From: a virus
Lineage: Duplodnaviria > Heunggongvirae > Uroviricota > Caudoviricetes
Length of the DNA: 64,000 nucleotides
Reading direction: 5' to 3' (one strand)
Virus record (IMG/VR): IMGVR_UViG_3300009165_000005
Part shown: piece after piece, positions 1-64,000 of the stretch
Numbering within the stretch: position 1 is the stretch's first letter
How the letters are laid out: every line of letters starts with the position of its first letter
The notes under the pieces: model-generated
Databases searched by the model: none
Told to the model about the DNA's origin: nothing
The model's input: only the letters and a program-made list of their open reading frames with translations
Translations under genes and position numbers: made by a program

Positions 1-1307
1 GCCAACTTCTCCAACAACACGTCACCCCATTCCAGGATACCCAGATTGGAGAGCCACTGGGACACTCTGCCGACGACTTGAGCTGAGCACCTATCCCTGT
101 TGGGGCAGACGTGAAACTCCCCTTCCTGAACAACCTCAGCCCCACATGAAGGGCAGGTGGTTGGGGGTTGAAAGAAAAGGTCAGAGTTCACAAGCGTGCC
201 ACGACTCAGATTTGCAACTACCTTTGGGATCACATCCCCAGCCCTTGCAACAAGAATTTTGCAACCCTTAAACAAACCCAGAGTGTTGATGTACTTCCAA
301 TTGTAGAGGCTAGCGTTCTCTATCTTGGTTCCTAGAATATTCACAGGGTCGAAGTTAGCTACTGGAGTGATCCTGCCAGTACCCCCTGTTTGCCAGGTGA
401 TACTACGAAGGACGCTCTCTCGAGTGATCGGAGCGAACTTAAAGGCTACAGCTCCAAGGGGGCGCATGTCCTGCTCACCAAGCATGAACTGCTTCCCAAC
501 ATCATTGATAGCCACCACCAGGCCGTCAATGTCATGGTCCAGCTTGTCTCGTTTGGATTGATGATACTCAACCCAGATATCAAGAGGGGTTTTTGATCCT
601 GGTTGCATTCTTGAGAGGCTCCAACCAGGAGTTGAAAGCCCCATAGACTCGATGAATCGAAACTGATCCGATTCGAATTCCAGCTTAGGCCCACCAAGTA
701 CCTTGTAGAACAGAACACTCAGATGCTCACAGCTTTGCCCATCGTATCGCTTGGAGATCCCACTAGCGGCATTCCTAGTGTTGGAGTACTTGTTAGCAAA
801 GTGCTCGTCGAAGTCAGACTTACGGATGATGATCTCCCCACGAACTAGACAAGTTGTCTTCCGTGGAATCTTGTCAAGTACCCCCTTCATCCTCGCCACG
901 TTGACGGTGATATCTTCTCCAATCTTTCCATCCCCTCGAGTCAGAGCTTGAGTGAGCTTACCATTGACATAACGTACGGATACCGAGATTCCATCCAACT
1001 TCTCAGAGACCAGCAGTTCTTCACCCGGAGCATACGAGGTGATCCATTCGGACATCTCCTCAAGGGTGTTCACCTTGTTCAGAGAACCCATCGGGTAAAG
1101 ATGCTTCACCTTCACCCATTCCGAGACTGGAGGTGCCCCAACCGCCTTGAGGTAATAGCTCACCGCATTCAGGTCAGACAGCTCATCCTTCCAGGCGTCA
1201 TAGACCTCGTCGGATACCGTTGGGGTCCCGTTGTAGTAGTCGTTCTGTGCTTTGGCAAGGAGCTCCTCGAGCTCCTTGATCCTATCTTCTTCTTTGTAGC
1301 TGGTCAT
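1..1307 (-). CDS. ligA: NAD+-dependent DNA ligase (LigA-like), 3' end truncated by the window edge; missing from the ORF track because it runs off the edge
   Basis: Manual translation of the minus strand from the ATG at 1305-1307 gives MTSYKEEDRIKELEELLAKAQNDYYNGTPTVSDEVYDAW... This contains the LigA Ia-domain YY motif, the adenylation motif EKLDGISVSV (KxDG), and a Cys4 zinc finger CPSCG...CPNRDRC. Confidence 0.8.
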   Translation of the reverse strand, partial: MTSYKEEDRIKELEELLAKAQNDYYNGTPTVSDEVYDAWKDELSDLNAVSYYLKAVGAPPVSEWVKVKHLYPMGSLNKVNTLEEMSEWITSYAPGEELLVSEKLDGISVSVRYVNGKLTQALTRGDGKIGEDITVNVARMKGVLDKIPRKTTCLVRGEIIIRKSDFDEHFANKYSNTRNAASGISKRYDGQSCEHLSVLFYKVLGGPKLEFESDQFRFIESMGLSTPGWSLSRMQPGSKTPLDIWVEYHQSKRDKLDHDIDGLVVAINDVGKQFMLGEQDMRPLGAVAFKFAPITRESVLRSITWQTGGTGRITPVANFDPVNILGTKIENASLYNWKYINTLGLFKGCKILVARAGDVIPKVVANLSRGTLVNSDLFFQPPTTCPSCGAEVVQEGEFHVCPNRDRCSAQVVGRVSQWLSNLGILEWGDVLLEKL

Positions 1308-1315
1308 GGGAGTCC

Positions 1316-1588
1316 CTAGTTGGCCTTTGGATCTTCAGTAGGAGCGCCTTGCTCAACAAGAGACTTCTTATGTAGCTCCTCCAAGATAGTAACAGAGGCC
1401 ATGGGGGTAAGAACAAAACGAACCTCTTTCCCGTTCAACAAAGATAGAGGTGCGATTGGATCAAATGAGAAAGGGTCCCCTGTCTTTGAGTCCACAGTTC
1501 GAATGGTCACCTTCCCACTCAAAGGGTCCACCTCGACAACCCCTTCAACGATGTAGATCCCCAAGCTTTTGACATCAATATCTGCCAT
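1316..1588 (-). CDS. hypothetical protein (90 aa)
   Basis: Intact ORF directly upstream of the ligase on the same strand. No recognizable motif; I could not support a GroES call. Confidence 0.4.
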   Translation of the reverse strand: MADIDVKSLGIYIVEGVVEVDPLSGKVTIRTVDSKTGDPFSFDPIAPLSLLNGKEVRFVLTPMASVTILEELHKKSLVEQGAPTEDPKAN

Positions 1589-1700
1589 GTGAACCTCATT
1601 CGGTTGGAGCCGTTAAATTGCCAAGGCTCTCCTTCAGTGACACCAAAAGAGAGCCTTTGTTGGACAGAAATCAGAAGCTAACGGACCGCCAAGTAGACTT

Positions 1701-2354
1701 TCACCTTTCCTCACACGCTATGCCAAAGTCCCTAGCCTTAGTTATGATTCTGCTTACATCTTGAGTACTTGAGAACCTAACCCCAGAATATCTCTGCAAA
1801 AACCACTTTTTCACTCCAGTAGTAACTAAAGAGTCCAGAATAGCTGACAACTCACCCTCAGAATGCCAGTTGTCAATAACAGTGGTCCTAGCTTCACACT
1901 CCACTCGACTTGATATCTTGGTTAAGCACTCTAGAGGTGAAAACCCTTGAAAACCACTACCCAACAACCCTCTGTGTGTACTATAGGGGGTTAGCTTCAC
2001 GTCCACTGCCACATAATCCAACAATTTCTCAGCAACTAAAGCATCCACAACAGAGGGCTGCATCCCATTGGTGTCCAGTTTGACAGAGAAACCCAAGCCC
2101 CTAATTTCCTTAATGAGGGCTACTAAGTCCGGGTCCAAGGTTGGCTCTCCGCCACTGAGGGTAACCCCCGTTAGGAGCCCCCTACGGTTAGCTAAGAACT
2201 CCAGACATGAGGAGTTCGATGCTCCTCCTTTATTGGGGATCAAGTTTGAGTTATGACAGTAGGCACATGACAGGTTACAACCCTGAAAGAACACCACTGC
2301 CGCCAGGTGTCCTGGAAAATCGATGAATGAACAGGGTTGAATACCCCCTATCAC
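1701..2354 (-). CDS. nrdG: anaerobic ribonucleotide reductase activating protein (radical SAM)
   Basis: Radical-SAM motif GCNLSCAYCHN (CxxxCxxC). Small size and position immediately downstream of nrdD. Confidence 0.8.
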   Translation of the reverse strand: MIGGIQPCSFIDFPGHLAAVVFFQGCNLSCAYCHNSNLIPNKGGASNSSCLEFLANRRGLLTGVTLSGGEPTLDPDLVALIKEIRGLGFSVKLDTNGMQPSVVDALVAEKLLDYVAVDVKLTPYSTHRGLLGSGFQGFSPLECLTKISSRVECEARTTVIDNWHSEGELSAILDSLVTTGVKKWFLQRYSGVRFSSTQDVSRIITKARDFGIACEER

Positions 2355-4471
2355 TTGAAGAAGCCCTCAAAAGTACTACGCCCCCTGAACTCATCTTGTT
2401 TACCTTCATTCCACTGAGAGACGGGGCGCAAGTAACCAACCACCCTTGAGTAAACCTCAGTAGCGGATGCGCATGTCGGACACTTAGTAACTTCACCAAC
2501 TAGGTATCCATGTTCTGAACAAATTGAGAAAGTGGGGGTTACGGTGAAGTAGGGTAAACGATAGTTAGTGCAGACCAATTGAACAAACTTCCTCACCAAG
2601 GCGGGATCTTTGACCCTTTCCCCCAACCAAAAGTGAAGAACCGTACCTCCCGTGTACTTAGTCTGGAACTCATCTTGATTCGACAACAACTCAAACGGAT
2701 CTGAGGTGGCCCCTATCGGAGGGAGGGAAGAGTTAGTGTAGGACTCAGGAGACTTCATCCCCGGATACTTCTTCCGATCAAGCTTGGCTAATCGATAGCT
2801 AGTACCTTCAGCAGGAGTGGCCTCCAGATTGAATAGGGACCCCGTAGCTTCCTGGTACCCCAGGATAAGACTCCGAATCCTACTCAGGATATCCAAACCT
2901 AAGTGACGACCGCGCGCTTCTAGCAGGGTGCTTCCTGTCAGATGCACTACAGCCTCATTGAGACCCACCAAACCTATCGTAGCGAAGTGGTTTGCCCAAT
3001 ACTGACCCGTTTGCTGCTTGACCGCTCGAAGGTAGAACTTGGTATAGGGGTACAGCCCCTCATCGGTTAGCTTTTCTAATACCTTTCGTTTGATGAGCAA
3101 ACTGTCACGGGCCTTTTCGAGCAAAGAGGTCAATCGGATGAAGAAATCCTCTTCGTTCGATGCCAAGTACCCCAACCTCGGAAGGTTAATCGTGACTACT
3201 CCAATAGATCCGGTTAGTGGATTTGCCCCAAACAGACCTCCTCCTCTGTACTGCAAGTCCCGGGTATCCAACCTCAACCGGCAACACATGCTTCGGGTAT
3301 CGTCTGGGGATAAGTCAGAATTCACAAAGTTAGCAAAATAAGGTATGCCATACTTAGCTGTAACCTCCCAAAGTTTGTTGTATCGTGGGTGGTTGTAGTC
3401 AAATCCCTGAGTTATGTTGTAGGTGGGAATTGGAAAGGTAAACACTCGACCCTTAGCGTCACCTTCAGACATGACTTCAAGGAACGCTTGATTGAACAGG
3501 TCCATCTCTTTCTGATAATCCCCGTAGGTACTATCCTGGAGCTCTCCACCAATAACTACAGGCTCATCTCGCATTCTACTCGGGACCTCGACATCCAAAG
3601 TAATATTGGTGAAAGGGGTCTGGAAACCAACTCTAGTTGACACATTCAAGTTGTAGATCCACTCTTGAAGAGCCTGCTTTATGGCAGGAAAATCTAGGTG
3701 ATCTCTTGCGATAAACGGGGCCAATAGCGTATCCACTGAGGAGAACGCTTGAGCGCCGGCTGTTTCACCTTGAAGGGTATAGAAGAAGTTTGTGATCTGC
3801 CCTAGAGCAGATTTGAAGTGCTTCGGAGGAGAACTCTCAATTTTACCAGAGACTCCTCGAAACCCTTCCCTAAGTAGGTCAGACAAGTCCCACCCAACAC
3901 AATACCCGGCAAGAAGACCTAGGTCATGTATGTGGAAATCCCCATTATCCTGTAATTCCCTGATATCTTGTGGGTAGACTCTCTCAACCCAATACTTTTT
4001 GGTGATCTCCGAGAACACATAGTTGTTAAGCCCCTGCAGGCTGTATGACATATTGGCGTTCTCCCTGACCTTCCAGTCCTCTTTCATCAAGTAGGAGTCG
4101 ATCAGATTAGCACTCAGAGAGGACGTTAGCTCTCGAACGAACCTTCGCTTTTCGCGATATAGGAGGTAAGCCCGTGCCACTTTGAAGTAACCGAGACTGA
4201 ATAGCACCTCCTCCACTCTATCCTGGATCTCCTCAACTGTTACTGTTTCCTGAAGACGACCTATCACGGTCTCAACTATCCTAGACAGATCCGAAGAAGC
4301 AAGGTGGAATTCAATTGAGTTAGCAGCTTTCTGGATAGCTTCTTTGATTCTGGTGGCGGAGAACTCCTGAAGGGTTCCGTCCCTCTTGATAATGAAGCCA
4401 GGTTCGGTTTCGATAGCAGGAAGTTTCACCAAGTTCAGCATCAGACCGACTCCTTTAGGACGCAAGGTCAT
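2351..4471 (-). CDS. nrdD: anaerobic ribonucleoside-triphosphate reductase, class III
   Basis: 706 aa. N-terminal ATP-cone. C-terminal Zn ribbon CPTCAS plus a glycyl-radical motif SRVVGYLRP. Overlaps nrdG by 4 nt. Confidence 0.85.
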   Translation of the reverse strand: MTLRPKGVGLMLNLVKLPAIETEPGFIIKRDGTLQEFSATRIKEAIQKAANSIEFHLASSDLSRIVETVIGRLQETVTVEEIQDRVEEVLFSLGYFKVARAYLLYREKRRFVRELTSSLSANLIDSYLMKEDWKVRENANMSYSLQGLNNYVFSEITKKYWVERVYPQDIRELQDNGDFHIHDLGLLAGYCVGWDLSDLLREGFRGVSGKIESSPPKHFKSALGQITNFFYTLQGETAGAQAFSSVDTLLAPFIARDHLDFPAIKQALQEWIYNLNVSTRVGFQTPFTNITLDVEVPSRMRDEPVVIGGELQDSTYGDYQKEMDLFNQAFLEVMSEGDAKGRVFTFPIPTYNITQGFDYNHPRYNKLWEVTAKYGIPYFANFVNSDLSPDDTRSMCCRLRLDTRDLQYRGGGLFGANPLTGSIGVVTINLPRLGYLASNEEDFFIRLTSLLEKARDSLLIKRKVLEKLTDEGLYPYTKFYLRAVKQQTGQYWANHFATIGLVGLNEAVVHLTGSTLLEARGRHLGLDILSRIRSLILGYQEATGSLFNLEATPAEGTSYRLAKLDRKKYPGMKSPESYTNSSLPPIGATSDPFELLSNQDEFQTKYTGGTVLHFWLGERVKDPALVRKFVQLVCTNYRLPYFTVTPTFSICSEHGYLVGEVTKCPTCASATEVYSRVVGYLRPVSQWNEGKQDEFRGRSTFEGFFK

Positions 4472-5432
4472 ACACAGCCAACTCGATGAGAGTTCTTCGG
4501 TGGCTAGTACGTTTCAGATCTACATCTAATCTGGATAGCATCTGCATATTGCTAACTAGCCTCGTAGTGGTCTGCTTCTCAGCTTGAGGCAATACGGACA
4601 GCTTGAAACGATAGGGATGCATGCCTAGACGGCCTGCTACCTCATCGTGAGTGGTCCCCTTATCCAACATCGAACGAGCAACGAATAGACGCTCTACACC
4701 CTTAATCAAAGCCCCCAGAATCATCAAGGAAGGGTCTTCAGTAGCGTACTTGAAAATGGTTGAGACCTGATGCAAAGCCTTCTTCCAATTCCGATTAAAC
4801 ACGGAATCAGCTACATCCCAAGAGGCTACTGTACTCGAAGGGGTCATGACAAGAGACAGATGCTCTCGAGTGACTTCACCTCTACCTACCAACAATCTAA
4901 GCTTTTGAAGCTCACTTGATTGGCGATACAAGTCGTCACCCGCAACCTGGAACATGTCTGATGCTACTCTCTGATCGAGCTTCAGACCGAGCTTGGTGGC
5001 TTCCTCTTGGAGCCACTTCACAACTTCATTGTTGTTCTCCCAGGTCTTGAACTTCTTGTACTCTCGAACCGTCGCTTTCGGTCCTAACTTAGCCCAAACA
5101 CCTGAAACAGAAGCGGAGCGAAACACGACAACAAGAATTGCTGATAGGTCCTTAGGGTCCAAGTCATCGAGATACCCCTTGAGCCCCTTCTCCACCTTCA
5201 GCTTGTTGGCATTGTCAACGATCACTAGATTCGTTGGAGAATTGTCTAGATCATCGAAGTTGATCTGAGACGAAACTAGAGCACTCATCACCTTCGATGA
5301 ACCGACTTCAGACCCCTCGAGCTTAGTGACAGCGAAGCCACTAGCCCCACTGAACATCTTGATGTCCCGATCGAGAAAGAAGTCCTCCTCACCAAAAGAC
5401 ACGACTACTGGGGTAGTGAACCTGAATCCCAT
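4455..5432 (-). CDS. clamp-loader small/delta-like subunit (putative)
   Basis: 325-aa ORF immediately downstream of the AAA+ clamp-loader subunit, in the order seen for gp44/gp62-type pairs. Assignment is by context only. Confidence 0.35.
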   Translation of the reverse strand: MGFRFTTPVVVSFGEEDFFLDRDIKMFSGASGFAVTKLEGSEVGSSKVMSALVSSQINFDDLDNSPTNLVIVDNANKLKVEKGLKGYLDDLDPKDLSAILVVVFRSASVSGVWAKLGPKATVREYKKFKTWENNNEVVKWLQEEATKLGLKLDQRVASDMFQVAGDDLYRQSSELQKLRLLVGRGEVTREHLSLVMTPSSTVASWDVADSVFNRNWKKALHQVSTIFKYATEDPSLMILGALIKGVERLFVARSMLDKGTTHDEVAGRLGMHPYRFKLSVLPQAEKQTTTRLVSNMQMLSRLDVDLKRTSHRRTLIELAVYDLAS

Positions 5433-5435
5433 GGC

Positions 5436-6470
5436 TCACTCACCACAGAAGGTTGAAGCTAACGTGGTTTTTAGCTGGAATCCTAGGTTAACGTACGAGG
5501 ACTCATTGCGGTCGTTAACTATGCGTAAGCCATCCCAGAGGGTATTCCAAGTTGTGGTCTTTACGCTGGATCTCATAGAAGACAACTCTTCCTCGATGTC
5601 CCGATTAACGACCCTGGACTGGTCTACAGCCCCAACAAGTACATCATGCACTAGGAAAGTCAGGAACTTGAGAACGAGGTTGAGGTCCTTATTCACCTCG
5701 TCAATTACGGAGAATGCAGACGAAACATCACCGTTAGCGCTGGCTTCCAACATAGTAAGCGCACGATCTCTCAGCGTGAGGCGGTTAGAACCCCAGTACT
5801 TTATGGCTCGGCCTACCGAACCTTCTCCTAGGCGAGTATAGACAAGAGCTTTACCGGAGTCCTTCTCGAACTGAGAAATCCTTTGAAGTACGAAGGATTC
5901 AGGTAGCCGTCGGAAGTTCACCCTACCGCATCGAGAACGAATCGTAGGGAGCACTCGATCGAAGGACTCAGCTAGAAGAAAAAACCTAGATAGCGCTGGG
6001 GGCTCTTCGAGTTTCTTGAGGATCGCATTCGAGGCCGCTGGAGTCATCCGATCCGCCCCATCTACAATGAAGAACCGATGTGGAGCAGAAATAGGAAGCA
6101 TGATGGATCGATCTAGGATGTCCCGAATGGGCTCTACTCCTATCTCTTTCTCATCCGGTGATGAAATAGTAACCACATCAGGGTGAGTGCCATTCCTGAC
6201 CTGAATAGCCTCTGGGCTATTCTCCCCTCTCTTGGCCACCACCATCTCTAAGATGGTCTCCATCACTGAGAATCGACGCCCTGTACCCTCATCCCCAACT
6301 AGTAGCAAAGGCTTGTCTACTTGACCCGCTACAAACCGACGAAGATACCTGACAGCTTCTTCTTGGCCAACTATATCACTCAACACTTTCCACCGAAGAA
6401 GGGAGGGATAGCTCGTATTTCTTCGGATCAATCGGGTCCAAGAACACACAAACTCTGTAGTTCTGACCAC
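5436..6470 (-). CDS. AAA+ clamp-loader subunit (gamma/delta'-like) with a degenerate Walker A
   Basis: LLLVGDEGTGRR replaces the GxxGxGKT P-loop. Walker-B-like FFIVDGADRM. SRC motif TIRSRCGRV is characteristic of clamp loaders. Confidence 0.6.
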   Translation of the reverse strand: MVRTTEFVCSWTRLIRRNTSYPSLLRWKVLSDIVGQEEAVRYLRRFVAGQVDKPLLLVGDEGTGRRFSVMETILEMVVAKRGENSPEAIQVRNGTHPDVVTISSPDEKEIGVEPIRDILDRSIMLPISAPHRFFIVDGADRMTPAASNAILKKLEEPPALSRFFLLAESFDRVLPTIRSRCGRVNFRRLPESFVLQRISQFEKDSGKALVYTRLGEGSVGRAIKYWGSNRLTLRDRALTMLEASANGDVSSAFSVIDEVNKDLNLVLKFLTFLVHDVLVGAVDQSRVVNRDIEEELSSMRSSVKTTTWNTLWDGLRIVNDRNESSYVNLGFQLKTTLASTFCGE

Positions 6471-6573
6471 ACTTCACACAAACTAACCGTGTGACTTCCT
6501 GACCGCTTGATCCGAGAGTGCCTCCACAGCCTTCTCGAATACACCGCATGACTCCCAGGTTTGGGTCGCTCAT
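6376..6573 (-). CDS. small zinc-ribbon protein (putative)
   Basis: Two CxxC pairs (CIREGCGG...CVKCG). Starts MSD like its neighbour. Overlaps the clamp-loader N-terminus in another frame, so one of the two starts is probably misassigned. Confidence 0.3.
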   Translation of the reverse strand: MSDPNLGVMRCIREGCGGTLGSSGQEVTRLVCVKCGQNYRVCVFLDPIDPKKYELSLPSSVESVE

Positions 6574-6603
6574 TGTCGAACCAATCCTTTACGCGACAGA
6601 AAA

Positions 6604-6840
6604 CTAGAATGCTGCGTACCCACCAGTTGACACCCCCCAAACATGCTTGCACTCAACGCACTGATAGGTTCGATGGTGCGGGGCCCCTTGAGTTTCATTC
6701 GTAGGCTGAGGAGTGATCTGAATTGCCCTAACAGACTTGCACCTGCTATTGGGGCACTTAAGATGAATGATCTTCGGCTCGGATTCACATTTACTGGACA
6801 ACCCAGGGTTGACACCTTGTGCATTGAATCTGTCTGACAT
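6604..6840 (-). CDS. small zinc-ribbon protein (putative)
   Basis: CPNSRC...CVECKH motif; paralog-like to the 6376-6573 ORF. Confidence 0.35.
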   Translation of the reverse strand: MSDRFNAQGVNPGLSSKCESEPKIIHLKCPNSRCKSVRAIQITPQPTNETQGAPHHRTYQCVECKHVWGVSTGGYAAF

Positions 6841-6848
6841 TTGGATAG

Positions 6849-7235
6849 CTATATCGATTGAGGAAATTCTACTGTGAACAGTCGATTGAGTATCGTAAGA
6901 ATGCGCTCATAAAGCCCATCTGTAAGATCAATGATAGAGGCATCCGCCAATGTAGAGGGCCGATCCACGAATAAGGTGGGGTTCGGCACAAGGGTCTGGT
7001 CGAAGGTACCATTCGTGACGTACGGGAGAATCTTGACCCAGTCATCCCATCGGATGACAACATCAAGGACACCAGGATTGACCAGACGAACATAGGCGAC
7101 GTCATTGAGTACACCCTTGGTAACTTGAGCCTGACGGTGATAATAAGCCGCCATGGCTTTCGCTACCTCCGGAGTATCAGCTCTGGTGAGCCTCTCAGGA
7201 CGTCGCCCTGCTATCTTGAAAAGTCTCTGGTCCAC
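6849..7235 (-). CDS. hypothetical protein (128 aa)
   Basis: Intact ORF in a minus-strand gene run. Confidence 0.4.
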   Translation of the reverse strand: MDQRLFKIAGRRPERLTRADTPEVAKAMAAYYHRQAQVTKGVLNDVAYVRLVNPGVLDVVIRWDDWVKILPYVTNGTFDQTLVPNPTLFVDRPSTLADASIIDLTDGLYERILTILNRLFTVEFPQSI

Positions 7236-7270
7236 ACTTGGGTCCAGAGATAACTAAATCAGGTAGGGGA

Positions 7271-8935
<1,665 letters not shown>

Positions 8936-8964
8936 CTAATACACCAGTAAAACCCAAGGTGCAG

Positions 8965-9351
8965 TTACTTGGGCTTCCTAGCCTCTTGAACCACTGAAGC
9001 TATCTCATCAGGATCCAAGTGCGGGGGGTCCGGTGGACCATAGGTTTTTGAATACGCTATCTCGTGAACCCGCTGTTGATTCAAATCCCCACTTCGACGA
9101 ACCCAAACCCCAGCATTTGGAACTTGGTACTTTCGATTCTCCAGCCAACCTAAAGCATCAAGAAGAACAAGCTGCGAAGTCAAACCATCCCCAGACCAAA
9201 GTTCTACTCCCCCTTGCCAGATAGACGACTCCCAAGACATGTGATCCTCAGAAGGACCAAACCGGAATACCCACCCTGGCTCCAAACGAAGGGTGACTTC
9301 ATCCTTGATTCGCTCTTCATCCCAAGTGGTGACTTCGATGTCAAGACTCAT
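8965..9351 (-). CDS. hypothetical protein (128 aa)
   Basis: Intact ORF; overlaps the next gene by 4 nt. Confidence 0.4.
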   Translation of the reverse strand: MSLDIEVTTWDEERIKDEVTLRLEPGWVFRFGPSEDHMSWESSIWQGGVELWSGDGLTSQLVLLDALGWLENRKYQVPNAGVWVRRSGDLNQQRVHEIAYSKTYGPPDPPHLDPDEIASVVQEARKPK

Positions 9352-9947
9352 ACCAAACCAAGATCCATAGCTAGATCAGTGTTTTCTGGAAAGTCCAATC
9401 TCCGCTCAGCCAAACACTCCTGAATCGTCAGATTAGGCTGCAACTTGCATTGACGATCGTAGAGCACCGTGTAGACAGCAGCTGCTAGATTGACACAATG
9501 ACGCGTGGGAATCACTACGAACCGCTGGCAATGCTGCAAGTACATCTGCGGGATAGAGCCATCCTCAGGACCAAACAAATAGAGAGCATTTTCCGGATGC
9601 TCGAACTGAGGTAGACTCTCCGAGTTTGGACGGAGTTCAACAGCCACTGGAGTTGCATCATTGAACTGGTCGAAGAGCCGATCATAATGTCGTAATTCGA
9701 CATTACGATAGCCTTTCATCCGTTCCTCACGTGGAAGACGTTTCGCCCCCTTGAGGCCAAGGCTGATCCGATCCCCGGTGAACCATACCTGCTTGGCGCC
9801 ATAACACGAAGCCGCCCGCAAAGCAGCTCCAACATTGTGTGGGAACTTAGGGTTTATGAGAGCAATAGCTGGAGTAAACCCAAGAGGCTTCGAGTTCTTC
9901 CCGTAAATCTCAGGTACCGAACTCGCTGATGTACTTTGGATCGACAT
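9348..9947 (-). CDS. SpoU/TrmH-family RNA 2'-O-methyltransferase (SPOUT)
   Basis: Three SPOUT motifs in order: NVGAALRAASCYGA, ALYLFGPEDGSIP, VVIPTRHCVNLAAAVYTVLYD. Confidence 0.7.
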   Translation of the reverse strand: MSIQSTSASSVPEIYGKNSKPLGFTPAIALINPKFPHNVGAALRAASCYGAKQVWFTGDRISLGLKGAKRLPREERMKGYRNVELRHYDRLFDQFNDATPVAVELRPNSESLPQFEHPENALYLFGPEDGSIPQMYLQHCQRFVVIPTRHCVNLAAAVYTVLYDRQCKLQPNLTIQECLAERRLDFPENTDLAMDLGLV

Positions 9948-10446
9948 AATCTGTCAACCATACACCATTACCTGTCAGATAGAACTTGATTCCATCTCGA
10001 CTCATAGCTCTTGAATCGATAACCAACAACCTTGGACTCGAACGACGCTTAGCTACAATCTCCGCAGTCTGCACATCCAGTGACATGTGAACGTGATGCC
10101 GTTGCATCTTCTTCAGGCCTTGGATCTTGATGATCGGAATGTTCTGCTTCGAAGTACCATGGTAGAGGATCTCGGGTGGAATTACCTCTTGGTAACCAAG
10201 ATCTACGGCAATAGAATGTCCCTGACGAGCCCTGATGTGACAACCATCTTCGGAGTACTCAAATCGGTTCTTATTGTTCTCCGATACGATCTGATCCAAT
10301 TCCTCTTTCCGGAGATGCAAGGCAGACAGGATAGCTGAGATAGGGGTCCATCCAGCCGCAGTGAGTGTTACGCCCGCCGAAGCTGGATCATGTCGAAGGA
10401 CCTTACTTAGAAACCTACTCTTCTTGGTCAACCACTTGGAATCCAC
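9910..10446 (-). CDS. kptA: RNA 2'-phosphotransferase Tpt1/KptA
   Basis: VLRHDPASAGVTLTAAGW N-terminal signature, HGTS motif and RRHHVHMS motif typical of the Tpt1 family. Confidence 0.75.
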   Translation of the reverse strand: MDSKWLTKKSRFLSKVLRHDPASAGVTLTAAGWTPISAILSALHLRKEELDQIVSENNKNRFEYSEDGCHIRARQGHSIAVDLGYQEVIPPEILYHGTSKQNIPIIKIQGLKKMQRHHVHMSLDVQTAEIVAKRRSSPRLLVIDSRAMSRDGIKFYLTGNGVWLTDYVDPKYISEFGT

Positions 10447-11850
10447 CTAGTCACTACCTTTCAAATTGGCAACTGGATAGAGTCGATGAGCTATCCTAGC
10501 TACTCCATTGGCCTCAAGAACTACGAGCACTTCATCCAAGTCTTTGTAACAATGCGAACATTCATCCAGAGGGGTATGAGCGTGATTTCCAACAATACCT
10601 TCAATTTTCACCCCAGCGAACTCGCGTTGGATGGACTTCATTTCCTCGTCAATCCAAAGTTGTTTGTGCTCCAGCTTCCGCTTAGCTTCCCCACGAGCCA
10701 TCTTCCTACCAGATCCATGATTGACGGAGCATGCAGTCTGATAGGCTCCAGGCTCCGCAAATAAGATTGCAGCCCCGTCCATCATTGAACCAGGGATTAA
10801 GCAGGGATGTCCAGTCGTCTCCCACTTGGTCCCGACGAGATCTGGATGGCCTGCGGGGAAGGCGCGAGTAGCTCCCTTTCGATGGACGAATCCGCGTTTG
10901 GTAGTGCCATCGGGGAGTACTAGGGTCTCCTCCTGAACTAAGTTGTGTGAGATCTCGTAGTAGACCTCGGAGTCCGCATTGAAGACCTCTTGGAGGGCCT
11001 CCTGAATTCCGTGAACGATGACATGCCGATTGGCAATGGCAAAGTTGGCCGCACTATTGTGGTACGCCCAGTATTCCTTACCGAGAGGTTCGTCGATGTA
11101 AAGCCATGAATCCTCTCGACGATTGGAGGACAAACCTCGAAGGTCAGCACCCTCATAGAAGTAGTGATTGGCCGTCTGCCAACCATACCCGCGGGAACCG
11201 CAATGGACCATGACGAATACCTCTCCAGTATCTCGGTCGGCCTGCAGTTCAAGAAAGTGATTTCCCCCGCCCACCGAACCCATTTGAGGGATTACTTTGG
11301 AGTAGGCTCTCTCGATCTTCGTGAAGTCAATTCCTTGAGGGACAGGGATGTATTGACGTTCGCAAAGGTCAGCAGGAACCCCAAGAGCCTTGGCTCCATA
11401 TCGGAGGATCTCTTGAGCTTCATTGTTGTCAAAGACGGGCATGAGTTTGGGACGAACTGAACCCACTCCGGTCGCAATTCGCTTCTCAACCTCTTGAATC
11501 CAAATCTCGCGCTTGTGCCAACTCCTGACCGCATTTGCCGAAAGATTAACCTTAAGGCACAAAACCCCGCAAGACACGTCGTACCCTGATCCAGCCTGAA
11601 TGAGAGTGTTTTCGGTGACAAGGACGCACCCGATAGGAACCCCGAAACCAGAGTGTCCATCAGGCATCAAGTAAGCGCCGATAATTCCATCGTAAGATGC
11701 ACCGTTGGCAAGCTGACTCCAGAGACTCTCTTCGCTTGCAGCGTAAAGCTCATCGGAGAAAAAGGCGTGGGCTTCCACCTTCATTGATCCGCAACGCGGA
11801 AGAACGTAGTGGGCGTCACCGACTTTCTGGGCCTGATATTTGAAGGACAT
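10447..11850 (-). CDS. rtcB: RNA-splicing ligase RtcB (3'-phosphate/5'-hydroxyl RNA ligase)
   Basis: 467 aa with RtcB metal-binding motifs (HCGSRGYGWQ, GGGNHFLELQ, SVNHGSGR). Confidence 0.85.
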   Translation of the reverse strand: MSFKYQAQKVGDAHYVLPRCGSMKVEAHAFFSDELYAASEESLWSQLANGASYDGIIGAYLMPDGHSGFGVPIGCVLVTENTLIQAGSGYDVSCGVLCLKVNLSANAVRSWHKREIWIQEVEKRIATGVGSVRPKLMPVFDNNEAQEILRYGAKALGVPADLCERQYIPVPQGIDFTKIERAYSKVIPQMGSVGGGNHFLELQADRDTGEVFVMVHCGSRGYGWQTANHYFYEGADLRGLSSNRREDSWLYIDEPLGKEYWAYHNSAANFAIANRHVIVHGIQEALQEVFNADSEVYYEISHNLVQEETLVLPDGTTKRGFVHRKGATRAFPAGHPDLVGTKWETTGHPCLIPGSMMDGAAILFAEPGAYQTACSVNHGSGRKMARGEAKRKLEHKQLWIDEEMKSIQREFAGVKIEGIVGNHAHTPLDECSHCYKDLDEVLVVLEANGVARIAHRLYPVANLKGSD

Positions 11851-11868
11851 TTTGCTTGATTACACCGG

Positions 11869-12447
11869 TTAGGGGTTCAAATTCTCCTGAAGAATTCGAC
11901 AGAAGAGGGCGCCTTGTTCAACAGCGTCATCAACTGCCACATGCGTATGCTTCGGGAGTCCTTGGAACCATCGTTTTGGCATGTTCTTTTTGGTTGTCTG
12001 ACGGAATTCGATACCAAGCTTAGCGCAAGCGTATGACTTGATGTCCAGAGCCGAGAAAGAGAAGGGACTTTCACCTACGAACTTGATCAGATACCAGTAA
12101 GTAAATGCGAAGTCAAAAGTAGCTGGGTACCCAACGAAGACAGGGCGTCCTGGTTGCTGATTGACCCAGTCGACATAAGAGGTCATAGCCTCCTTTGGTG
12201 GCTTCTGGTCCTTACGACACTCCTCCCACTCCTTGGGTCTCTTGGACCACCACTCCATGGTATCAGACTCACCTTGAGCTCCTTGGAGGGTCTCCAGGTT
12301 GACTGAGAAAGTGCTCACCAGCGTCCCACTAGGCAGGTAAGCGGCGGCTCCGAGGCTGAGCATTGAATGAGGTCCCGGAATAGGACCATCCGACTCGATG
12401 TCGGTCGATATGTATACTTCGTTATTCATAGGACCGAAGTACACCAA
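11869..12447 (-). CDS. DEDDh 3'-5' exonuclease (DnaQ/RNase T-like)
   Basis: Exo I motif DIESDG near the N-terminus. C-terminal H...D ([10 protein letters not shown]). Confidence 0.6.
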
Positions 12448-12498
12448 CGCAAAAGAGCCCGAGTTTGCCTCGAGCCCTTTTCACTCAGGGTAGGACGG

Positions 12499-14241
12499 CT
12501 ACCACTGATTGGATCTGCTCTTAGTGAGAGAAGATTTCATCACTGGTGCTTCAGGTTTCGGAGCTATCGGTGGCGAGTTGAGATCAACCTCTCCACCAAC
12601 GGAAGGCTCTTCCATAAAACTGCGCATCACCTGCTCCTGAGCAGCATTGCTGAAATCAATGTTGGCACCGTAGAGGACTTCCTGATCCGAGTCAGCCAAT
12701 GCCGAAACAGCTCGAGCCCGGTTCAATCCTCGATTCAAACCCATACGACTACCAGCGCTCTGAGCATAACGCTGATGACTTGCATACTTCGAACGAAGGT
12801 TATTGGATGCAGATGCAACACCAATTAAGCCTCGAGCTTCGAAGTCATGTCCAAGACTATCGAAGCCCATGACTGCAGCATTGAAGTCACCACGCTTAGC
12901 GGCAGCCTCGGCCTGATTCTGAACTTGAAGCAACTGAGCTCGAGCAACCAGTTCATCCACCTCTTTGGTGGGTGCTTTCTGTTCTTCCCCAGACTTCACG
13001 AACTGAACCTTGGCATTCCCTTCTACAGATTCAAGTTTCATTTTCCCGTCGGACCCGAGGATTTGATAGGACAACTTAGCATGAACAGCGTTGACCTGGC
13101 GAGGTCCAGGATGCTTCTGAGATGCAAGCTTGGCCTTAATGACAACGTCGATGGTTTCCTCAGATAGGATGTGAGGAATCTTGACTTGAGCCTCACCAGT
13201 TATGATCTCCTCGACATCAAAGTCGGAGAGTACCTCCACCAGCTGGTTGCCATCCCTTGGAGTCAACTCAATGATCAAGTCCTGAGCATAAGTGCTCAGA
13301 AGACCCCCAAGCTCCTTGCCGAAGGCCCCGAGAGCCGAGTCTGGGTCCTGAATGAAAGCGTAGTTCCCAGCTCCAGCTAAAGACAATGCATTCAGCAGCT
13401 CCTGGTTGGCATCAGGACCGTAACCAAAGGCTGAAACACTTACTCGACCTCGTTGCTGAGTGATGATACTCGAAATCCCCTCAACCGTAGTCACTCCCAT
13501 GTTAGGTTGCCCATCGGTGAAGAGAATGATCCTGGTGATGGTGGAATCCCCAAGATCCAAACCGGAAACAACCTCAAGCCCCTTGAGGAGACCTCCCGAG
13601 AGGCAGGTATTCCCATTGACTCTATATCCAGCTACAACCTTCTTGGCCCGGATCTTGGCATCAGGGGTCATCTTCTCCGCAGGGAAGTCAATACTTGAGT
13701 CCGTAGCAAAACTGACCAAACCAAAGGTGTCTTCCGCCGTAAGATGATCGATCAGCTTGGTCAGGGACCTCTTCGTGTAGTCCATCTTCATCCCAATCAT
13801 CGACCCTGATCGGTCAACTGCTGGGATAATGCACAGTGGCGGTCGGTGGGTTTGCCAATCGCTCTTGGGCGCAGTTACGGATACGACCAAGTGAAGGTCG
13901 GTGGCCTGATCAAAACGAACTTTTTCAAACGTGAACCGTGGATTTAATAGCATTGGTGCATTCTCGCTAATCAAGAACAGTGTCGGGATGCGGAGACTGG
14001 ACCAATCTCCCAAATCCAAACAATTCCAGTTGAGTCCTAGATTTTGCCCAAGCTCATAGAGCGCGGCTACGTCAGTATGAGATCCAAGCGTTAGCGCGGT
14101 CTCGGTCCCCCCTAATACACCACTTGATGGCTCCGGGAAAACCAAAAAGGGCCGCCTGACTTCAGACGGCCCTTCATCAGCTACGCCACCGGTCAAGCTA
14201 CTAGGTAGTAACCAGTCCCATGTTGTTGGGCTCGAGACCAA
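12499..14241 (-). CDS. von Willebrand factor type A (vWA) domain protein
   Basis: MIDAS motif AVDRSGSMIG...TDGQ in a 580-aa protein with a long divergent C-terminus. Confidence 0.6.
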   Translation of the reverse strand: MVSSPTTWDWLLPSSLTGGVADEGPSEVRRPFLVFPEPSSGVLGGTETALTLGSHTDVAALYELGQNLGLNWNCLDLGDWSSLRIPTLFLISENAPMLLNPRFTFEKVRFDQATDLHLVVSVTAPKSDWQTHRPPLCIIPAVDRSGSMIGMKMDYTKRSLTKLIDHLTAEDTFGLVSFATDSSIDFPAEKMTPDAKIRAKKVVAGYRVNGNTCLSGGLLKGLEVVSGLDLGDSTITRIILFTDGQPNMGVTTVEGISSIITQQRGRVSVSAFGYGPDANQELLNALSLAGAGNYAFIQDPDSALGAFGKELGGLLSTYAQDLIIELTPRDGNQLVEVLSDFDVEEIITGEAQVKIPHILSEETIDVVIKAKLASQKHPGPRQVNAVHAKLSYQILGSDGKMKLESVEGNAKVQFVKSGEEQKAPTKEVDELVARAQLLQVQNQAEAAAKRGDFNAAVMGFDSLGHDFEARGLIGVASASNNLRSKYASHQRYAQSAGSRMGLNRGLNRARAVSALADSDQEVLYGANIDFSNAAQEQVMRSFMEEPSVGGEVDLNSPPIAPKPEAPVMKSSLTKSRSNQW

Positions 14242-14744
14242 TCCAAGTAGGGTTCCCAGACAGCAGGAACTTTCCCTGAATCGAGATAGACCGCATGTAG
14301 TGGGAGTGCGTGGGGCTTAGCAGGCTTTCTCAAAAGCTTCATACCAGCCTGCTCAGGAGTCCTACCAGCTTTCATCGTATTGCACGGGTAGCATGATGTT
14401 GTTACGTTCGACCAAGTAGTTTGTCCACCTTGCTTGCGAGGAACCACATGATCATAGTTCAGTTCACGCATTGACTTGCGCTGACCACAGTATTGGCAGG
14501 TAAAGTGATCACGGGTAAAGACATTGATGCGGGAGAACTTGACACCCTTCTTCATCGTAGCCACTTGGTGTTTGAGCTGGATCACCGCTGGGATGAAATA
14601 TGAGATCGATGGGGAACTCACTATCTCATCATACTCTTCCAACACAGACACCTTGTTCTGGTAAACCAGGCAAATAGCCTCGTCCCACGTGAGGATTGCG
14701 TGGGGCATGGCCCAAGAATTCAGAAGCAGGGTTCGAGTTTCCAT
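14193..14744 (-). CDS. HNH endonuclease
   Basis: CQYCG...YDHVVP...GGQTTWSNVTTSCYPCN (HNH with a Cys4 zinc site). Confidence 0.75.
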   Translation of the reverse strand: METRTLLLNSWAMPHAILTWDEAICLVYQNKVSVLEEYDEIVSSPSISYFIPAVIQLKHQVATMKKGVKFSRINVFTRDHFTCQYCGQRKSMRELNYDHVVPRKQGGQTTWSNVTTSCYPCNTMKAGRTPEQAGMKLLRKPAKPHALPLHAVYLDSGKVPAVWEPYLDWSRAQQHGTGYYLVA

Positions 14745-14844
14745 GGTGCACCTTTACCTTCGCCTTCGCCTTTTCATGATGTTTCTCCGTAACAGTTGCA
14801 CACAACCATTAAACACCGAAGCCCCTTGTTAGGGGCTTCGTCAG

Positions 14845-15192
14845 TGGAAGTGCGGGGAATCGAACCCCGGTCCGCCAGCCGTCCAGTACCTCTCTCATTC
14901 ACGTGTGTAGTTGCCATGTCCCTAGCAACTGAGTTCGAGGGTTCGGCCTTCGACCTAGCTCCCTGTTTCTCTCACCTATGCCCCGGGAGCCCGGAACACC
15001 AGCCAGCCTTTGTGGTTTGCAATCCTACCCACTACCAAGACAATCTTGTGGAGGACCGGCTGAAGCTACTTACGCAGCTTCAGCAATTGCGTTATCATTG
15101 GCAATTATGCGTTTCTCGATTGTTCAAGAGCGGATCGAGAGCCGCTCACACGCGAGAGAACCTTTCATCCAACGTCGAAGCCAATCACTCCC
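14845..15192 (-). ncRNA. ssrA: tmRNA (SsrA), tag peptide ANDNAIAEAA
   Basis: 5' end GGGAGTGATTGGCTTCGACG (tmRNA-like). 3' tRNA-like T-arm CGGGGTTCGATTCCCCG. Acceptor GGGAGTG/CACTTCC has a G3:U70 pair (alanine identity). Internal reading frame GCC AAT GAT AAC GCA ATT GCT GAA GCT GCG TAA = ANDNAIAEAA-stop at 15070-15102. Confidence 0.85.
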
Positions 15193-15280
15193 ATAAGAAG
15201 AGGTATACTACCTCAAGTAGGGTTGGTTGTCCAGAGGGGCCTGTGGAGTCATGACTAGCCCGCTCTACTTACAACACCCG

Positions 15281-15556
15281 TTAAGGAGCCTCCCGAATAC
15301 TGAAATCCCCGTACTCGCTAATGGGGACTAAATCATGCCCTAAGTGATTCGCAAACCACTTGGGGTCAATATCACCGTACCGATTAGCCTTGAACTGAAT
15401 ATCCCCACTTCTGTCAGCCTCCAACAAAGGAGCCAAGGCAGCGATAGCCGGAGCATGATCTATCAGAAGCCACATCAAGTCTTCCTCACGATTAGCATCA
15501 TCGAAAGAATGAGTAGCGCCACAAGTTCGACAGTAGACATGCCAATCTGTACTCAT
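15281..15556 (-). CDS. hypothetical protein (91 aa)
   Basis: Intact ORF between the tmRNA and the first tRNA island. Confidence 0.4.
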   Translation of the reverse strand: MSTDWHVYCRTCGATHSFDDANREEDLMWLLIDHAPAIAALAPLLEADRSGDIQFKANRYGDIDPKWFANHLGHDLVPISEYGDFSIREAP

Positions 15557-15577
15557 GCGTAGAACTACACCATGTAG

Positions 15578-15651
15578 TAGGCCCTTCCGGACTTGAACCG
15601 GAAACCACCGCCTTATAGGGACGATGCTCTAACCAATTGAGCTAAGAGCCC
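15578..15651 (-). tRNA. tRNA-Ile2 (anticodon TAT, tentative)
   Basis: Cloverleaf parsed by eye. Acceptor GGGCTCT/AGGGCCT, T-loop TTCAAGT, anticodon loop CCTATAA. Confidence 0.65.
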
Positions 15652-15668
15652 TCGAGTGCTTCTGTTAT

Positions 15669-15756
15669 TGGTGCACGAGAGAGGAATTGAACCTCCACGA
15701 GAATTATCTCCTGGGCGTCTGAAACCCATGCGTCTGCCTAGTTCCGCCACTCGTGC
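15669..15756 (-). tRNA. tRNA-Leu (CAG), class II, CCA encoded
   Basis: Acceptor GCACGAG; long variable arm; anticodon loop TTCAGAC; 3' ACCA. Confidence 0.8.
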
Positions 15757-15765
15757 GTTGATTAG

Positions 15766-15837
15766 TAGCCTCAAAGGGATTTGAACCCCCGACCGTCGCC
15801 TTGTAAGGGCGCGACTCTACCACTGAGTTATGAGGCT
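15766..15837 (-). tRNA. tRNA-Val (TAC)
   Basis: Acceptor AGCCTCA/TGAGGCT; anticodon loop CTTACAA; T-loop TTCAAAT. Confidence 0.7.
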
Positions 15838-15859
15838 GTAAGAATAAGTACACCGAAAG

Positions 15860-15936
15860 TGGTGCTGAGAGCGGGACTCGAACCCGCAACTTCCGCCTTA
15901 TGAGGACGGCGCTCTAGCCAGTTGAGCTACATCAGC
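15860..15936 (-). tRNA. tRNA with CAT anticodon (Met, fMet or Ile-lysidine), CCA encoded
   Basis: Anticodon stem CCGTC/GGCGG; loop CTCATAA; T-loop TTCGAGT; 3' ACCA. Confidence 0.75.
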
Positions 15937-15937
15937 A

Positions 15938-16014
15938 TGGCGACCCTGGAGGGACTCGGACCCCCAACTTTTGGTTCCGTAGACCAACGCTCTATCCAAT
16001 TGAGCTACAGGATC
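15938..16014 (-). tRNA. tRNA-Arg (ACG), CCA encoded
   Basis: Acceptor GATCCTG/CAGGGTC; anticodon loop CTACGGA. Confidence 0.8.
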
Positions 16015-16020
16015 ATGAGG

Positions 16021-16094
16021 CACCCCCGGCAGAACTCGAATCTGCAACCTGAAGATTAGAAATCTCCTGCTCTATCCGATTGAGCTACGAGGGC
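16021..16094 (-). tRNA. tRNA-Arg (TCT)
   Basis: Anticodon loop TTTCTAA; T-loop TTCGAGT. Confidence 0.75.
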
Positions 16095-16099
16095 ATGAG

Positions 16100-16660
16100 T
16101 CAAACAGAGAAGCTTCCAAGTTTTCCAAGCATGAGCTCTTCGTAATTGTAGTTCTTACCGAGGCACTCCTGAATACTCACGGACTTCTTGTGGGCCTCGA
16201 TGGCATGGCCGTTGTAGATCCAAAGGCTTCGAGGCACTCTGATCTGACCTAGGACGAACCGAGTACCCAACTCGGTCATCTTGTACATACCGTGAGTCTT
16301 GACCGGTGGCTTCGGATTCAGAACGGACTTTTTCTCCGGTGGGCGTTCCTCAATGAGCTTCCAGTACCTCAGCTTGGACCACTCACCACCCTTCACTTCA
16401 GATCCGAGAGCAACCATGTTCTCGAGGTACTGGCTCATGTCAAGCCAATCCGAAGCTGTCTGGAAGTGGCGGTACATGAGGATCAGCACATAAGCCATGG
16501 TCGAGCTGAGTTCCTTCTCAACCATCCGAACGAGCTGGTGGCAACAAGGACACAAGACCCCCGGACCCTTCACATGAGGCTTTAGCTTCTCTTGGGCTTC
16601 GGCCAAAGTGGAAGAAGGTTGAATTGGAAGGTTTATTGGCTTCTTTCCGACGGTCACCAA
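16100..16660 (-). CDS. hypothetical protein (186 aa)
   Basis: Intact ORF flanked by tRNAs. Confidence 0.45.
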   Translation of the reverse strand: MVTVGKKPINLPIQPSSTLAEAQEKLKPHVKGPGVLCPCCHQLVRMVEKELSSTMAYVLILMYRHFQTASDWLDMSQYLENMVALGSEVKGGEWSKLRYWKLIEERPPEKKSVLNPKPPVKTHGMYKMTELGTRFVLGQIRVPRSLWIYNGHAIEAHKKSVSIQECLGKNYNYEELMLGKLGSFSV

Positions 16661-16690
16661 CTCAGATACACCGAAAACAGAGCGGACGAA

Positions 16691-16763
16691 GGGACTCGAA
16701 CCCTCAACTTTCAGCTTGGAAGGCTAACGCTCTACCAATTGAGCTACGTCCGCAAAAACGACC
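16691..16763 (-). tRNA. tRNA-Gly (TCC)
   Basis: Acceptor GCGGACG/CGTCCGC; anticodon loop CTTCCAA. Confidence 0.8.
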
Positions 16764-17003
16764 TTCTCTTGCGTTAGAGAGCTATTAACCCACGCGCACC
16801 CCACTGAAGGAGAAAGAGTTGGTCTCAAACGACTCCCCGGAATTGTACCGGATCCCTTGTACGTGGCTGGCCACTCCACAGCCCTTCGGACGCATACAAA
16901 GATCAGACTCTGAATCTAGAGCAGTTTGCAAACACCTCATGCAAGCTGTACGGGCCAACCTACCATACTTCGGCGTGACCTGCATGAAACGTCGGAGGCG
17001 TGG

Positions 17004-17087
17004 GTGAGAATCGAACTCACGATTACCGATTCACGCCATTCAAATAAAACTCGACCCAATTGGGCTACGTCCGCATTACTTAGTAAG
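17004..17087 (-). other. chimeric pseudo-tRNA: tRNA-Gly-like 5' part fused to a tRNA-Cys-like acceptor/T-arm minihelix
   Basis: 5' part GCGGACGTAGCCCAATTGG matches the tRNA-Gly(TCC) 5' half. 3' part GGCGTGA...GTGAGTTCGATTCTCACCCACGCC pairs as acceptor plus T-arm only, resembling tRNA-Cys at 17343. No canonical anticodon arm. Confidence 0.4.
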
Positions 17088-17336
17088 TTCGATCCAAGGC
17101 ACTCCTATTTTGGACCCTATGGGACCGAAGTCACCAACTTTGGACCCATCTTTGGATGACCACTTACTGCCATCCTCCGTGGTAACTATGGTCCTGGTAA
17201 CCTTGGTAACTACTGTCTTACCTTTGGTAATTCTCCTGCCATTGACAAGGGCTAAAATAGCTACAGAATCACCTTCCTTGAAGGGATTTGAAGCTAACCT
17301 GAACCTAGTAACCACTGACTCGATTAGAGAATCCAT
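17076..17336 (-). CDS. hypothetical small protein (~86 aa; start moved to MDSLIESVV to clear the tRNA-Cys overlap)
   Basis: The ORF-track start at 17402 overlaps tRNA-Cys; the internal Met gives a non-overlapping gene. Confidence 0.35.
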   Translation of the reverse strand: MDSLIESVVTRFRLASNPFKEGDSVAILALVNGRRITKGKTVVTKVTRTIVTTEDGSKWSSKDGSKVGDFGPIGSKIGVPWIELTK

Positions 17337-17342
17337 AGTTTT

Positions 17343-17416
17343 TGGAGGCGTGGGTGGGGAACGATCCCACGATGAGAGTTTTGCAGACTCTTGCCTTACC
17401 ACTTGGCTACCACGCC
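17343..17416 (-). tRNA. tRNA-Cys (GCA), CCA encoded
   Basis: Acceptor GGCGTGG/CCACGCC; anticodon stem AGAGT/ACTCT; loop CTGCAAA. Confidence 0.8.
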
Positions 17417-17535
17417 AGAGCTACACAACTTCTATCTTGCGAATCTTCACATTACTGGGGCTGAACACTGCTACTTCGGGAACTCCGGCAACCGATTCTC
17501 GACTCATATCCTAAATCCTAGCATAAGCAGTTTAG

Positions 17536-17608
17536 AGCGGGTAGCGGAGATCGAATCCGCCGAATTCACGTTGGCAACGTGATACCTCGCCATTGAGGAG
17601 TTACCCGC
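17536..17608 (-). tRNA. tRNA-Gly (GCC), atypical D-arm
   Basis: Acceptor GCGGGTA/TACCCGC; anticodon stem TCACG/CGTGA; loop TTGCCAA; T-loop TTCGATC. Confidence 0.65.
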
Positions 17609-17645
17609 AAAAATCGAGAGCCCGACTCTCGCCGGGCTCTCCTAG
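17609..17645 (-). terminator. putative intrinsic terminator (minus strand)
   Basis: Perfect 9-bp GC-rich stem GAGAGCCCG/CGGGCTCTC followed on the minus strand by GATTTTTG. Confidence 0.4.
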
Positions 17646-17860
17646 GGGCGGCCGTTCCCAGCTACCCTCCACCACTACTCAAGCATGACCCACTGAGTAG
17701 GGGAGCCACCTTAACACAAGAACTTACCGGAGACAAGGAGATGTGAAGACGACTAAGCTCCTCCCAGTTGAAGGACGGACAGCTCACGCAATCCGACGAG
17801 ACTCGAACTCGCATTCTTGAATGCTAAATTCAATGTAATCTTCACGAACATTCTCCAGCA

Positions 17861-17933
17861 GAGCCCACGACCCGAATCGAACGGGTGATCTCGTTCTTAC
17901 CAAAAACGCGCACTTCCAACTGTGCTACGTGGG
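17861..17933 (-). tRNA. tRNA-Thr (GGT)
   Basis: Acceptor GCCCACG/CGTGGGC; anticodon loop TTGGTAA; T-loop TTCGATT. Confidence 0.8.
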
Positions 17934-18281
17934 CGAAACTTCAAACTTTGACTTGGGGTGTACTGAGAAACCAAGCAAGTCCTCAATGTTATTTTCGTCA
18001 TAATCCCCACAGAGATACCCGGTAGAGTCCGTGCCCGGGATAATCCCGATGATCCCATTGAGAACCCCAAGGATGCTCACTGTCGGAGGCTCCCCGCACC
18101 GGCACTGAACCATTGGGTGCTCAAGAAGAGCTTCGTTCACCGGAACTCGATGCGCGAAGAGACCTTTGATGGCTTCGGGATCGATCTGGAAGTACTCGTT
18201 GAGGCATTTGGCGATGTGCTCAGCAAGTACTTTACGATCACTCAGAAACTCCAAACGCTCTGATGAGGGGGTCATAATCAT
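17925..18281 (-). CDS. hypothetical protein (~118 aa; start at MIMTPSS)
   Basis: The ORF-track N-terminus overlaps tRNA-Gly(CCC). The internal ATG at 18279-18281 gives a clean gene. Confidence 0.4.
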   Translation of the reverse strand: MIMTPSSERLEFLSDRKVLAEHIAKCLNEYFQIDPEAIKGLFAHRVPVNEALLEHPMVQCRCGEPPTVSILGVLNGIIGIIPGTDSTGYLCGDYDENNIEDLLGFSVHPKSKFEVSPT

Positions 18282-18299
18282 CAAGTACACCGAGAAGAG

Positions 18300-18375
18300 T
18301 GGAGCGGGAGAAGGGACTCGAACCCTCGACATTTTGCTTGGGAAGCAAATGCTCTACCAACTGAACTACTCCCGC
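18300..18375 (-). tRNA. tRNA-Gly (CCC), CCA encoded
   Basis: Acceptor GCGGGAG/CTCCCGC; anticodon loop TTCCCAA. Confidence 0.85.
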
Positions 18376-18381
18376 ATGGAT

Positions 18382-18457
18382 TGGAGCCCCTGGTCGGAAT
18401 TGAACCAACGACCTTGACTTTACAAAAGTCCTGCTCTACCAACTGAGCTACAGGGGC
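18382..18457 (-). tRNA. tRNA-Thr (TGT), CCA encoded
   Basis: Acceptor GCCCCTG/CAGGGGC; anticodon loop TTTGTAA; T-loop TTCAATT. Confidence 0.8.
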
Positions 18458-18459
18458 CC

Positions 18460-19524
18460 TTAGGCTTTCATTTGGGCAGCCGCCGCCGCAAGAACATCTC
18501 TCACGTTCTGAGGGAGCGTGGTAAACGAAGTAGCCATCTCCGCGAGAAGCTTCTTACCATTCTTGGCTCTGGTGAGGTTCTTCTTCGATCCGTCGTAGTA
18601 GTAGTAGGTGCCAAAGACTAAATCGAGCGCCTTGCCCCCACAGACCTTCTGAACATCCGCTTCCCCAAGAGGGAACTCCTTGCCATTAATGACAAGCGTG
18701 ATCCCCTCGTTCTTCTCATACCCACCACGATGCTTTATCTTGTAGAGGCCAGGTTCGTCCTTGAAGGAGTTTTCACGGTACACTAGCTCTACCACATGCT
18801 TACGGTTCATGATCCTTGGATCATCACCAGAAACGGTACCACTATCCGCTAGCCAGTGCTTGATGCTGGTAGGGTTACCTTTGGGGAATTTGTCATTGAG
18901 CTTCCACCCGGTTGCATCAATCACCTTCGAGTTGAAAGTACCCTTGAAACCAACTGCTTTAAGTGCCTTTATCACGTTCCCGTAAAGCCAAGCAGGATCT
19001 GTCGACTTAGGGCTATCTGGTACTTCAAGAGAATCGAGGATCCAAACATCCTTCTTGTCATTCCTCCGAAGGGCATAGCTTTCATAGACAAGGTGACTCA
19101 TTCCAACAAACACATGCTTGGAGTCAGTCTTTCCGTAAGCTACCCAGAAGTTGCTCGACTTGTGGAACTCCTCAGAAGAGTACCCAGCCTCTCGTTGAAT
19201 GCCCGTAACAAACTTCCACTCAACGCCCGCTGGGATGCCAGCCTTACTCTTGGCTTCCTCAAAGGTTACCTGAACTACTTCAGGTTCTGGATCGTAGCTG
19301 ACGTCAGCAGGACCCTCGTAAGACGGAGGCGCGCCACGATCTGGAGTTAGCTGTCCTTTGAGAAGGTCAGCAGCGGCATTGATCTGGGCCATGACCCTCT
19401 CATCCCCACCACGATCAGGGTGATGCTTCAGGACCAACTTACGACGAACTGACTCAACTTCGGAATCAGAAGGATTGGAGTTCGGAGGAAACCCAAGAAT
19501 TTTTTTTGCTTCCTCAAGGCTCAT
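18460..19524 (-). CDS. DnaJ (J-domain) protein
   Basis: J-domain MSLEEAKKILGF...KLVLKHHPDRGGD with the HPD motif. The ORF-track N-terminal extension overlaps tRNA-Ala, so the start is placed at MSLEEAKK (19524). Confidence 0.65.
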   Translation of the reverse strand: MSLEEAKKILGFPPNSNPSDSEVESVRRKLVLKHHPDRGGDERVMAQINAAADLLKGQLTPDRGAPPSYEGPADVSYDPEPEVVQVTFEEAKSKAGIPAGVEWKFVTGIQREAGYSSEEFHKSSNFWVAYGKTDSKHVFVGMSHLVYESYALRRNDKKDVWILDSLEVPDSPKSTDPAWLYGNVIKALKAVGFKGTFNSKVIDATGWKLNDKFPKGNPTSIKHWLADSGTVSGDDPRIMNRKHVVELVYRENSFKDEPGLYKIKHRGGYEKNEGITLVINGKEFPLGEADVQKVCGGKALDLVFGTYYYYDGSKKNLTRAKNGKKLLAEMATSFTTLPQNVRDVLAAAAAQMKA

Positions 19525-19632
19525 TGACAGCTTAATAGCGTTGAATCTTGCTGCCACCTTGAACGTAAGTAGTGCGTCTTGAAATGCCCGAAGCGGAGAG
19601 ACCATACTGCTGGTTAGCAATAAGAAGACTAG

Positions 19633-19705
19633 TGGAGCTGAAGGAAGTCGAATCCTTGGCCTCTGCAATGCGAAAGCAGCGCTCTTCCAACTGAGCTACA
19701 GCCCC
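19633..19705 (-). tRNA. tRNA-Ala (CGC)
   Basis: Acceptor GGGGCTG with a G3:U70 pair (Ala identity). Anticodon loop TTCGCAT; T-loop TTCGACT. Confidence 0.75.
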
Positions 19706-19706
19706 A

Positions 19707-20192
19707 TTACTTCAAAACTTTGGCCAACAACCTTCTGGCCATGTTCATCATGTGCATGCCAACCAACTCGGAGTCCTCGACTATCTCTTGAAGCTCGATG
19801 ACTTTCGATTGGTCTGGCTTCCCCTGAAGGTTGTAGGGTAAGTACCCTATATCGAGGAACAGCTTCCCACCATGACACCCTAGATGCATTGTGAAGGCAT
19901 CAATGGGTTGAGGTGGAGAGAAATAATAGAAGACGTCGTTCTGTCGCTGACTCGCGTTCATCGAGTAGCGATCACCCATTGTCTTCCTGAACAAGTTAAT
20001 CAAGTTAGGGAGTAGAGCGTTGATTGAGTCTCTACCATCCCGAAATAGAGCTAGATCAATCTGGGGGTTGCTTTTGAAGGAAGTCTTAACTGCATATCGC
20101 TCGAAGACCCACTCAGGGATCTCAGGACGATACCCCGACATGGCAACCTTGAAGTTCCACCTGGCGACAACGCTTCTGACTAGATGATCCAT
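19707..20192 (-). CDS. hypothetical protein (161 aa)
   Basis: Intact ORF. Confidence 0.45.
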   Translation of the reverse strand: MDHLVRSVVARWNFKVAMSGYRPEIPEWVFERYAVKTSFKSNPQIDLALFRDGRDSINALLPNLINLFRKTMGDRYSMNASQRQNDVFYYFSPPQPIDAFTMHLGCHGGKLFLDIGYLPYNLQGKPDQSKVIELQEIVEDSELVGMHMMNMARRLLAKVLK

Positions 20193-20222
20193 TCTAGTCA
20201 GAAGGGCTCATAGGTGGTTTAG

Positions 20223-20294
20223 TTGGGACACCAGGATTTGAACCTGGATAAACGGAATCAGAATCCGTTGTCTTGCCGATTGGACGATGTCCCA
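20223..20294 (-). tRNA. tRNA-Gln (CTG)
   Basis: Acceptor TGGGACA/TGTCCCA; anticodon stem ACGGA/TCCGT; loop TTCTGAT. Confidence 0.75.
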
Positions 20295-20488
20295 ATAGTA
20301 ACTTCCGAGTTATGTTCGTAGCCCTCAAACAAGTCAAGTTGTTTTGAGCCTTCAAATTCAGGAGTCTCCTCTTGCTCTTGAAGCCCTTGAGTTGCTCGTA
20401 GCGAGTCAGCCCAACACTTGTAACTACAATAGTCAGTGCCTCGATAGACGACTGGTCGTATCCCGCACCAAACACAAGGACGTTTCAT
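20258..20488 (-). CDS. small zinc-ribbon protein (putative)
   Basis: CVWCG...CSYKC motif. C-terminus overlaps tRNA-Gln, so the true extent is uncertain. Confidence 0.25.
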   Translation of the reverse strand: MKRPCVWCGIRPVVYRGTDYCSYKCWADSLRATQGLQEQEETPEFEGSKQLDLFEGYEHNSEVTIGTSSNRQDNGF

Positions 20489-20498
20489 GATGAAATTG

Positions 20499-20570
20499 CA
20501 GGGGCACTCCGATTTGAACGGAGATTGACGGTTTTGGAGACCGCCTTCCTACCAATTGAAAGATGCCCCT
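20499..20570 (-). tRNA. tRNA-Trp (CCA)
   Basis: Acceptor AGGGGCA/TGCCCCT; anticodon stem GCGGT/ACCGT; loop CTCCAAA. Confidence 0.8.
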
Positions 20571-20574
20571 ATGC

Positions 20575-21186
20575 TTACACCGAGTGACCATAGCGAAGTG
20601 CTACTTTTCCAGCAATGAACTCATCTTCTGTGCAGGGTGACTTACGTTCTGAAACCTTAACTTCATGAGGTGTGAAGGAAACCCCAGTTTCTTCTACCGC
20701 AGCCTGATAGGACGGAATCATTTCAGACCAGTCTTCCCAAAGGTCCACCATCCTAATTGTGGGGTGTTCCAGAAGGATTCTCTGGATCTGTTCGACCTTG
20801 AACTCCTTGGTATCCACGCGGTCTGACAGGTGCACCTCGTCGAAGTTCAAGCCTTTCTGCCCCAACAGCGCATGAATCCGATCCGTGAAAACTTCCCTTG
20901 GACGCCCCGTAAGAAGGACCACGTAACTATACTCGTCCTTCATTTCCTCTCGAGCTGCCTTGACAGTTGACTCGATCCACCAGTCTGATGGTACCTTCGG
21001 AAGACAAGGAGGGATCATCGACTCAATCTGGAACCACCAACCATCCTTGTCTTCCCACCAATCTGGCGGATGTGGGCTGCGGAACAGCGTCCCGTCGAAG
21101 TCGAATACACAGAGCCGACGGATCACCTTAGATTGCTCAAAGATCGAATACAAGTTTGACAAGATCGAATGGCCATTTCCAACCAC
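20575..21186 (-). CDS. HAD-superfamily phosphatase (possible polynucleotide 3'-phosphatase)
   Basis: HAD motif I CVFDFDGTLF (DxDGT). Size and context resemble PNK-phosphatase-like phage proteins. Confidence 0.55.
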   Translation of the reverse strand: MVGNGHSILSNLYSIFEQSKVIRRLCVFDFDGTLFRSPHPPDWWEDKDGWWFQIESMIPPCLPKVPSDWWIESTVKAAREEMKDEYSYVVLLTGRPREVFTDRIHALLGQKGLNFDEVHLSDRVDTKEFKVEQIQRILLEHPTIRMVDLWEDWSEMIPSYQAAVEETGVSFTPHEVKVSERKSPCTEDEFIAGKVALRYGHSV

Positions 21187-21382
21187 TTTCGAGCCTGAAC
21201 CTCATCCTCAGCCCACACAAACTCTGGTGTTGATTTCAATCCCTATTGAACCATCTTCCCCCTTGAAGGCTTGAGGTCTAAACAGGAACTTGGAAGCATC
21301 ACCATGATCCCCTGCCACTCTCGAAGCTAGACCTCTAAGAACGGCTGCTAATCTCATCCTACTAGGGTTCGGCTGAGCTACC

Positions 21383-21675
21383 ACCTGGTATACCGTTCTG
21401 TGAAACTTACTCAAAGTTAGCTTTGATGTTCACTTCCTGCTTCAACGAATCGTGACTCGTAGACCTAAATTTTCATCTAGTTCCGCCGTTAGAGGACTCT
21501 CTACAGGCTTTCAGAGATCATAAGATCTCCACGTTTCCCCTAAACTATGGGTACGTTAAACACGTAAAGTTGGTTCTTTTCTTGATTCCTCAAGTCTTTT
21601 ACCGCAACAAGGACAACGACATTGCGCCTTCGGCGCAAGTCTTTCGTGCTGCGAACCACTTAGACTTGCTTTTCA
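21383..21675. repeat. copy 1 of a ~290-bp direct repeat (copy 2 at 63705-64000, window end)
   Basis: About 98% identity over ~290 bp, differing by 5 substitutions and one 2-nt indel. Contains UUCG-type hairpin GCGCCTTCGGCGC and palindrome GAGATCTTATGATCTC. No ORF. Confidence 0.85.
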
Positions 21676-21941
21676 AGGATCATCTCAGGTCTTCCCTTGG
21701 TTTTCGGGTTTAGTTGCCTGAGTCCCCGAACCCTAATTCAGTCCTGAGAGAATGTCAAGCTAATCTGGTTTGATCAACTTTGATCAACTTTTCTTTCAGC
21801 TGCTCCAACCCTTGCTAACTCTGAGCTCAGTTCCAAAGTGTTGGCTATTCGACGCATACTCAAGTTTTCCAATAAACAGTTTCTGGTCCTTTCTGCCAAG
21901 TTAGAGTATTAGATTTAACTCAAGCCTCTGGCGTGCTTTTG

Positions 21942-22132
21942 CGCAGCTAGCGGGATTTGAACCCGCGATCTACTCCGTGACAGGGAGCTGGGGACGGCCG
22001 GACTCCCCTATAACTGCATAACTTGCGGAGACAAGAAACGTAAAGACGTTTGGGTCAGCTGCTCTGCCAACTGAGCTATACCTTGGCTTTTTGAAGGCCA
22101 AGGCAATGGGACTCGAACCCATGACCTGCTGA
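21942..22132 (-). other. composite tRNA-like locus: orphan 3' half followed by its matching 5' half, then a third T-arm/acceptor element
   Basis: On the minus strand: ...A TCAGC AGGTC ATGGG TTCGAGT CCCAT TGCCTTG G, then linker CCTTCAAAAAGC, then CAAGGTA TA GCTC AGTTGGCA GAGC A GCTGA. The acceptor strands pair 7/7 (CAAGGTA/TGCCTTG) and the anticodon-stem strands pair 5/5 (GCTGA/TCAGC), but the order is 3' half then 5' half. Further downstream a T-arm GCGGGTTCAAATCCCGC plus TAGCTGC pairs with GCAGCTG embedded in the D-arm region. Confidence 0.5.
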
Positions 22133-22167
22133 TTAGTTGTAGTCCTTACTGCATTCTCCGCAAAAAC

Positions 22168-22857
22168 TTACTCGCTTGGCAGCTCTTGGATGAAGTCCCA
22201 GATGTCCGAAAACTCATGCAGAGTGACAGCGTAGGCGGGATCAATGTCGATCCCATACCAGGAAGCTCCGAGAGCCTCAACCGGTTTCTGGCTTGAACGA
22301 CTACCCGCGAACGGGTCAAGGACCAGGCTCCCTTTGGTGATCGACACCTCCCCAAGACGGTCCCAAAGCTCTTTGGGTTTCTCGTAGGGATGGCTTCTAC
22401 CCTGGCGGACCGCAGGGATGTGAAGGCTATTCGAGTAGGCCTTGTCAGTTCGCTTCTCCGCCGGCCCCTTAGTAGCAAAGAAGATGGGGTCCCACCCAGA
22501 GCGCCAGACACCCCCGGTGCCAACGTAGCTCTTGTCCCAAGAGATGATCGTCGTCGGGAACCACCCGGACAGGGACAGCGAGAATCCCGTGTCTGGAATC
22601 CCCTTCCAGTCCCCGAACAGGTAAAGGTGGCAACCGTCCTTTGCTACCCTGTGGAGCTGCTGTAGGGCTCGGATCAGGAACGAGATGGGACCGTAGACCC
22701 TTGCTGCAGCCCCGTCGTCCTTGCCTCGAACTGGTGACCCCTGTGAGTAGGGCCAGTCGAACAGGATCGTGTCAAAGGTGTCCGCGGGGACCCCCTTGAG
22801 GACCTTCAGGCAATCTCCGTTGACGACGCCCCCTCGAACCAAGCCATTGACTTCCAT
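22168..22857 (-). CDS. DNA methyltransferase (N6-adenine/N4-cytosine, beta class)
   Basis: Motif IV ILFDWPYSQGS (a DPPY variant) precedes motif I VLDPFAGSRSS. Start placed at MEVNGL to clear the tRNA-Arg overlap. Confidence 0.65.
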   Translation of the reverse strand: MEVNGLVRGGVVNGDCLKVLKGVPADTFDTILFDWPYSQGSPVRGKDDGAAARVYGPISFLIRALQQLHRVAKDGCHLYLFGDWKGIPDTGFSLSLSGWFPTTIISWDKSYVGTGGVWRSGWDPIFFATKGPAEKRTDKAYSNSLHIPAVRQGRSHPYEKPKELWDRLGEVSITKGSLVLDPFAGSRSSQKPVEALGASWYGIDIDPAYAVTLHEFSDIWDFIQELPSE

Positions 22858-22858
22858 G

Positions 22859-22934
22859 TGGCGCCCCAAAGCCGATTCGAACGGCTGACCTATCGGTTAG
22901 GAACCGATTGCTCTGTCCTCTGAGCTACTAGGGC
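22859..22934 (-). tRNA. tRNA-Arg (CCT), CCA encoded
   Basis: Acceptor GCCCTAG/TTGGGGC; anticodon stem ATCGG/CCGAT; loop TTCCTAA; T-loop TTCGAAT. Confidence 0.8.
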
Positions 22935-23830
22935 TTGAGATCTAAACGCTCCGGATGAGGTTCCCAGGAGCTGAGTCTTTTCTGAACTACACCGAGGATT
23001 CGAGTGACCTCTTGAATTTGAGCTTTCTGCTGCTCGATGCAGATCTTGAGGTAGCTAGCCCACCTCTTGGGTTCAGTCTCGTCCCTCTTGTGGGCATTCA
23101 ACCCGATGATCAGGATGTCCTGTTCGTCTCGTTCAAGTCTACCGAAGACATCCTTCAGATCTTCCAAGATTTCCCTCAGATGAACCACGTAGGCTTCCGA
23201 TCCGTCCGAGCTAAGCTCGAATGGAGGCCACCCGCTACCGAAGCACTCCCCTTGGAGGTATCCAATACCAGGCCGACGGTACCCGTGAAGCACCATCCCA
23301 GGCATCGACCGATCCCCCTTCTTGGCTTTGGGGGTGAGCATGAACGGTCCGAAGCAACAGGGGCAGGTGGCCTTACCTACCCGAGCACGCTCCTCGCGCT
23401 CTTGCTTTTTACGCTCGGTCTCAGCCTCGTAGGATTCCATCTGCAGAGCTTCGAGTACCTGATCTTGGAAGTGGTTCTTGGTCATCCACTGGTCGAGGGA
23501 GACACCCTCGGAGTCACGAATCAAAAACGGGTACTCTCTCCCAATGAAGTCGAAGAAGGATTCAGTCTCGAAGCTAGCACCTACGGGAGAGGTGAACTTG
23601 GTGCCTCCTCTGATGGGTTCGATCTTCCAGTGAAGTAAATCGAAGATGGGCCACAACTCCTTGAGTGGCTTCCCCAGCTTAGGATTCTTACGAACCCACA
23701 AGAGGAGCTTGGTCATCTTCTCTGAGTCCAAAGGACGCCTACGAGCAGCAGCCTGAAAGCGGCGGACTACGCTTTGGACGATACAAACCGAGTCCATACT
23801 AGTTCCTCTATTTGCTCCCTCTCGGAGCAC
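22928..23830 (-). CDS. hypothetical protein (300 aa)
   Basis: Intact ORF containing a CPCC motif. Confidence 0.45.
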   Translation of the reverse strand: MLREGANRGTSMDSVCIVQSVVRRFQAAARRRPLDSEKMTKLLLWVRKNPKLGKPLKELWPIFDLLHWKIEPIRGGTKFTSPVGASFETESFFDFIGREYPFLIRDSEGVSLDQWMTKNHFQDQVLEALQMESYEAETERKKQEREERARVGKATCPCCFGPFMLTPKAKKGDRSMPGMVLHGYRRPGIGYLQGECFGSGWPPFELSSDGSEAYVVHLREILEDLKDVFGRLERDEQDILIIGLNAHKRDETEPKRWASYLKICIEQQKAQIQEVTRILGVVQKRLSSWEPHPERLDLKP

Positions 23831-24411
23831 TTGCTTGCCAGCTCTTGTTGGGTTAGCAGTCGGTGGTTTCGTCGACCATCGGTCTTACGAAGCATGCACA
23901 TCCCGCAACAACCCTTAATCCCGGCTCGCCTACGATGTCTTCTCTTGAAGTTTGCCAATGGTTCCTCCCAGCCGCCGTCAGCGGCGCGGTAGTGAACCGT
24001 GGAAACCTTGAACTCAACATTGGATCAAACCTTCTCAACAACAAGAGCTCTACGAAATCTAACATCCCCCGTCAAGTTGAACTTCTTAGAGAGATCTTGT
24101 CCAGGTGGAAGTTTCATATCCCACCCACGAGTAACCCAACCATAATGGTTGACCGTCACAATATCTCCCTTGACGTCCTTGACCTCGAGCTCAACTCCCC
24201 TACGCATTTCGCTCCACCAATCACCACGTTTCATCCATACCTTGAGAATGTCTCCCTTTGCAAGGCCACTTTCCGAAGCATACCTGGAGACTACATTGGC
24301 GATGATTTTGAGTTCGTCCACAACGATGATGCTAGCACAAAAAAGAAACTGGGGTGGCGTACGGGTAACGATCCCGCCAGGGACTGTTTCACAGACAGCC
24401 AGGTTCACCAT
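23767..24411 (-). pseudogene. single reading frame interrupted by one in-frame TGA (24025-24027): pseudogene or readthrough/recoding candidate
   Basis: ORFs 24025-24411 and 23767-23958 share a frame (645 nt = 215 codons). The only stop between them is TGA. The downstream part begins with TTG, not ATG, and has no independent start signal. Confidence 0.4.
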
Positions 24412-24499
24412 GCTCCTTCACGCCACCATAGCGGAGACCAGAGTACTCGAAACTCAATCCTTGCAGGAACCCCAGGGTTCCAATCTGGTGAGCGACCAC

Positions 24500-25273
24500 T
24501 CACTCTACGTCTTCCAAGTTCTCAATCACTTCTACGGCTGAATCTTCCAAATAGGCGAATGCCGACTTTCCACTAGTACCGCCTAGAAGCTTGTCAGTTC
24601 TTTCCCAGATAGCGGTGCTCTCGAGAGCACTGCTCTCAAAGTCATTCGGAAGGGCATCCTCCCAATCGTCCCATCCAATGGGAAGCCCTCTAACCCAAGC
24701 CTCGAAAAACTCGAAACTCCCTGCCTCAGAGGCTGGGGCTCCAAAGTCTGGTATATACCTTCGGACATGAGCTAATGCGGCTTTTGAACGTCCGAAATCG
24801 AAAGACCGCAACCATTGGAGCTCATTGGGCTGAGGTGTCTCAGAGAAGCTCATGATCTTGTTGATCAGGTTGTCGCGATTGAAGCTATTCAACTCTTTGA
24901 GAATGGGGGAACGATCCAAGATATCAAAGATCTGGTCCCCATCTGGGATCTTAGCCCCAACGTTCACCCAGAAATTCATGAGCGGGGAGACTTCAGATCT
25001 AAGCTCAGCAAACCCTGATGGATCGTGTCTCAAAGCTCGAAACCTAGGGGTATACTGGTTCATAACAGCAAGCTGTTGATCAAGATGACCAACGAGCTGA
25101 GCTTTCTTATGTAGCGGTTGAGACTTGAAAGCATCAACCAGAGCTTCGAGATCGCTAGCAAGCCCTTTCAAGAAGCCCCAATCTACGAAACTAGCCCAAG
25201 CATAGCTCAACCGCTCTAGATCAGCAGCAAACTTGTACTTAGCGGACACGCGAGAAACGATAGGATCCATCAA
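24500..25273 (-). CDS. hypothetical protein (257 aa)
   Basis: Intact ORF. Confidence 0.45.
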   Translation of the reverse strand: MMDPIVSRVSAKYKFAADLERLSYAWASFVDWGFLKGLASDLEALVDAFKSQPLHKKAQLVGHLDQQLAVMNQYTPRFRALRHDPSGFAELRSEVSPLMNFWVNVGAKIPDGDQIFDILDRSPILKELNSFNRDNLINKIMSFSETPQPNELQWLRSFDFGRSKAALAHVRRYIPDFGAPASEAGSFEFFEAWVRGLPIGWDDWEDALPNDFESSALESTAIWERTDKLLGGTSGKSAFAYLEDSAVEVIENLEDVE

Positions 25274-25364
25274 CTAGGTGGGGGCCAAGAGAAGAAAAGT
25301 CAGAATTTGTTAATTCTAAAATTCGAACCCGTTGAACATGGCTCACCTCTCTGCTTACTAGCAA

Positions 25365-26102
25365 TCACTCACCTTTCCCATTGGTCGGGGTGGTGAGGAT
25401 CGAACTCACCTGATGTCCTGATCCCAAATCAGGCGGCCCACCTTGAGCCCACACCCCGAAAGTCCATGATTCTTGAAGCAAGTCCATCCAAGCCTCAAGT
25501 CGACACCTAAGGTAAGTATCACTAACTCGAACTGTTAGAACCCCATACTTGGACCTCCAAACCCTACCATTCAAGTTACCACTATTCGACTTTCTCTGAA
25601 GATGAATCAAGTCAGGAGAAACTTGAAGAAGGCTCGACCAAAACTGAACTAGATCAAAGATATTTTGGTCGATATGAGTCTGGATAGGGAAGCTTAAAGC
25701 ACGATCTGGGTTAGCCAATCTCTTTAACCAATAGTAAGCTAATTGAACTAACTTTGGATTTGAGTTTGAAATACTCACAGTGTTTTTCGTGCGACGAAAA
25801 CCTTCTGTCAAATACAACACCACAAAGTCACGAAAAGTAGGGGAGAGTAACAACTCAGAAAACTCTGAGACCCCTTTCTGATAAGCTTTCTCTCTGAGTT
25901 CCTTGTAACGAAGTGAATTCTTGGCCGCTGCTCCTTTACCTAAGTTGTACCCAGATCTACTCTTGCGCTGAAGGGGGATATTCTTAATCCAGTGATAGAC
26001 TGTACCCTTACCTAAAGATACTCGCTCACATATTTCGTCAATTGAGAGACCTGCCAGACGGAGCTTCCGAGCAAGAACCCTAAGATGATCGTACTTCTTC
26101 AT
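25365..26102 (-). CDS. HTH DNA-binding protein; C-terminus overlaps tRNA-Pro
   Basis: N-terminal HTH LSIDEICERVSLGKGTVYHWIKN. The last ~30 codons are the reverse complement of tRNA-Pro(TGG), so the true 3' end is uncertain. Confidence 0.4.
   Translation of the reverse strand: MKKYDHLRVLARKLRLAGLSIDEICERVSLGKGTVYHWIKNIPLQRKSRSGYNLGKGAAAKNSLRYKELREKAYQKGVSEFSELLLSPTFRDFVVLYLTEGFRRTKNTVSISNSNPKLVQLAYYWLKRLANPDRALSFPIQTHIDQNIFDLVQFWSSLLQVSPDLIHLQRKSNSGNLNGRVWRSKYGVLTVRVSDTYLRCRLEAWMDLLQESWTFGVWAQGGPPDLGSGHQVSSILTTPTNGKGE
25382..25458 (-). tRNA. tRNA-Pro (TGG), CCA encoded
   Basis: Acceptor CGGGGTG/CACCCCG; anticodon stem CCTGA/TCAGG; loop TTTGGGA; T-loop TTCGATC. Confidence 0.75.
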
Positions 26103-26228
26103 TTCAAACCCTCAACCAGGTCGTTCATACACCAGTTGAAGATTGTTTTAACAATGAATCGAGACAAGGATTGAGAAGATATAAGCCTTTCGGCTCCGCC
26201 GTGTCTGCCATTCCACCACAAACGAGTT

Positions 26229-26308
26229 TCCTCACTAGGAGGGACTCGAACCCTCACGTCCTTTCGGACAGCGGATTTTCAATTGTAATCTTCTACAGCA
26301 TTCTCGAC
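26229..26308 (-). other. tRNA-like fragment (T-arm plus variable-arm hairpin, no matching 5' acceptor or D-arm)
   Basis: GAGGGTTCGAGTCCCTC T-arm preceded by a GTCCGAAAGGAC GNRA hairpin. No complement to the 3' acceptor CTAGTGA upstream. Confidence 0.35.
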
Positions 26309-26407
26309 TGGTACCATCATCGGGGCTCGAACCCGAACTCCATAGGAACAATGCCCTGGGGTACGTATCCCCAACACTGCGAGTCTTCCAATTTCCTCCA
26401 TGATGGT
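26309..26407 (-). tRNA. atypical 99-nt tRNA with a 21-nt structured insertion at the anticodon-loop position, CCA encoded
   Basis: Perfect acceptor ACCATCA/TGATGGT; T-arm TCGGGTTCGAGCCCCGA; 3' ACCA. Anticodon stem CAGTG/CATTG encloses TTGGGGATACGTACCCCAGGG instead of a 7-nt loop. Anticodon unresolved. Confidence 0.5.
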
Positions 26408-26409
26408 AT

Positions 26410-26495
26410 TGGTGCACGAAAGAGGACTCGAACCTCCACGGGATCTCTCCCACTATCACCTCAAAATAGCGCGTCTGCCCTTCCGCCACTCGTGC
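26410..26495 (-). tRNA. tRNA-Leu (GAG), class II, CCA encoded; paralog of the Leu tRNA at 15669
   Basis: Acceptor GCACGAG/TTCGTGC; anticodon stem CTATT/GATAG; loop TTGAGGT; long variable arm. Confidence 0.8.
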
Positions 26496-26529
26496 ATAGC
26501 TAATTCACTTTTAACCTAAGACCAGTATC

Positions 26530-27375
26530 ATGGATCGGACCCTTCAAGCCTTCGAGGACACCCTCATCACGCGCAACCTAGTAGCCCGAGTAGTTGAGGC
26601 AACTGAGTTTCCTACTGAGGAAGCTCGCAAGAAGTACTTGCAGAGTCATCCGAAAGCTAACCCAGCGAACCACACGGTTCGCAAGAACAAGACCCCTACT
26701 CAGTTCCGAAGAACTGACAAGACCCGTTGGGACGACGTACTCAAGAACACCAAGGGACTGAAGGAGCTTGGTGAGAAAGCCACCAAGGGCGATGAGGAAG
26801 CTAAGGCTGAGGTCTCAAAGAGGTACACGGCTCTCGTGGACCATGGCGAGTCGATGGCAGATGATGCCAAGTCCCTCACCAAGAAGCTCAAGGGAAACGC
26901 CAAACTTAGCGACAAGGCCAAAGAACACTTGGGGGAGCTCGAGAAGGCAATCAAGAAGTGGGACTCGATCTCCCACGCAGCCCAGAAGGCCAAGGGCCGC
27001 AACACTGAAGCTCAACTCCAACATGCCAACGAGGTCATGACAGCCGCTAGTACTGTCAGAACTCTAACCCACTGGTTCCAAGACCAGGCTGTTCAGGACA
27101 AAGCCTTGAAACGATCCTCTGAGGAATGGAAGACCGATGGTGAAACCATCGTTACCGCCAAGTACATGATAGATACTCGCAAGTTCTACGACTTGTTTGA
27201 CGATATTGAAGAGCATAGTTCCGCTATGGCAACAGCTCTAGGAAACTATGTACGAAATCCTGATAAGTTGAAGCCCCAATTGGACAAGCTTCTCTTATTC
27301 TCTAACCAAATCAAGATCGATCTCCAAATCCTCGGGAAGTTGGTTGCCAGACTGAAAGCTGGCGAGAACCCCTAG
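26530..27375 (+). CDS. paralog family member A (conserved N-terminal EFPTEEARKKYLQSHPKANPANH motif, Lys/Glu-rich tail)
   Basis: Shares its N-terminal motif with the ORFs at 29736-30251 and 31414-31797. Confidence 0.55.
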   Translation: MDRTLQAFEDTLITRNLVARVVEATEFPTEEARKKYLQSHPKANPANHTVRKNKTPTQFRRTDKTRWDDVLKNTKGLKELGEKATKGDEEAKAEVSKRYTALVDHGESMADDAKSLTKKLKGNAKLSDKAKEHLGELEKAIKKWDSISHAAQKAKGRNTEAQLQHANEVMTAASTVRTLTHWFQDQAVQDKALKRSSEEWKTDGETIVTAKYMIDTRKFYDLFDDIEEHSSAMATALGNYVRNPDKLKPQLDKLLLFSNQIKIDLQILGKLVARLKAGENP

Positions 27376-27775
27376 TAGGTTCCAGATTCCACCATTGACA
27401 AGAAATCGTGCGAGACGTCTATTGTTTCCGGTAATGTAGTCCACGCACAGCATTCAGTGGCGGAATCTGGTATTCGGAGCCATACACTAACTTGCTTTAG
27501 ATTGCAAGAGAAAAGTTTGGCCCTGACAAGGGATGGTAATGAGGGGCTTATGGCCTACGCATTGATGTGTCCAGAGATCCCTGGACTTGCATCCGCTCGT
27601 CCCGCGCCTTAGGGTCAGTTACTACCCACTGGAGTTCCTTACTAGGGAGCTCGAACTGGCGCCATCGCATAATCCCTCGCGAGATCAGTCGCTACTTTAG
27701 GACCGTTATTGTACTCACTACCGGCATTCAGGACCGATTGGACAATACACCGGAGATCACGTTAAGTCAAGTTGA

Positions 27776-27849
27776 TCAGAGTAAGAGGACTTGAACCTCC
27801 AATCTCGTGATCCCGAACCACGCGCTCTACCAAACTGAGCTACACCCTG
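27776..27849 (-). tRNA. tRNA-Pro (CGG)
   Basis: Acceptor CAGGGTG/TACTCTG; anticodon stem CGTGG/TCACG; loop TTCGGGA. Confidence 0.75.
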
Positions 27850-27888
27850 ATGAACCACGAAGACAAGAATTCGAAAGAGGAACGTACG

Positions 27889-27960
27889 GCGTCCTGACCA
27901 CTAGACGATCCCCGCATAGGTTGGAGCGGGGAGAGGGATTCGAACCCACGTGTCCGGCTT
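27889..27960 (-). other. orphan tRNA 3' half (T-arm, acceptor, CCA), a 6-nt linker, then an orphan 5' half with a perfectly complementary acceptor
   Basis: Minus strand: GTGGG TTCGAAT CCCTC TCCCCGC T CCA, linker ACCTAT, then GCGGGGA TC GTCT AGTGGTCA GGAC G. Acceptor strands GCGGGGA/TCCCCGC are 7/7 complementary but in 3'-then-5' order. No full tRNA can be assembled on either side. Confidence 0.5.
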
Positions 27961-27996
27961 GGATGGCAATGTACTCCTTCAGGCATTCTTCGTGAT

Positions 27997-28072
27997 TGGT
28001 GGCTGAGGTCGGGATCGAACCGACTACGCACAGATTTTCAGTCTGTCGCTCTACCATTTGAGCTACTCAGCC
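27997..28072 (-). tRNA. tRNA-Phe (GAA), CCA encoded
   Basis: Acceptor GGCTGAG/CTCAGCC; anticodon stem ACAGA/TCTGT; loop CTGAAAA; T-loop TTCGATC. Confidence 0.85.
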
Positions 28073-28077
28073 ATTAG

Positions 28078-28162
28078 TGCATCAGGAGAGAATCGAACTC
28101 TCACGGGAATTACCCCACTAGATTTTGAGGCTAGCGTGTCTGCCTAGTTCCACCACTGATGC
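28078..28162 (-). tRNA. tRNA-Leu (CAA), class II
   Basis: Acceptor GCATCAG/CTGATGC; anticodon loop CTCAAAA; long variable arm. Confidence 0.75.
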
Positions 28163-28166
28163 GTAG

Positions 28167-28250
28167 TACCCAAGGAGGGATTTGAACCCTCAAGCCACTA
28201 GGGCCTCCGGTTCTGAGCCGGAGCTGTATGCCAGGTTCCAGCACTTGGGC
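28167..28250 (-). tRNA. class II tRNA, anticodon loop CTCAGAA (CAG, Leu-like; second, divergent copy)
   Basis: Acceptor GCCCAAG/CTTGGGT; 6-bp anticodon stem CTCCGG/CCGGAG; long variable arm; T-loop TTCAAAT. Confidence 0.65.
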
Positions 28251-28326
28251 ATGGACCAGAGACAAGGGGTGTGAAGAGGGTTATTTTCTCCAATTGAATT
28301 GTACTCCCCACGAGCATTCTCTAGTT

Positions 28327-28403
28327 TGGTTGGCCCCATCAGATTCGAACTGATCACTTCACGCTTATCAGGCGTACGCTCTAACCAACTGAGCTACGGG
28401 CCA
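28327..28403 (-). tRNA. tRNA-Ile (GAT), CCA encoded
   Basis: Anticodon stem TACGC/GCGTG; loop CTGATAA; T-loop TTCGAAT. Confidence 0.8.
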
Positions 28404-28821
28404 ATAACTTCAAAGCATCCCACACCCCATCAGGAAGCGGGATCGTAGTCTGAATCATACCTATCTTCTGGTACTCTTGAAATTCCTTCAAAGCTTGTTC
28501 ACACACATCATCGCTTATATCAATGGTGGCAGTGATTCCAGTCTCCCTGACTTCGACAGTACCAACTGCGAAGTCACGCATGCAGATAGGTTCTGATACC
28601 GTCCAAACGAGGTTACCCAGAAGATTCAGCACTTCTTGGGAGTTCAACTCCAGCGTCGGAAGATCTGGAACTTGAAGTTGACCCCAGGCATGTCCAAACA
28701 TTATATCTTGGACGAAGGATCCGGGACCATCTTGACAATGAGGGCAGGGCATATCCCAAGATACACCGATGAAAGGCGAAGACAAGAGAGTTGAAGACAA
28801 GGGAGCCCTTCTAAATGCCAC
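28381..28821 (-). CDS. hypothetical protein (146 aa)
   Basis: Intact ORF; C-terminus overlaps tRNA-Ile by ~23 nt. Confidence 0.4.
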   Translation of the reverse strand: MAFRRAPLSSTLLSSPFIGVSWDMPCPHCQDGPGSFVQDIMFGHAWGQLQVPDLPTLELNSQEVLNLLGNLVWTVSEPICMRDFAVGTVEVRETGITATIDISDDVCEQALKEFQEYQKIGMIQTTIPLPDGVWDALKLLARSSVG

Positions 28822-28905
28822 TCGAATAGGTTTCCCTACTCGGCAGGATCTGCCCCTGCAAAGCTCCCGGGCGTAAGCCCCTGGTAATGTAGTCCTCAGT
28901 GCATT

Positions 28906-28999
28906 CTTCGCTTAGTAGTCCCTCCCGGACTCGAACCGGGACGTTCACAAGGAACTGCGGGTTTTAGGCCCGCCGCGGCTGCCTTTACGCCAAGGGACC
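28906..28999 (-). tRNA. tRNA-Leu (TAA), class II
   Basis: Acceptor GGTCCCT/AGGGACT; anticodon stem GCGGG/CCCGC; loop CCTAAAA; long variable arm; T-loop TTCGAGT. Confidence 0.75.
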
Positions 29000-29000
29000 A

Positions 29001-29342
29001 TTAGAGGTTACTCACTATCTGGGAGACCCTAGAGTAGAACCCAACTAGGTTCATCGGAACTCCTATGACTCCTTCTCGGTAACCAACCCCATAGCACCAG
29101 TTAGGCCGGTACCTGAAGATCAGTGACACCTGTAGTTGAGAAGCATCAAGCTCTAGGATCTTACCTCTTACAAAGTCATCTATCGTCGGGTGAAGGTCGA
29201 ATGCAGAGGGGAATAAGCCACGTTGATCTCCATAGGATCGAACGGCTTCCCACTGACCTTCTACATTGAGGAATAGCGCCGGAAGACTTACCCAACTAAT
29301 ACTCCCAGGTTCTATGGGTTCAATAGAGCAATAGGTAATCAC
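29001..29342 (-). CDS. hypothetical protein (113 aa)
   Basis: Intact ORF. Confidence 0.4.
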   Translation of the reverse strand: MITYCSIEPIEPGSISWVSLPALFLNVEGQWEAVRSYGDQRGLFPSAFDLHPTIDDFVRGKILELDASQLQVSLIFRYRPNWCYGVGYREGVIGVPMNLVGFYSRVSQIVSNL

Positions 29343-29587
29343 TCTTCAGGGCCTCCCCAGATGTTCTCGGTGATCGGTGGTAGCCTCTCGCCTGCTTCGA
29401 GAGCAAGGCGTAGTTCCTCCTCCATACGAACTAGCATAGCTTCGTAACGACGACGATCCTCCTCTGTCTCCTCAGGCTCAGGGATGATTCCATTTTCATC
29501 CTCTTCTTGGGAAACCCTTCGGCCCCTAATCCTTGCAGTAGCCATCTGACGCCCATCCACTCCCATGTAATTGGAAGCCCGTCCCAC
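29339..29587 (-). CDS. hypothetical acidic protein (82 aa)
   Basis: Intact ORF overlapping its neighbours by 4 nt. Confidence 0.35.
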   Translation of the reverse strand: MGRASNYMGVDGRQMATARIRGRRVSQEEDENGIIPEPEETEEDRRRYEAMLVRMEEELRLALEAGERLPPITENIWGGPEE

Positions 29588-29714
29588 CGCTTATGAGCCT
29601 CTGAGCCTCGGGCTTCCCGCACTCAGGGCAATCCGTCAAGGCTGGTTCCGTAATCTTCTGGATAGCCTCCCAGGTGTGCTGGCAAGCCTTGCAGAGGTAC
29701 TCGTACGTTGGCAT
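29526..29714 (-). CDS. FmdB-family zinc-ribbon protein
   Basis: MPTYEYLCKACQHTWEA...CPECG matches the FmdB pattern MPxYEYxCxxCxxxFE...CPxCG. Confidence 0.6.
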   Translation of the reverse strand: MPTYEYLCKACQHTWEAIQKITEPALTDCPECGKPEAQRLISGGTGFQLHGSGWASDGYCKD

Positions 29715-29735
29715 ACGAGCCTTGACACCGCGCGG

Positions 29736-30251
29736 TCAGATACTGGACCCAATAAACCTGAAAGCCACACGAGACTCAATCGAAGCCTCTTTGGCCTTCT
29801 GAACGAACTGACGCATCTTACCTTTGAGGATGTCGATGTCATCTTGAGTAGCCGGTCGACCTAGTTGAGTGCTCAGGGCTTTACTCCACTGTTGGACGAA
29901 CGGATCCCTCGCATCCGGCTTAGGGCTCTCTGGGGGCTTCTTATCGAAAGCAGGATCAGCCTTAGCTTTCTCCTTCTGAACGAACTGCTTCATCTGCCCC
30001 TTTAGGATATCGAAGTCAGCATCCGTTGCAGGTCTACCAAGACGTTCACTTAGAGCCTTTTCCCACTGATTCTTGAAGTGGTCATCTTTACCACCACCGT
30101 CCGACTTAGGCTTGGATTCAGACTTCGGTTTAACCTCACCCTTATCCTCAACAACTTTATGCTTGCTCTTGTCAGCTTTAGGGTGCTCTGACAGGTACTT
30201 CTTCAGGGCTTCTTCGTTTGGGAAGTTCTTTGAAATGAGGTCCATAATCAA
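29736..30251 (-). CDS. paralog family member B (FPNEEALKKYLSEHPKADKSKH motif; Lys/Pro-rich, internally repeated tail)
   Basis: Shares its N-terminal motif with the ORFs at 26530 and 31414. Internal repeat LGRPAT(D/Q)(A/D)D(F/I)DILKG(Q/K)M(K/R)QFVQK occurs twice. Confidence 0.55.
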   Translation of the reverse strand: MIMDLISKNFPNEEALKKYLSEHPKADKSKHKVVEDKGEVKPKSESKPKSDGGGKDDHFKNQWEKALSERLGRPATDADFDILKGQMKQFVQKEKAKADPAFDKKPPESPKPDARDPFVQQWSKALSTQLGRPATQDDIDILKGKMRQFVQKAKEASIESRVAFRFIGSSI

Positions 30252-30299
30252 GCTTCTATAGAAGAGGATTACTGGAACTGAGATTCGTACGTCGGCATA

Positions 30300-30725
30300 T
30301 TAACCTCGTGGTATGTTATACTCACCTGGAAGGTGGCCACCCAGCATCTTGATCAGCTTGTTCCTAGCCTGAAGGATAATCTTCTGAAGTAGGTTCGGAT
30401 CTCTCCGTGGGGGAGGCTCGTACTTAAAGGTGTTGGCCCGAGCCTCTCTCAAGGAGTACATGATTCCTCTAACTCCATTGGGTTTAGGTAAAGCATCTGG
30501 AAACCCAGGATCAACCCTTGGGGTTCGAATCACCTTCGCGTTCCAAACCTCACCAATCAATTCCCCATCCCATTCAGGTCGAGGTCGAGGCTTACACGCT
30601 TGGTAAGTCTCGGCTTCTGCGATAATCTCCGCATCTTGGGGATGAACAAGCAGAACTGCTATGGGAAGGTCCTCTTTCTCTACTTCTGACATAGCATCTA
30701 AGATATGATTCAATATGTGGCTCAT
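30300..30725 (-). CDS. hypothetical protein (141 aa)
   Basis: Intact ORF. Confidence 0.4.
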   Translation of the reverse strand: MSHILNHILDAMSEVEKEDLPIAVLLVHPQDAEIIAEAETYQACKPRPRPEWDGELIGEVWNAKVIRTPRVDPGFPDALPKPNGVRGIMYSLREARANTFKYEPPPRRDPNLLQKIILQARNKLIKMLGGHLPGEYNIPRG

Positions 30726-30753
30726 AATTAGCCACTACCCCGAGAGTAAATTG

Positions 30754-30826
30754 TGACGCTAGGGGGATTTGGACCCACCGTTGGATGAGTGAAAGTCATC
30801 TCGCCTTACCATTAGCGGATAGCGCC
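30754..30826 (-). tRNA. tRNA-Glu (TTC)
   Basis: Acceptor GGCGCTA/TAGCGTC; anticodon stem GATGA/TCATC; loop CTTTCAC; T-loop TCCAAAT. Confidence 0.7.
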
Positions 30827-30830
30827 GAGG

Positions 30831-30905
30831 TGTCCCTGATCGGATTCGAACCGATGTTCCAAGATCGAGAATCTTGTTGCCTAGTCCGGGCTAGCAGACA
30901 GGGAC
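30831..30905 (-). tRNA. tRNA-Glu (CTC)
   Basis: Acceptor GTCCCTG/CAGGGAC; anticodon stem CAAGA/TCTTG; loop TTCTCGA; T-loop TTCGAAT. Confidence 0.7.
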
Positions 30906-30978
30906 GTGATAGAGAGACAAGGAACGAACCAAAGGGGTCAATGTTCGAGATTGTACTTCAGTCCTGCATTCTCTCCAG

Positions 30979-31061
30979 CGGAAGGGAAGGGATTCGAACC
31001 CCCAGAGCTGTTACACTCGATTGTTTTCAGGACAATGCCCCTCACCAATAGGAGCCCTTCC
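30979..31061 (-). tRNA. tRNA-Ser (TGA), class II
   Basis: Acceptor GGAAGGG/CCCTTCC; anticodon stem ATTGT/ACAAT; loop CCTGAAA; long variable arm. Confidence 0.65.
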
Positions 31062-31071
31062 GTAAGGTGGT

Positions 31072-31145
31072 TGCGAGAATAGAGGGTTGAACTCTACTGT
31101 TTCCAGGTTATGAGCCTGGCGTGTAATGCCGTTTCACTCTCCCGC
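31072..31145 (-). tRNA. tRNA with CAT anticodon (second copy)
   Basis: Acceptor GCGGGAG/TTCTCGC; anticodon stem CCAGG/CCTGG; loop CTCATAA; T-loop TTCAACC. Confidence 0.7.
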
Positions 31146-31230
31146 AGAGCCGGTAAGTGGAGTCGAACCACCCTGAACATCTTTACGAAAGATGTTCATT
31201 CCCACGATTGCTATAGGGACAGGGCACTCC
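31146..31230 (-). other. tRNA-like fragment (T-arm plus long anticodon-like hairpin, no pairing acceptor)
   Basis: GGTGGTTCGACTCCACT T-arm. 10-bp hairpin GAACATCTTT/AAAGATGTTC with a CGT-containing loop. No 5' strand complementary to TACCGGC found. Confidence 0.3.
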
Positions 31231-31299
31231 CGGATACACACCGGGCGTGCCCAGAGGTCCTCTACTCCCCCCACTCGTTTCTCGTAGATATGAGGTTGT

Positions 31300-31377
31300 T
31301 GGTTGCGGAGAGTAGGATTTGAACCTACGACCTTCGGCGTATGAGACCGACGAGCTACCTAACTGCTCTATCCCGCA
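31300..31377 (-). tRNA. tRNA with CAT anticodon (third copy), CCA encoded
   Basis: D-arm GAGC AGTTAGGTA GCTC; anticodon stem TCGGT/GCCGA; loop CTCATAC; T-loop TTCAAAT; 3' ACCA. Confidence 0.7.
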
Positions 31378-31413
31378 ATACTATGTTGAACTACTTATCC
31401 CAAGCCCTAAGAG

Positions 31414-31797
31414 ATGCCGAGGAGGAACCTGCTCCGTGAATTTGAAGATGCACTCATCATCAGTCGAGTTGCATCAAGAGCCCTCGAAGCCATTGAGTTC
31501 CCGAGTGAGAAGGCCTACGAAGACTACATGCGGAAGCACCCAAAGGCTGATCCAGACAATCACGACGTGATCCTGGACTTCAAGCCTCCTGCCCCGCCCA
31601 AGCCAGACCGCCCAACACCTCCTCCGCACTTCCCCAGACCGGAGAAGCCGAAGAGGCCGAGGAAGCCTCACAAGATTCCTAAGCTCAACCCGCCCCCTAA
31701 GTTCTACCAGCCTCCGACGCCCTACAAGGCGCCGGAGATTCCGAAGCTCTATCGACCACCAGCTTGGCTCCCCAAGGAACCAAAGAAGCCCAGGTAG
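31414..31797 (+). CDS. paralog family member C (EFPSEKAYEDYMRKHPKADPDNH motif; Pro/Lys-rich tail)
   Basis: Shares its N-terminal motif with the ORFs at 26530 and 29736. The tail is low-complexity PKP/PPP repeats. Confidence 0.5.
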   Translation: MPRRNLLREFEDALIISRVASRALEAIEFPSEKAYEDYMRKHPKADPDNHDVILDFKPPAPPKPDRPTPPPHFPRPEKPKRPRKPHKIPKLNPPPKFYQPPTPYKAPEIPKLYRPPAWLPKEPKKPR

Positions 31798-31844
31798 TCA
31801 CCAGCTCGCGTAGGTGATGGCCCGCTCCTTAGAATAAAAAGTCG

Positions 31845-31912
31845 TTCCCAAGAGGATTCGAACCTCTTGTTCACCCACGCCATGGCTACATGGGATTCGA
31901 ACCCAAGTGGTT
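31845..31912 (-). other. two orphan tRNA T-arm/3'-end fragments
   Basis: TTGGGTTCGAATCCCAT+GTAGCCA and AGAGGTTCGAATCCTCT+TGGGAAC+G. No complementary 5' acceptor strands nearby. The second is followed by TTTTTATT. Confidence 0.3.
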
Positions 31913-31947
31913 GAGGTATTGTCCCCAACACGACCTTCAAAACGACG

Positions 31948-32031
31948 TGGCTCCAGGAGTAGGATTCGAACCCACGATGTATTTCTACGGCACGTTAACA
32001 GCGTGCTGCCTTTCCGCTCGGCCATCCTGGA
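31948..32031 (-). tRNA. class II tRNA (Tyr-like body) with a GTT (Asn) anticodon, CCA encoded
   Basis: Perfect acceptor TCCAGGA/TCCTGGA; D-arm GCC GAGCGGAAA GGC; anticodon stem GCACG/CGTGC; loop CTGTTAA; variable arm CGTAGAAATACATC with a GAAA tetraloop. Confidence 0.7.
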
Positions 32032-32288
32032 AAAATGAGGATCGTGTTGCCACAACCCTCCCAGACGTGAGTTGGTGCTCACGCCCCGGAGTAACCCTTG
32101 CGAGTTACCCCGTGAAACATACGGTCAGGAATGAATCACTACCACACAGGCACGGTCGCTGAAGCCCTCGGTATACTTGAGGTCGATCACGGCACGTCTG
32201 CTTCCCTGGTCCACAACAGGCCAGTTAGGTCAGCACCCATTCACTGTTTGAATTGTCAAGGATCACAGTAGACGGTTGTCTACTCGAT

Positions 32289-32362
32289 TGGTTCCGACAC
32301 CTAGATTCGAACTAGGGTTCAAGGATTCAAAGTCCTTTGTCCTACCGTTGGACGATGTCGGA
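32289..32362 (-). tRNA. tRNA-Gln (TTG), CCA encoded
   Basis: Perfect acceptor TCCGACA/TGTCGGA; anticodon stem AAGGA/TCCTT; loop CTTTGAA. Confidence 0.8.
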
Positions 32363-32375
32363 TCAGCACATTTAG

Positions 32376-32446
32376 TGAGGCATCACAGATTTGAACTGAA
32401 ATCTACGGTTTAAGAGACCGTTGCTCTACCATTGAGCTAATACCCC
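32376..32446 (-). tRNA. tRNA-Lys (CTT)
   Basis: Acceptor GGGGTAT/ATGCCTC; anticodon stem ACGGT/ACCGT; loop CTCTTAA. Confidence 0.7.
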
Positions 32447-32456
32447 GTTGAGAAAG

Positions 32457-32529
32457 TGAAGGTGGTGAGGATCGAACTCACGAGTCTTCGGCTTAAAAGG
32501 CCGCGGCTTTACCACTTAGCTACACCTCC
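32457..32529 (-). tRNA. tRNA-Lys (TTT)
   Basis: Acceptor GGAGGTG/CACCTTC; anticodon loop CTTTTAA; T-loop TTCGATC. Confidence 0.7.
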
Positions 32530-32596
32530 GTGTTGTTTTGGCCCGTCTTCCTCGGGCTTGTTCTTGCGTTTCATTCCAGCCTTCTACTTTCCTTAG

Positions 32597-32679
32597 TGAT
32601 GTCGTATGGAGTTGAACCATCTAGTCGTAAGACCCGTGATTTACAGTCACAGTCGCTTCCCGGAGCGAATCCCGACACC
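32597..32679 (-). tRNA. tRNA-Tyr (GTA), class II
   Basis: Acceptor GGTGTCG/CGACATC; anticodon stem TGTGA/TCACG; loop CTGTAAA; long variable arm. Confidence 0.7.
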
Positions 32680-33183
32680 ATAATAGTGGGGGCTAGCTGT
32701 GGTTACGAGTCGATAGCGATCCAAGGTTCCCATGATTTTCCTACTGAAGACGCACGTATCCTGCTGCTCATGAATAAGCAGACGAAACTTTAGTTAACAC
32801 ACAAGGTGTTGTGTGTGATTTTGACCCTAAAACGACCAAGGCCGCCGGGGATTTCTCCAGGGCGGCCTTCTGTTACGGGTGATCCGTGTTACAGCTTAGC
32901 CGCCCTATGGTCCCACCTCTGGATTGGCAATACGGGTTGAAGTGGGATACCAGGGCTTAAGTTGGGCCATATCGCTTGTAAAATGCCATGATCTCTGCAC
33001 GCACAACGAACCCGACAGCGCTATCAGCGCCTGGACGGATTCTAGTTTTGTGGTTTTGAGTGAGGACACAATACCCCGACAATGGCCACTTGGGCCTTGA
33101 GGTTTCAACCCTAGCTCAGAAGGTGACAGACCGTCAAGGGATTTTTACACTTGCGCGATCTTTTTTCTTGACCCGACATTCAC

Positions 33184-33513
33184 CTACCTTTTCCCAAGAG
33201 ACTTTTTTCGATTGGACTTGTAGTAAATGTCTAAGATCCTGAACTTTTCCTCTTGAAAACCACTGAACTCTCTGGAATTTTTCCAAGCTTCCTTTAGAGA
33301 AGTCCAAAGGTTATCGAGCAAAGGTTTAATTCGAGGATCTGACGGGTCAGATTTGATCAGAGTAACCACCTCGGAGAAGGCCTTGAACTCAGTCTCAAGG
33401 CTGAGTTCAACTTGATGCATGAGTCTTGAATACTCAGACATTAGATCAGGAGGGAGCTCCGTACCCGCCAGTTTACGTAATGCTTCTTGAAACTCTACAA
33501 GGGGGTTTGCCAT
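33184..33513 (-). CDS. hypothetical protein (109 aa)
   Basis: Intact ORF. Confidence 0.4.
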   Translation of the reverse strand: MANPLVEFQEALRKLAGTELPPDLMSEYSRLMHQVELSLETEFKAFSEVVTLIKSDPSDPRIKPLLDNLWTSLKEAWKNSREFSGFQEEKFRILDIYYKSNRKKSLGKR

Positions 33514-33562
33514 ACAAGGTAGAGTAATATAAACAGTATAGTAAAACTACTTATCGGGTCTC

Positions 33563-34144
33563 TTGGGTGTGAAAAGCCTCTTCGCCTCCGAGCCCCCCAA
33601 GTTCGTCAGCAGGGTCTTCAACTCCGACTGGGATCGATTCGTCGAAACGTGGACACCCAAGATCTACAAGTACCTCCTCGGAGCTCTGGGACCCTTCGGA
33701 GTGGAACCTCTACCCATCATCCTCCCAATGAGTGACGGCCTGCACATGTCAGGAGCTACCGCTTCGTTCGACATGCATACAGGTCAGGTAAGACTTAGCC
33801 CTTCCGTCGAAGGTAACCCAGGTCAGACCCTTGAGAAGCTCACCCACGAGTTTGTCCACGGGAGCTACGCCAAGTTCCCAATCGACGATGTCTTCTATGA
33901 CGAGGGGGCAGTCGATTACAGTACTTGGATCTTGGTACATGCTCCAATTTACGGAGAGTATCGCCAGCAAGCAATTGATGCAGCCGCATACAACATCCGT
34001 ATGCGCCGTGAGAGAGCTGCCCTGACCAACACGGACTATGACCGCAAACGTTGGGCGGGTGGTACCTACTTCTCAATGTTTATAGGACCAATGTTGATCC
34101 ACCGCATGAAGATGAAGAAGGCCGAAGGCGACTTTACCTGGTAG
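33563..34144 (+). CDS. putative zinc metallopeptidase (HExxH)
   Basis: THEFVHG motif in a 193-aa protein. Confidence 0.4.
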   Translation: MGVKSLFASEPPKFVSRVFNSDWDRFVETWTPKIYKYLLGALGPFGVEPLPIILPMSDGLHMSGATASFDMHTGQVRLSPSVEGNPGQTLEKLTHEFVHGSYAKFPIDDVFYDEGAVDYSTWILVHAPIYGEYRQQAIDAAAYNIRMRRERAALTNTDYDRKRWAGGTYFSMFIGPMLIHRMKMKKAEGDFTW

Positions 34145-34146
34145 CA

Positions 34147-34719
34147 CTACTCACTTTCGAGTTCAAGCATCAAATCGAAGGGGGAGTCTCCAACCTCAAT
34201 AGAGTGGTCTTGTGGAGGCTCCCTAATAAGGGATTGAAACTCCTCAAAGGGATTTCTACGTGCAGAAGTATCTATCCCAGCAAGACAACCTCTCCAATTA
34301 CCCACCTCAAAACCAATAGACTTGACCCCATGATCCTTGGTAGAGGCTCCCACCACCAAATCCCCATCAGAGGGGAAGACCTCGAGGAAGAAGGCAAACT
34401 TCCTCAAGTCGATGGCAATCCCTGCTAGCATTCCTTGTACGGGCTCTGGAACAGTTTCGACCACAGACATTTGAGGATCCACCCCAGAAGTCCAATCTCT
34501 CAAAGCCTTCAAGCTGACTTTTCTCACTCGCTTAGGGAGAGATTGAAGTGTTGGAAGATTCGGAGTACCTTCAAGCTGAGCCCCCACGTCTCCTTGATAA
34601 GCTAGGAAACAAGCAGAGTTGACCGCCACTGACCATCCCCCAGTATGGAGGAACACAGACTTCATCCATGGGTACGTATCGGAAATCAGAAACTTGTGAA
34701 GTATGTCTAACGGGTCCAT
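34147..34719 (-). CDS. hypothetical protein (190 aa)
   Basis: Intact ORF. Confidence 0.4.
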   Translation of the reverse strand: MDPLDILHKFLISDTYPWMKSVFLHTGGWSVAVNSACFLAYQGDVGAQLEGTPNLPTLQSLPKRVRKVSLKALRDWTSGVDPQMSVVETVPEPVQGMLAGIAIDLRKFAFFLEVFPSDGDLVVGASTKDHGVKSIGFEVGNWRGCLAGIDTSARRNPFEEFQSLIREPPQDHSIEVGDSPFDLMLELESE

Positions 34720-34963
34720 CTGGATTGTCTACGTTTTGAGGAGTCCGATATCGGGTAAGCTTTACACCGGAATCACGAACAACCTCGAACGAAGGCTGAA
34801 AGCGCACAATAGCGGGACGGGAGCCAAATACACAAGAGCTGGTCGCCCCTGGGTGGTCGTTTACCAAGAGTCGATGGAAGAGAAAGGCTCAGCCTTGAGG
34901 CGAGAGCTTGCCATCAAGAAGCTGAGTCGTTCTGAAAAGTTGGTCCTAATCAGCGGCTACTAG
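34703..34963 (+). CDS. GIY-YIG nuclease-superfamily small protein (YhbQ-like)
   Basis: IWIVYVLRSPISGKLYTGITNNLERRLKAHN gives the GIY (VYVL), YIG (LYTG) and R/E/N motifs. Confidence 0.65.
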   Translation: MSNGSIWIVYVLRSPISGKLYTGITNNLERRLKAHNSGTGAKYTRAGRPWVVVYQESMEEKGSALRRELAIKKLSRSEKLVLISGY

Positions 34964-35337
34964 AGTGGAAAGTTCAAGCGATTCTTGGTCTTTTGGTAAA
35001 CCTCTGGGTCTACGTCCAAGCCAGAATCCGTAGTTTTAACTCCGGGGAACTTGGTTTCCATATTTTGATCGAGACGTACTGCTAGCTCAATCTGCTTCTC
35101 CAGTAGATCTTCTGGGGAGAAAATACCCCTGCAGACGAGGATTTCGGTGACCGCATCGAGCTGGACCTGCTTACGTATCAGATTCTCATGCAAATCCTGA
35201 AGGGCCTGATAGGTACCATTGTTGGCATCCCGAGTACCGAGCTGCCAAGTGGCTAGCACCTCTTTCCAATGAACAACTCGCTTTATTAGCTTCGCGTAGT
35301 AGACCTTCAAAGATGTAAGTCGGCGTTCGTTGGACAT
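34960..35337 (-). CDS. hypothetical protein (125 aa)
   Basis: Intact ORF. Confidence 0.4.
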   Translation of the reverse strand: MSNERRLTSLKVYYAKLIKRVVHWKEVLATWQLGTRDANNGTYQALQDLHENLIRKQVQLDAVTEILVCRGIFSPEDLLEKQIELAVRLDQNMETKFPGVKTTDSGLDVDPEVYQKTKNRLNFPL

Positions 35338-35364
35338 GGACTTCTCCAGTAGTTAGCAATAAGG

Positions 35365-36015
35365 TTAGGAAGGTGCAACAGGTGCCGTTGCTAAGTAGGC
35401 TTCGACAATGCTGGCTACCCCTTCGACAGTGGTAGCCGCTAGAGCGTTTTGAATCACACCCTCTGCCTCAGTGAAGAGGTTAGTGATATAGACCCCGATG
35501 GCCTCTAGAACAGCCGTGAAGTCATTGGCCTTGGTGATGTCCACGTAGGTTGAACCATCTCGTGAGTGGACTCGAAAGGGGTAGGACAACCCAAGAGCAG
35601 CCCACTTACCTCCTATTTGCTGCCAAGCAAGCCAACGAACTTGATCGGGCCACGTGGTGGCAATGTGTTGCCCTGATGCAGCCGGATACTCGGGCCCTGC
35701 ACCGTACTCAATTTTCACCTCTCTCGTAGAGCAGATCTGATTGACGGCCGTAGTCTTTGCCGCAGCCAACTCTGCAGCATCCACTGCAGCCTTCTCAGCA
35801 GACGTCATCTCGACAATGAGATCACCAGAGACTTTGCAGTACTTGAGAGGTACCGTCTCGAGGATAGTCAAATCCGGATTGATGATCCAGAAAGCTGGAT
35901 CATAGTCAGGAGTGTTTACACTGTACAGGATCTGGAGAGGTACAGCAGTGCGATTGACGACATTGGCCATAAGGTTACCTTTCCACTGAACCAAAGTCTC
36001 GGTAATCAGGTTCAC
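35365..36015 (-). CDS. hypothetical protein (216 aa)
   Basis: Intact ORF. Confidence 0.4.
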   Translation of the reverse strand: MNLITETLVQWKGNLMANVVNRTAVPLQILYSVNTPDYDPAFWIINPDLTILETVPLKYCKVSGDLIVEMTSAEKAAVDAAELAAAKTTAVNQICSTREVKIEYGAGPEYPAASGQHIATTWPDQVRWLAWQQIGGKWAALGLSYPFRVHSRDGSTYVDITKANDFTAVLEAIGVYITNLFTEAEGVIQNALAATTVEGVASIVEAYLATAPVAPS

Positions 36016-36048
36016 TTAACCCTATAGATAAGATGAACCTTCAGAGGT

Positions 36049-37386
36049 TCATTCGGACTCGAGCTCGAAGACCAAATTCGATCTTTCCTGCTCTTCTTCA
36101 GCCTCTTGGCGTTGTTGGAGAGCTGCTTGGACCCGAGCTTGAGCAGTCTTGACCGAGGGGGCTTCCTTCTCGATACCTACGAAATGAAAGCCCTTGTTGA
36201 TAGCTGCAACACATGTGGTCCCAGATCCACAATAGGGGTCGAAAACGATGCCTTTGTTCGGAGTAGCCATCGTGACTAAGTACTCCATGAGCCGAACGGG
36301 CTTGACCGAAACATGTTCATTCTCTTCACCCTCCTCGAGGCCAGCGCTCTTTTCTCGAGAGTTGGGTTTGGGCACGTAGAAGAACAAGGAGCCTGGATCG
36401 ATATTCAAGAAGTACTTGGCTGCTCCACCATCCTCAATCAGATGCTGCTTGTTAAGGTGATGGATCGGACACGAGTGATGACACTCCCAAACGTCGATGG
36501 TTTCATCTTCTCGGTGAACCGTCGTGTAGTCATGACCAGCACCACCACCGAAGGGTTTTGCCCCGTCGTCAAAGCGATTGATGGGGGGCATGGGTACCGT
36601 CTGGGTCCCAACCTTCTTGCACAGCTCCGAGTGAACGAAGATGACGTTCGGGGGGAGCCGCCCCGAGGTTGAGACGTCGTTGGCCCCAGAGAGGTCAGAG
36701 GAGTTCTTCCATGAGTTCCCCATCTTACCCCCACGGGTCTTGATTGCGTCCACTCCCGCCTTGTGCTTCTCGAAGTCAGCCAAGGACGAGTGCTTGATTC
36801 GGGACCCCTCGATATTGATGACTCCAGTCCCAGTGGCTTCAAGCTGCTTGAGTAGGGTACTTTCCTCGAGAGGCTTGCGGAAAATGAGCACTGGCTCCCA
36901 ATACGGTTTTAGTGCACTTCCATAGCCATTCCATAAGACGGCAAGCTCAGGGAGTCCAGCTTTGCGGAACTCCTTACCAACGTCCACGTTCTTAGGCATC
37001 CCCTGAGCACGAATCCACCGAAGGATGGGCGGCCCCATCTCGACTGGAACGGTATCTCGGTTGGTGAATCCAGCTATCCGAATACCGATCGAAAGGATAT
37101 CTAGGGTTCGAGTACCGGCGAACGAGAATAGGTACCCACCAGGCTTGAGAACACGAAGGCATTCCTTCCAGACCTGGACCGAAGGGAGGTCCCAGTCCTT
37201 GTTCATGAACTCCCCAGTGTCGAGATCCGCCCCCTGTAAGTAGGCTACGATCTCTTTCGGCGACGGATCACGCCCACCTAGTCCATATGGGGGGTCAGTA
37301 ACGAGGGAGTCGAAAAAGCTGTCCGGATAGGTACGTAGAACCTCCAGACACTTACCGTGGTGGATGACGTCAATGAGCTCAGGCAC
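36049..37386 (-). CDS. DNA methyltransferase (N6-adenine/N4-cytosine, beta class)
   Basis: Motif IV LVTDPPYGLGG precedes motif I FDPYCGSGTTCVAA. Confidence 0.75.
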   Translation of the reverse strand: MPELIDVIHHGKCLEVLRTYPDSFFDSLVTDPPYGLGGRDPSPKEIVAYLQGADLDTGEFMNKDWDLPSVQVWKECLRVLKPGGYLFSFAGTRTLDILSIGIRIAGFTNRDTVPVEMGPPILRWIRAQGMPKNVDVGKEFRKAGLPELAVLWNGYGSALKPYWEPVLIFRKPLEESTLLKQLEATGTGVINIEGSRIKHSSLADFEKHKAGVDAIKTRGGKMGNSWKNSSDLSGANDVSTSGRLPPNVIFVHSELCKKVGTQTVPMPPINRFDDGAKPFGGGAGHDYTTVHREDETIDVWECHHSCPIHHLNKQHLIEDGGAAKYFLNIDPGSLFFYVPKPNSREKSAGLEEGEENEHVSVKPVRLMEYLVTMATPNKGIVFDPYCGSGTTCVAAINKGFHFVGIEKEAPSVKTAQARVQAALQQRQEAEEEQERSNLVFELESE

Positions 37387-37392
37387 CCAGAG

Positions 37393-46967: not shown

Positions 46968-47438
46968 TTAAATGAGAGAGTCAGGATCCTCTGGGGTTTC
47001 ATCATCTTCACAGGCGGCTCTGATTCTCTCGTTCCGATCATGTCTGAAGTGGGCGTGTATTGATTCTATGATCCCTTCAGGAATCCCAGCATTCTTGAGC
47101 TCCTCCTCCCATCCAGGATAGGGTCGATCGCCACCGAGGTTATGCTTTTCCCCTATCCTAAAGTAGGGAGGTTTTGAGTAAACATTTCCATCCGGCGTCT
47201 CAAGGTAGGGCCACAATTCAACGGGGCTATCGGGGCAACAACCGCAGTTATGTCGGAGATCAAACTTGGTGACCTTCGAATTCACTGAAGCAGAGTAATA
47301 GGCAACCTTGTTCCACCTTCCTACGTGCTTTTCTAGATCTGCATAGGTGGAAACCAGTCTGGCTAGTCTCTCTGCTTCAGCAACCTTCTCGGCGGCTTCC
47401 TTATTGAGCTTGTTCAGCTCCTCTTGGATGCTGGACAT
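46968..47438 (-). CDS. hypothetical protein (156 aa)
   Basis: Intact ORF with CxxC pairs. Confidence 0.4.
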   Translation of the reverse strand: MSSIQEELNKLNKEAAEKVAEAERLARLVSTYADLEKHVGRWNKVAYYSASVNSKVTKFDLRHNCGCCPDSPVELWPYLETPDGNVYSKPPYFRIGEKHNLGGDRPYPGWEEELKNAGIPEGIIESIHAHFRHDRNERIRAACEDDETPEDPDSLI

Positions 47439-47908
47439 CAGGCAGCTACCTCAACGAGCTTGGGCATCGCCTCACCCTTGACCCAGTTGTTGATCTCGTC
47501 CATCCCAATCGGAGACGGGGCGTCCCCAAAGCATCTTTGCAGGATACGAGACATCCCGTAGATGCTGGGGTGGTTTTCTTTCTTGCAATTGGCTTCGACT
47601 GTCTTGTATGCTTTTCCCCTGAGCATGGTCCAGAGGAGTAGATACTCGCGTGTCGTGTAACCCAACTCCCTCTTTCTGGTCCAGAGGGTATTGCGCTTGG
47701 GACCAGTCTCGGGGCGACGGTAGGGCTTCAGAGAGCGATTCCCGTTAATCCTCCGACCATTCCCATCCTTGACCGAGCGAAGACGTTGAATCTCCGACTG
47801 CGATCCTTCTTTCCACTTGAGGCCTTGGATCTCCCGACTGATCCCCAAAGTGGCTTGGATACTCTTGACCAATTCAGTATGTAGCTTCTGCATCACGGTA
47901 TGCATCAC
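47438..47908 (-). CDS. hypothetical protein (156 aa)
   Basis: Intact ORF; stop/start overlap with the downstream gene. Confidence 0.4.
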   Translation of the reverse strand: MMHTVMQKLHTELVKSIQATLGISREIQGLKWKEGSQSEIQRLRSVKDGNGRRINGNRSLKPYRRPETGPKRNTLWTRKRELGYTTREYLLLWTMLRGKAYKTVEANCKKENHPSIYGMSRILQRCFGDAPSPIGMDEINNWVKGEAMPKLVEVAA

Positions 47909-47982
47909 ACAATCCTCCTGTTCGTTTCAAGTGGGTTGCAGAACGAACGAGAGGCGGTGGGCCGCGAGCCGGATGAACCTAC

Positions 47983-48489
47983 GTGTATTTGGACATTTGG
48001 GTATCGGAATGGGGTCTTTCGACCGACTCCCGCATGGTAAGCAGTAGTCATCCATCTGTCAATGGTGTAATTTCCCTGATGAGCCTATTTTTCAAACTTG
48101 AGGGAAAGGTCGCAATTCCAGTATCCAGTGATGCATACGCCCAATGGATCACGAAAGATCTAGCCCATGGGTCTCGAACAGTTCGATTGGATGTGCTTCG
48201 ATCTGGGGATGAGCTAGTCAGAGTCTCAACTGTTTTCCTTATGGGCATCAACCACTGCGGATTGAAAGGTAGCGATCCGCTACTTTTTGAGATCATGGTG
48301 TTTGGAGGTATAAGGGACCAAGACCAATGGCACTACTCCACGTGGGAACAAGCCGAGGCGGGCCACGAGGAAGTCCTCGAACAACTTCTTCGAGAGATGC
48401 CTCACCTGACCAGGGTAGTGGAGGAACCTGTTCGCACGACTCGTTATGCAAGGATCATCAAGAACTTATGTCAATCACTGAAAAACTAG
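47983..48489 (+). CDS. hypothetical protein (168 aa)
   Basis: Intact ORF. Confidence 0.4.
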   Translation: MYLDIWVSEWGLSTDSRMVSSSHPSVNGVISLMSLFFKLEGKVAIPVSSDAYAQWITKDLAHGSRTVRLDVLRSGDELVRVSTVFLMGINHCGLKGSDPLLFEIMVFGGIRDQDQWHYSTWEQAEAGHEEVLEQLLREMPHLTRVVEEPVRTTRYARIIKNLCQSLKN

Positions 48490-48842
48490 CGGGACTCTAT
48501 GAAGAGCACCTTCTTCAAGAGTTTCAGGCGGCTTGGTGCCTGCAGGACAAGCCGACTCGAAAGCACCGGTTGACCACCGTTATGGCCCTCTCTGTCGCAC
48601 TCGACGAGATCAAGAAAGTGGACATATTTTCCACAGCCTTTGGAGAGCAAGTCATTGAGGCGGTCATCCAAGGTGACTGGCGAGAAGTCGAGGAAGTGAC
48701 AAGCTACCTGACCTTCGACGTTGAACGCCAAGAGCTGCGAGACAAGTACAAACCTCTTTGGGAAAGATTCCGGACTTTAGCTTTGACAGCTTGCGCCGAA
48801 GAAAAGCGTAGAGTACCTGGACAACGAATGGAGGCACATTGA
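48468..48842 (+). CDS. hypothetical protein (start at MSITEKLAG)
   Basis: The ORF-track start at 48327 overlaps the previous gene by 160 nt. The ATG at 48468 gives a 22-nt overlap. Confidence 0.4.
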   Translation: MSITEKLAGLYEEHLLQEFQAAWCLQDKPTRKHRLTTVMALSVALDEIKKVDIFSTAFGEQVIEAVIQGDWREVEEVTSYLTFDVERQELRDKYKPLWERFRTLALTACAEEKRRVPGQRMEAH

Positions 48843-49357
48843 TCACCTACGTAAAGGGCGACGCTACTAGACCGCCACCAGGGGGATCCCGCATGATTAT
48901 GCACATTGTCAACACAGCCGGAGGTTGGGGGGCTGGCTTCGTGGTCGCGATATCCAAACGTTGGCCCGAGCCTGAGAGCCAATATCGGAAGTGGTACCGA
49001 GCCAAAACTCACCCACAATTCGGGGACTTTGCACTCGGCAACGTCGGGTGGGCTTTGGTCGAACCTGAACTCTGGATTGCCAACATGATTGCTCAGACCG
49101 GATACGGGAAGTCCGGGAGAGATCAGCACAAGACTGATGAGGCGGAGCTACCCCCTATTCGGTATGATGCACTTCGAACATGCCTGACAAAGGTAGCCCA
49201 AAGCGCTCTCCCCAAGAAGGCCACCATCCATGCTCCTAGGATTGGATGTGCTCTTTCAGGCGGATCCTGGAGTAGAGTTGAGCCTTTGATCCAAGAAACA
49301 ATGCCTGACCTTCAGGTCTTCATTTACGACTTCCCAGGCGGTACCTTTAATCCCTGA
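48839..49357 (+). CDS. macro-domain protein (ADP-ribose binding/processing)
   Basis: IMHIVNTAGGWGAGFVVAISKRWPE matches the macro-domain core HxVNxxGxxGAGxAxAxxK. Confidence 0.7.
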   Translation: MITYVKGDATRPPPGGSRMIMHIVNTAGGWGAGFVVAISKRWPEPESQYRKWYRAKTHPQFGDFALGNVGWALVEPELWIANMIAQTGYGKSGRDQHKTDEAELPPIRYDALRTCLTKVAQSALPKKATIHAPRIGCALSGGSWSRVEPLIQETMPDLQVFIYDFPGGTFNP

Positions 49358-49406
49358 ATATGCTGACTCGGTACCAGCGGATAATGAGGATGAGGATGAG
49401 GATGAT

Positions 49407-49973
49407 ATGATAACTATTACGAGTGAACTCCTTGTAGGTTGGGAGGTTCCCAACCTTATCTCCGACGAACTACTTCCGATGGGAGTGATGGGAGTGTTTG
49501 ATGCTCCGATTTCTTCTGTGAACAAGGTTCAAATTCTCCTACGTGAAGAGGTTCTTGATAGGAGGGGGCTAGTATATGTAGTGGCGAGGGCGGTACGCCG
49601 AGCCTGTACGAAGACAAAATGGTCCAACCCTGATAGCCTTCGAGCGTTAGGCCTGTGTGATCGGTACGCTGCTGGAGAAGAGATCCCGAAGGAATATCTA
49701 GAGAAGGCGGCTGAGGCTGCTTCTCTAGCAGCCGTTGAAGTTGTTAGGCGGAATGCTAGGGCGGCTTCTAATGATACTGCTTGGGCTGCTTCTAGGGCTG
49801 CTGATGTTATGACTACTTTGGCTAATGCTAATGTTGCTGCTAGAGACGCTGTTAATTGGGCTGCTAGAGCTATTGCTCCTAGTGCGGAGGATGAGCGAAA
49901 ATCCCAACTCACTGATTGCCGCGAGTGGCTTCTGAGGGTGAACTCACAAGTAGTTTCCCGTACCAACGAATAA
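49407..49973 (+). CDS. tandem paralog array, copy 1 (Ala-rich)
   Basis: N-terminal ITSELLVGWEVPNLISDELLPMGVMGVFDAPISS, an AARAA-rich core, and EERxxQLTDCREWLL near the C-terminus. Confidence 0.5.
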   Translation: MITITSELLVGWEVPNLISDELLPMGVMGVFDAPISSVNKVQILLREEVLDRRGLVYVVARAVRRACTKTKWSNPDSLRALGLCDRYAAGEEIPKEYLEKAAEAASLAAVEVVRRNARAASNDTAWAASRAADVMTTLANANVAARDAVNWAARAIAPSAEDERKSQLTDCREWLLRVNSQVVSRTNE

Positions 49974-49983
49974 TGAGGGTGGT

Positions 49984-50580
49984 ATGATTATTACGAGTGA
50001 ACTCCTTGTAGGTTGGGAGATTCCCAACCTTATCCCAGACGAACTACTTCCGATGCGGTTGATGGATGTGTTCGGAGCATCGATCCCCTCTAAGAACAAG
50101 GTTCGGCTTCTCCTACATGAGGAGGTTCTTGGGCGAAGGGGAATGGTCTATGTAGCGGCTCGGGCTGCTCGCCGAGCCTGTACAGTGACAGAGTGAGACC
50201 ACCCTGATAGCCTTCGAGCGTTAGATCTATGCGACCGATACGTTGAGGGGGAAGATATCCCAGAAAAAGAGTTATGGCGGTCTTCTAATGCGGCTGATGT
50301 GGCAGCTAGGGCTGCTTCTAATGCTTCTGTAGCGGCGAAGGCTATCTCTAGGACTGCTGCTCGAGCTGCTTGGGTTGCTAATGTTGCAGCTAATGCCGCT
50401 AGAGCTGCCCCTGATACTTGGGCTGCTACTTGGGTTTGGGCTTGGGCTACTACTGATGGGGTTAGTGAGGAGGAGAGAAGAGCTCAACTTACTGATTGTC
50501 GAGATTGGCTTCTAAGGAATTCTCCACAAGAAAGAGCTCCCGTGCCAACTCGGTACCAGCGAATAATGAGGTCCTTGTGA
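49984..50580 (+). pseudogene. tandem paralog array, copy 2, interrupted by an in-frame TGA (50194-50196) where copy 1 has TGG
   Basis: Same frame continues after the TGA (ORF 50299-50580). The sequence aligns to copy 1 throughout. Confidence 0.5.
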
Positions 50581-51131
50581 TCCCCATTACGAAAGAACTC
50601 CTTGAGAAGTGGGGTTTTTTCGGCCTTATCCCAGACGAACAACTTCCGATGGGAGTGATGGGAGTGTTTAATGCTTCGATTTCTTCTAGGGACAAGGTAG
50701 AGCTTCTTCTACATAAGGAGATTCTTGGGCAGAGGGGGCTAGTATATGTAGCGGCGAAGGCGGCGCGCCGGGCCTGTACGAAGACAGAATTGTCTCATTC
50801 TGATAGCCTTCGAGCTCTAGATTTATGTGATCGATACGTTGAAGGGGAAGCAGTTTCAGAAGAAGAGCTAGCGAGAGCTGTTAATGCTGCTAACGAAGCT
50901 GCTAGAGCTATTGCTGAGGCTGCTTCTACTTGGGCTGCTTTTGACGCTTCTGTTTCTGATGATACTAGAGATGTTTGGGCAGCTCGAGCTGCTGTTTTTG
51001 CTGCTGGAGCTGCTTTGGGTACTTGGACTGTTTCTGATGCTTGGGATGCTACTACTTGGGCTTGGGATACTACTGGTGGGGTTAGTGATGAAGAAAGAAA
51101 CTCCCAACTTATTGTCGAGATTGGCTTCTAA
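50577..51131 (+). CDS. tandem paralog array, copy 3 (GTG start overlapping the copy-2 stop as GTGA; 4-nt deletion frameshifts the C-terminus)
   Basis: VIPITKELLEKWGFFGLIPDEQLPMGVMGVFNASISS aligns to copies 1 and 2. Repeat-unit junction motif taccagcg(a/g)ataatgagg recurs at each boundary. A decayed fourth unit starts near 51180. Confidence 0.45.
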   Translation: MIPITKELLEKWGFFGLIPDEQLPMGVMGVFNASISSRDKVELLLHKEILGQRGLVYVAAKAARRACTKTELSHSDSLRALDLCDRYVEGEAVSEEELARAVNAANEAARAIAEAASTWAAFDASVSDDTRDVWAARAAVFAAGAALGTWTVSDAWDATTWAWDTTGGVSDEERNSQLIVEIGF

Positions 51132-51424
51132 GGAGTTCTCCACAAGAAAGGGCTCCCGTACCAACTCGATACCAGCGGATAATGAGGTCCTTGTGCTCTC
51201 AGGAGTGAACTTCTAGTAGAAGGCCAAACCTAGAAACTTAGCCTTGTCCAGGTGGTCAGCTCGTCGATGGTCCCCTGTTTTCACTTGGAAGTTTCTTGGT
51301 CTTGTCATCTTGAGTACACGTCTGAATAATCCTTCAGTAATTGGCTATCGGTGTAGGACTGAAGTGGGACTATTCCGGCCCCACTTCCCCTTAAGTGACA
51401 AGTCAACGAAACTACTCAACAAAA

Positions 51425-51712
51425 ATGACTGATTACGAAGATCTAACTCTCATTTGTCGCGACTGCAATAAGCCATTCATTCTGTCCGCCAAGGACCAAG
51501 CCTTCTTCGCCAGCATGACTGACGATCAGGGTCGTCCTTTCAAAAATCCAGTCCGCTGTAAGCCTTGCCGAGACCTCAAGAAGGCCCAGAGAATGGGTGG
51601 TACATTTCCGGCCCCTCAAGCTCCACAGCCCAACCAAGAGGAAGAGTCTCATGGTGGCGGAGGTAAGAAGCGGACTGGAAGTCGTCGACGAGACCGGGAT
51701 GGGGAGTGGTGA
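51425..51712 (+). CDS. zinc-ribbon protein (CxxC...CxxC)
   Basis: ICRDCNKPF...VRCKPCRD. Start placed at MTDYEDL. Confidence 0.4.
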   Translation: MTDYEDLTLICRDCNKPFILSAKDQAFFASMTDDQGRPFKNPVRCKPCRDLKKAQRMGGTFPAPQAPQPNQEEESHGGGGKKRTGSRRRDRDGEW

Positions 51713-51746
51713 TATTCTTTTTTCGAGTCGGCAAGCATGATGGACC

Positions 51747-51968
51747 TTGGGTCCATCATGTGGTACTCAACCAGTCGAAGCTATGAACGCCGAAGTATCA
51801 TCCAACACCGTGATTTGGGATCCCACCAACGCCCTAGTGAACATCTACGGATGCACTCCGTGCCCTTGGTGTGGTGGAGAACATCGAGCGAGTTACAGGA
51901 AAACCAACAGTATTGACTGTGATGACTGTGGATTTACAGTACCTGCTGACTTTTCGGATAGTGATTAA
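51747..51968 (+). CDS. zinc-ribbon protein
   Basis: CTPCPWCGG...CDDCG. Confidence 0.4.
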   Translation: MGPSCGTQPVEAMNAEVSSNTVIWDPTNALVNIYGCTPCPWCGGEHRASYRKTNSIDCDDCGFTVPADFSDSD

Positions 51969-52178
51969 GGGAACGGCCCTCGAAACCCCTTTAGACTAGG
52001 GTCGAGGGCCTATATACCCAGGTCACCAGACGATAGTCTAAGTACGCCCAGTAACTTTAGTCGCTATTAGCATCGACCGTTGGTTCTGTCAATCTATTTC
52101 AGAGCAATGTCCGTCTTGACCTCGAAGACACTTTCATCTTGAGCATGAGGTTTTGTCCGCGATCGATGAAGGCGAAGG

Positions 52179-52604
52179 TTGCTCCTAGGCACTTTGAGGA
52201 TGGACACACTTTTTGCAGTCACCGGGCTTCTCCACAAGAATGGGTTGCTCCTCGCCGTATCCCGCAAGTACAACCCAGAGGACTTTGGGCTCCCTGGTGG
52301 GAAAGTTGATCCAGGAGAGACTCCAGAACAGGCCCTTATCCGAGAGGTCTGGGAGGAGACGGGCCTTGAGGTCTTGTCTTACGAGGCCATCTTCGAAGAC
52401 AAAGATCGAGTTGAGAATGGGGAAATCCGTCCGTGTCGAACCTACCGAGTTCTCGAGTGGAGAGGGGAACTGAAGACGAAGGAGACGGGCGTTGTGAAGT
52501 GGGTTAAGCCTTCGGTGATTACGGATCCATCTACTTCATTCCACGAGTACAACTCTAAGCTAATTGCGTACTTAGAATTGTCTGGAAACCTTCAGTTGGC
52601 TTGA
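52179..52604 (+). CDS. Nudix hydrolase
   Basis: Nudix box [26 protein letters not shown] (GX5EX7REUXEEXGU). Confidence 0.8.
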
Positions 52605-52875
52605 GGCTGTCGAAGTTTAGGGGTGATGGGATCGTATCCGAGTGGAAGGTTCCAATGAACCTTCCAGCTTCATCAGGCTTGGCTTCTCGAAGTTTGAACT
52701 CTGCTTTGAGTTCATCGCAGATTCGAAATACTCGGAATACTCGAGTACAGGGGTGAGCTACATGTAACGAGTCGTCTTGCACGTATACGAGGCCTTTGTC
52801 CAAATCAACGTAGGTCATCCAGAAGAGATAACCTTCGGGATCCTCGAGTACCATCCCGGGCTGCAAGTTCGTCAT
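52555..52875 (-). CDS. hypothetical protein (106 aa)
   Basis: Intact ORF. Confidence 0.35.
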
Positions 52876-52937
52876 AGGGTTACACGTCGTTCAACAATTT
52901 TTCCTGAGAGTTGTTGTGGTCGGTGTAATAGCCGTAA

Positions 52938-53573
52938 ATGTCGGACTTTCTAGAGTGGTATAATCTGATCTTCTACATTCCAATGGCGATAGGGTTGTTG
53001 GCAACCCTTGGCCTTGGAATTTCTGGGGTCGACCATGATGTCGGGCTTCATGCGGATGTCGATGGGGACTTCAGTGGAGATCACGACGCTAATGGGGATC
53101 ACGATGGAGAAGGAGATTGGATCTTGGGGTTCCTCGGAATCGGTCGAGTACCTATTGCTATCACCTTCATGTCTCTGTTCCTTATCTTCGCTGGGGTCGG
53201 GATCTGCATGAACATCCTCCTAGGCGGGCTCATAAAGCAGTGGTCAGGGTTTGCTTTAGCCTCCGTGGCAGTGGCTTTCATCGCCACTTTCTTTGGGACA
53301 GCCTTCGTGAGTCGTCTAGTTGGTAGGGTGATGCCAACCACTGAGACAGATTCCGTAAAGAAGATTGATCTCATTGGGTGTACTGGAGTGGCTACTCTTC
53401 CTTGTGATTCGAGTGGTGGCCTAGCTCAGATCAAGAATCCTAAGGGTGATCTCTATCAGATCCAGTGCAAGTCCGAGAAGCCTATCCTCAAGGGTTCCAA
53501 GATCATGGCCATTGAGTACGAAGAGACTTCCGATACGTTCACCGTAGTTGTCGATCCCACATTTGGTGGGTGA
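52938..53573 (+). CDS. NfeD-like membrane protein (partner of SPFH/flotillin)
   Basis: His/Asp-rich N-terminal segment DHDVGLHADVDGDFSGDHDANGDHDGEGD. Two TM helices. C-terminal OB-like beta domain CDSSGGLAQIKNPKGDLYQIQCKSEKPILKGSKIMAIEY. Sits immediately upstream of flotillin. Confidence 0.65.
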   Translation: MSDFLEWYNLIFYIPMAIGLLATLGLGISGVDHDVGLHADVDGDFSGDHDANGDHDGEGDWILGFLGIGRVPIAITFMSLFLIFAGVGICMNILLGGLIKQWSGFALASVAVAFIATFFGTAFVSRLVGRVMPTTETDSVKKIDLIGCTGVATLPCDSSGGLAQIKNPKGDLYQIQCKSEKPILKGSKIMAIEYEETSDTFTVVVDPTFGG

Positions 53574-53591
53574 CTTTGAGACACCCACCAA

Positions 53592-55559
53592 ATGTGGGAG
53601 AAAGATGTAAATCAGATGGGTATTGGTCTATTTTTCCTGTTACTATTTGGTATCCTCTTGATTGGGTCCCCAATCGGAGTGAACACCTTCACACACCACC
53701 ACTTGCCTGGATCTTCGTCTGTGATTATGACCCTGAGCGGGGTCCTCCTGGTCCTTTTGTGTGTGGTCCTCCTAACCATTACGAAACTTTATGTGAAGAC
53801 GAAAGCTAGCGAGGCTTTCGTCAAGACCGGTATGGGCGGCCTCAAAGTCATTCGTGATGGTGGAGCCATCATCCTCCCCTTCATTCATCAAACAGTACGG
53901 GTGTCTCTCGAAACCATCAAGTTGGATGTTGCACGCATTGGACTTGAAGCGCTCATCACCAGTGACAAGTTACGGGCAGACATTAAGGCTGAATTCTTCG
54001 TTCGAGTCCAAGCTGAGGATGAGGACATCAAAGCTGCTGCTCGATCTCTTGGTGACAAGATGAGCGAAGGCAGTGTGAACCTCCAGCAACGAGGTTTTGA
54101 CCGAGATGGGGGTGTCTACAGGTCTAGTGTAGCTGCCCTTATCGAGGACAAGCTCGTGTCCGCTCTTCGTACTAGTGCAGCTAAGAAGACCCTCGAACAA
54201 CTCAATAGTGACAGAGATGACTTCCTCAAAGAGGTTATGCAAGGGGTTACGGCTGACTTGAAGCACAATGGGTTCCTCCTCGAAACAGTGACCATCTCCA
54301 AGTTGGATCAGACCGACGTCACCAACCTGAAGCAAGACAACATTTTTGATGCTCAAGGGATGAGGACTATTGCGGAGATCACTCAGAAGAACCTGACCGA
54401 GAAGAATGCCATCGTCCGCATGGGTGAGCAAGCCCGTAAGGACCAGGACGTTCAGACTCGAACCCAAGTTCTCGAGTTGGAGCGAAGGCAATCTGAGGCT
54501 GAAGCTACTCAGGCGGCTCAGGTAGCCTCGATTCGGGCAGAGCAGGAACGAATCGGTAAGGAGAGCCAAGTTGAAGCTCAACGTAAGGTTGATGTAGCCA
54601 CCACCGAGAACGCCAAGCTCACTATTCTAGCCACAGTGGCTCAGGAGCAGGCTACTGAAATCGCCCGGCGTGAGCAACAGAAGGCCATTGTCGAAGCTGA
54701 ACAAAAGGTCGAGGTTGCCAAACGATCCCAGCAGAAGGCTATTGCAGCCTCGGAAGCCGAAAAGGCAAAGGCTGAGGCCTTGCTGGCTGAGGCTGAGGCT
54801 GAGCGTCAGAAGGCTCGCCAAAACATCCAAACCGTGGAGGCTGTTGCAGCGGCCGAACGTGATAAGGAGAAGGCTGTTATTGCAGCTAAGGGCGATGCCG
54901 AGAAGAACTTCGTATACGCCCAAAGAATGGCTGATGCTGAGGCCTACAAGACCATGAAGGATGCTGAGGCTCGTAAGGCAGCGGCTGATGCTGAAGCTGA
55001 AGCTGTTACCAAGAGAGCCACTGCAGCTTCGAGAGCTGCTCAACTCGAGGCTGAGGGTCAGAAGGCTAAGCTCCTTGCTGATGCTGAAGGTCAGAGAGCC
55101 AAGCTCCTTGCTGATGCTGAAGGCCAAAAGGCTGTGGCTATGGTTCCGATCGAGGTCAAGGCTCGTGAGGTAGAGATCGAAAAGCAACGAGTTGAAGAAG
55201 TACTCAAGCCCGAACTCGAAGCTCGGTCTGCCAATGGTGAAGCAGCTCAAAACTTCGAATTGGCTAAACTTCGAATCGAACAAGAGGCTCACGTTCGAAT
55301 CGAATCGGCTCGAGCCACTGCTCAATTCTATGGGAAGATCCAAGCCAATGTCTACGGGACTCCGGAGGATGTGGCTAAGATGGGAGCCCACTTCAATGCT
55401 GGTATGGGACTCAGTCAAGCCTTCGGTGGATTCCTCGCCGGAGCAGACGCTTCAACGGTCGATACGATTCAGAAGACCATTGGAGCCGTCAACAATCTGG
55501 CAGATGCCGCTGCATCCAAGTTGAAGGGGAAATCCCTCGAGAGTACCTCAAACGCCTAA
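53592..55559 (+). CDS. flotillin/SPFH (band-7) family protein with long coiled coil
   Basis: N-terminal TM plus SPFH-like domain. Then ~300 aa of Ala/Glu/Lys/Gln-rich heptads (AEAEAVTKRATAASRAAQLEAEGQKAKLLADAEGQRAK...). Confidence 0.7.
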   Translation: MWEKDVNQMGIGLFFLLLFGILLIGSPIGVNTFTHHHLPGSSSVIMTLSGVLLVLLCVVLLTITKLYVKTKASEAFVKTGMGGLKVIRDGGAIILPFIHQTVRVSLETIKLDVARIGLEALITSDKLRADIKAEFFVRVQAEDEDIKAAARSLGDKMSEGSVNLQQRGFDRDGGVYRSSVAALIEDKLVSALRTSAAKKTLEQLNSDRDDFLKEVMQGVTADLKHNGFLLETVTISKLDQTDVTNLKQDNIFDAQGMRTIAEITQKNLTEKNAIVRMGEQARKDQDVQTRTQVLELERRQSEAEATQAAQVASIRAEQERIGKESQVEAQRKVDVATTENAKLTILATVAQEQATEIARREQQKAIVEAEQKVEVAKRSQQKAIAASEAEKAKAEALLAEAEAERQKARQNIQTVEAVAAAERDKEKAVIAAKGDAEKNFVYAQRMADAEAYKTMKDAEARKAAADAEAEAVTKRATAASRAAQLEAEGQKAKLLADAEGQRAKLLADAEGQKAVAMVPIEVKAREVEIEKQRVEEVLKPELEARSANGEAAQNFELAKLRIEQEAHVRIESARATAQFYGKIQANVYGTPEDVAKMGAHFNAGMGLSQAFGGFLAGADASTVDTIQKTIGAVNNLADAAASKLKGKSLESTSNA

Positions 55560-55591
55560 CCCTTGAGAAGTTGTTGGGGTCGGTGTAACAC

Positions 55592-55864
55592 TTGCAAATG
55601 TCAGACTTAGCGTGGTTCCTTGGGGTCGGTCGAGTACCTTATGCCAGCGTCTTCATGTCGTTTTTTCTGATCTTCGTCGGAACTGCGATCTGCATGGACA
55701 TTTTCTTCTGGGGTATGCCAAAGCAAGGGTTTAGGGTTACTCTGATCTCCTTGGTGGTGGCTTTCAGCACCGCTTTCTTTGGGACAGCCATCGTGAGTCG
55801 CCTAATTGGTGAAATCATGCAAACTATGGAGCCAGCTCCAGTAAAGAACAATCCTATTCAGTAG
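55592..55864 (+). CDS. NfeD-like fragment (TM core only; partial duplicate of 52938-53573)
   Basis: LAWFLGVGRVPYASVFMSFFLIFVGTAICM aligns to NfeD residues ~62-140 but lacks the His/Asp-rich N-terminus and the OB domain. Its upstream leader is duplicated too (55565-55610 vs 52895-52940). Confidence 0.45.
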   Translation: MQMSDLAWFLGVGRVPYASVFMSFFLIFVGTAICMDIFFWGMPKQGFRVTLISLVVAFSTAFFGTAIVSRLIGEIMQTMEPAPVKNNPIQ

Positions 55865-55974
55865 CGAAGTTATGTGCTGTCAACAGTCTGGCTGATGCCG
55901 CCGCATCCAAGTTTCACAGAACGGCTTCCCCTGAAAACACCTCGAGCACCTAACCTGCGGTAATCATTAGGTGA

Positions 55975-56010
55975 AAAGGGCTTGGTGAAAACCAAGCCCT
56001 TTTCGCATTT
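55975..56010 (+). terminator. intrinsic terminator after the flotillin operon
   Basis: 12-bp stem AAAGGGCTTGGT/ACCAAGCCCTTT with a GAAA loop followed by TCGCATTTG. Confidence 0.5.
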
Positions 56011-56020
56011 GAGGTGCCCT

Positions 56021-56668
56021 ATGCGGTGGTACACTCCTCGTGTGGATACCATTATTTACCTAAAGTCCCGATGGAAGATCACTCTAAATAGAGCTGAGGC
56101 TCTAGGAACTAGTCCTTCCCTGATCGATTCAATCTTATACGCCTACGGAGAGAAGGAAAGGCACTACCACACAAGAGAGCATCTTCGACACATGTTCGAA
56201 GTCTATGACCGGTATTTTCTCAAACCAAATCCAATTCATGAGTTGACCTTCTGGTACCACGATTTCTTTTACGACCCAACCCGATCAGACAACGAGGATA
56301 GGAGTGGCGCGCTTGCGAAGAAGGTGATTGATCTCACTCTCCAAGTTCCGTCTGGGGCAGGATCCCAGGTACGGGATTTGATTCTCTTCAGTCACTACAC
56401 AAGGCCCCCAGTGACGCGAGATGAGATGGTCATGCACGACGTTGATCTAGCCATCTTCGGGGAGAGTTCCGACCTATTCAACAAGTACGAGAAAGACATT
56501 CGCCAAGAGTATGCCTTCGTACCTGAAGCAGACTACCGCAAGGGGCGAGCCGGAATCCTGAAGAACTTCCTTCGGGATCCATTCTACTTTACTCCTGAGT
56601 TGTGCTACAGCTCCTACGAGGAACTAGCCGAAAGGAACATTCGTAGGTCAATCGACTTGCTAAAATAA
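56021..56668 (+). CDS. HD-domain phosphohydrolase (putative)
   Basis: H...H (ERHYHTREHLRH), HD (TFWYHDFFYD) and D (MHDVDLAIFG) motifs. Start placed at MRWYTP because the ORF-track start lies inside the terminator hairpin. Confidence 0.45.
   Translation: MRWYTPRVDTIIYLKSRWKITLNRAEALGTSPSLIDSILYAYGEKERHYHTREHLRHMFEVYDRYFLKPNPIHELTFWYHDFFYDPTRSDNEDRSGALAKKVIDLTLQVPSGAGSQVRDLILFSHYTRPPVTRDEMVMHDVDLAIFGESSDLFNKYEKDIRQEYAFVPEADYRKGRAGILKNFLRDPFYFTPELCYSSYEELAERNIRRSIDLLK

Positions 56669-64000: not shown

Follow-up and report, generated by a model that had tools for sequence, protein, structure and literature searches.

A One-Piece tmRNA with Polyangia Affinity and an Altered Tag Ending beside the tRNA Array of a Putative Huge Phage

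The tmRNA Gene and Its Architecture

The minus strand of the window (i.e., the whole 64,000-nucleotide stretch of DNA analyzed here) carries a genuine, complete one-piece tmRNA at 14845-15192. ARAGORN called a tmRNA with the tag peptide ANDNAIAEAA* at 14844-15192 (minus), and the Rfam covariance model RF00023 matched 14842-15192 (minus) with 121.4 bits (gathering score = 47) and an E-value of 6.7e-47, covering model positions 1-374/374 without truncation. A sequence-only reading of this DNA had described a complete SsrA of ~348 nt with exactly the boundaries 14845-15192, leaving the strand unstated, and had named the covariance model beforehand as the test of that claim; the full-length RF00023 match above the gathering score and the ARAGORN call both bear it out, and the measured length is 348 nt. 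Throughout, an RNA position p lies at 15193 - p in the window, and the gene ends are G1 at 15192 and the discriminator A at 14845. The gene order is non-permuted and collinear with RF00023, and ARAGORN classifies the molecule as a standard tmRNA. A two-piece permuted tmRNA (RF01849/RF04321) was also considered and is ruled out by the end-to-end collinear RF00023 match together with the ARAGORN call. The plus-strand ORF that runs across the tmRNA (14796-15254, 152 aa) has no Pfam match, consistent with the earlier view that the overlapping ORFs are artefacts. The elements of the gene are as follows:

14845..15192, minus strand: tmRNA (ssrA) gene, 348 nt (ARAGORN; Rfam RF00023)
15186..15192, minus strand: acceptor stem 5′ strand GGGAGUG, pairing with CACUUCC at 14846-14852, 7/7 pairs (RNA 1-7 with 341-347)
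15190 with 14848, minus strand: G3:U70 pair, invariant in 43/43 aligned tmRNAs
14853..14869, minus strand: T-arm, 5-bp stem (5/5 pairs) and 7-nt loop UUCGAUU (RNA 324-340)
RNA 19-46 with 286-320, minus strand: H2, in three segments (hand-drawn structure)
15114..15146, minus strand: PK1, an H-type pseudoknot; stem 1, RNA 47-51/60-64 (5 bp); stem 2, RNA 53-59/73-79 (7 bp)
15070..15102, minus strand: tag reading frame; GCC resume codon at 15102-15100, ten codons of which the last is GCG, UAA stop at 15072-15070 (RNA 91-123)
15059..15084, minus strand: H5, 9 bp (9/9 pairs), with the stop codon in its 8-nt loop (RNA 109-117/126-134)
15008-15057, minus strand: PK2, hand-derived and then tested by pairing
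14959-15003, minus strand: PK3, hand-derived and then tested by pairing
14910-14953, minus strand: hairpin and PK4, hand-derived and then tested by pairing

The acceptor stem GGGAGUG/CACUUCC includes the G3:U70 pair noted in the sequence-only reading, and the internal tag frame encodes, as that reading had it, ANDNAIAEAA, with two alanines followed by the stop codon UAA. Upstream of this frame, where the same reading would require a structure compatible with a pseudoknot, lies PK1, in which 12/12 pairs are Watson-Crick in the window and which ends 11 nt before the resume codon. The antepenultimate tag codon (GAA, Glu) forms part of the 5′ strand of H5. Beyond H5, PK2, PK3, the hairpin, and PK4 together span 14910..15057 (RNA 136-283). 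RNAalifold, run on a MAFFT alignment, found no helices beyond H1, H2, the T-arm, and PK3 stem 2, and the other helices were set by hand. For PK2 stem 2, an alternative pairing of UGGU (RNA 156-159) with ACCA (177-180) was set aside in favor of the register homologous to bacteria (154-159 with 180-185).

Genomic Context and Nature of the Carrier

Directly upstream of the tmRNA is a long tRNA array, and directly downstream is a cluster of RNA-repair type:

15577..32679, minus strand: array of 37 tRNA genes (ARAGORN)
46343-46416: a 38th tRNA (CUA) (ARAGORN)
9348..14744, minus strand: RNA-repair-type cluster, consisting of the six genes below
14193-14744, minus strand: HNH endonuclease
12499-14241, minus strand: vWA protein
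11869-12447, minus strand: Rv2179c-like exonuclease
10447-11850, minus strand: RtcB
9910-10446, minus strand: Tpt1/PTS_2-RNA
9348-9947, minus strand: SpoU methylase

Rfam confirmed 28 of the tRNAs at the gathering score. GroEL, the pol III delta and delta′ subunits, and NrdD/NrdG are also encoded downstream of the tmRNA, and Pfam scanning of selected ORFs found a Ro60/TROVE-vWA protein, a peptide deformylase, a dCTP deaminase, and a Band-7 protein elsewhere in the window, which has a GC content of ~0.50. The tRNA(CUA) raised the possibility of stop-codon recoding, which is rejected for this window because TAG terminates 21/67 ORFs of at least 100 aa, including those of RtcB and the vWA protein.

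The phage status of this DNA is indirect, since no capsid, portal, or terminase gene was found in the 64-kb window; likewise, the contigs with identical proteins are all 32 kb or shorter and show no virion genes. The N-terminal domain of one ORF is tail-fibre-like (phrog_38058, 3.6e-9). A search of GenBank phages (50,697 records), using blastn for the tmRNA region and megablast for 25 kb, retrieved no relative and only a 59-nt tRNA match, and comparison of RtcB with cultured phages and plasmids gave nothing above 33% identity. All RtcB relatives at 66-84% identity are encoded on viral contigs of IMG/VR, which reach 619 kb in length.

Four loci carry syntenic tmRNAs, namely L017 (a 184-kb IMG/VR contig), L058, L183 (the 512,571-bp metagenome contig Ga0265322_10000002), and L184. 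The order of tRNA array, tmRNA, HNH, vWA, and exonuclease is kept in all four, and its extension to RtcB is seen only in L017; proteins of these syntenic relatives are 50-86% identical to those of the window. The tmRNA of L017 is 88% identical to that of the window and encodes the tag ANDNALAAAA, and that of L058 is 87% identical with the tag ANDNAIAAAA. The tmRNAs of L183 and L184 are 77% identical, and their tag, ANDNAYAAVA, was read by homology, ARAGORN having mis-called it. L007 (437 kb) and L019 (363 kb) carry more distantly related tmRNAs close to RtcB. On these grounds, we conclude that the carrier is probably an uncultured huge-phage lineage.

Conservation and Covariation of the Fold

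The pairing of the fold was counted in a MAFFT alignment of 43 sequences, made up of the window RNA, those of two phage relatives, and 40 non-redundant homologues from bacteria. The structure drawn by hand, which includes the pseudoknots, places standard pairs in 73.6% of cells, compared with 64.5% in shuffles, and sliding the partners by 1-3 columns lowers the paired cells to 38-52%. Similarly, covariation scores 0.290 in the actual alignment and 0.149 in shuffles, and by any measure the observed value was reached by 0/500 shuffles. Helices with 90-100% of cells paired are H1, H2a (99.6%), H2b (91%), the base of H5, PK3 stem 2 (93%), PK4 stem 1 (91%), and the T-arm, the last with 100% of cells paired and two pairs with changes on both sides. 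The stems of PK1 are paired in 71-72% of cells across the 43 sequences, with both-side changes in 6/7 stem-2 pairs, and PK2 stem 1 is paired in 73% of cells, with all 10/10 pairs covarying. H2c, PK3 stem 1, and the hairpin before PK4 are weaker in this wide alignment (~50% of cells); within the phage subclade, PK3 stem 1 keeps 6-8/9 pairs and the hairpin before PK4 keeps 6/7.

Across the tmRNAs of the window, L017, L058, and L183 (77-88% identity), double substitutions that keep the helix occur in PK1 stem 2, H5, H2a, PK2, hairpin A, and PK4 stem 2. For instance, PK1 stem 2 has changed from U-A to G-C and from C-G to U-A within the phage subclade, and compensatory changes in H5 are found in L017, L058, and L183. 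The phage tmRNA copies thus show what appears to be selection for the full tmRNA fold, which argues that the gene is in use and not a leftover.

Transcription Signals and the 3′ End

Two candidate transcription signals flank the gene:

15205..15233, minus strand: sigma-70-like promoter TGGACA-17-TAGTAT, a consensus match ending 12 nt upstream of G1
14817..14840, minus strand: GC-rich, terminator-like hairpin CGAAGCCCCU-AACA-AGGGGCUUCG followed by GUGUUUAAU, beginning 5 nt past the discriminator

As a consensus match, the promoter is no better than chance (one found, one expected). A CTGGACA box is kept upstream of the tmRNA in L017 and L184, and it reads CTGGTCA in L058 and L183. The terminator hairpin is kept in 3/4 relatives (L017, L058, and L184), with varying loop and stem. 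Conservation of the -35-like box and of the terminator suggests that the tmRNA gene may form a transcription unit of its own.

CCA is absent from the tmRNA gene, in which the discriminator and the nucleotides after it read A-CUG, and is encoded in the L017 tmRNA. An encoded CCA is also missing from about half of the window's tRNA genes, and the tmRNA is accordingly expected to acquire its CCA after transcription; the motif GG.[VI]RD of the CCA-adding enzyme was not found in the window.

Affinity to Polyangia tmRNAs

Bacterial homologues were sought with a pattern combining the resume-codon context with ANDN[AG]xA, scanned against 185,579 species represented by one genome each. The scan returned 110 loci, of which 80 were listed, and 55 of those 80 are genuine tmRNAs, almost all from genomes with the labels Polyangiaceae, Polyangiales, Myxococcales, or Myxococcota. 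Minicystis rosea, Byssovorax, Sandaracinus, and Nannocystis are among the listed sources, and the Polyangia tags among the matches listed include ANDNAIALAA and ANDNALALAA, one and two residues off ANDNAIAEAA, respectively. The tag thus points to Polyangia, in keeping with the earlier suggestion that it might hint at the host lineage. At the level of the whole RNA, the window copy is 60-66% identical to the Polyangia tmRNAs listed, whereas it is only ~49% identical to other huge-phage tmRNAs and to that of E. coli. This bacterial set was gathered with a pattern derived from the phage tag and so covers only lineages whose tags match it; lineages with other tags may have closer RNAs. In a neighbor-joining tree, the phage trio (bootstrap 100) joins 28 Polyangiaceae-type sequences, apart from other Polyangia, at a moderate bootstrap of 75 and with a single outgroup, E. 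coli.

The Polyangia tmRNAs (from Polyangiaceae, Sandaracinaceae, Nannocystis, Byssovorax, and Minicystis rosea CP016211) are one-piece molecules with helices and pseudoknots collinear to those of the window. They have the AUANNU-GCN resume context in common with it, and their 10-residue tags match the phage tag at 8 or 9 of 10 residues. The phage copy differs in having Glu instead of Leu at position -3 of the tag, GGGAGUG instead of GGGGGCG in the acceptor stem, and a GC content of 0.55 against a bacterial tmRNA mean of 0.61; moreover, it lacks an encoded CCA and lies at the end of a tRNA array, not in a bacterial chromosome. Its GC content, between the bacterial mean and the ~0.50 of the phage, is consistent with amelioration towards phage GC. 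Most likely, the tmRNA was captured from a bacterium of the Myxococcota class Polyangia and then resided in the phage for a long time, and such a capture would make Polyangia the probable host lineage. To our knowledge, almost no phages are known for Polyangia, and the affinity gives this uncultured huge-phage lineage, whose contigs reach 513 kb, a predicted host that can be tested.

A Myxococcota MAG contig with the tag ANDNALAAAA (L127) was examined as a possible mis-binned phage and rejected: its GC content is high, a tRNA array is lacking, and its tmRNA groups with those of bacteria. As to base composition at the genome level, Polyangia genomes have a GC content of ~0.7, from which the ~0.50 of the phage is far removed, and this distance counts against a Polyangia origin.

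Tag Sequences and the Altered Ending

Scanning IMG/VR with the same pattern yielded 17 distinct one-piece tmRNAs on large viral contigs, beside tRNA arrays; it also caught unrelated permuted tmRNAs of alphaproteobacterial type. The one-piece phage tags comprise ANDNAIAEAA, ANDNALAAAA, ANDNAIAAAA, ANDNAIADQAIAA, ANDNGVAQARAA, ANDNA[FV]APLALAA, ANDNGVAPLALAA, ANDNAFAPVAQAA, ANDNAFAEVAIAA, and ANDNAFAMAA. The exact tag pattern of the window had no match in IMG/VR, which as scanned here does not contain even the window itself, and the tag strings and the phrase 'phage-encoded tmRNA' were likewise without match in the full-text literature.

In the window, the tag ends in A-E-A-A and thus lacks the Leu-Ala-Ala of the canonical ssrA degron (the ClpX 'C-motif-1', ...ALAA-COOH). 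Among the matches listed, 54/55 Polyangia tags have Leu at position -3. It is present in 0/4 distinct subclade tmRNAs (AEAA, AAAA twice, and AAVA) and in 4/17 sequences of the wider phage family. The N-terminal ANDNA and the terminal A are kept in the phage subclade tags, and where the antepenultimate codon, part of the 5′ strand of H5, has changed, the 3′ strand shows compensating changes. A non-Leu ending alone need not mean loss of function, as the Polyangia-type bacterial contig L127 also ends in AAAA.

Work by Flynn et al. in 2001 is said to have identified Leu9, Ala10, and Ala11 as the ClpX determinants. ALAA is the ClpX-binding module in E. coli, and a tag ending in ADAS is less efficiently degraded (PMC8512704). 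By analogy, we weakly infer that the phage tag may be a poorer ClpXP degron. Along the same lines, and as the least firm step of the explanation favored here, the phage tmRNA would probably serve ribosome recycling more than the ClpXP-mediated destruction of the tagged product. The replacement, in the phage copies, of a leucine that is fixed in the candidate hosts raises the question of the ClpXP degradation rate. A more far-reaching proposal, which we regard as tentative and rather unlikely, is that a huge-phage clade on Polyangia captured the host tmRNA and re-tuned it, keeping rescue, losing the Leu of LAA, and uncoupling recycling from ClpXP; competing with the host tmRNA for SmpB, the phage RNA could then protect truncated phage products or switch off a quality-control or defence read-out of the host.

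Proposed Function and Alternative Explanations

We consider it likely that the locus encodes a functional, standard one-piece tmRNA of an uncultured huge phage, working within a translation-maintenance block, derived from Polyangia, kept under structural selection, and bearing an altered tag ending. The putative block comprises the tmRNA and 38 tRNAs, the RtcB/Tpt1/exonuclease RNA-repair genes, the Ro60-like protein, peptide deformylase, and GroEL. What the data show directly is the sequence of the gene, the fold, and how the fold is conserved. In the mechanism proposed on top of this, the tmRNA would be transcribed from its own promoter and ended at its own terminator; RNase P would trim the 5′ end, and CCA, being unencoded, would be added after transcription. 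Host AlaRS would charge the molecule with alanine via G3:U70. Together with EF-Tu and SmpB, the latter supplied by the host or by a phage copy outside the window, the tmRNA would enter ribosomes stalled on broken or stop-less mRNAs, where translation would resume at GCC, add A-ANDNAIAEAA, and terminate at UAA, freeing the ribosome. Ribosome rescue during infection is a reasonable reading of what this tmRNA may do.

SmpB was not detected in the six-frame translation of the window or in the fetched flanks by tblastn and phmmer, a search of limited sensitivity that used an E. coli query sequence; the SmpB motif G.E[VI]KS is absent from the window and the fetched loci, and no AlaRS-sized ORF was found in the window. 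With no CCA-enzyme motif either, the tmRNA would need host factors or phage genes outside the 64-kb window.

The same findings can be read in favor of a competitor or decoy, i.e., a phage tmRNA that occupies host SmpB and stalled ribosomes, marks products with a poorly degradable tag or blunts host quality control and phage sensing, and provides extra rescue only secondarily. With no smpB beside the gene or elsewhere in the window, the phage RNA must share host SmpB unless a copy exists elsewhere. None of the subclade tags retains the antepenultimate Leu, while their ANDNA and final A persist, and the TLD-only DS6A fragment and similar molecules have been discussed as SmpB-titrating inhibitors (PMC4131195). 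However, the whole mRNA-like domain (PK1, the resume context, H5 with its stop codon, and PK2-4), needless for a pure SmpB sponge, is kept by compensatory changes. We regard the decoy as distinctly unlikely; since it would still require real trans-translation, it overlaps the rescue explanation and differs only in who benefits.

The remaining explanations question whether the gene has a phage role or a phage carrier at all, and both appear very improbable. The 3′ ends of ssrA genes are common integration sites, and a recently captured host ssrA might persist as a passenger without a phage role, either through imprecise excision at an ssrA attachment site or as an attP-type mimic; its clear resemblance to Polyangia tmRNAs would fit such an origin. 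Yet the whole gene is present and not just its 3′ end; the bacterial copies closest to it reach only 60-66% identity, and its GC has moved towards that of the phage. It also has a conserved terminator of its own and occupies the same position in relatives whose proteins are only 50-86% identical, with double substitutions that preserve the helices, and no integrase was found among the ORFs scanned, a subset of all ORFs. There is a similarly slim chance that the window belongs not to a phage but to a megaplasmid, or to a bacterial chromosome bearing an island with a tRNA array, its tmRNA being a cellular or plasmid copy. The absence of capsid, portal, and terminase genes from the window speaks for this view, and comparable sets of translation genes occur on some large putative plasmids (Al-Shayeb et al., PMC7162821). 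Against it stand the exclusively IMG/VR viral origin of the close RtcB relatives, on contigs of up to 619 kb, the tail-fibre-like domain, and the low identity (33% at most) of RtcB to that of any plasmid or cultured phage. Moreover, tRNA arrays with small ORFs of unknown function between the tRNA genes, as in the window, are typical of jumbo phages, while the true bacterial tmRNA loci examined are high-GC and without tRNA arrays.

Relation to Known Phage tmRNAs

The occurrence of tmRNAs in phages is already established; new here are the proposed assignment of host and origin to Polyangia, the evidence that the fold is probably under selection, and the apparently systematic loss of the LAA leucine. 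The translation genes listed for metagenomic huge phages include tmRNAs and SmpB (Al-Shayeb et al. 2020, Nature; PMC7162821). As in the window, those tmRNAs were detected with ARAGORN, accompany many tRNAs and translation genes, and were proposed to act in ribosome rescue; that paper (PMC7162821), however, reports presence only and mentions SmpB, which was not found in the window, and the Polyangia affinity and the changed tag ending are additions of the present analysis. The position of the tmRNA at the junction of the complete tRNA set and the RtcB/Tpt1/exonuclease cluster would fit the idea of a giant-phage kit that keeps translation alive when host defences cut RNA.

Full-length tmRNAs are also found in cluster C mycobacteriophages (Bxz1, Cali, Catera, and others), in Wildcat, and in Bacillus phage G (Hudson, Lau & Williams 2014, PMC4131195; PMC1475703; PMC12484599), the tag of phage G being AKLNITNNELQVA (PMC12484599). 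Like the gene described here, these are full-length and reside in large genomes with many tRNAs, but their sequences are unrelated to it (no blastn match in the 50,697 GenBank phage records), and their tags and host phyla differ. The two-piece alphaproteobacterial tmRNAs (RF01849/RF04321) have tags that start with ANDN, as in the window (e.g., ANDNGFAVALAA from the IMG/VR scan), but they are permuted, unlike the window gene with its end-to-end match to RF00023. Mycobacteriophage DS6A likewise carries a tmRNA-derived sequence, yet one that retains little beyond the tRNA-like domain and has been discussed as a possible inhibitor (PMC4131195), whereas in the window gene the mRNA-like domain is complete and none of the four pseudoknots is missing.

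Genes around the tmRNA

The tmRNA is directly followed on the same strand by an RNA-repair-type cluster, whose genes encode an HNH protein, a vWA protein, an Rv2179c-like 3'-5' exonuclease, an RtcB ligase, a Tpt1/KptA 2'-phosphotransferase, and a SpoU/TrmH methylase. A Ro60/TROVE-vWA protein is encoded apart from this cluster, and a GroEL-type chaperonin and a peptide deformylase belong to the phage's protein-synthesis support set.

Translation and RNA-repair genes in the window
7271-8911, minus strand: GroEL-type chaperonin
9348-14744, minus strand: RNA-repair-type cluster
42223-42885, plus strand: peptide deformylase
44023-45609, minus strand: Ro60/TROVE-vWA protein

The gene order tmRNA-HNH-vWA-exonuclease is kept across four loci carrying the closest tmRNA relatives (L017, L058, L183, and L184), among which the HNH protein is 78-86% identical; this is unusual stability for a homing-type endonuclease.

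tRNA genes and the amber suppressor

The window encodes 38 tRNA genes, in which all 20 amino acids are represented; the CCA end is encoded in about half of them and absent from the gene in the other half. Most lie in a same-strand array interspersed with small ORFs of unknown function.

tRNA features in the window
15577-32679, minus strand: array of 37 tRNA genes on one strand
26309-26407, minus strand: tRNA-Pro(GGG) call of 99 nt
46343-46416, minus strand: amber-suppressor tRNA (anticodon CUA; labeled 'Pyl' by ARAGORN)

The tRNA-Pro(GGG) call was made by ARAGORN and scores below the gathering score of the Rfam tRNA model; possible explanations are an intron or insertion in the gene and a mis-call. 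The gene for RtcB, a tRNA-splicing ligase, is found near this call.

Of the 67 window ORFs that are 100 aa or longer, 21 have TAG as their stop codon, including those encoding RtcB and vWA. The tRNA-CUA might have a role in recoding late genes that lie outside the window. A suppressor of this kind would also raise read-through to mRNA ends, and therefore the demand for tmRNA. One or two tRNA-CUA genes are also present, no more than a few kb from the tmRNA, in the related huge-phage loci L026, L055, and L062.

tmRNAs of other huge phages

The 22-nt 3' end of the window tmRNA and its close relatives (GGTTCGATTCCCCGCACTTCCA), spanning the T-arm and acceptor strand, was matched exactly in otherwise unrelated tmRNAs in a metagenome scan (L179-L191), some of them carrying long tags, for example ANIQARVRAAIANAFAPAFATVAA and ANFMARVKNAFAFSYAPVAA. 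Either the tRNA-like domain has been swapped among tmRNAs, or the identical ends arose by convergence.

A second set of one-piece tmRNAs from huge phages, on IMG/VR contigs of 65-481 kb (L026, L040, L046, L035, L050, L055, L062, L038, and L045), always lies right after 3-5 tRNA-Thr genes (two in short loci). Its tags, ANDNAFAPVAQAA, ANDNAFAPLALAA, and ANDNAFAMAA, presumably resemble those of Alphaproteobacteria; two-piece tmRNAs are the form used by Alphaproteobacteria.

A 142-kb viral contig carries a long tmRNA of 465 nt (L008:5044-5508, the same as L032), about 100 nt longer than its relatives, an excess that points to inserted sequence inside the RNA. The acceptor stem of this tmRNA begins with GUG instead of GGG, and G3:U70 is retained.

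ARAGORN called no tmRNA in L035, L038, L045, L049, L062, L065, L008/L032, or L066, where the Rfam model scored 57-115 bits. In L183 and L184, it misplaced the tag, giving VADLPRDSLGSG, whereas homology gives ANDNAYAAVA. Surveys of phage tmRNAs using ARAGORN alone have probably under-counted them, and some of the reported tags are probably wrong.

Other ORFs

The N-termini of three ORFs lying side by side are near-identical over one stretch (ITSELLVGWE.PNLI.DELLPM...); these ORFs are a small family of tandem paralogues with unknown function. Further downstream, a YqiJ/NfeD-like membrane protein adjoins a 655-aa SPFH/Band-7 (flotillin-like) protein, whose tail is a long Ala/Glu-rich coiled coil. 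Together with a 230-aa ORF that is PspA-like by eye and has no Pfam hit on record, these may constitute a membrane-stress module of the phage.

Other ORFs in the window
49407-49973, 49984-50196, and 50496-51131, plus strand: tandem paralogues
52938-55559, plus strand: YqiJ/NfeD-like and SPFH/Band-7 proteins
62718-63410, plus strand: ORF that looks PspA-like

What the first reader, a model, noticed from the sequence alone, without database searches (positions are those of the whole stretch)
26309..26407. 99-nt tRNA with a 21-nt structured insertion in place of the anticodon loop
Acceptor (ACCATCA/TGATGGT), T-arm and encoded CCA are canonical. The anticodon stem CAGTG/CATTG encloses TTGGGGATACGTACCCCAGGG (itself a TGGGG/CCCCA hairpin) instead of a 7-nt loop. 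This resembles an archaeal or eukaryal-type anticodon-loop intron more than any bacterial class II tRNA, though the junctions are not a canonical bulge-helix-bulge. The co-encoded RtcB ligase would be the appropriate joining enzyme, but no splicing endonuclease is evident in this window.
Basis: partly seen in the sequence, partly recalled or inferred. Interest (0 to 1): 0.6.

Follow-up and report, generated by a model that had tools for sequence, protein, structure and literature searches.

The report
Hairpin-interrupted phage tRNA-Leu gene copy
This 99-base gene in a giant phage's tRNA array is a spare copy of a leucine tRNA whose anticodon is split by a 14-base hairpin-forming insertion; it most likely yields a tRNA-shaped RNA that cannot read codons, not an archaeal-style spliced intron.

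Summary
The sequence is as described: a 7-bp acceptor stem, D-arm, T-arm, encoded CCA, and a 5-bp anticodon stem enclosing 21 nt that form a UGGGG/CCCCA hairpin. It is identical in several independent assemblies. ARAGORN's label, tRNA-Pro(GGG), is an artefact. Related phage genomes show that the element is a class II tRNA-Leu(GAG) paralogue. An uninterrupted 91-nt relative (L025) has the loop UUGAGGG, and the element has GGGAUACGUACCCC inserted exactly between G34 and A35. Four phage genomes carry the interrupted copy, always beside an intact tRNA-Leu(GAG) and directly 5' of a YrlA-type Y RNA; seven related genomes lack it. No possible excision has bulge-helix-bulge geometry. Fourteen nt cannot self-splice, and none of about 70 window ORFs resembles a splicing endonuclease, although RtcB, Tpt1 and Ro60 are encoded. 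Divergence patterns suggest a young cassette exchanged between lineages, not long-term selection. Best reading: a redundant, interrupted tRNA-Leu gene that is co-transcribed and processed like a tRNA and is probably still leucylatable, but cannot decode. A new kind of protein-dependent mini-intron remains possible (about 10-15%). Interest is moderate to low.

The parts
26309..26407 (-). The element: a 99-nt interrupted tRNA-Leu(GAG) paralogue ('type 2'), which ARAGORN calls tRNA-Pro(GGG)
26401..26407 (-). Acceptor stem 5' strand ACCAUCA (RNA positions 1-7). It pairs with 26313-26319 (UGAUGGU). A73 is at 26312 and the encoded CCA at 26309-26311.
   Evidence: Pairs 1-72 and 4-69 differ from L025/L021 by double compensatory changes.
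26381..26398 (-). Class II-type D-arm: GAG / GAAAUUGGAAGA / CUC (3-bp stem, with A14, A15, G18G19)
   Evidence: The D-stem is identical to that of L025's type-2 tRNA-Leu.
26375..26379 (-). Outer anticodon stem 5' strand CAGUG. It pairs with 26349-26353 (CAUUG).
   Evidence: Pair probability 0.91-0.93. G-C in L025/L021 becomes G.U in the window and A-U in L028, and C-G becomes U-A.
26358..26371 (-). The 14-nt insertion GGGAUACGUACCCC, placed uniquely between anticodon nucleotides G34 and A35. Together with U33, G34 and A35 it forms the UGGGG/CCCCA hairpin with loop AUACGUA.
   Evidence: Comparison with the uninterrupted loop UUGAGGG of L025. The insert occurs only in this element in the window and in all fetched loci.
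26354..26374 (-). The 21 nt between the two strands of the anticodon stem: 7 ancestral loop nucleotides (UUG...AGGG) plus the 14 inserted nucleotides
26337..26348 (-). Shortened variable region UUCCUAUGGAGU, with a UCC/GGA mini-hairpin. The loop is CAUGU in L009, L027 and L028.
26320..26336 (-). T-arm UCGGG-UUCGAGC-CCCGA. The stem is identical in the intact type-2 tRNA-Leu genes of L025 and L021.
26410..26495 (-). Intact 'type 1' tRNA-Leu(GAG), 2 nt upstream of the element. This is the functional copy at this locus.
   Evidence: ARAGORN; Rfam tRNA 40.1 bits
26159..26308 (-). Divergent YrlA-type Y RNA that starts at the base after the element's CCA. It has closing stems, a V hairpin, a T-arm, a capped acceptor-like hairpin, a D-arm and a GCCGAAAGGC hairpin.
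   Evidence: MFE fold; 9 genomes, with 13 of 42 pairs showing double compensatory changes; motifs shared with the Rfam YrlA consensus and with PMC4201824
25365..26102 (-). 245-aa ORF with an N-terminal HTH, present only in the window and L009, lying between the Y RNA and tRNA-Pro(TGG). It is a lineage-specific insertion and is independent of the element, since L027 and L028 have the element without it.
10447..11850 (-). RtcB RNA ligase. It is flanked by Tpt1/KptA (9910-10446), a SpoU methylase (9348-9947) and an Rv2179c-like 3'-5' exoribonuclease (11869-12447).
   Evidence: Pfam
44023..45609 (-). Ro60 orthologue (TROVE + vWA_Ro60), the expected protein partner of the Y RNAs
   Evidence: Pfam

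Best explanation
The element is a second, redundant copy of a class II tRNA-Leu(GAG) gene. Its anticodon was split at the DNA level by a 14-bp quasi-palindromic insertion (GGGATACGTACCCC, between G34 and A35). It lies inside a tightly packed transcription unit: intact tRNA-Leu(GAG), then the element, then a YrlA-type Y RNA, then tRNA-Pro(TGG). It is therefore necessarily transcribed. The RNA folds as an ordinary tRNA L-shape, except that the anticodon arm is a closed, extended rod. That rod consists of the 5-bp outer stem, a small internal loop, a 5-6-bp hairpin that buries U33, G34 and A35, and a 7-nt loop. Because the acceptor stem, T-arm and D-arm are intact, the element should still be cut by RNase P and the 3' processing enzymes. 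This releases the upstream tRNA-Leu and defines the 5' end of the Y RNA that abuts its CCA. It keeps the LeuRS determinants, so it can probably still be leucylated. With no accessible anticodon it cannot decode, and decoding of CUY codons is left to the intact copy 2 nt upstream. What is shown: the sequence, the dominant fold, the derivation from tRNA-Leu(GAG), the exact insertion site, the patchy distribution, the cassette-like divergence, and the lack of BHB geometry. What is inferred: transcription, processing, leucylation and the lack of decoding.
For: 1. Homology. L025 carries, at the same position directly 5' of the Y RNA, a normal 91-nt tRNA-Leu(GAG) with the same D-stem, the same T-stem, a near-identical anticodon stem and the loop UUGAGGG. 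The element equals this with 14 nt inserted after G34. Identity with the insert excluded is 77%, which matches the 75% between the two uninterrupted type-2 genes. Rfam scores the L025 gene as a tRNA (38.2 bits) but finds none of the interrupted copies at E<=1.
2. Redundancy. In all four genomes with the interrupted copy (window, L009, L027, L028), an intact type-1 tRNA-Leu(GAG) sits 2-3 nt upstream. Where type 2 is intact (L021, L025), type 1 is absent or truncated. Five other lineages have type 1 only.
3. Fold. The extended-arm cloverleaf scores -29.5 kcal/mol against -18.3 for ARAGORN's fold, and dominates the ensemble. All substitutions among the four copies are unpaired or pair-preserving, except A1.C72 in L009.
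4. Evolutionary rate. Within the close clade the element changes as fast as or faster than the neighbouring functional RNAs (2.9-5.9% against 0-4%). Changes such as A1.C72 in L009 and CCA to CCU in L027 suggest relaxed constraint.
5. DNA-level events at this locus. An HNH homing endonuclease sits at the anticodon-loop breakpoint of the other Leu copy in L025, and there are clean presence/absence cassette polymorphisms.
6. Processing context. In all 11 genomes the Y RNA starts 0-2 nt after the 3' end of a tRNA-shaped gene.
7. Leucylation. For LeuRS in E. coli, A73 and the D/T-loop tertiary contacts specify leucylation, while the anticodon arm is dispensable (PMC9976931). The element keeps A73, A14, A15, G18G19 and U54-U55-C56-A58.
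Against: Apart from the insertion, the gene shows no degradation. All helices and tertiary-contact nucleotides are intact in four genomes, and relative to uninterrupted relatives it shows three double compensatory changes. Against the distant L028 lineage it is the best-conserved RNA gene in the region: 93% identity against 53-84% for ordinary tRNAs, with P about 1e-4 at the flank divergence. That could reflect a function, including function as a spliced tRNA, and not cassette exchange. The phage has an unusually rich RNA healing and sealing set (RtcB, Tpt1, an exoribonuclease, a HAD 'Swiss-army-knife' protein, Ro60) that could in principle serve a cut-and-rejoin pathway. There are no expression data. 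Only 64 kb of a genome that probably exceeds 130 kb was examined for nucleases.
Confidence: 0.6

Rival explanations
1. A protein-dependent mini-intron. The 14 nt are excised after transcription by an unidentified phage or host endoribonuclease that leaves 2',3'-cyclic phosphate and 5'-OH ends. The halves are then joined by the phage RtcB, restoring a working tRNA-Leu(GAG) with the loop UUGAGGG.
For: Precise removal of the 14 nt recreates exactly the anticodon loop of the uninterrupted homologue. The rest of the tRNA is fully intact in four genomes and is highly similar across distant lineages. RtcB and Tpt1 are encoded 15 kb away.
Against: The two junctions lie inside a continuous helix and are offset by one base pair. 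For the restoring excision the BHB test gives 1 of 4 central pairs and no closing pair, and no excision that leaves a 7-nt loop fits a BHB. No EndA-type or other candidate nuclease domain appears in about 70 window ORFs. Bacterial tRNA introns described so far are self-splicing group I or II introns (PMC4033280). The interrupted copy occurs only where an intact Leu(GAG) is adjacent. Its within-clade substitution rate is not lower than that of its neighbours. RtcB, Tpt1 and Ro60 are explained equally well as a tRNA-repair and Y RNA module.
Confidence: 0.13
2. A tRNA mimic that has acquired a new function. The closed, extended anticodon arm would be the functional feature. Possible roles are an uncleavable decoy for host nucleases that target tRNA-Leu anticodon loops, a leucyl carrier that cannot enter translation, or a partner or substrate mimic for the Ro60/Y RNA/RtcB machinery.
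For: It shares the non-decoding tRNA-shaped architecture of the best explanation. It lies directly beside a Y RNA, in an array that holds at least three Y-RNA-like tRNA derivatives plus Ro60. Similarity between lineages is high. Non-translating pseudo-tRNAs with cellular roles are known (PMC3399842, listed).
Against: Seven of eleven related genomes lack it, including close relatives of carriers (L029 against L028). The hairpin loop sequence is not conserved: AUACGUA becomes AUACAUA in L028. There is no Ro60-binding motif (GNCGAA) in it. Within-clade changes include an acceptor mismatch and loss of the encoded CCA. Nothing links it specifically to any nuclease or partner.
Confidence: 0.2
3. ARAGORN's reading: an uninterrupted class II-like tRNA-Pro(GGG) with the 7-nt anticodon loop UUGGGGA, a weak anticodon stem and a 26-nt variable arm.
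For: ARAGORN calls it without invoking an intron. UUGGGGA matches the loop pattern UU-NGG-GA of the array's genuine tRNA-Pro genes. The window has no other tRNA-Pro(GGG).
Against: That fold has only 3 anticodon-stem pairs plus 2 mismatches, scores -18.3 against -29.5 kcal/mol, and has pair probabilities of 0.00. ARAGORN does not call the L009, L027 or L028 copies, and the indel in L009 breaks the proposed variable stem. The L028 change G31 to A would break its G-C pair but improves the rival stem. The body is Leu-type, not Pro-type. L009 has a normal tRNA-Pro(GGG) as well. Rfam gives no tRNA hit.
Confidence: 0.02
4. A silent pseudogene with no RNA-level role at all. The sequence would be a repair scar in a dead gene copy that simply has not yet decayed.
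For: The evidence is the same redundancy, patchy distribution and relaxed within-clade evolution as in the best explanation.
Against: It has no promoter of its own to lose. It lies between two functional RNAs, with 2-nt and 0-nt spacers, so it must be transcribed and must be removed from the precursor. All tRNA processing determinants are intact.
Confidence: 0.05

Closest known systems
Bacterial-type class II tRNA-Leu(GAG), specifically the uninterrupted 'type 2' genes at the same locus in related phages (L025 3314-3404, L021 4864-4951)
   Same: It has a 7-bp acceptor stem, A73, a 3-bp D-stem GAG/CUC with a Leu-type D-loop, a T-stem UCGGG/CCCGA, the anticodon stem CAG(C/U)G, and the ancestral loop nucleotides UUG...AGGG. 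It occupies the same position directly 5' of the Y RNA.
   Different: It has 14 nt inserted between G34 and A35, and the variable arm is shortened from 17 to 12-14 nt. It is not recognised by the Rfam tRNA model.
Archaeal/eukaryal tRNA introns removed by a splicing endonuclease at a bulge-helix-bulge motif and joined by RtcB
   Same: It is a short intervening sequence in the anticodon loop that pairs with anticodon nucleotides, and an RtcB ligase is encoded by the same genome.
   Different: It is at position 34/35 and has no BHB or bulge-helix-loop geometry for any productive excision. No endonuclease was found. The setting is bacterial-virus: a tmRNA, bacterial-type tRNAs and YrlA.
Group I introns in bacterial and plastid tRNA genes, for example cyanobacterial tRNA-Leu(UAA)
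   Same: It interrupts the anticodon loop of a tRNA-Leu gene in a bacterial-type genome. The classical tRNA-Leu(UAA) intron also lies within the anticodon; this last point is from my own knowledge and was not checked here.
   Different: Group I introns need a catalytic core of about 100 nt (PMC4033280). This insert is 14 nt and cannot self-splice.
Non-translating pseudo-tRNAs and tRNA-like RNAs, such as Bacillus cereus tRNA-Other (PMC3399842), the tRNA-like domain of YrlA (PMC4201824) and the tRNA-like domain of tmRNA
   Same: It has a tRNA-shaped body that is expected to interact with tRNA-processing enzymes but has no usable anticodon. In YrlA and tmRNA, too, the anticodon arm is replaced by a longer helix.
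   Different: Here the normal 5'/3' acceptor end with CCA is kept and the extended arm is closed by a loop. No function, partner or broad conservation has been shown.

Membership tests
Archaeal/eukaryal endonuclease-spliced tRNA intron | Bulge-helix-bulge motif (two 3-nt bulges separated by 4 bp), or a relaxed bulge-helix-loop motif, at the exon-intron junctions | tested here: not met
   All eight 14-nt excisions that leave a 7-nt loop were enumerated. The best has 3 of 4 central pairs and no inner helix. The excision that restores the ancestral loop has 1 of 4 central pairs and no closing pair.
Archaeal/eukaryal endonuclease-spliced tRNA intron | A tRNA splicing endonuclease (EndA/Sen family) encoded by the genome or host | tested here: inconclusive
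   No such Pfam domain occurs in about 70 ORFs of the 64-kb window. The rest of the phage genome and the host could not be examined.
Archaeal/eukaryal endonuclease-spliced tRNA intron | An RtcB-type (3'-P/5'-OH) or Trl1-type ligase is available | tested here: met
   RtcB at 10447-11850 (Pfam 1e-84); Tpt1/KptA at 9910-10446 (5e-46).
Archaeal/eukaryal endonuclease-spliced tRNA intron | A spliced mature tRNA is produced | not testable with these tools
   There are no RNA data. No uninterrupted DNA allele of this lineage was found in IMG/VR or GTDB.
Self-splicing group I intron in a bacterial tRNA gene | A catalytic core of about 100 nt with about 10 helical elements | tested here: not met
   The insert is 14 nt. 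The core requirement is from PMC4033280. Rfam gave no intron hit.
Class II tRNA-Leu | Homology to bona fide tRNA-Leu, with A73, a class II D-arm and a variable arm | tested here: met
   77% identity, with the insert excluded, to L025's tRNA-Leu(GAG), which Rfam scores at 38.2 bits. The D-stem and T-stem are identical. A73 is present and the variable region is 12-14 nt with a 3-bp stem.
Class II tRNA-Leu | A 7-nt anticodon loop presenting a Leu anticodon | tested here: not met
   Twenty-one nt lie between the stem strands. U33, G34 and A35 are paired inside the hairpin with probabilities of 0.79-0.97.
Class II tRNA-Leu | Recognition by the general tRNA covariance model (Rfam RF00005, 29 bits or more) | tested here: not met
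   There was no hit at E<=10 in the window region, at E<=0.5 in the whole window, or at E<=1 in L027 and L028.
tRNA-Pro(GGG) (ARAGORN's call) | A stable 5-bp anticodon stem closing the loop UUGGGGA, on a Pro-type class I body | tested here: not met
   The stem has 3 pairs plus 2 mismatches. The fold scores -18.3 against -29.5 kcal/mol, with pair probability 0.00. The body matches Leu genes, not the array's Pro genes.
YrlA-type Y RNA (the neighbouring RNA at 26159-26308, not the element itself) | Closing stem formed by the 5' and 3' ends; internal tRNA-like module in the order V, T-arm, capped acceptor-like stem, D-arm; conserved 5' CGA(G)AAUGC/GNCGAA-type motif; a Ro60 gene in the genome | tested here: met
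   The consensus fold over 9 genomes has 13 of 42 covarying pairs. Motifs are shared with the Rfam YrlA consensus and with PMC4201824. Ro60 is at 44023-45609. However, the Rfam YrlA model itself does not hit this copy, and Ro60 is 18 kb away, not within 4 kb.

The most novel reading that the evidence does not exclude
The 14 nt are a genuine, precisely excised mini-intron at position 34/35 of a bacteriophage tRNA-Leu. They would be cut by a still-unknown, non-BHB endoribonuclease of phage or host and resealed by the phage's RtcB. This would be the first protein-dependent tRNA splicing system in the bacterial or phage world. One possible role is to keep the anticodon hidden from host anticodon nucleases until the tRNA is needed.
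Probability: 0.1. Interest if true: 0.85.

Novelty: new variant of a known kind. Interest (0 to 1): 0.35.

Why it matters
The main result is a correction. An automatic annotation, tRNA-Pro(GGG), and an attractive hypothesis, an archaeal-type intron in a phage, both fail once related genomes are compared. The gene is a leucine tRNA copy with its anticodon split by a small insertion. It also shows how giant-phage tRNA arrays evolve. Cassettes are gained, lost and exchanged between lineages, homing endonucleases cut within tRNA genes, and tRNA genes are converted into tRNA-shaped non-coding RNAs; several Y RNAs sit in the same array next to Ro60 and RNA-repair enzymes. If the minority reading were true, and the insert is spliced out by a protein enzyme and RtcB, it would overturn the view that bacteria and their viruses have only self-splicing tRNA introns. 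That reading is cheap to test by sequencing small RNAs.

Tried and rejected
1. ARAGORN's fold with a long variable arm (tRNA-Pro). I rejected it on energy, on ensemble probability, and because the L009 and L028 substitutions break it.
2. The hairpin loop AUACGUA acting as a displaced anticodon loop (U33-like U, 'anticodon' ACG). I rejected it because L028 has ACA, so the 'anticodon' is not conserved, and because the arm would be about 6 bp too long.
3. A kissing-loop dimer through the UACGUA palindrome. I rejected it because the palindrome is lost in L028.
4. The insert as a dispersed repeat or miniature mobile hairpin. I rejected it because the insert occurs only in this element in the window and in all 28 loci held at the time of the search.
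5. Long-term purifying selection as the reason for 93% identity to L028. This is not supported, because within the close clade the element diverges as fast as or faster than its neighbours. Recent cassette exchange fits better.
6. The element as a second Y RNA. It has no GNCGAA-type motif, and its ends form an acceptor stem with CCA, not a Ro60-binding stem.
7. The vWA protein at 12499-14241 as the Ro60 partner. It hits only generic vWA models; the real Ro60 is at 44023-45609.
8. Searches that found nothing: GenBank phages by blastn; IMG/VR for four element-derived patterns and for the excised allele; GTDB genomes. The first related loci fetched through the flanking protein or the HAD protein from IMG/VR had no syntenic array. 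MAFFT misplaced the 14-nt gap, so I counted the pairs on a hand-made alignment.
Full report
OBSERVATION. The window is part of a giant-phage-like genome. It has 38 tRNA genes and a tmRNA, all on the minus strand. The minus strand of 26309-26407 reads ACCAUCAUGGAGGAAAUUGGAAGACUCGCAGUGUUGGGGAUACGUACCCCAGGGCAUUGUUCCUAUGGAGUUCGGGUUCGAGCCCCGAUGAUGGUACCA. The same sequence, with its flanks, is 100% identical in four other assemblies from different samples, so it is not an assembly artefact. It has a 3-bp D-stem with a Leu-type D-loop (UG-GAG-GAAAUUGGAAGA-CUC-G) and a 12-nt variable region with a 3-bp mini-hairpin, like the array's Leu and Tyr genes.

WHICH FOLD. ARAGORN calls the element tRNA-Pro(GGG) without an intron. 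It closes UUGGGGA with only three pairs and places the rest in a 26-nt 'variable arm'. Rfam's tRNA model finds nothing, even at E<=10. Evaluated directly, the cloverleaf with the extended anticodon arm scores -29.5 kcal/mol and ARAGORN's fold scores -18.3. In the ensemble the outer stem has pair probabilities of 0.91-0.93 and the inner hairpin 0.79-0.97, while ARAGORN's stems have 0.00. The inner hairpin alone is only modestly beyond chance given its composition: 145 of 5000 shuffles fold as well. Sequence variants in other genomes support the extended-arm fold, as described below.

WHAT IT IS DERIVED FROM. GenBank phages and IMG/VR contain nothing similar. The protein encoded next to the element (26530-27375) has 21 homologues, and their contigs gave eleven distinct syntenic loci. 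In L025 and L026 the gene directly 5' of the same downstream RNA is a normal 91-nt class II tRNA-Leu(GAG): GCCGUCG UG GAG GAACUUUGGCAGA CUC G CAGCG UUGAGGG CGCUG UGCCCAUAAUAGGGCGU UCGGG UUCGAAU CCCGA UGACGGC A CCA. Rfam accepts it as a tRNA at 38.2 bits. The element has the same D-stem, the same T-stem and a near-identical anticodon stem, and its loop nucleotides are UUG...AGGG. It therefore equals this tRNA with GGGAUACGUACCCC inserted between G34 and A35, and that placement is unique. With the insert excluded, identity is 77%, matching the 75% between the two uninterrupted 'type-2' genes of L025 and L021. Helix differences are mostly compensated: G1-C72 to A-U, G4-C69 to A-U, C30-G40 to U-A, and a series G-C, then G.U, then A-U in the outer anticodon stem. 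'Pro(GGG)' is simply the first seven nucleotides of the enlarged loop.

IS IT AN INTRON? I enumerated all eight 14-nt excisions that leave a 7-nt loop. The one that restores the ancestral loop (UUGAGGG) has its two junctions inside a continuous helix, offset by one base pair, with 1 of 4 central BHB pairs and no closing pair. The best BHB-like case has 3 of 4 central pairs and no inner helix, and it would put a Pro anticodon on a Leu body. The archaeal endonuclease requires two 3-nt bulges separated by 4 bp. Bacterial tRNA introns described so far are self-splicing group I or II introns with a core of about 100 nt (PMC4033280). A 14-nt insert meets neither requirement. About 70 window ORFs were scanned with Pfam. 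RtcB, Tpt1/KptA, a SpoU methylase, an Rv2179c-like exoribonuclease, a HAD 'Swiss-army-knife RNA repair' protein and Ro60 are present, but there is no splicing endonuclease or other obvious candidate. The rest of the genome could not be examined.

DISTRIBUTION AND DYNAMICS. The interrupted copy occurs in the window, L009, L027 and L028. In each it lies 2-3 nt downstream of an intact 'type-1' tRNA-Leu(GAG) and 0-2 nt upstream of the downstream RNA. L021 and L025 have an intact type-2 gene there instead; in L025 type 1 is reduced to a 5' fragment. L019/L020, L022, L023/L024, L029 and L030 have type 1 only. Each genome therefore keeps one intact Leu(GAG) at this locus, and the insertion is seen only where the copy is redundant. 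Among the four interrupted copies, the 31-nt arm differs only in L028: G.U becomes A-U in the outer stem, and G becomes A in the hairpin loop, which destroys the UACGUA palindrome. Other changes are G26 to A, U5-A68 to U.G, an indel in the variable loop, T-loop positions 59 and 60, U72 to C in L009 (which creates an A1.C72 mismatch), and CCA to CCU in L027. Against L028 the element is 93% identical, while ordinary orthologous tRNAs are 53-84% identical and the flanks about 83%. Within the close clade, however, the element diverges by 2.9-5.9%, against 0-2.4% for the adjacent tRNA-Leu and 1.3-4.0% for the downstream RNA. A sequence that is no better conserved than its neighbours among close relatives, yet far better conserved between distant ones, is best explained by recent exchange of the cassette between lineages, not by long-standing purifying selection. 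The locus is clearly prone to DNA-level events. L029 is close to L028 in its flanks but lacks the element. A 245-aa HTH ORF is inserted only in the window and L009. In L025 an HNH homing endonuclease (PHROG 10822, 1e-45) sits exactly at the anticodon-loop breakpoint of the type-1 copy. The insert plus its flanks, TGGGG-A-TACGTA-CCCCA, is a near-perfect DNA palindrome that occurs nowhere else. That is compatible with a repair or template-switch scar, although its origin is not shown.

CONTEXT. The RNA that starts right after the element's CCA (26159-26308) is a divergent YrlA-type Y RNA. Its 5' and 3' ends form closing stems. Inside them lie a V hairpin, a T-arm (GAGGG-UUCGAGU-CCCUC), an acceptor-like hairpin capped by a tetraloop, a Leu-type D-arm and a GCCGAAAGGC hairpin. 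Over nine genomes, 13 of 42 pairs show double compensatory changes, and every pair of the capped hairpin covaries. It shares the landmarks of the Rfam YrlA consensus, namely 5' GA(G)AAUGC, YUAY and 3' CUUGUCNCG (PMC4201824), although the Rfam model itself does not hit it. That model does hit two other places in the array: 22022-22161 at 50.5 bits with E = 2e-8, and 27854-27993 at 29 bits. A Ro60 orthologue is encoded at 44023-45609. In all eleven genomes this Y RNA begins 0-2 nt after the 3' end of a tRNA-shaped gene. RtcB therefore has an obvious alternative role, as part of a Ro60/Y RNA/tRNA-repair module of the kind known from Salmonella and mycobacteriophages.

MOST LIKELY MECHANISM (confidence about 0.6). 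The element is a redundant tRNA-Leu(GAG) copy that was disabled for decoding by a 14-bp insertion in its anticodon. It has no promoter of its own and lies between two functional RNAs, so I infer that it is transcribed with them. It folds as an L-shaped tRNA whose anticodon arm is a closed, extended helix. I infer that RNase P and the 3'-end machinery cut it out, thereby releasing tRNA-Leu and setting the 5' end of the Y RNA. It keeps A73, A14, A15, G18G19 and the T-loop nucleotides that specify leucylation in E. coli-type systems, where the anticodon arm is dispensable (PMC9976931). It can therefore probably be charged with leucine, but it cannot read a codon. Whether this RNA has any further use is unknown.

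RIVALS. The first rival is a true mini-intron removed by an unknown nuclease and sealed by RtcB (about 0.13). It is attractive because precise excision recreates the ancestral loop and the gene is otherwise intact. Against it stand the junction geometry, the absence of a nuclease, the restriction of the element to redundant copies, and the unremarkable within-clade rate. The second is a tRNA mimic with a new function, such as a nuclease decoy, a leucyl carrier or a Ro60/RtcB partner (about 0.2). It is compatible with the architecture, but nothing specific supports it, and seven of eleven relatives lack the element. The third is ARAGORN's tRNA-Pro (about 0.02). The fourth is a pseudogene with no RNA-level role (about 0.05).

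COMPARISON AND NOVELTY. By descent the element is a class II tRNA-Leu. It fails the functional criteria of that family, since it lacks a 7-nt loop and is not recognised by the covariance model. It fails the defining structural test for endonuclease-spliced introns, and it fails the size requirement for group I introns. It works most like the known non-translating pseudo-tRNAs and tRNA-like domains such as YrlA and tmRNA, in which the anticodon arm is replaced by a longer helix. It differs from them in keeping the normal acceptor end. I rate it a new variant of a known kind: a disrupted or pseudo-tRNA in a mosaic phage tRNA array. Interest is moderate to low (0.35). The main value lies in the corrected identity and in the cheap, decisive RNA-seq test for the improbable splicing alternative, which would be important if true.

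Noticed in passing
window 26159-26308 (-): There is a divergent YrlA-type Y RNA directly after the element. Its tRNA-like module is Leu-like (class II D-arm, V hairpin) and its acceptor-like hairpin is capped by a tetraloop. Over 9 phage genomes, 13 of 42 pairs show double compensatory changes. Rfam's YrlA model does not detect it.
   Followed up: yes
window 22022-22161 (-) and 27854-27993 (-): Two further Y-RNA-like genes lie inside the tRNA array. Rfam YrlA matches them over the full model length, at 50.5 bits (E = 2e-8) and 29.1 bits (E = 0.03), both below the gathering score of 69. L025 has an equivalent hit at 6030-6169.
   Followed up: partly
window 44023-45609 (-); 46343-46416 (-): A Ro60 orthologue (TROVE + vWA_Ro60) is encoded here. 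About 730 nt upstream on the same strand is a suppressor-type tRNA with anticodon CUA, which ARAGORN labels 'Pyl' and Rfam scores as a tRNA at 55.6 bits. This hints at TAG read-through or recoding in this phage.
   Followed up: no
window 9348-12447 (-) and 20575-21186 (-): There is a compact RNA-repair gene cluster: SpoU-family methylase, Tpt1/KptA 2'-phosphotransferase, RtcB ligase and an Rv2179c-like 3'-5' exoribonuclease. A HAD_SAK_1 'Swiss-army-knife RNA repair' protein lies within the tRNA array. Tpt1 next to RtcB is notable, because RtcB ligation leaves no 2'-phosphate.
   Followed up: partly
L025 3367-3912 (-), with 3937-3966: An HNH homing endonuclease ORF (PHROG 10822, 1e-45) follows a 5' fragment of the type-1 tRNA-Leu(GAG) that breaks off at the anticodon loop. 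An intact type-2 tRNA-Leu follows the ORF. This shows endonuclease-driven remodelling of the locus.
   Followed up: partly
window 25365-26102 (-): A 245-aa ORF with an N-terminal HTH lies between the Y RNA and tRNA-Pro(TGG). It is present only in the window and L009, has no family match beyond a weak HTH_23 hit, and its 3' end overlaps the tRNA-Pro(TGG) call at 25382-25458. It may be a mobile or homing-type gene.
   Followed up: partly
window 31948-32031 (-): tRNA-Asn(GUU) is 84 nt long, with a long variable region on a class II-like body, whereas L009's tRNA-Asn is 75 nt. This may be an anticodon switch on a class II scaffold.
   Followed up: no
window 30980-31061 (-): Here lies an 82-nt class II tRNA-like sequence that ARAGORN does not call; the Rfam tRNA-Sec model scores it at 42.1 bits against a gathering score of 47. 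L019 has tRNA-Ser(UGA) at the equivalent position.
   Followed up: no
L019 7444-7514 (-): ARAGORN reports a 'tRNA-???' with a two-base anticodon (cc), that is, an aberrant anticodon loop, between two tRNA-Glu genes. This is another irregular tRNA in a related array.
   Followed up: no
window 27774-27850 versus L009 6338-6412: At the same array position the window has tRNA-Pro(CGG), while L009 has an unrelated tRNA-Pro(GGG) sequence. The similarity between the two genomes resumes exactly at the gene boundary, so this is a cassette replacement between genomes that are 92-97% identical.
   Followed up: partly

What the first reader, a model, noticed from the sequence alone, without database searches (positions are those of the whole stretch)
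27889..27960. Second 3'-half/5'-half arrangement with complementary acceptor strands and encoded CCA
Minus strand: T-arm GTGGG-TTCGAAT-CCCTC, acceptor TCCCCGC, T, CCA. Then a 6-nt linker ACCTAT. Then GCGGGGA-TC-GTCT-AGTGGTCA-GGAC, which is a perfect 7/7 acceptor complement plus a canonical D-arm. Neither half has its partner in the normal position. The upstream neighbour is a complete tRNA-Phe and the downstream neighbour a complete tRNA-Pro. Two independent loci with this inverted half order make random decay less likely and suggest a recurring rearrangement or processing mechanism.
Basis: partly seen in the sequence, partly recalled or inferred. Interest (0 to 1): 0.7.

Follow-up and report, generated by a model that had tools for sequence, protein, structure and literature searches.

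The report
Phage Y RNA that mimics tRNA
The "inverted tRNA halves" are the core of one 137-base phage non-coding RNA of the known Y RNA (YrlA) type, which folds like a circularly permuted tRNA and partners the Ro60/Rsr protein encoded in the same window; it is a new example of a known kind, not a broken or split tRNA gene.

Summary
On the minus strand, 27949-27891 reads T-arm, 7-nt acceptor 3' strand, U-CCA, 6-nt linker, perfectly complementary acceptor 5' strand, then D-arm. No canonical tRNA covers it.

It is not two tRNA halves. It is the tRNA-like domain of one 137-nt RNA (27993-27857) whose ends pair into a long bulged stem. Rfam's YrlA (Y RNA-like) model matches it end to end, though below Rfam's cut-off. 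A covariance model built only from other viral contigs scores it 95.5 bits (E about 3e-22).

Three paralogues with the same architecture lie in the window, along with four shorter relatives that have the same stem. All sit between tRNA genes. The window also encodes the Y RNA partner protein Ro60/Rsr and an RtcB ligase.

Homologues in other large phage contigs show strong covariation: 92% of cells paired, and 23 of 25 pairs with double changes. The tRNA 15:48 tertiary pair also co-varies.

YrlA RNAs are already described as resembling circularly permuted tRNAs and are known in phages. The 7-bp acceptor stem plus encoded N73-CCA resembles Mycobacterium smegmatis YrlA, which RNase P opens. Cleavage here is inferred, not shown.

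Verdict: new member of a known kind, of moderate interest.

The parts
27857..27993 (-). Complete Y RNA-like gene 'c1' (137 nt), which contains the finding. It lies 3 nt after the CCA of tRNA-Phe and 6 nt before tRNA-Pro.
   Evidence: Rfam RF02553 YrlA matches model positions 1-114 of 114, 29.2 bits. Independent model R2 gives 95.5 bits, E 3e-22. No ORF of 100 aa or more overlaps it.
27987..27993 (-). Terminal stem S1, 5' strand ACGAAGA. It pairs 7/7 with 27857-27863.
   Evidence: MFE and constrained folds. S1 co-varies in homologues (helix 1).
27857..27863 (-). Terminal stem S1, 3' strand UCUUCGU.
27984..27991 (-). GAAGAAUG, the local version of the 5' GNCGAAN0-1G motif proposed as the Rsr-binding site of YrlA RNAs. 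It has A instead of C at position 3, as do seven of the eight window copies; c8 has CUGAAUG.
   Evidence: Aligned to 'gCgaAUG' of the Rfam consensus. Motif definition from PMC4201824. Copies compared.
27974..27981 (-). Stem S2, 5' strand UGAAGGAG. It pairs with 27872-27879 (CUCUUUCG) and is followed by UAC (27971-27973), which corresponds to the conserved YUAY.
   Evidence: Every paralogue has an S2 of different sequence.
27864..27879 (-). S2 3' strand (27872-27879) and the 3' internal loop AAUUCUUG (27864-27871). The loop holds CUUG, which is invariant in the 8 sequences aligned.
27954..27956 (-). CGG, which pairs with CCG at 27887-27889. This 3-bp helix stands in the place of the top of a tRNA anticodon stem.
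   Evidence: Helix 2.
27933..27949 (-). T-arm GUGGG-UUCGAAU-CCCUC, preceded by C48 at 27950.
27909..27932 (-). Acceptor-like hairpin. Its parts are the 3' strand UCCCCGC (27926-27932), U73 (27925), CCA (27922-27924), linker ACCUAU (27916-27921) and the 5' strand GCGGGGA (27909-27915). The predicted RNase P site lies between U27916 and G27915.
   Evidence: 7/7 pairs. There is a compensatory change in orthologue L100 (UCCCCAC/GUGGGGA). NCCA recurs in homologues. Cleavage is inferred from the M. smegmatis precedent.
27891..27906 (-). D-arm GUCU-AGUGGUCA-GGAC, with A14, G15, G18 and G19. It is preceded by U8 and C9 (27907-27908).
   Evidence: G15:C48 is Levitt-compatible.
27997..28072 (-). Upstream neighbour tRNA-Phe(GAA). 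The same tRNA-Phe | Y RNA | tRNA-Pro order is found in related contigs L100 and L107.
27774..27850 (-). Downstream neighbour tRNA-Pro(CGG). RNase P cleavage at its 5' end would define the 3' end of c1.
   Evidence: the processing step is inferred
22025..22161 (-). Paralogue c2. Its unconstrained MFE fold gives the full YrlA architecture with a 9-bp acceptor hairpin. tRNA-Asp follows it.
   Evidence: Rfam YrlA 50.5 bits, E 7e-9. R1 40.7 bits. R2 79.3 bits. Fold.
17727..17858 (-). Paralogue c3, directly after tRNA-Thr(GGU). It has A15:U48.
   Evidence: Rfam 25 bits. R2 60.5 bits, E 4e-13. Orthologue at L068:6350-6475.
26159..26307 (-). Paralogue c4, with a type-II-like D-arm and an extra hairpin.
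   Evidence: Regex scan. R2 30.7 bits, E 2.5e-5. Fold.
28776..28911 (-). c7: same terminal stem and motifs, but a different internal domain with no T-arm.
   Evidence: (20.2 bits)
28257..28323 (-). c5: a 67-nt 'mini' Y RNA consisting of stem only, between tRNA-Ile and tRNA-Leu.
   Evidence: (20.7 bits)
30912..30975 (-). c6: a 64-nt 'mini' Y RNA after tRNA-Glu(CUC).
   Evidence: (17.6 bits)
27392..27460 (-). c8: a 69-nt 'mini' Y RNA-like stem with 6/7 S1 pairs.
   Evidence: (15.6 bits); this is the weakest of the eight
44023..45609 (-). Ro60/Rsr orthologue (528 aa), the expected protein partner. It is on the same strand, 16 kb away.
   Evidence: Pfam TROVE plus vWA_Ro60. Full-length match to D. 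radiodurans Rsr 2nvo (E 1e-17), Xenopus Ro60 1yvp, and Thermus phage Ro60 9l5y/9kop.
10447..11850 (-). RtcB RNA ligase (467 aa). rtcB is genetically linked to rsr and yrlA in Salmonella.
   Evidence: Pfam PF01139, E 1e-84. The rsr/Y RNA/rtcBA operon is described in PMC7790460 and PMC4201824.

Best explanation
The finding is the tRNA-like domain of a phage-encoded Y RNA of the YrlA type.

**The RNA.** One 137-nt RNA (27993-27857, minus strand) is transcribed together with the surrounding tRNA genes. It is probably released by the same enzymes that trim them. Its two ends pair into a long bulged stem (S1, internal loop with GAAGAAUG/CUUG, S2), and this stem is the presumed binding site for the phage's own Ro60/Rsr ring protein. 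The middle folds into a T-arm, an 'acceptor' hairpin and a D-arm that pack like the elbow and acceptor arm of a tRNA. The RNA therefore looks like a circularly permuted tRNA that has no anticodon loop.

**Expected function.** By analogy with characterised Y RNAs, it would tether or gate Rsr, for example towards an exoribonuclease such as PNPase, in RNA quality control or repair during infection.

**Likely processing.** This copy has a tRNA-length 7-bp acceptor stem followed by U73-CCA, a 6-nt linker ending in U(-1), and G+1. It is therefore a likely RNase P substrate. Cleavage between 27916 and 27915, followed by 3' trimming, would give a two-piece RNA of 72 nt and 59 nt. The pieces would be held together by base pairing and would end in CCA, as shown experimentally for Mycobacterium smegmatis YrlA.

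**Shown versus inferred.** Shown here: sequence, fold, family resemblance, covariation, paralogues, orthologues, and the presence of rsr and rtcB. Inferred: Rsr binding, co-transcription, RNase P cleavage, and function.
For: 1. Rfam YrlA (RF02553) aligns over the whole model (1-114) to 27854-27993. The alignment includes the terminal stem, the AAUGC and CUUGUC blocks, T-arm, hairpin and D-arm (29.1-29.2 bits; E 0.01 in a 20-kb search, 7e-5 in the local search).
2. Model R2 was built from 7 sequences of other viral contigs only. It ranks this locus first in the window (95.5 bits, E 3e-22). The next hits are c2 (79.3), c3 (60.5) and c4 (30.7). Junctions of tandem tRNAs reach at most 27.4 bits and are mostly partial matches without the terminal stem.
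3. Model R1, built from c1 and four phage homologues, finds c2 at E 2e-9 and full-length homologues in many IMG/VR contigs.
4. Covariation on 16 distinct sequences (two of these rows later proved to be tandem-tRNA junctions): 92.0% of cells paired against 64.1% in shuffles and 43-49% when partners are slid. 23 of 25 pairs have changes on both sides, including all 7 acceptor pairs and all 6 S1 pairs.
5. The tertiary Levitt pair co-varies: G15:C48 in 20 sequences, A15:U48 in 6, and 1 exception in 27. This is the feature Chen et al. used to argue for a tRNA fold.
6. The orthologue in L100 and L107 sits in the same tRNA-Phe | Y | tRNA-Pro slot. It carries compensatory changes in the acceptor stem (G-C to A-U) and in the T stem.
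7. The window encodes Rsr/Ro60 on the same strand and also RtcB.
8. Published precedent supports each part of the model. YrlA is a tRNA mimic found in 22 phages. M. smegmatis YrlA has a 7-bp acceptor, is cut by RNase P in vivo and in vitro, and ends in CCA (PMC4201824). YrlA 'resemble circularly permuted tRNAs' (10.1101/312249). A phage Ro60 binds phage Y RNA-like RNAs and host PNPase (PMC12135203).
9. Among 18 homologues with acceptor loops of 7 nt or more, 8 have CCA at loop positions 2-4, where about 0.3 would be expected by chance. 17 have C at position 2. At least five different acceptor-stem sequences are involved.
Against: - The Rfam score (29.2 bits) is far below the family's gathering score (69).
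- The proposed Rsr-binding motif is GNAGAAUG here, not GNCGAAN0-1G.
- rsr is 16 kb away, not within the 4 kb typical of published YrlA genes. No Y RNA was found within 10 kb of rsr in relatives L004 and L005.
- The single-sequence fold is not unusually stable (z = -1.3), and its MFE does not form the D-arm.
- CCA is not kept in the closest orthologue (L100: ACUA) nor in L126 and L130 (UCUA). It is therefore not under strict selection.
- No expression, binding or cleavage data exist for this phage.
- The alignments used for covariation were fitted to the model and include two tandem-tRNA false positives (L098 and window 30801).
Confidence: 0.88

Rival explanations
1. A true circularly permuted tRNA gene, as in Cyanidioschyzon merolae or Thermofilum. 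In this model the 3'-half-linker-5'-half transcript is circularised at its ends, here perhaps by the phage RtcB. It is then opened at the acceptor loop by RNase P and a 3' nuclease, giving a working tRNA.
For: - The gene order, the 7/7 acceptor complementarity, the encoded U73-CCA and the short linker are what such a gene would show.
- An RtcB ligase is encoded in the window.
- Wang et al. raise this possibility for YrlA RNAs in general.
Against: - No anticodon arm can be formed. After the D-arm only 3 bp (CCG/CGG) pair. The next two positions are U.C and A.G. The sequence then runs into the 8-bp S2 and 7-bp S1 helices that extend to the RNA ends.
- There is no bulge-helix-bulge motif; the internal loop is 5 x 8 nt.
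- The flanks carry the conserved Y RNA blocks shared by seven other RNAs in the window. Four of these have no tRNA-like core at all.
- Orthologues of c2 close the acceptor stem with a UUCG tetraloop.
- No splicing endonuclease is known in bacteria (established knowledge; also stated).
Confidence: 0.03
2. A decayed junction of two tandem copies of one tRNA gene. The T-arm, acceptor 3' strand and CCA would come from the upstream copy, and the acceptor 5' strand and D-arm from the downstream copy, with the outer halves lost. This would be a non-functional remnant. It is also the known false-positive type for YrlA covariance models.
For: - Chen et al. warn that dimeric tRNAs can score as YrlA.
- Real tandem-tRNA junctions in this window and in L098, L127 and L131 do give partial hits.
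- The acceptor end (GCGGG.../...CCCGC-U-CCA) resembles that of the phage's own tRNA-Gly(CCC).
Against: - The hit is full length and includes both strands of the terminal stem, whereas tandem-tRNA hits cover only about model positions 40-100.
- The flanks are conserved and co-vary across unrelated contigs.
- The orthologue in L100/L107 keeps the structure through compensatory changes.
- Two precise deletions would have to recur at four loci.
- A tandem-tRNA junction may well be the evolutionary origin of such domains, but this locus is a maintained gene.
Confidence: 0.04
3. A tRNA-like element with a job unrelated to Rsr. Examples are a processing 'punctuation' signal within the tRNA operon, a decoy for host tRNA-targeting nucleases, or a two-piece tmRNA-like RNA. 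In this case the Y RNA-like stem would be only a structural clamp.
For: - The Rsr-binding motif deviates from the published consensus (A for C).
- rsr is 16 kb away.
- All eight copies sit at tRNA borders.
- Two-piece tmRNA genes share the layout of T-arm, acceptor, CCA, linker, then 5' acceptor (established knowledge). Rfam gives weak tmRNA T-loop hits.
Against: - The same stem with the same motifs occurs in 'mini' copies that have no tRNA-like part (c5, c6, c8). The stem, not the tRNA mimic, is therefore the common denominator, as in Y RNAs.
- The genome carries a full-length Ro60/Rsr.
- There is no tag reading frame, no pseudoknots and no G3.U70. A normal one-piece tmRNA is present at 14844-15192.
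- The Rfam tmRNA_permuted model does not hit the locus.
Confidence: 0.05

Closest known systems
YrlA (Y RNA-like A; Rfam RF02553), the tRNA-mimicking Y RNA of Salmonella and more than 250 bacteria and phages (Chen et al. 2014, PMC4201824; crystal structure PDB 6CU1, Wang et al. 2018)
   Same: - A terminal stem formed by the 5' and 3' ends, with a conserved purine-rich 5' motif.
- YUAY/UAC, then V region, T-arm, closed acceptor-like hairpin, D-arm and a short anticodon-stem-like helix, in that order.
- tRNA invariants (U8, A14, G18G19, UUCRA) and a co-varying 15:48 pair.
- An rsr gene, and rtcB, in the same genome on the same strand.
   Different: - Scores below Rfam's gathering threshold (29 against 69 bits).
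- The motif is GNAGAAUG rather than GNCGAAN0-1G.
- It lies in a tRNA array 16 kb from rsr, not within 4 kb.
- It is one of at least 4 (up to 8) paralogues.
- The acceptor stem is 7 bp with a 10-nt loop that begins UCCA. Salmonella has a 6-bp stem with a small closed loop.
Mycobacterium smegmatis YrlA (the RNase P-cleaved, CCA-tailed form)
   Same: [quoted passage not shown] This is the layout that made the M. smegmatis RNA a substrate for RNase P in vitro and in vivo. The two halves stayed bound to Rsr, and the 5' half ended in CCA.
   Different: Here the full CCA is encoded, whereas in M. smegmatis CA is added after cleavage. Cleavage has not been tested here. The RNA is phage-encoded and flanked by tRNAs.
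Phage Ro60 / Y RNA-like systems: mycobacteriophages, CcrColossus, Bacillus phage G (Chen 2014), and Thermus phage phiLo Ro60-Yrl1/2-PNPase (PMC12135203)
   Same: A phage carries its own Ro60 orthologue together with Y RNA-like RNAs. The window's Rsr matches the phiLo Ro60 structure sequences.
   Different: The phiLo Yrls lie next to the Ro60 gene and are stem-bulge-stem RNAs. Here the RNAs are dispersed through a 39-tRNA array and half of them carry tRNA-like domains. I found no Y RNA-like hit in the tRNA arrays of CcrColossus.
Circularly permuted tRNA genes (Cyanidioschyzon merolae, Soma et al. 2007; Thermofilum pendens)
   Same: The 3' half lies upstream of the 5' half. The acceptor is closed by a linker that follows CCA, and the ends of the transcript pair with each other.
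   Different: There is no bulge-helix-bulge motif and no anticodon arm that could be restored. No splicing endonuclease is present in bacteria. The product is not a decoding tRNA.
Two-piece (permuted) tmRNA of alpha-proteobacteria and cyanobacteria
   Same: The gene order is permuted. The tRNA-like 3' end with CCA comes before the 5' acceptor strand, and the loop between them is removed by processing.
   Different: There is no mRNA-like tag, no pseudoknots and no G3.U70 alanine identity. There is no Rfam tmRNA_permuted hit. The phage has a separate standard tmRNA.

Membership tests
YrlA / Y RNA-like (RF02553) | Reaches Rfam's curated gathering score (69 bits) | tested here: not met
   29.1-29.2 bits for c1 and 50.5 bits for c2. 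Both matches are full length (model 1-114).
YrlA / Y RNA-like (RF02553) | 5' and 3' ends pair into a long stem. The internal order is V region, T stem-loop, acceptor-like stem-loop (AS), then D stem-loop. | tested here: met
   Rfam alignment. Folds. R2 alignment. Covariation in all five helices.
YrlA / Y RNA-like (RF02553) | GNCGAAN0-1G motif near the 5' end (the proposed Rsr contact) | tested here: inconclusive
   c1 has GAAGAAUG. Seven of the eight window copies, and the L100, L068, L019 and L101 homologues, have G-N-A-G-A-A-U-G (A instead of C). The Phosso-type homologues have GCCGA(A)UG.
YrlA / Y RNA-like (RF02553) | Conserved YUAY at the start of the V region | tested here: inconclusive
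   c1 has GUAC (UAC kept, first base a purine). c2 has CUAC. c3 and c4 have UUAC.
YrlA / Y RNA-like (RF02553) | tRNA tertiary signature: a Levitt pair that switches between G15:C48 and A15:U48 | tested here: met
   26 of 27 distinct homologues are compatible (20 G:C, 6 A:U). c1 has G15:C48.
YrlA / Y RNA-like (RF02553) | Encoded near (within 4 kb of) and on the same strand as a Ro60/Rsr (TROVE) gene | tested here: not met
   rsr is present on the same strand (44023-45609). It lies 16 kb from c1 and 13-26 kb from the other seven copies (c6 nearest, c3 farthest). No Y RNA was found in the 10-kb flanks of rsr in L004 and L005.
YrlA / Y RNA-like (RF02553) | Bound by Rsr; modified by TruB and DusA | not testable with these tools
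   Needs RIP or EMSA, and modification mapping.
RNase P-cleaved YrlA (M. smegmatis type) | Seven-base-pair acceptor stem stacked on a 5-bp T stem | tested here: met
   UCCCCGC/GCGGGGA pairs 7/7 and is directly adjacent to the T-arm.
RNase P-cleaved YrlA (M. smegmatis type) | Cleavage at the -1/+1 site and a CCA 3' end on the 5' fragment | not testable with these tools
   U73-CCA is encoded, with U at -1 and G at +1. Cleavage itself needs an M1 RNA assay or end mapping.
Circularly permuted tRNA gene | 3' half upstream of the 5' half, with complementary acceptor strands | tested here: met
Circularly permuted tRNA gene | Transcript ends form a bulge-helix-bulge motif whose excision restores a 5-bp anticodon stem and a 7-nt loop | tested here: not met
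   Only 3 bp follow the D-arm. After that come the S2 and S1 helices with a 5 x 8 nt internal loop. No anticodon loop is present.
Canonical tRNA / tandem-tRNA junction | Each half belongs to a complete cloverleaf detectable by tRNA finders | tested here: not met
   ARAGORN and Rfam RF00005 find no tRNA between 27851 and 27996.
Two-piece tmRNA | Tag reading frame, pseudoknots, G3.U70, and a match to RF04321/RF00023 | tested here: not met
   The only hit is an 18-nt T-loop match of 7-11 bits. The acceptor has G3-C70.

The most novel reading that the evidence does not exclude
The c1-type phage Y RNAs would be genuinely opened in vivo. These are the ones with a 7-bp acceptor stem, N73-C74(-C-A), a short linker ending in U and G+1. 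RNase P would cut the acceptor loop, and the encoded CCA would be exposed. The result would be a two-piece, Rsr-bound tRNA mimic with a free, possibly chargeable acceptor end. Its U73 and G1-C72/C2-G71/G3-C70 recall glycine identity (recalled from memory, not tested).

Such an RNA, made from within the phage's own tRNA operon, could act in several ways. It could be a decoy or sensor for host toxins that attack tRNA acceptor ends or CCA. It could also recruit Rsr, RtcB and exonucleases to damaged tRNAs.

The family of eight Y RNAs with different effector domains would then be a phage toolkit. It would direct one Ro60 ring to several partners.
Probability: 0.2. Interest if true: 0.7.

Novelty: new member of a known kind. 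Interest (0 to 1): 0.4.

Why it matters
For annotation, the finding explains recurrent "half-tRNA" or pseudo-tRNA signals inside phage tRNA arrays. They are Y RNA genes, not decay products.

For biology, a very large phage appears to carry a whole set of Y RNAs. Its relatives have contigs of 183-512 kb. The set has four copies with tRNA-like domains and four without, and the phage also encodes its own Ro60/Rsr, RtcB and a further RNA-repair domain protein. All the RNAs are interleaved with 39 tRNAs and a tmRNA. Characterised organisms have about two to four Y RNAs. Such a phage would therefore be a good system for asking what the tRNA-like module of YrlA does, which is still unknown.

The copy in question, with its encoded CCA and tRNA-length acceptor stem, is the natural candidate. 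It could show whether RNase P opening of Y RNAs, so far seen only in M. smegmatis, is more general.

Tried and rejected
- **Permuted or split tRNA reading.** Rejected because no anticodon arm or BHB motif can be formed.
- **Tandem-tRNA junction artefact.** Checked explicitly. Real junctions give only partial, lower-scoring hits. Examples are 30801-30858, 15987-16050, 28047-28103, L098:626-755 and the CcrColossus arrays.
- **Home-made regex and pairing descriptor for T-arm, hairpin, D-arm**. Too permissive: 50 hits, many of them tandem tRNAs. Abandoned in favour of covariance models.
- **Degenerate pattern AGAATG..GTTCGA..CTTGTCT in IMG/VR**. It returned 118 or more loci, mostly chance matches. 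Only about 8 contigs held real homologues after CM filtering.
- **Common register for stem S2 in the model-fitted alignment**. This failed because S2 differs in length and register between subfamilies, so S2 is supported only by per-sequence folds.
- **blastn against deposited phages**. It found only tRNA matches plus one unannotated homologue in Sinorhizobium phage Phosso. The window's phage is not in that collection.
- **Rfam on the Phosso and UViG homologues**. It barely detects them, so Rfam alone would miss much of this phage clade.
- **Promoter and terminator scan around c1**. Nothing above chance, which is consistent with co-transcription with the tRNAs but does not prove it.
- **Supplementary tables of Chen et al.** Not held, and two reviews were not held. 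I could therefore not check whether any published phage YrlA lies in a tRNA array.
Full report
**Observation.** The minus strand between 27949 and 27891 reads as follows:
- GUGGG-UUCGAAU-CCCUC, a T-arm with one U.U mismatch
- UCCCCGC
- U
- CCA
- ACCUAU
- GCGGGGA
- UC
- GUCU-AGUGGUCA-GGAC, a D-arm

The two 7-nt strands are perfectly complementary. ARAGORN places complete tRNA-Phe (27997-28072) and tRNA-Pro (27774-27850) on either side. It finds no tRNA in between. The Rfam tRNA model finds none either.

**Context.** The window looks like part of a very large phage.
- It has 38 tRNA genes plus a tmRNA on the minus strand between 14.8 and 32.7 kb, and one more tRNA at 46.3 kb.
- It encodes NrdD, a chaperonin, DNA methylases, an RtcB RNA ligase (10447-11850) and a 528-aa protein with TROVE and Ro60-vWA domains (44023-45609).
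- That 528-aa protein matches D. radiodurans Rsr (2nvo, E 1e-17), Xenopus Ro60 and the Thermus phage phiLo Ro60 over its full length.
- Its closest relatives are on IMG/VR contigs of 32 kb (71% identity) and 512 kb (61% identity). In deposited phages the closest is Myxococcus phage Mx1 at 38%.

**What the locus is.** A permissive Rfam scan of the tRNA region gave full-length matches to YrlA (Y RNA-like, RF02553):
- 22022-22161: 50.5 bits, E 7e-9
- 27854-27993: 29.1 bits
- 17724-17858: 25 bits

Strand ACGAAGA (27993-27987) pairs with UCUUCGU (27863-27857). Strand UGAAGGAG pairs with CUCUUUCG. The blocks AAUGC, UAC and CUUGUC match the family consensus.

The MFE fold contains both stems, the core of the T stem and the 7-bp hairpin. 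A fold constrained to the T, acceptor and D helices is energetically equivalent to the MFE.

The unit is thus one 137-nt RNA. Its tRNA-like part is T-arm, closed acceptor hairpin and D-arm. Its 'anticodon stem' is replaced by the long stem formed by the RNA's own ends.

This is the published anatomy of YrlA. Chen et al. 2014 defined YrlA by these features (PMC4201824):
- a 5' GNCGAAN0-1G motif
- YUAY
- V, T, AS and D elements
- tRNA tertiary pairs

Wang et al. [quoted passage not shown]

**Independent statistical support.** Model R1 was built from this locus plus four homologues: two in Sinorhizobium phage Phosso and two in a 480-kb IMG/VR contig.
- R1 found c2 in the window at E 2e-9.
- R1 found full-length homologues in many viral contigs.

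A second model, R2, was built only from seven hits in five other contigs, with no window sequence. With filters off it gave:
- 27859-27991: 95.5 bits, E about 3e-22, the best hit in the window
- c2: 79.3 bits
- c3: 60.5 bits
- c4 (26175-26293): 30.7 bits

Junctions between tandem tRNAs are the false-positive type that Chen et al. warn about. They reach at most about 27 bits and mostly match only the central part of the model.

**Covariation.** On the 16 distinct sequences of alignment A4:
- 92.0% of cells form standard pairs. Shuffles give 64.1% (0 of 500 reach the observed value). Sliding the partners gives 43-49%.
- 23 of 25 pairs have changes on both sides.
- All five helices co-vary: terminal stem, 3-bp anticodon-like helix, T, acceptor and D.

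Two caveats apply. The alignment was fitted to the model. It also contains two tandem-tRNA false positives.

The tertiary 15:48 pair switches between G:C (20 sequences) and A:U (6 sequences), with one exception in 27.

The orthologue in contigs L100 and L107 occupies the same tRNA-Phe | Y | tRNA-Pro slot. It differs by compensatory changes in the acceptor stem (UCCCCAC/GUGGGGA) and in the T stem (GUGAG/CUCAC).

**A family, not a single locus.** The window holds four RNAs with the tRNA-like core:
- c1: 27857-27993
- c2: 22025-22161
- c3: 17727-17858
- c4: 26159-26307

Four more have the same terminal stem and motifs (N7-AUGC ... CUUG-N7') but no tRNA-like core:
- c5: 28257-28323
- c6: 30912-30975
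- c8: 27392-27460
- c7: 28776-28911

All eight are on the minus strand. At least six of them directly abut a tRNA gene. The seven hits with 7/7 pairing in a simple descriptor scan are exactly c1-c7.

Related contigs show the same habit. Examples are tRNA-Arg(CCU) | Y | tRNA-Asp in L100 and L068, and tRNA-Thr(GGU) | Y in L068. Some contigs carry five to eight such RNAs. In Phosso and L002 the homologues stand alone with promoter-like boxes and terminators.

No promoter or terminator signal above chance flanks c1. I therefore infer that it is co-transcribed with the tRNAs and released by their processing.

**The encoded CCA.**
- Among 18 homologues whose acceptor loop is 7 nt or longer, 8 have CCA at loop positions 2-4. 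About 0.3 would be expected by chance.
- 17 of the 18 have C at position 2.
- At least five unrelated acceptor-stem sequences are involved.
- CCA is not strictly kept, however. L100 has ACUA, and L126 and L130 have UCUA.

The precedent is M. smegmatis YrlA. It was the only one of the three tested with a 7-bp acceptor stem. It is cut by RNase P in vitro and in vivo, and its 5' fragment gains CA to end in CCA. Both halves stay with Rsr.

Locus c1 has several features that favour bacterial RNase P. The preference for U(-1), G+1 and RCCA is established knowledge, not tested here:
- a 7-bp acceptor stem stacked on a 5-bp T stem
- U73-CCA
- U at -1
- G at +1

I therefore consider cleavage between 27916 and 27915 likely (about 50%), giving pieces of 72 and 59 nt. 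Partial conservation of CCA is what one expects if the host CCA-adding enzyme can complete the end.

**Rivals.**
- A true permuted tRNA gene fails. Only three pairs follow the D-arm, there is no anticodon loop and no bulge-helix-bulge motif, and the flanks are conserved Y RNA sequence.
- A decayed tandem-tRNA junction fails on conservation, compensatory change, and recurrence with a common stem. It may still be how such domains arose. The acceptor end resembles that of the phage's own tRNA-Gly(CCC), and all eight tRNAs printed in that comparison also encode CCA.
- A two-piece tmRNA fails because the tmRNA features are absent and a normal tmRNA is present.
- A tRNA-like element unrelated to Rsr cannot be excluded without binding data. 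The variant motif (GNAGAAUG) and the 16-kb distance from rsr keep this open at a low level.

**Comparison with what is known.**
- Phage Y RNAs are known in mycobacteriophages, CcrColossus and phage G.
- A phage Ro60-Yrl-PNPase complex has been characterised.
- In the literature I could search, I found no description of Y RNAs dispersed inside phage tRNA arrays, of eight paralogues in one phage, or of encoded CCA in the acceptor loop. The tRNA arrays of CcrColossus show none. These are extensions of a known class, not a new one.

**Verdict.**
- The interpretation as inverted tRNA halves is partly right in form and wrong in kind.
- The locus is a YrlA-type Y RNA (confidence about 0.88).
- It is a new member of a known kind, with moderate interest (0.4).
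- The interest lies mainly in the possible RNase P-opened, CCA-ended form and in the unusually large Y RNA family embedded in a phage tRNA array.

Noticed in passing
window 28257-28323, 30912-30975, 27392-27460 (minus strand): Three 64-70-nt 'mini' RNAs have the same terminal stem and AAUGC/UAC/CUUGUC blocks as the Y RNAs but no tRNA-like core. They sit between tRNA genes. They are reminiscent of YrlB or the stem-only Yrls of Thermus phage phiLo.
   Followed up: partly
window 28776-28911 (minus strand): A 136-nt RNA with the Y RNA terminal stem (GCGAAGA-AUGC ... CUUG-UCUUCGC) but a different multi-hairpin internal domain. It lies directly after tRNA-Leu(UAA) and overlaps a mechanical ORF (28381-28821) that is probably not a gene at that end.
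   Followed up: partly
window 26309-26407 (minus strand): ARAGORN calls a 99-nt tRNA-Pro(GGG) here, but the Rfam tRNA model gives no hit. It abuts Y RNA c4. It may be a tRNA with an insertion, or a miscall.
   Followed up: no
window 30980-31061 (minus strand): An Rfam tRNA-Sec-like match (42.1 bits, below the gathering score of 47) that ARAGORN does not call. It could be an unusual long-arm tRNA or another tRNA-like RNA next to mini Y RNA c6.
   Followed up: no
window 46343-46416; L004 8848-8920; L005 8761-8833: A tRNA with anticodon CUA (amber suppressor, labelled Pyl by ARAGORN) lies 0.7-1.1 kb upstream of rsr. It is conserved in the same position in both related contigs.
   Followed up: partly
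window 20575-21186 and 10447-11850 (minus strand): RNA-repair genes accompany the tRNA/Y RNA array: a protein with the HAD domain of 'Swiss Army Knife' RNA repair proteins, and RtcB. A second vWA-domain protein (12499-14241) lies near RtcB.
   Followed up: partly
window 22168-22869 (minus strand): A DNA methylase ORF sits between tRNA-Arg(CCU) and Y RNA c2. In relatives L100 and L068 those two are adjacent. It looks like an insertion into the array.
   Followed up: no
L001 (Sinorhizobium phage Phosso PV764938) about 2975-3106 and 2736-2869, minus strand of the locus: Two tandem, unannotated Y RNA-like genes with their own terminators lie in a 469-kb deposited phage. One has ACCCCGC-A-CCA-ACUGA-GUGGGGU. 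They are missed by Rfam at its thresholds.
   Followed up: partly
L125, L126, L130, L127 (IMG/VR contigs of 40-436 kb): Each carries several Y RNA-like genes with GCCGA(A/C)UG ... ACUUGC stems. They include stem-only forms of 60-70 nt and forms whose D-arm is of the long-arm (Leu-like) tRNA type. This suggests repeated capture of different tRNA modules.
   Followed up: partly
L127 4425-4504 and 4630-4705: Tandem tRNAs whose neighbouring acceptor strands are mutually complementary across a 26-30-nt spacer. They illustrate how a tandem-duplicate junction can mimic the permuted layout, and perhaps how such domains originate.
   Followed up: no

Follow-up and report, generated by a model that had tools for sequence, protein, structure and literature searches.

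A probable pseudogene remnant of an old tandem duplication behind an intact yqiJ/yqiK-type operon in what looks like a huge phage genome

The window, i.e. the whole stretch of 64,000 nucleotides that was analysed (IMG/VR record IMGVR_UViG_3300009165_000005), looks like a part of a huge phage genome and contains an intact operon of a yqiJ-like gene and a flotillin gene (52938-55559), which is a genuine NfeD2/SPFH2 (YqiJ/YqiK-type) pair. Downstream of this operon lies a second unit of ~394 nt (55562-55955), in which the leader, a fragment of the yqiJ-like gene, and the 3' end of the flotillin gene follow each other in tandem register and are succeeded by the terminator-like hairpin of the operon (Table 1). 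Judging from sequence comparison, this second unit (unit 2) is probably a pseudogene remnant of an old tandem duplication of the operon (unit 1), and the operon itself has remained under selection; the remnant would later have been lost from the closest relative, L005. The first-pass annotation had recognized an NfeD-type gene followed by an SPFH/flotillin gene with a long coiled coil, which Pfam and the predicted folds bear out (the coiled coil as predicted long helices), and had explained the repeated segments by a recent duplication or recombination, of which only the tandem register of a partial copy, and not the recent date, stands up to the comparison described below.

Table 1. Features of the intact operon, the second unit, and the hairpin behind them.
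Feature	Position	Strand	Description
Conserved 5' leader of yqiJ-like gene, unit 1	52903..52937	+	TGAGAGTTGTTGTGGTCGGTGTAATAGCCGTAA preceding ATG
yqiJ-like NfeD2 gene (copy 1)	52938..53573	+	211 aa: TM1, His/Asp-rich disordered loop, TM2, TM3, C-terminal OB domain
21-bp hairpin	53555..53599	+	Covers yqiJ stop codon (53571-53573) and the stretch upstream of the flotillin ribosome-binding site
Invariant translation-initiation block	53596..53618	+	GGGAGAAAGATGTAAATCAGATG; Shine-Dalgarno-like GGGAG, ATG-TAA start-stop (53605-53610), flotillin ATG (53616)
Flotillin-type SPFH gene (yqiK-like)	53616..55559	+	647 aa from conserved start; 655 aa from ATG 53592
Leader copy, unit 2	55562..55597	+	Begins 3 nt past flotillin stop codon; 44/53 aligned positions (83%) = 52903-52958
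Probable yqiJ remnant (copy 2)	55598..55864	+	88-codon ORF (MSD...); TM2-TM3 core kept
Probable flotillin 3' end remnant	55856..55955	+	Last ~30 codons and stop region; 76/102 aligned positions (75%) = 55455-55566
Terminator-like hairpin closing operon	55971..56006	+	16-bp stem, downstream of unit 2

The product of copy 1 matches the Pfam domain YqiJ_N (PF21001) over residues 12-116 (33.3 bits against a curated cut-off of 23; E = 6.3e-8), and nearly all of its listed homologues carry the same domain. The AF2 model contains three predicted TM helices (residues 2-28, 73-99, and 104-131), one more than had initially been counted, and a five-strand beta domain (residues 149-205; block pLDDT 83-91). 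The top PDB fold matches of this model are all NfeD proteins, namely YbbJ (8z5g, chain entry 8z5g_AA), 1510-C (3wwv; TMt 0.77, rmsd 2.5), YuaF (2k14), and 3cp0, and the model and these matches together identify an NfeD-type OB-fold domain; in the Pfam search, PF07290 gave no sequence match at E<=0.01. Five residues of the His/Asp loop, which is predicted to be disordered, are at least 90% conserved among 34 homologues (H33, D34, D48, D50, and D54), and one may conjecture that this segment binds metal. Compared with its orthologues, copy 1 shows omega values of 0.05-0.11. The leader of unit 1 is nearly invariant across the window, L005, L008, and L007, despite synonymous dS values of >1.4 between those genomes, and is likely to be a promoter or translation-initiation element; a search for a canonical sigma-70 match in this leader found none.

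The flotillin gene had been annotated as encoding 655 aa; the start codon conserved in five relatives is ATG 53616, which shortens the protein to 647 aa. The protein belongs to the SPFH/Band_7 family (Pfam PF01145, 57.8 bits against a cut-off of 23.6), and its AF2 model comprises two N-terminal helices, an SPFH domain (residues 66-232), and long helices at residues 243-401, 407-509, and 513-571. The flotillin complexes 9l3g and 9bq2 are the best whole-chain PDB fold matches, and further matches include the Band 7 domain of flotillin-2 (1win, TMt 0.70) and stomatin SPFH domains. The flotillin C-terminal domain PF15975 is not matched by sequence here, although it is matched by the homologue in phage Phosso. 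Omega of the flotillin gene is 0.06-0.09 in comparisons with L005, L009, and L010. Between the yqiJ stop codon and the conserved flotillin start there is a 42-nt gap. The arms of the hairpin at this junction are 95% complementary and dominate the structure predicted for the 106 nt around them (-40.9 kcal/mol); in the relatives, a shorter hairpin with a compensatory change (CCCAC/GTGGG vs CCTAC/GTAGG) occupies the same site. Within the initiation block, GAAAGATGTAAATCA and ATGGGTAT are unchanged in six genomes, with flotillin dS values of up to 1.3. The position of the yqiJ-like gene directly upstream of the SPFH2/flotillin gene is kept in L001, L005, L007, L008, L009, and L010; the relatives with a conserved operon include contigs of 435-463 kb, and flotillin homologues are found on contigs of up to ~660 kb.

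The yqiJ-yqiK genes of Escherichia coli form an NfeD2-SPFH2 pair (Hinderhofer et al. 2009, PMC2636767). The operon described here resembles this pair, as well as yuaF-yuaG (NfeD2-FloT) of Bacillus subtilis, in having an NfeD-type gene directly upstream of a flotillin-class SPFH gene, a YqiJ_N domain, a membrane-anchored C-terminal OB fold, and a Band_7 domain with long, Ala/Glu-rich helices predicted behind it. It differs from both in that it is encoded by a huge phage and not by a cell, in the two predicted N-terminal helices of the flotillin, and in having no sequence match to the Pfam models YqiJ_OB and Flot. The same two-gene module (YqiJ_N and YqiJ_OB, then Band_7 and Flot) is present in the cultured jumbo phage Phosso of Sinorhizobium (PV764938, 469 kb), where it lies beside XpaC-like and TelA-like genes, with ~110 nt up to the next annotated gene. 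The Phosso SPFH protein is 34% identical to the flotillin of the window and is shorter (566 vs 647 aa); E. coli YqiK, with ~550 aa, is shorter as well. In the more distant Phosso YqiJ, the loop is Asp-rich with a single His at its end. Among 50,697 phage records, only 4 yielded any match, and a DNA search of the 50,697 records with 52000-57000 yielded none. Scans of IMG/VR yielded one locus with YqiJ, on the viral contig L001, which agrees with the phage context of the window, and no confirmed relative with the flotillin protein, and Rfam gave only sub-threshold chance matches over 52500-56500. Because neither operon protein has a PADLOC, NCBIfam, or PDB sequence match, a reading of the operon as a defence system is unsupported.

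Unit 2 repeats each of the segments reported initially, i.e. leader, TM core, and flotillin end, so that the resemblance extends beyond low-complexity TM sequence. The leader core (52909-52948 vs 55569-55608) has 83% identity across 40 nt and includes a 19-mer that occurs at just two sites in the 64 kb, with none expected in shuffled sequences; its 3' part, TAATAGCCGT, is invariant in four genomes and has become TAACACTTGC in unit 2. The most plausible start codon of the second ORF is ATG 55598, whose position corresponds to the yqiJ start. The ORF lacks TM1 and the His/Asp loop, which correspond to an in-frame deletion of 174 nt, and also lacks the OB domain. The TM core aligns without gaps over 235 nt (53128-53362 vs 55614-55848; 72% identity, BLAST E = 1.5e-30), and the ORF as a whole shares 72% nucleotide and 55% amino acid identity with copy 1. 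A ~2.1-kb deletion between two ATT codons, at positions 53373 and 55467 of unit 1, joins it to the flotillin remnant, whose core (55485-55522 vs 55876-55913) is 89% identical over 38 nt (E = 1e-7) and which reads, in its own frame, AVNSLADAAASKFHRTASPENTSST up to the stop codon, compared with AVNNLADAAASKLKGKSLESTSNA in unit 1. Several small indels have accumulated in unit 2 beside the two large deletions. The terminator-like hairpin beyond it (-30.4 kcal/mol for the fold of 55955-56015) shows compensatory changes in L009 (GGGCTTGGT/ACCAAGCCC vs GGGCATTGT/ACAATGCCC) and lies ~16 nt past the flotillin stop codon in both L005 and L009; it was not listed by the consensus scan because its T run is short (TTTT) and partly within the stem. 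A scan of metagenomes with the leader-copy DNA pattern returned three short contigs with one copy each, which carry no information on a tandem structure.

The divergence between the copies bears directly on the age of the duplication. Between copy 1 and copy 2, dS is 0.59 when 78 codons are compared and 0.49 for a set of 49 codons, which is ~15 times the flotillin dS between the window and L005 (0.033), and the duplicate is therefore much older than the split from L005. Over the same 49 codons, dS between copy 1 and its orthologues is 0.79 for L009, 1.4-1.8 for L008 and L007, and saturated for L001; the flotillin dS between the window and L009 is 0.455. From these values we infer that the duplication occurred at about the time of the L009 split or after it, and long before the L005 split. 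The copies differ by 17-28% per segment, and thus are neither near-identical nor younger than the split from relatives without the unit, as a recent segmental duplication would be.

Several lines of evidence indicate that copy 2 has lost coding constraint. When changes were polarized, 45 were assigned to the branch of copy 2 and 13 to that of copy 1 (relative-rate test, p = 2.6e-5), and their distribution over the three codon positions is 23/12/10 and 1/2/10, respectively, so that the third-position bias of the functional copy is absent from the faster-evolving one, as in a decaying duplicate. The pairwise omega between the copies is 0.50 (vs 0.05-0.11 between orthologues), the figure that neutral evolution of copy 2 combined with constraint on copy 1 would give; the dN predicted on this assumption is ~0.32, and that found is 0.30. 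Identity between the units is uniform at 72-83% in coding and non-coding pieces alike, and the otherwise conserved 3' half of the leader is altered as well; counting against neutrality, two segments exceed the ~75% that it would predict, namely the 38-nt flotillin piece (89%) and the 5' part of the leader (a single mismatch among 19 nt). Orthologues share 36 columns with at least 90% conservation, of which copy 2 retains 24 and has lost 12, including the change of PTTETDS to QTMEPAP. The 88-aa ORF has no Pfam, PHROG, NCBIfam, or PADLOC match, is without a match in the IMG/VR scan, and matches only itself among 5.8 billion proteins. Readthrough of its stop codon (TAG 55862) by a phage tRNA(CTA) into the flotillin frame was considered and ruled out, since the frame past this codon is not the flotillin frame owing to a +2 indel.

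In L005, the flotillin stop codon is followed by 67 nt and then by an HD gene, without a second unit, and the arrangement is the same in L009, L008, and L010; the unit is also absent from a 435-kb contig, as judged by gene coordinates only. The window and L005 diverge by ~0.7% over 53200-55550 and differ at 2 positions over 55940-56092, so that both flanks of the unit are near-identical. With 26% divergence, the second copy must predate the split of these two genomes, and L005 would therefore have lost it. Copy-number variation among relatives, which had been proposed as a check, thus exists, and it reads as loss in L005 rather than gain in the window. The flotillin end of L005 is the ancestral single-copy sequence, also present in L009, and therefore fits a genome that never had the unit equally with one that lost it precisely; among these observations, only the near-identity of the flanks favours loss. 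A reading of the L005 flotillin end as a unit 1/unit 2 chimera that would prove repeat-mediated deletion was rejected, given that L009 shows the same ancestral sequence, which agrees with a precise deletion but is no proof of one. As the second unit occurs in just one lineage, its history rests on ~390 nt. Identity between the window and L005 falls from ~99% to ~92% at 56093 and to ~80% in a tail-fibre-like gene, and no homology is found over 58113-58700. At first this boundary in the mosaic, with 98% identity to L005 on one side and 84.5% on the other, was taken for a recombination junction at the unit, an idea dropped when finer mapping placed it at ~56093, ~140 nt beyond the unit.

The following order of events would account for these observations. 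The whole unit, from leader to flotillin stop codon, would have been duplicated in tandem, at a junction that, by reading of the sequences, may be marked by a CCTG microhomology. The second copy would then have been freed of coding constraint and have evolved roughly neutrally. The 174-nt deletion would have removed TM1 and the His/Asp loop from copy 2, and the ~2.1-kb deletion the OB domain and ~95% of the flotillin gene, leaving ~390 nt, in which the smaller indels and the TAG stop codon would have arisen later. In L005, recombination between the two flotillin 3' repeats, which share ACCTC, would most plausibly have removed the remnant and restored the single-copy sequence. The remnant, where it persists, is presumably co-transcribed with the operon. 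Tandem-duplication remnants in other phage and bacterial genomes likewise show a tandem register, a raised non-synonymous rate, deletions, and presence/absence variation among close relatives, and compared with these unit 2 has nothing unusual save that both large deletions were in frame when they arose.

Unit 2 could also be the scar of unequal recombination between diverged co-infecting relatives, one operon having been joined after the other and then mostly deleted. This origin would suit the strongly mosaic genomes, whose identity shifts past 56093, and the inter-copy dS of 0.5-0.6 resembles that between the window and L009; we consider it unlikely, however, since copy 2 is closest to copy 1 and L005, both at the protein level (59%) and at synonymous sites, and to no other lineage, and no intact gene of the copy-2 type was found in the 5.8 billion proteins or IMG/VR. 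A long neutral phase would be needed under such a recombination too, because the dN of 0.30 is far above the ~0.05 expected for orthologues at that dS, and the outcome would therefore be the same, a decaying remnant. That the duplication or recombination was recent and specific to this genome, as first proposed, is very improbable: the tandem register and the closest relative without the unit would agree with it, but segment identities of only 72-89%, a divergence ~15 times that from this relative, and the accumulated deletions and indels would not. It is scarcely credible that the structure is an assembly artefact in which two strains were fused into a chimera. The DNA comes from a metagenome, and repeats may lead an assembler astray, but contigs from three samples or assemblies, not necessarily independent (JGI 3300027693, JGI 3300009146, and Logan SRR5468433), are 100% identical to the window over the whole structure and both junctions, no strain with an intact copy-2-type gene is known, and units that differ by 26% are expected neither to collapse nor to be mis-joined.

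A functional role for the 88-aa ORF, as a TM-only NfeD paralogue that is co-transcribed and modulates assembly of the YqiJ/flotillin complex, appears distinctly improbable. The ORF is uninterrupted, with its ATG, the MSD start, and part of the leader kept, and neither of the large deletions (174 nt, and 2094 nt between the ATT codons) shifted the frame when it arose, which hints weakly that the reading frame is or was under selection; FFGTA and GRVP are retained, and no terminator-like site lies between flotillin and the ORF, the strong hairpin being downstream of it. An open frame was nevertheless rejected as evidence of function, since 25% of sequences subjected to 28% random substitution still have an open frame. 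Against a function also stand the distribution of the branch-specific changes, 35 of which (out of 45) affect the first or second codon position, the loss of one third of the family-conserved residues, and the lack of any family or homologue for an ORF that neither the sister genome L005 nor any other relative carries. One might still conceive of a live 88-codon remnant as a small 'decoy' subunit that tunes YqiJ/flotillin assembly and, more broadly, of a clade of huge phages that builds its own flotillin microdomains on the host membrane. We regard this picture as decidedly doubtful; if true, it would add a viral function that is absent from the literature searched, in which no papers on phage-encoded SPFH or flotillin were found.

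If unit 2 is a pseudogene remnant, it reflects ordinary genome evolution, namely the datable history of a duplicate that arose, decayed, and was lost in a mosaic phage genome, and serves to warn annotators that the 88-aa ORF is probably no gene. The intact operon, under strong purifying selection (omega about 0.06-0.1), is of more interest. In structure, the two predicted models best match the SPFH-NfeD complex QmcA-YbbJ of E. coli (8z5g) and the flotillin-1/2 cage (9bq2 and 9l3g), which serve as a working model for how an SPFH protein and its NfeD partner may assemble; sequence identity in these structural alignments is only 14-22%. By analogy, the phage flotillin may form a membrane-attached oligomeric cage or microdomain with its NfeD partner, and the two proteins might assemble such a scaffold on the host inner membrane during infection. 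Extrapolating from cellular homologues only, candidate roles of a virus-encoded NfeD-flotillin scaffold would include membrane remodelling, protease control, and the stabilization of membrane proteins in a long infection, for which phage Phosso provides a tractable test system. In one relative, an FtsH-like gene adjoins the operon, an observation that bears on the candidate role in protease control.

The operon in the window is of the NfeD2-SPFH2 (yqiJ-yqiK/yuaF-yuaG) type described by Hinderhofer et al. 2009 (PMC2636767), which upholds and refines the assignment to an NfeD-like gene and a flotillin made in the first-pass annotation. In Pfam, the first gene product scores above threshold for YqiJ_N, and Band_7 is matched by the second. 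In an AlphaFold2 model (input alignment of 34 homologues), the YqiJ-like protein has three predicted transmembrane (TM) helices (residues 2-28, 73-99, and 104-131), not the two initially proposed, a disordered His/Asp-rich loop (residues 30-60), and a C-terminal domain of five confidently predicted strands. The best PDB matches of this model are NfeD proteins, i.e. YbbJ (QmcA-YbbJ complex), P. horikoshii 1510-C, B. subtilis YuaF, and 3cp0. The loop may bind metal, as first proposed: H33, D34, D48, D50, and D54 are conserved within the clade of the window. The loop of the more distant YqiJ of Sinorhizobium phage Phosso is Asp-rich with a single His at its end. In the flotillin model, an SPFH domain follows two N-terminal helices and is itself followed by long helices that total ~330 residues; flotillin-1/2 complexes rank first among its PDB matches, followed by stomatin, prohibitin, and HflK/C. 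Both genes evolve under strong purifying selection, with omega at 0.05-0.11 in the YqiJ core and at 0.06-0.09 in flotillin. A small internal repeat expansion of three tandem 33-nt units (EAEGQKAKLLA/DAEGQRAKLLA/DAEGQKAVAMV) is present in the flotillin helical region.

Features of the operon, the second unit, and their surroundings in the window.
Feature	Position	Strand	Source or similarity
yqiJ-like gene, 211 aa	52938-53573	+	ORF map
Flotillin ORF, 655 aa	53592-55559	+	ORF map
Short ORF after flotillin	55592/55598-55864	+	ORF map
Strong hairpin after short ORF	55973-56004	+	sequence
Leader repeat	52909-52948 vs 55569-55608	+	83% identical
TM core repeat (TM2-TM3 of yqiJ)	53128-53362 vs 55614-55848	+	235 nt ungapped, 72% identical, E 1.5e-30
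Flotillin 3'-end repeat	55485-55522 vs 55876-55913	+	89% identical, E 1e-7
33-nt units in flotillin coiled coil	55047-55145		
tmRNA (tag ANDNAIAEAA)	14844-15192	-	
Dense array of 37 tRNA genes	15577-32679	-	
Separate tRNA, anticodon CTA (amber-suppressor type)	46343-46416	-	
Tandem paralogous gene family, 168-211 aa	47983-51131	+	
NUDIX hydrolase gene, two genes upstream of operon	52179-52604		PADLOC candidate-defence model PDC-S07, E 3e-16

Five relatives share the flotillin start at ATG 53616 (MGIGLFF...), which is preceded by an invariant block, GAAAGATGTAAATCA, containing an ATG-TAA start-stop. Upstream of this block, a 21-bp hairpin spans the yqiJ stop codon (junction 53555-53618), and relatives keep a shorter version that carries a compensatory change. 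The hairpin and block together suggest that synthesis of flotillin is translationally coupled or controlled.

The operon is followed by a second unit, an old tandem duplicate that is now a ~390-nt pseudogene remnant, present in the window lineage and absent from its sister. As first annotated, the leader, the TM core, and the flotillin 3' end recur after the operon; repeat finding, local alignment, and BLAST confirmed all three as direct repeats whose order is shared by the two units. A leader 19-mer occurs at only two sites in the window, both of them leaders (0 expected by chance). The start-to-start spacings of the repeats are 2660 (leader), 2486 (TM core), and 391 nt (flotillin end), so that, relative to unit 1, 174 nt are missing close to the start of unit 2 and a further 2095 nt from between its TM core and its flotillin end. 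In gapped alignment, the copies are 83% identical over the leader and gene start, 72% over the core, and 75% over the whole flotillin-end piece (55856-55955). Contigs from three samples are 100% identical to the window over the entire structure, and there is very little likelihood of an assembly artefact.

The dS between the two TM cores is 0.59 for 78 codons. For the 49 codons that the related contig L009 covers as well, it is 0.49, whereas copy 1 and L009 differ by 0.79 over those codons. Copy 1 differs by 1.4-1.8 from the related contigs L008 and L007 and is saturated against the distant viral contig L001; the two copies thus share a later common ancestor than these lineages do. The closest relative of the copy 2 protein is also copy 1. 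Between the window and its closest relative, L005, flotillin dS is only 0.033 and the TM core is identical, yet L005 has no second unit: the flotillin stop leads directly to the terminator and an HD-type gene. No second unit was found in L009, L008, or L010 either, and a 435-kb contig has the single-copy arrangement as judged by gene coordinates. To either side of the unit, the window and L005 are nearly identical, with ~0.7% divergence over 53200-55550 and 2 mismatches over 55940-56092; the next mosaic breakpoint is at ~56093. Given the 26% divergence of the copies and the shallow L005 split, the unit must be older than the split and have been lost in L005, and the earlier description of the duplication as recent was incorrect.

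The unit would have been duplicated in tandem before the two lineages separated, and L005 would then have lost unit 2 when the two flotillin-end repeats recombined at a shared ACCTC, an event that would yield exactly the single-copy sequence of L005 and L009. Alternatively, and less parsimoniously, unit 2, or unit 1, may have moved between lineages by recombination in this mosaic region. Identity to L005 falls from ~99 to ~92% at 56093, a position within the HD-type phosphohydrolase gene, and is ~76-83% in a tail-fibre-like gene (56879-57721); 58113-58700 has no homology, and beyond it identity is again 96-100%. Mosaicism of this kind around a host-range gene is typical of phages.

Several features point to decay of copy 2. 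With L008, L007, and L010 as outgroups, 45 substitutions fall on the copy-2 branch versus 13 on the copy-1 branch (p = 2.6e-5), the former chiefly at first and second codon positions (23/12/10) and the latter chiefly at third positions (1/2/10). The pairwise omega of 0.50 is what would be expected of one neutral copy and another constrained at about 0.08. Copy 2 is altered at 12 of the 36 columns that are >=90% conserved in 37 orthologues, including the PTTETDS motif after TM3, and half of the leader's invariant 3' segment has changed as well. It has no family match and no homologue but itself among 5.8 billion proteins, and its coding and non-coding pieces have diverged about equally. The 88-codon frame of copy 2 is still open (expected 25% of the time), and the two large deletions, one of 58 codons and one of 698 codons that runs between two ATT codons, initially preserved the frame; later came the loss of 3 nt, the gain of 2 nt, and a TAG. 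The open frame and in-frame deletions are at most a weak hint of constraint. Since no terminator-like site was found between flotillin and the remnant, and the operon hairpin, with compensatory changes in L009, lies 3' of the remnant, the latter is probably transcribed as the 3' tail of the operon.

As genome evolution, the duplicate is ordinary. More interest attaches to the conserved NfeD-flotillin module carried by the phage, although deposited phage genomes already include annotated examples. YqiJ homologues are encoded on 435-463 kb contigs, and an IMG/VR viral contig is among the relatives, indicating that the window is part of a huge phage. A dense tRNA array, a tmRNA, and a CTA tRNA are a huge-phage hallmark, and the window carries 38 tRNA genes, including tRNA(CTA), and a tmRNA. 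NrdD, GroEL, Ro/TROVE-like, RtcB-like, clamp-loader, and tail-fibre-like proteins are also encoded. Flotillin has any match in only 4 of 50,697 deposited phage records, among them the cultured phage Phosso (469 kb), which has the same YqiJ and SPFH/Flot pair. In Phosso (PV764938, 355001-359181), YqiJ (YqiJ_N plus YqiJ_OB; annotated as hypothetical), SPFH/Flot, XpaC-like (Halogen_Hydrol), and 'toxic anion resistance' (TelA-like) genes are consecutive. Directly 3' of the flotillin gene in L001 (IMGVR_UViG_3300037225_000673) lies an FtsH-like gene (8749-10677; AAA and Peptidase_M41, HEAGH motif), an adjacency that recalls the HflK/C SPFH-FtsH partnership. In L008 (3028-4966), flotillin is called as two ORFs (98 and 550 aa), a split due to a frameshift or to an error in sequencing; two further ENA contigs show the same split. 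The NUDIX hydrolase gene adjoins the operon in all relatives examined. Within the tandem paralogous family, the one member searched against Pfam (50496-51131) has no match there and shares 46% amino acid identity with another (49407-49973; E 1e-40), and several nucleotide self-matches of 69-74% occur; this neighbourhood is prone to tandem duplication.
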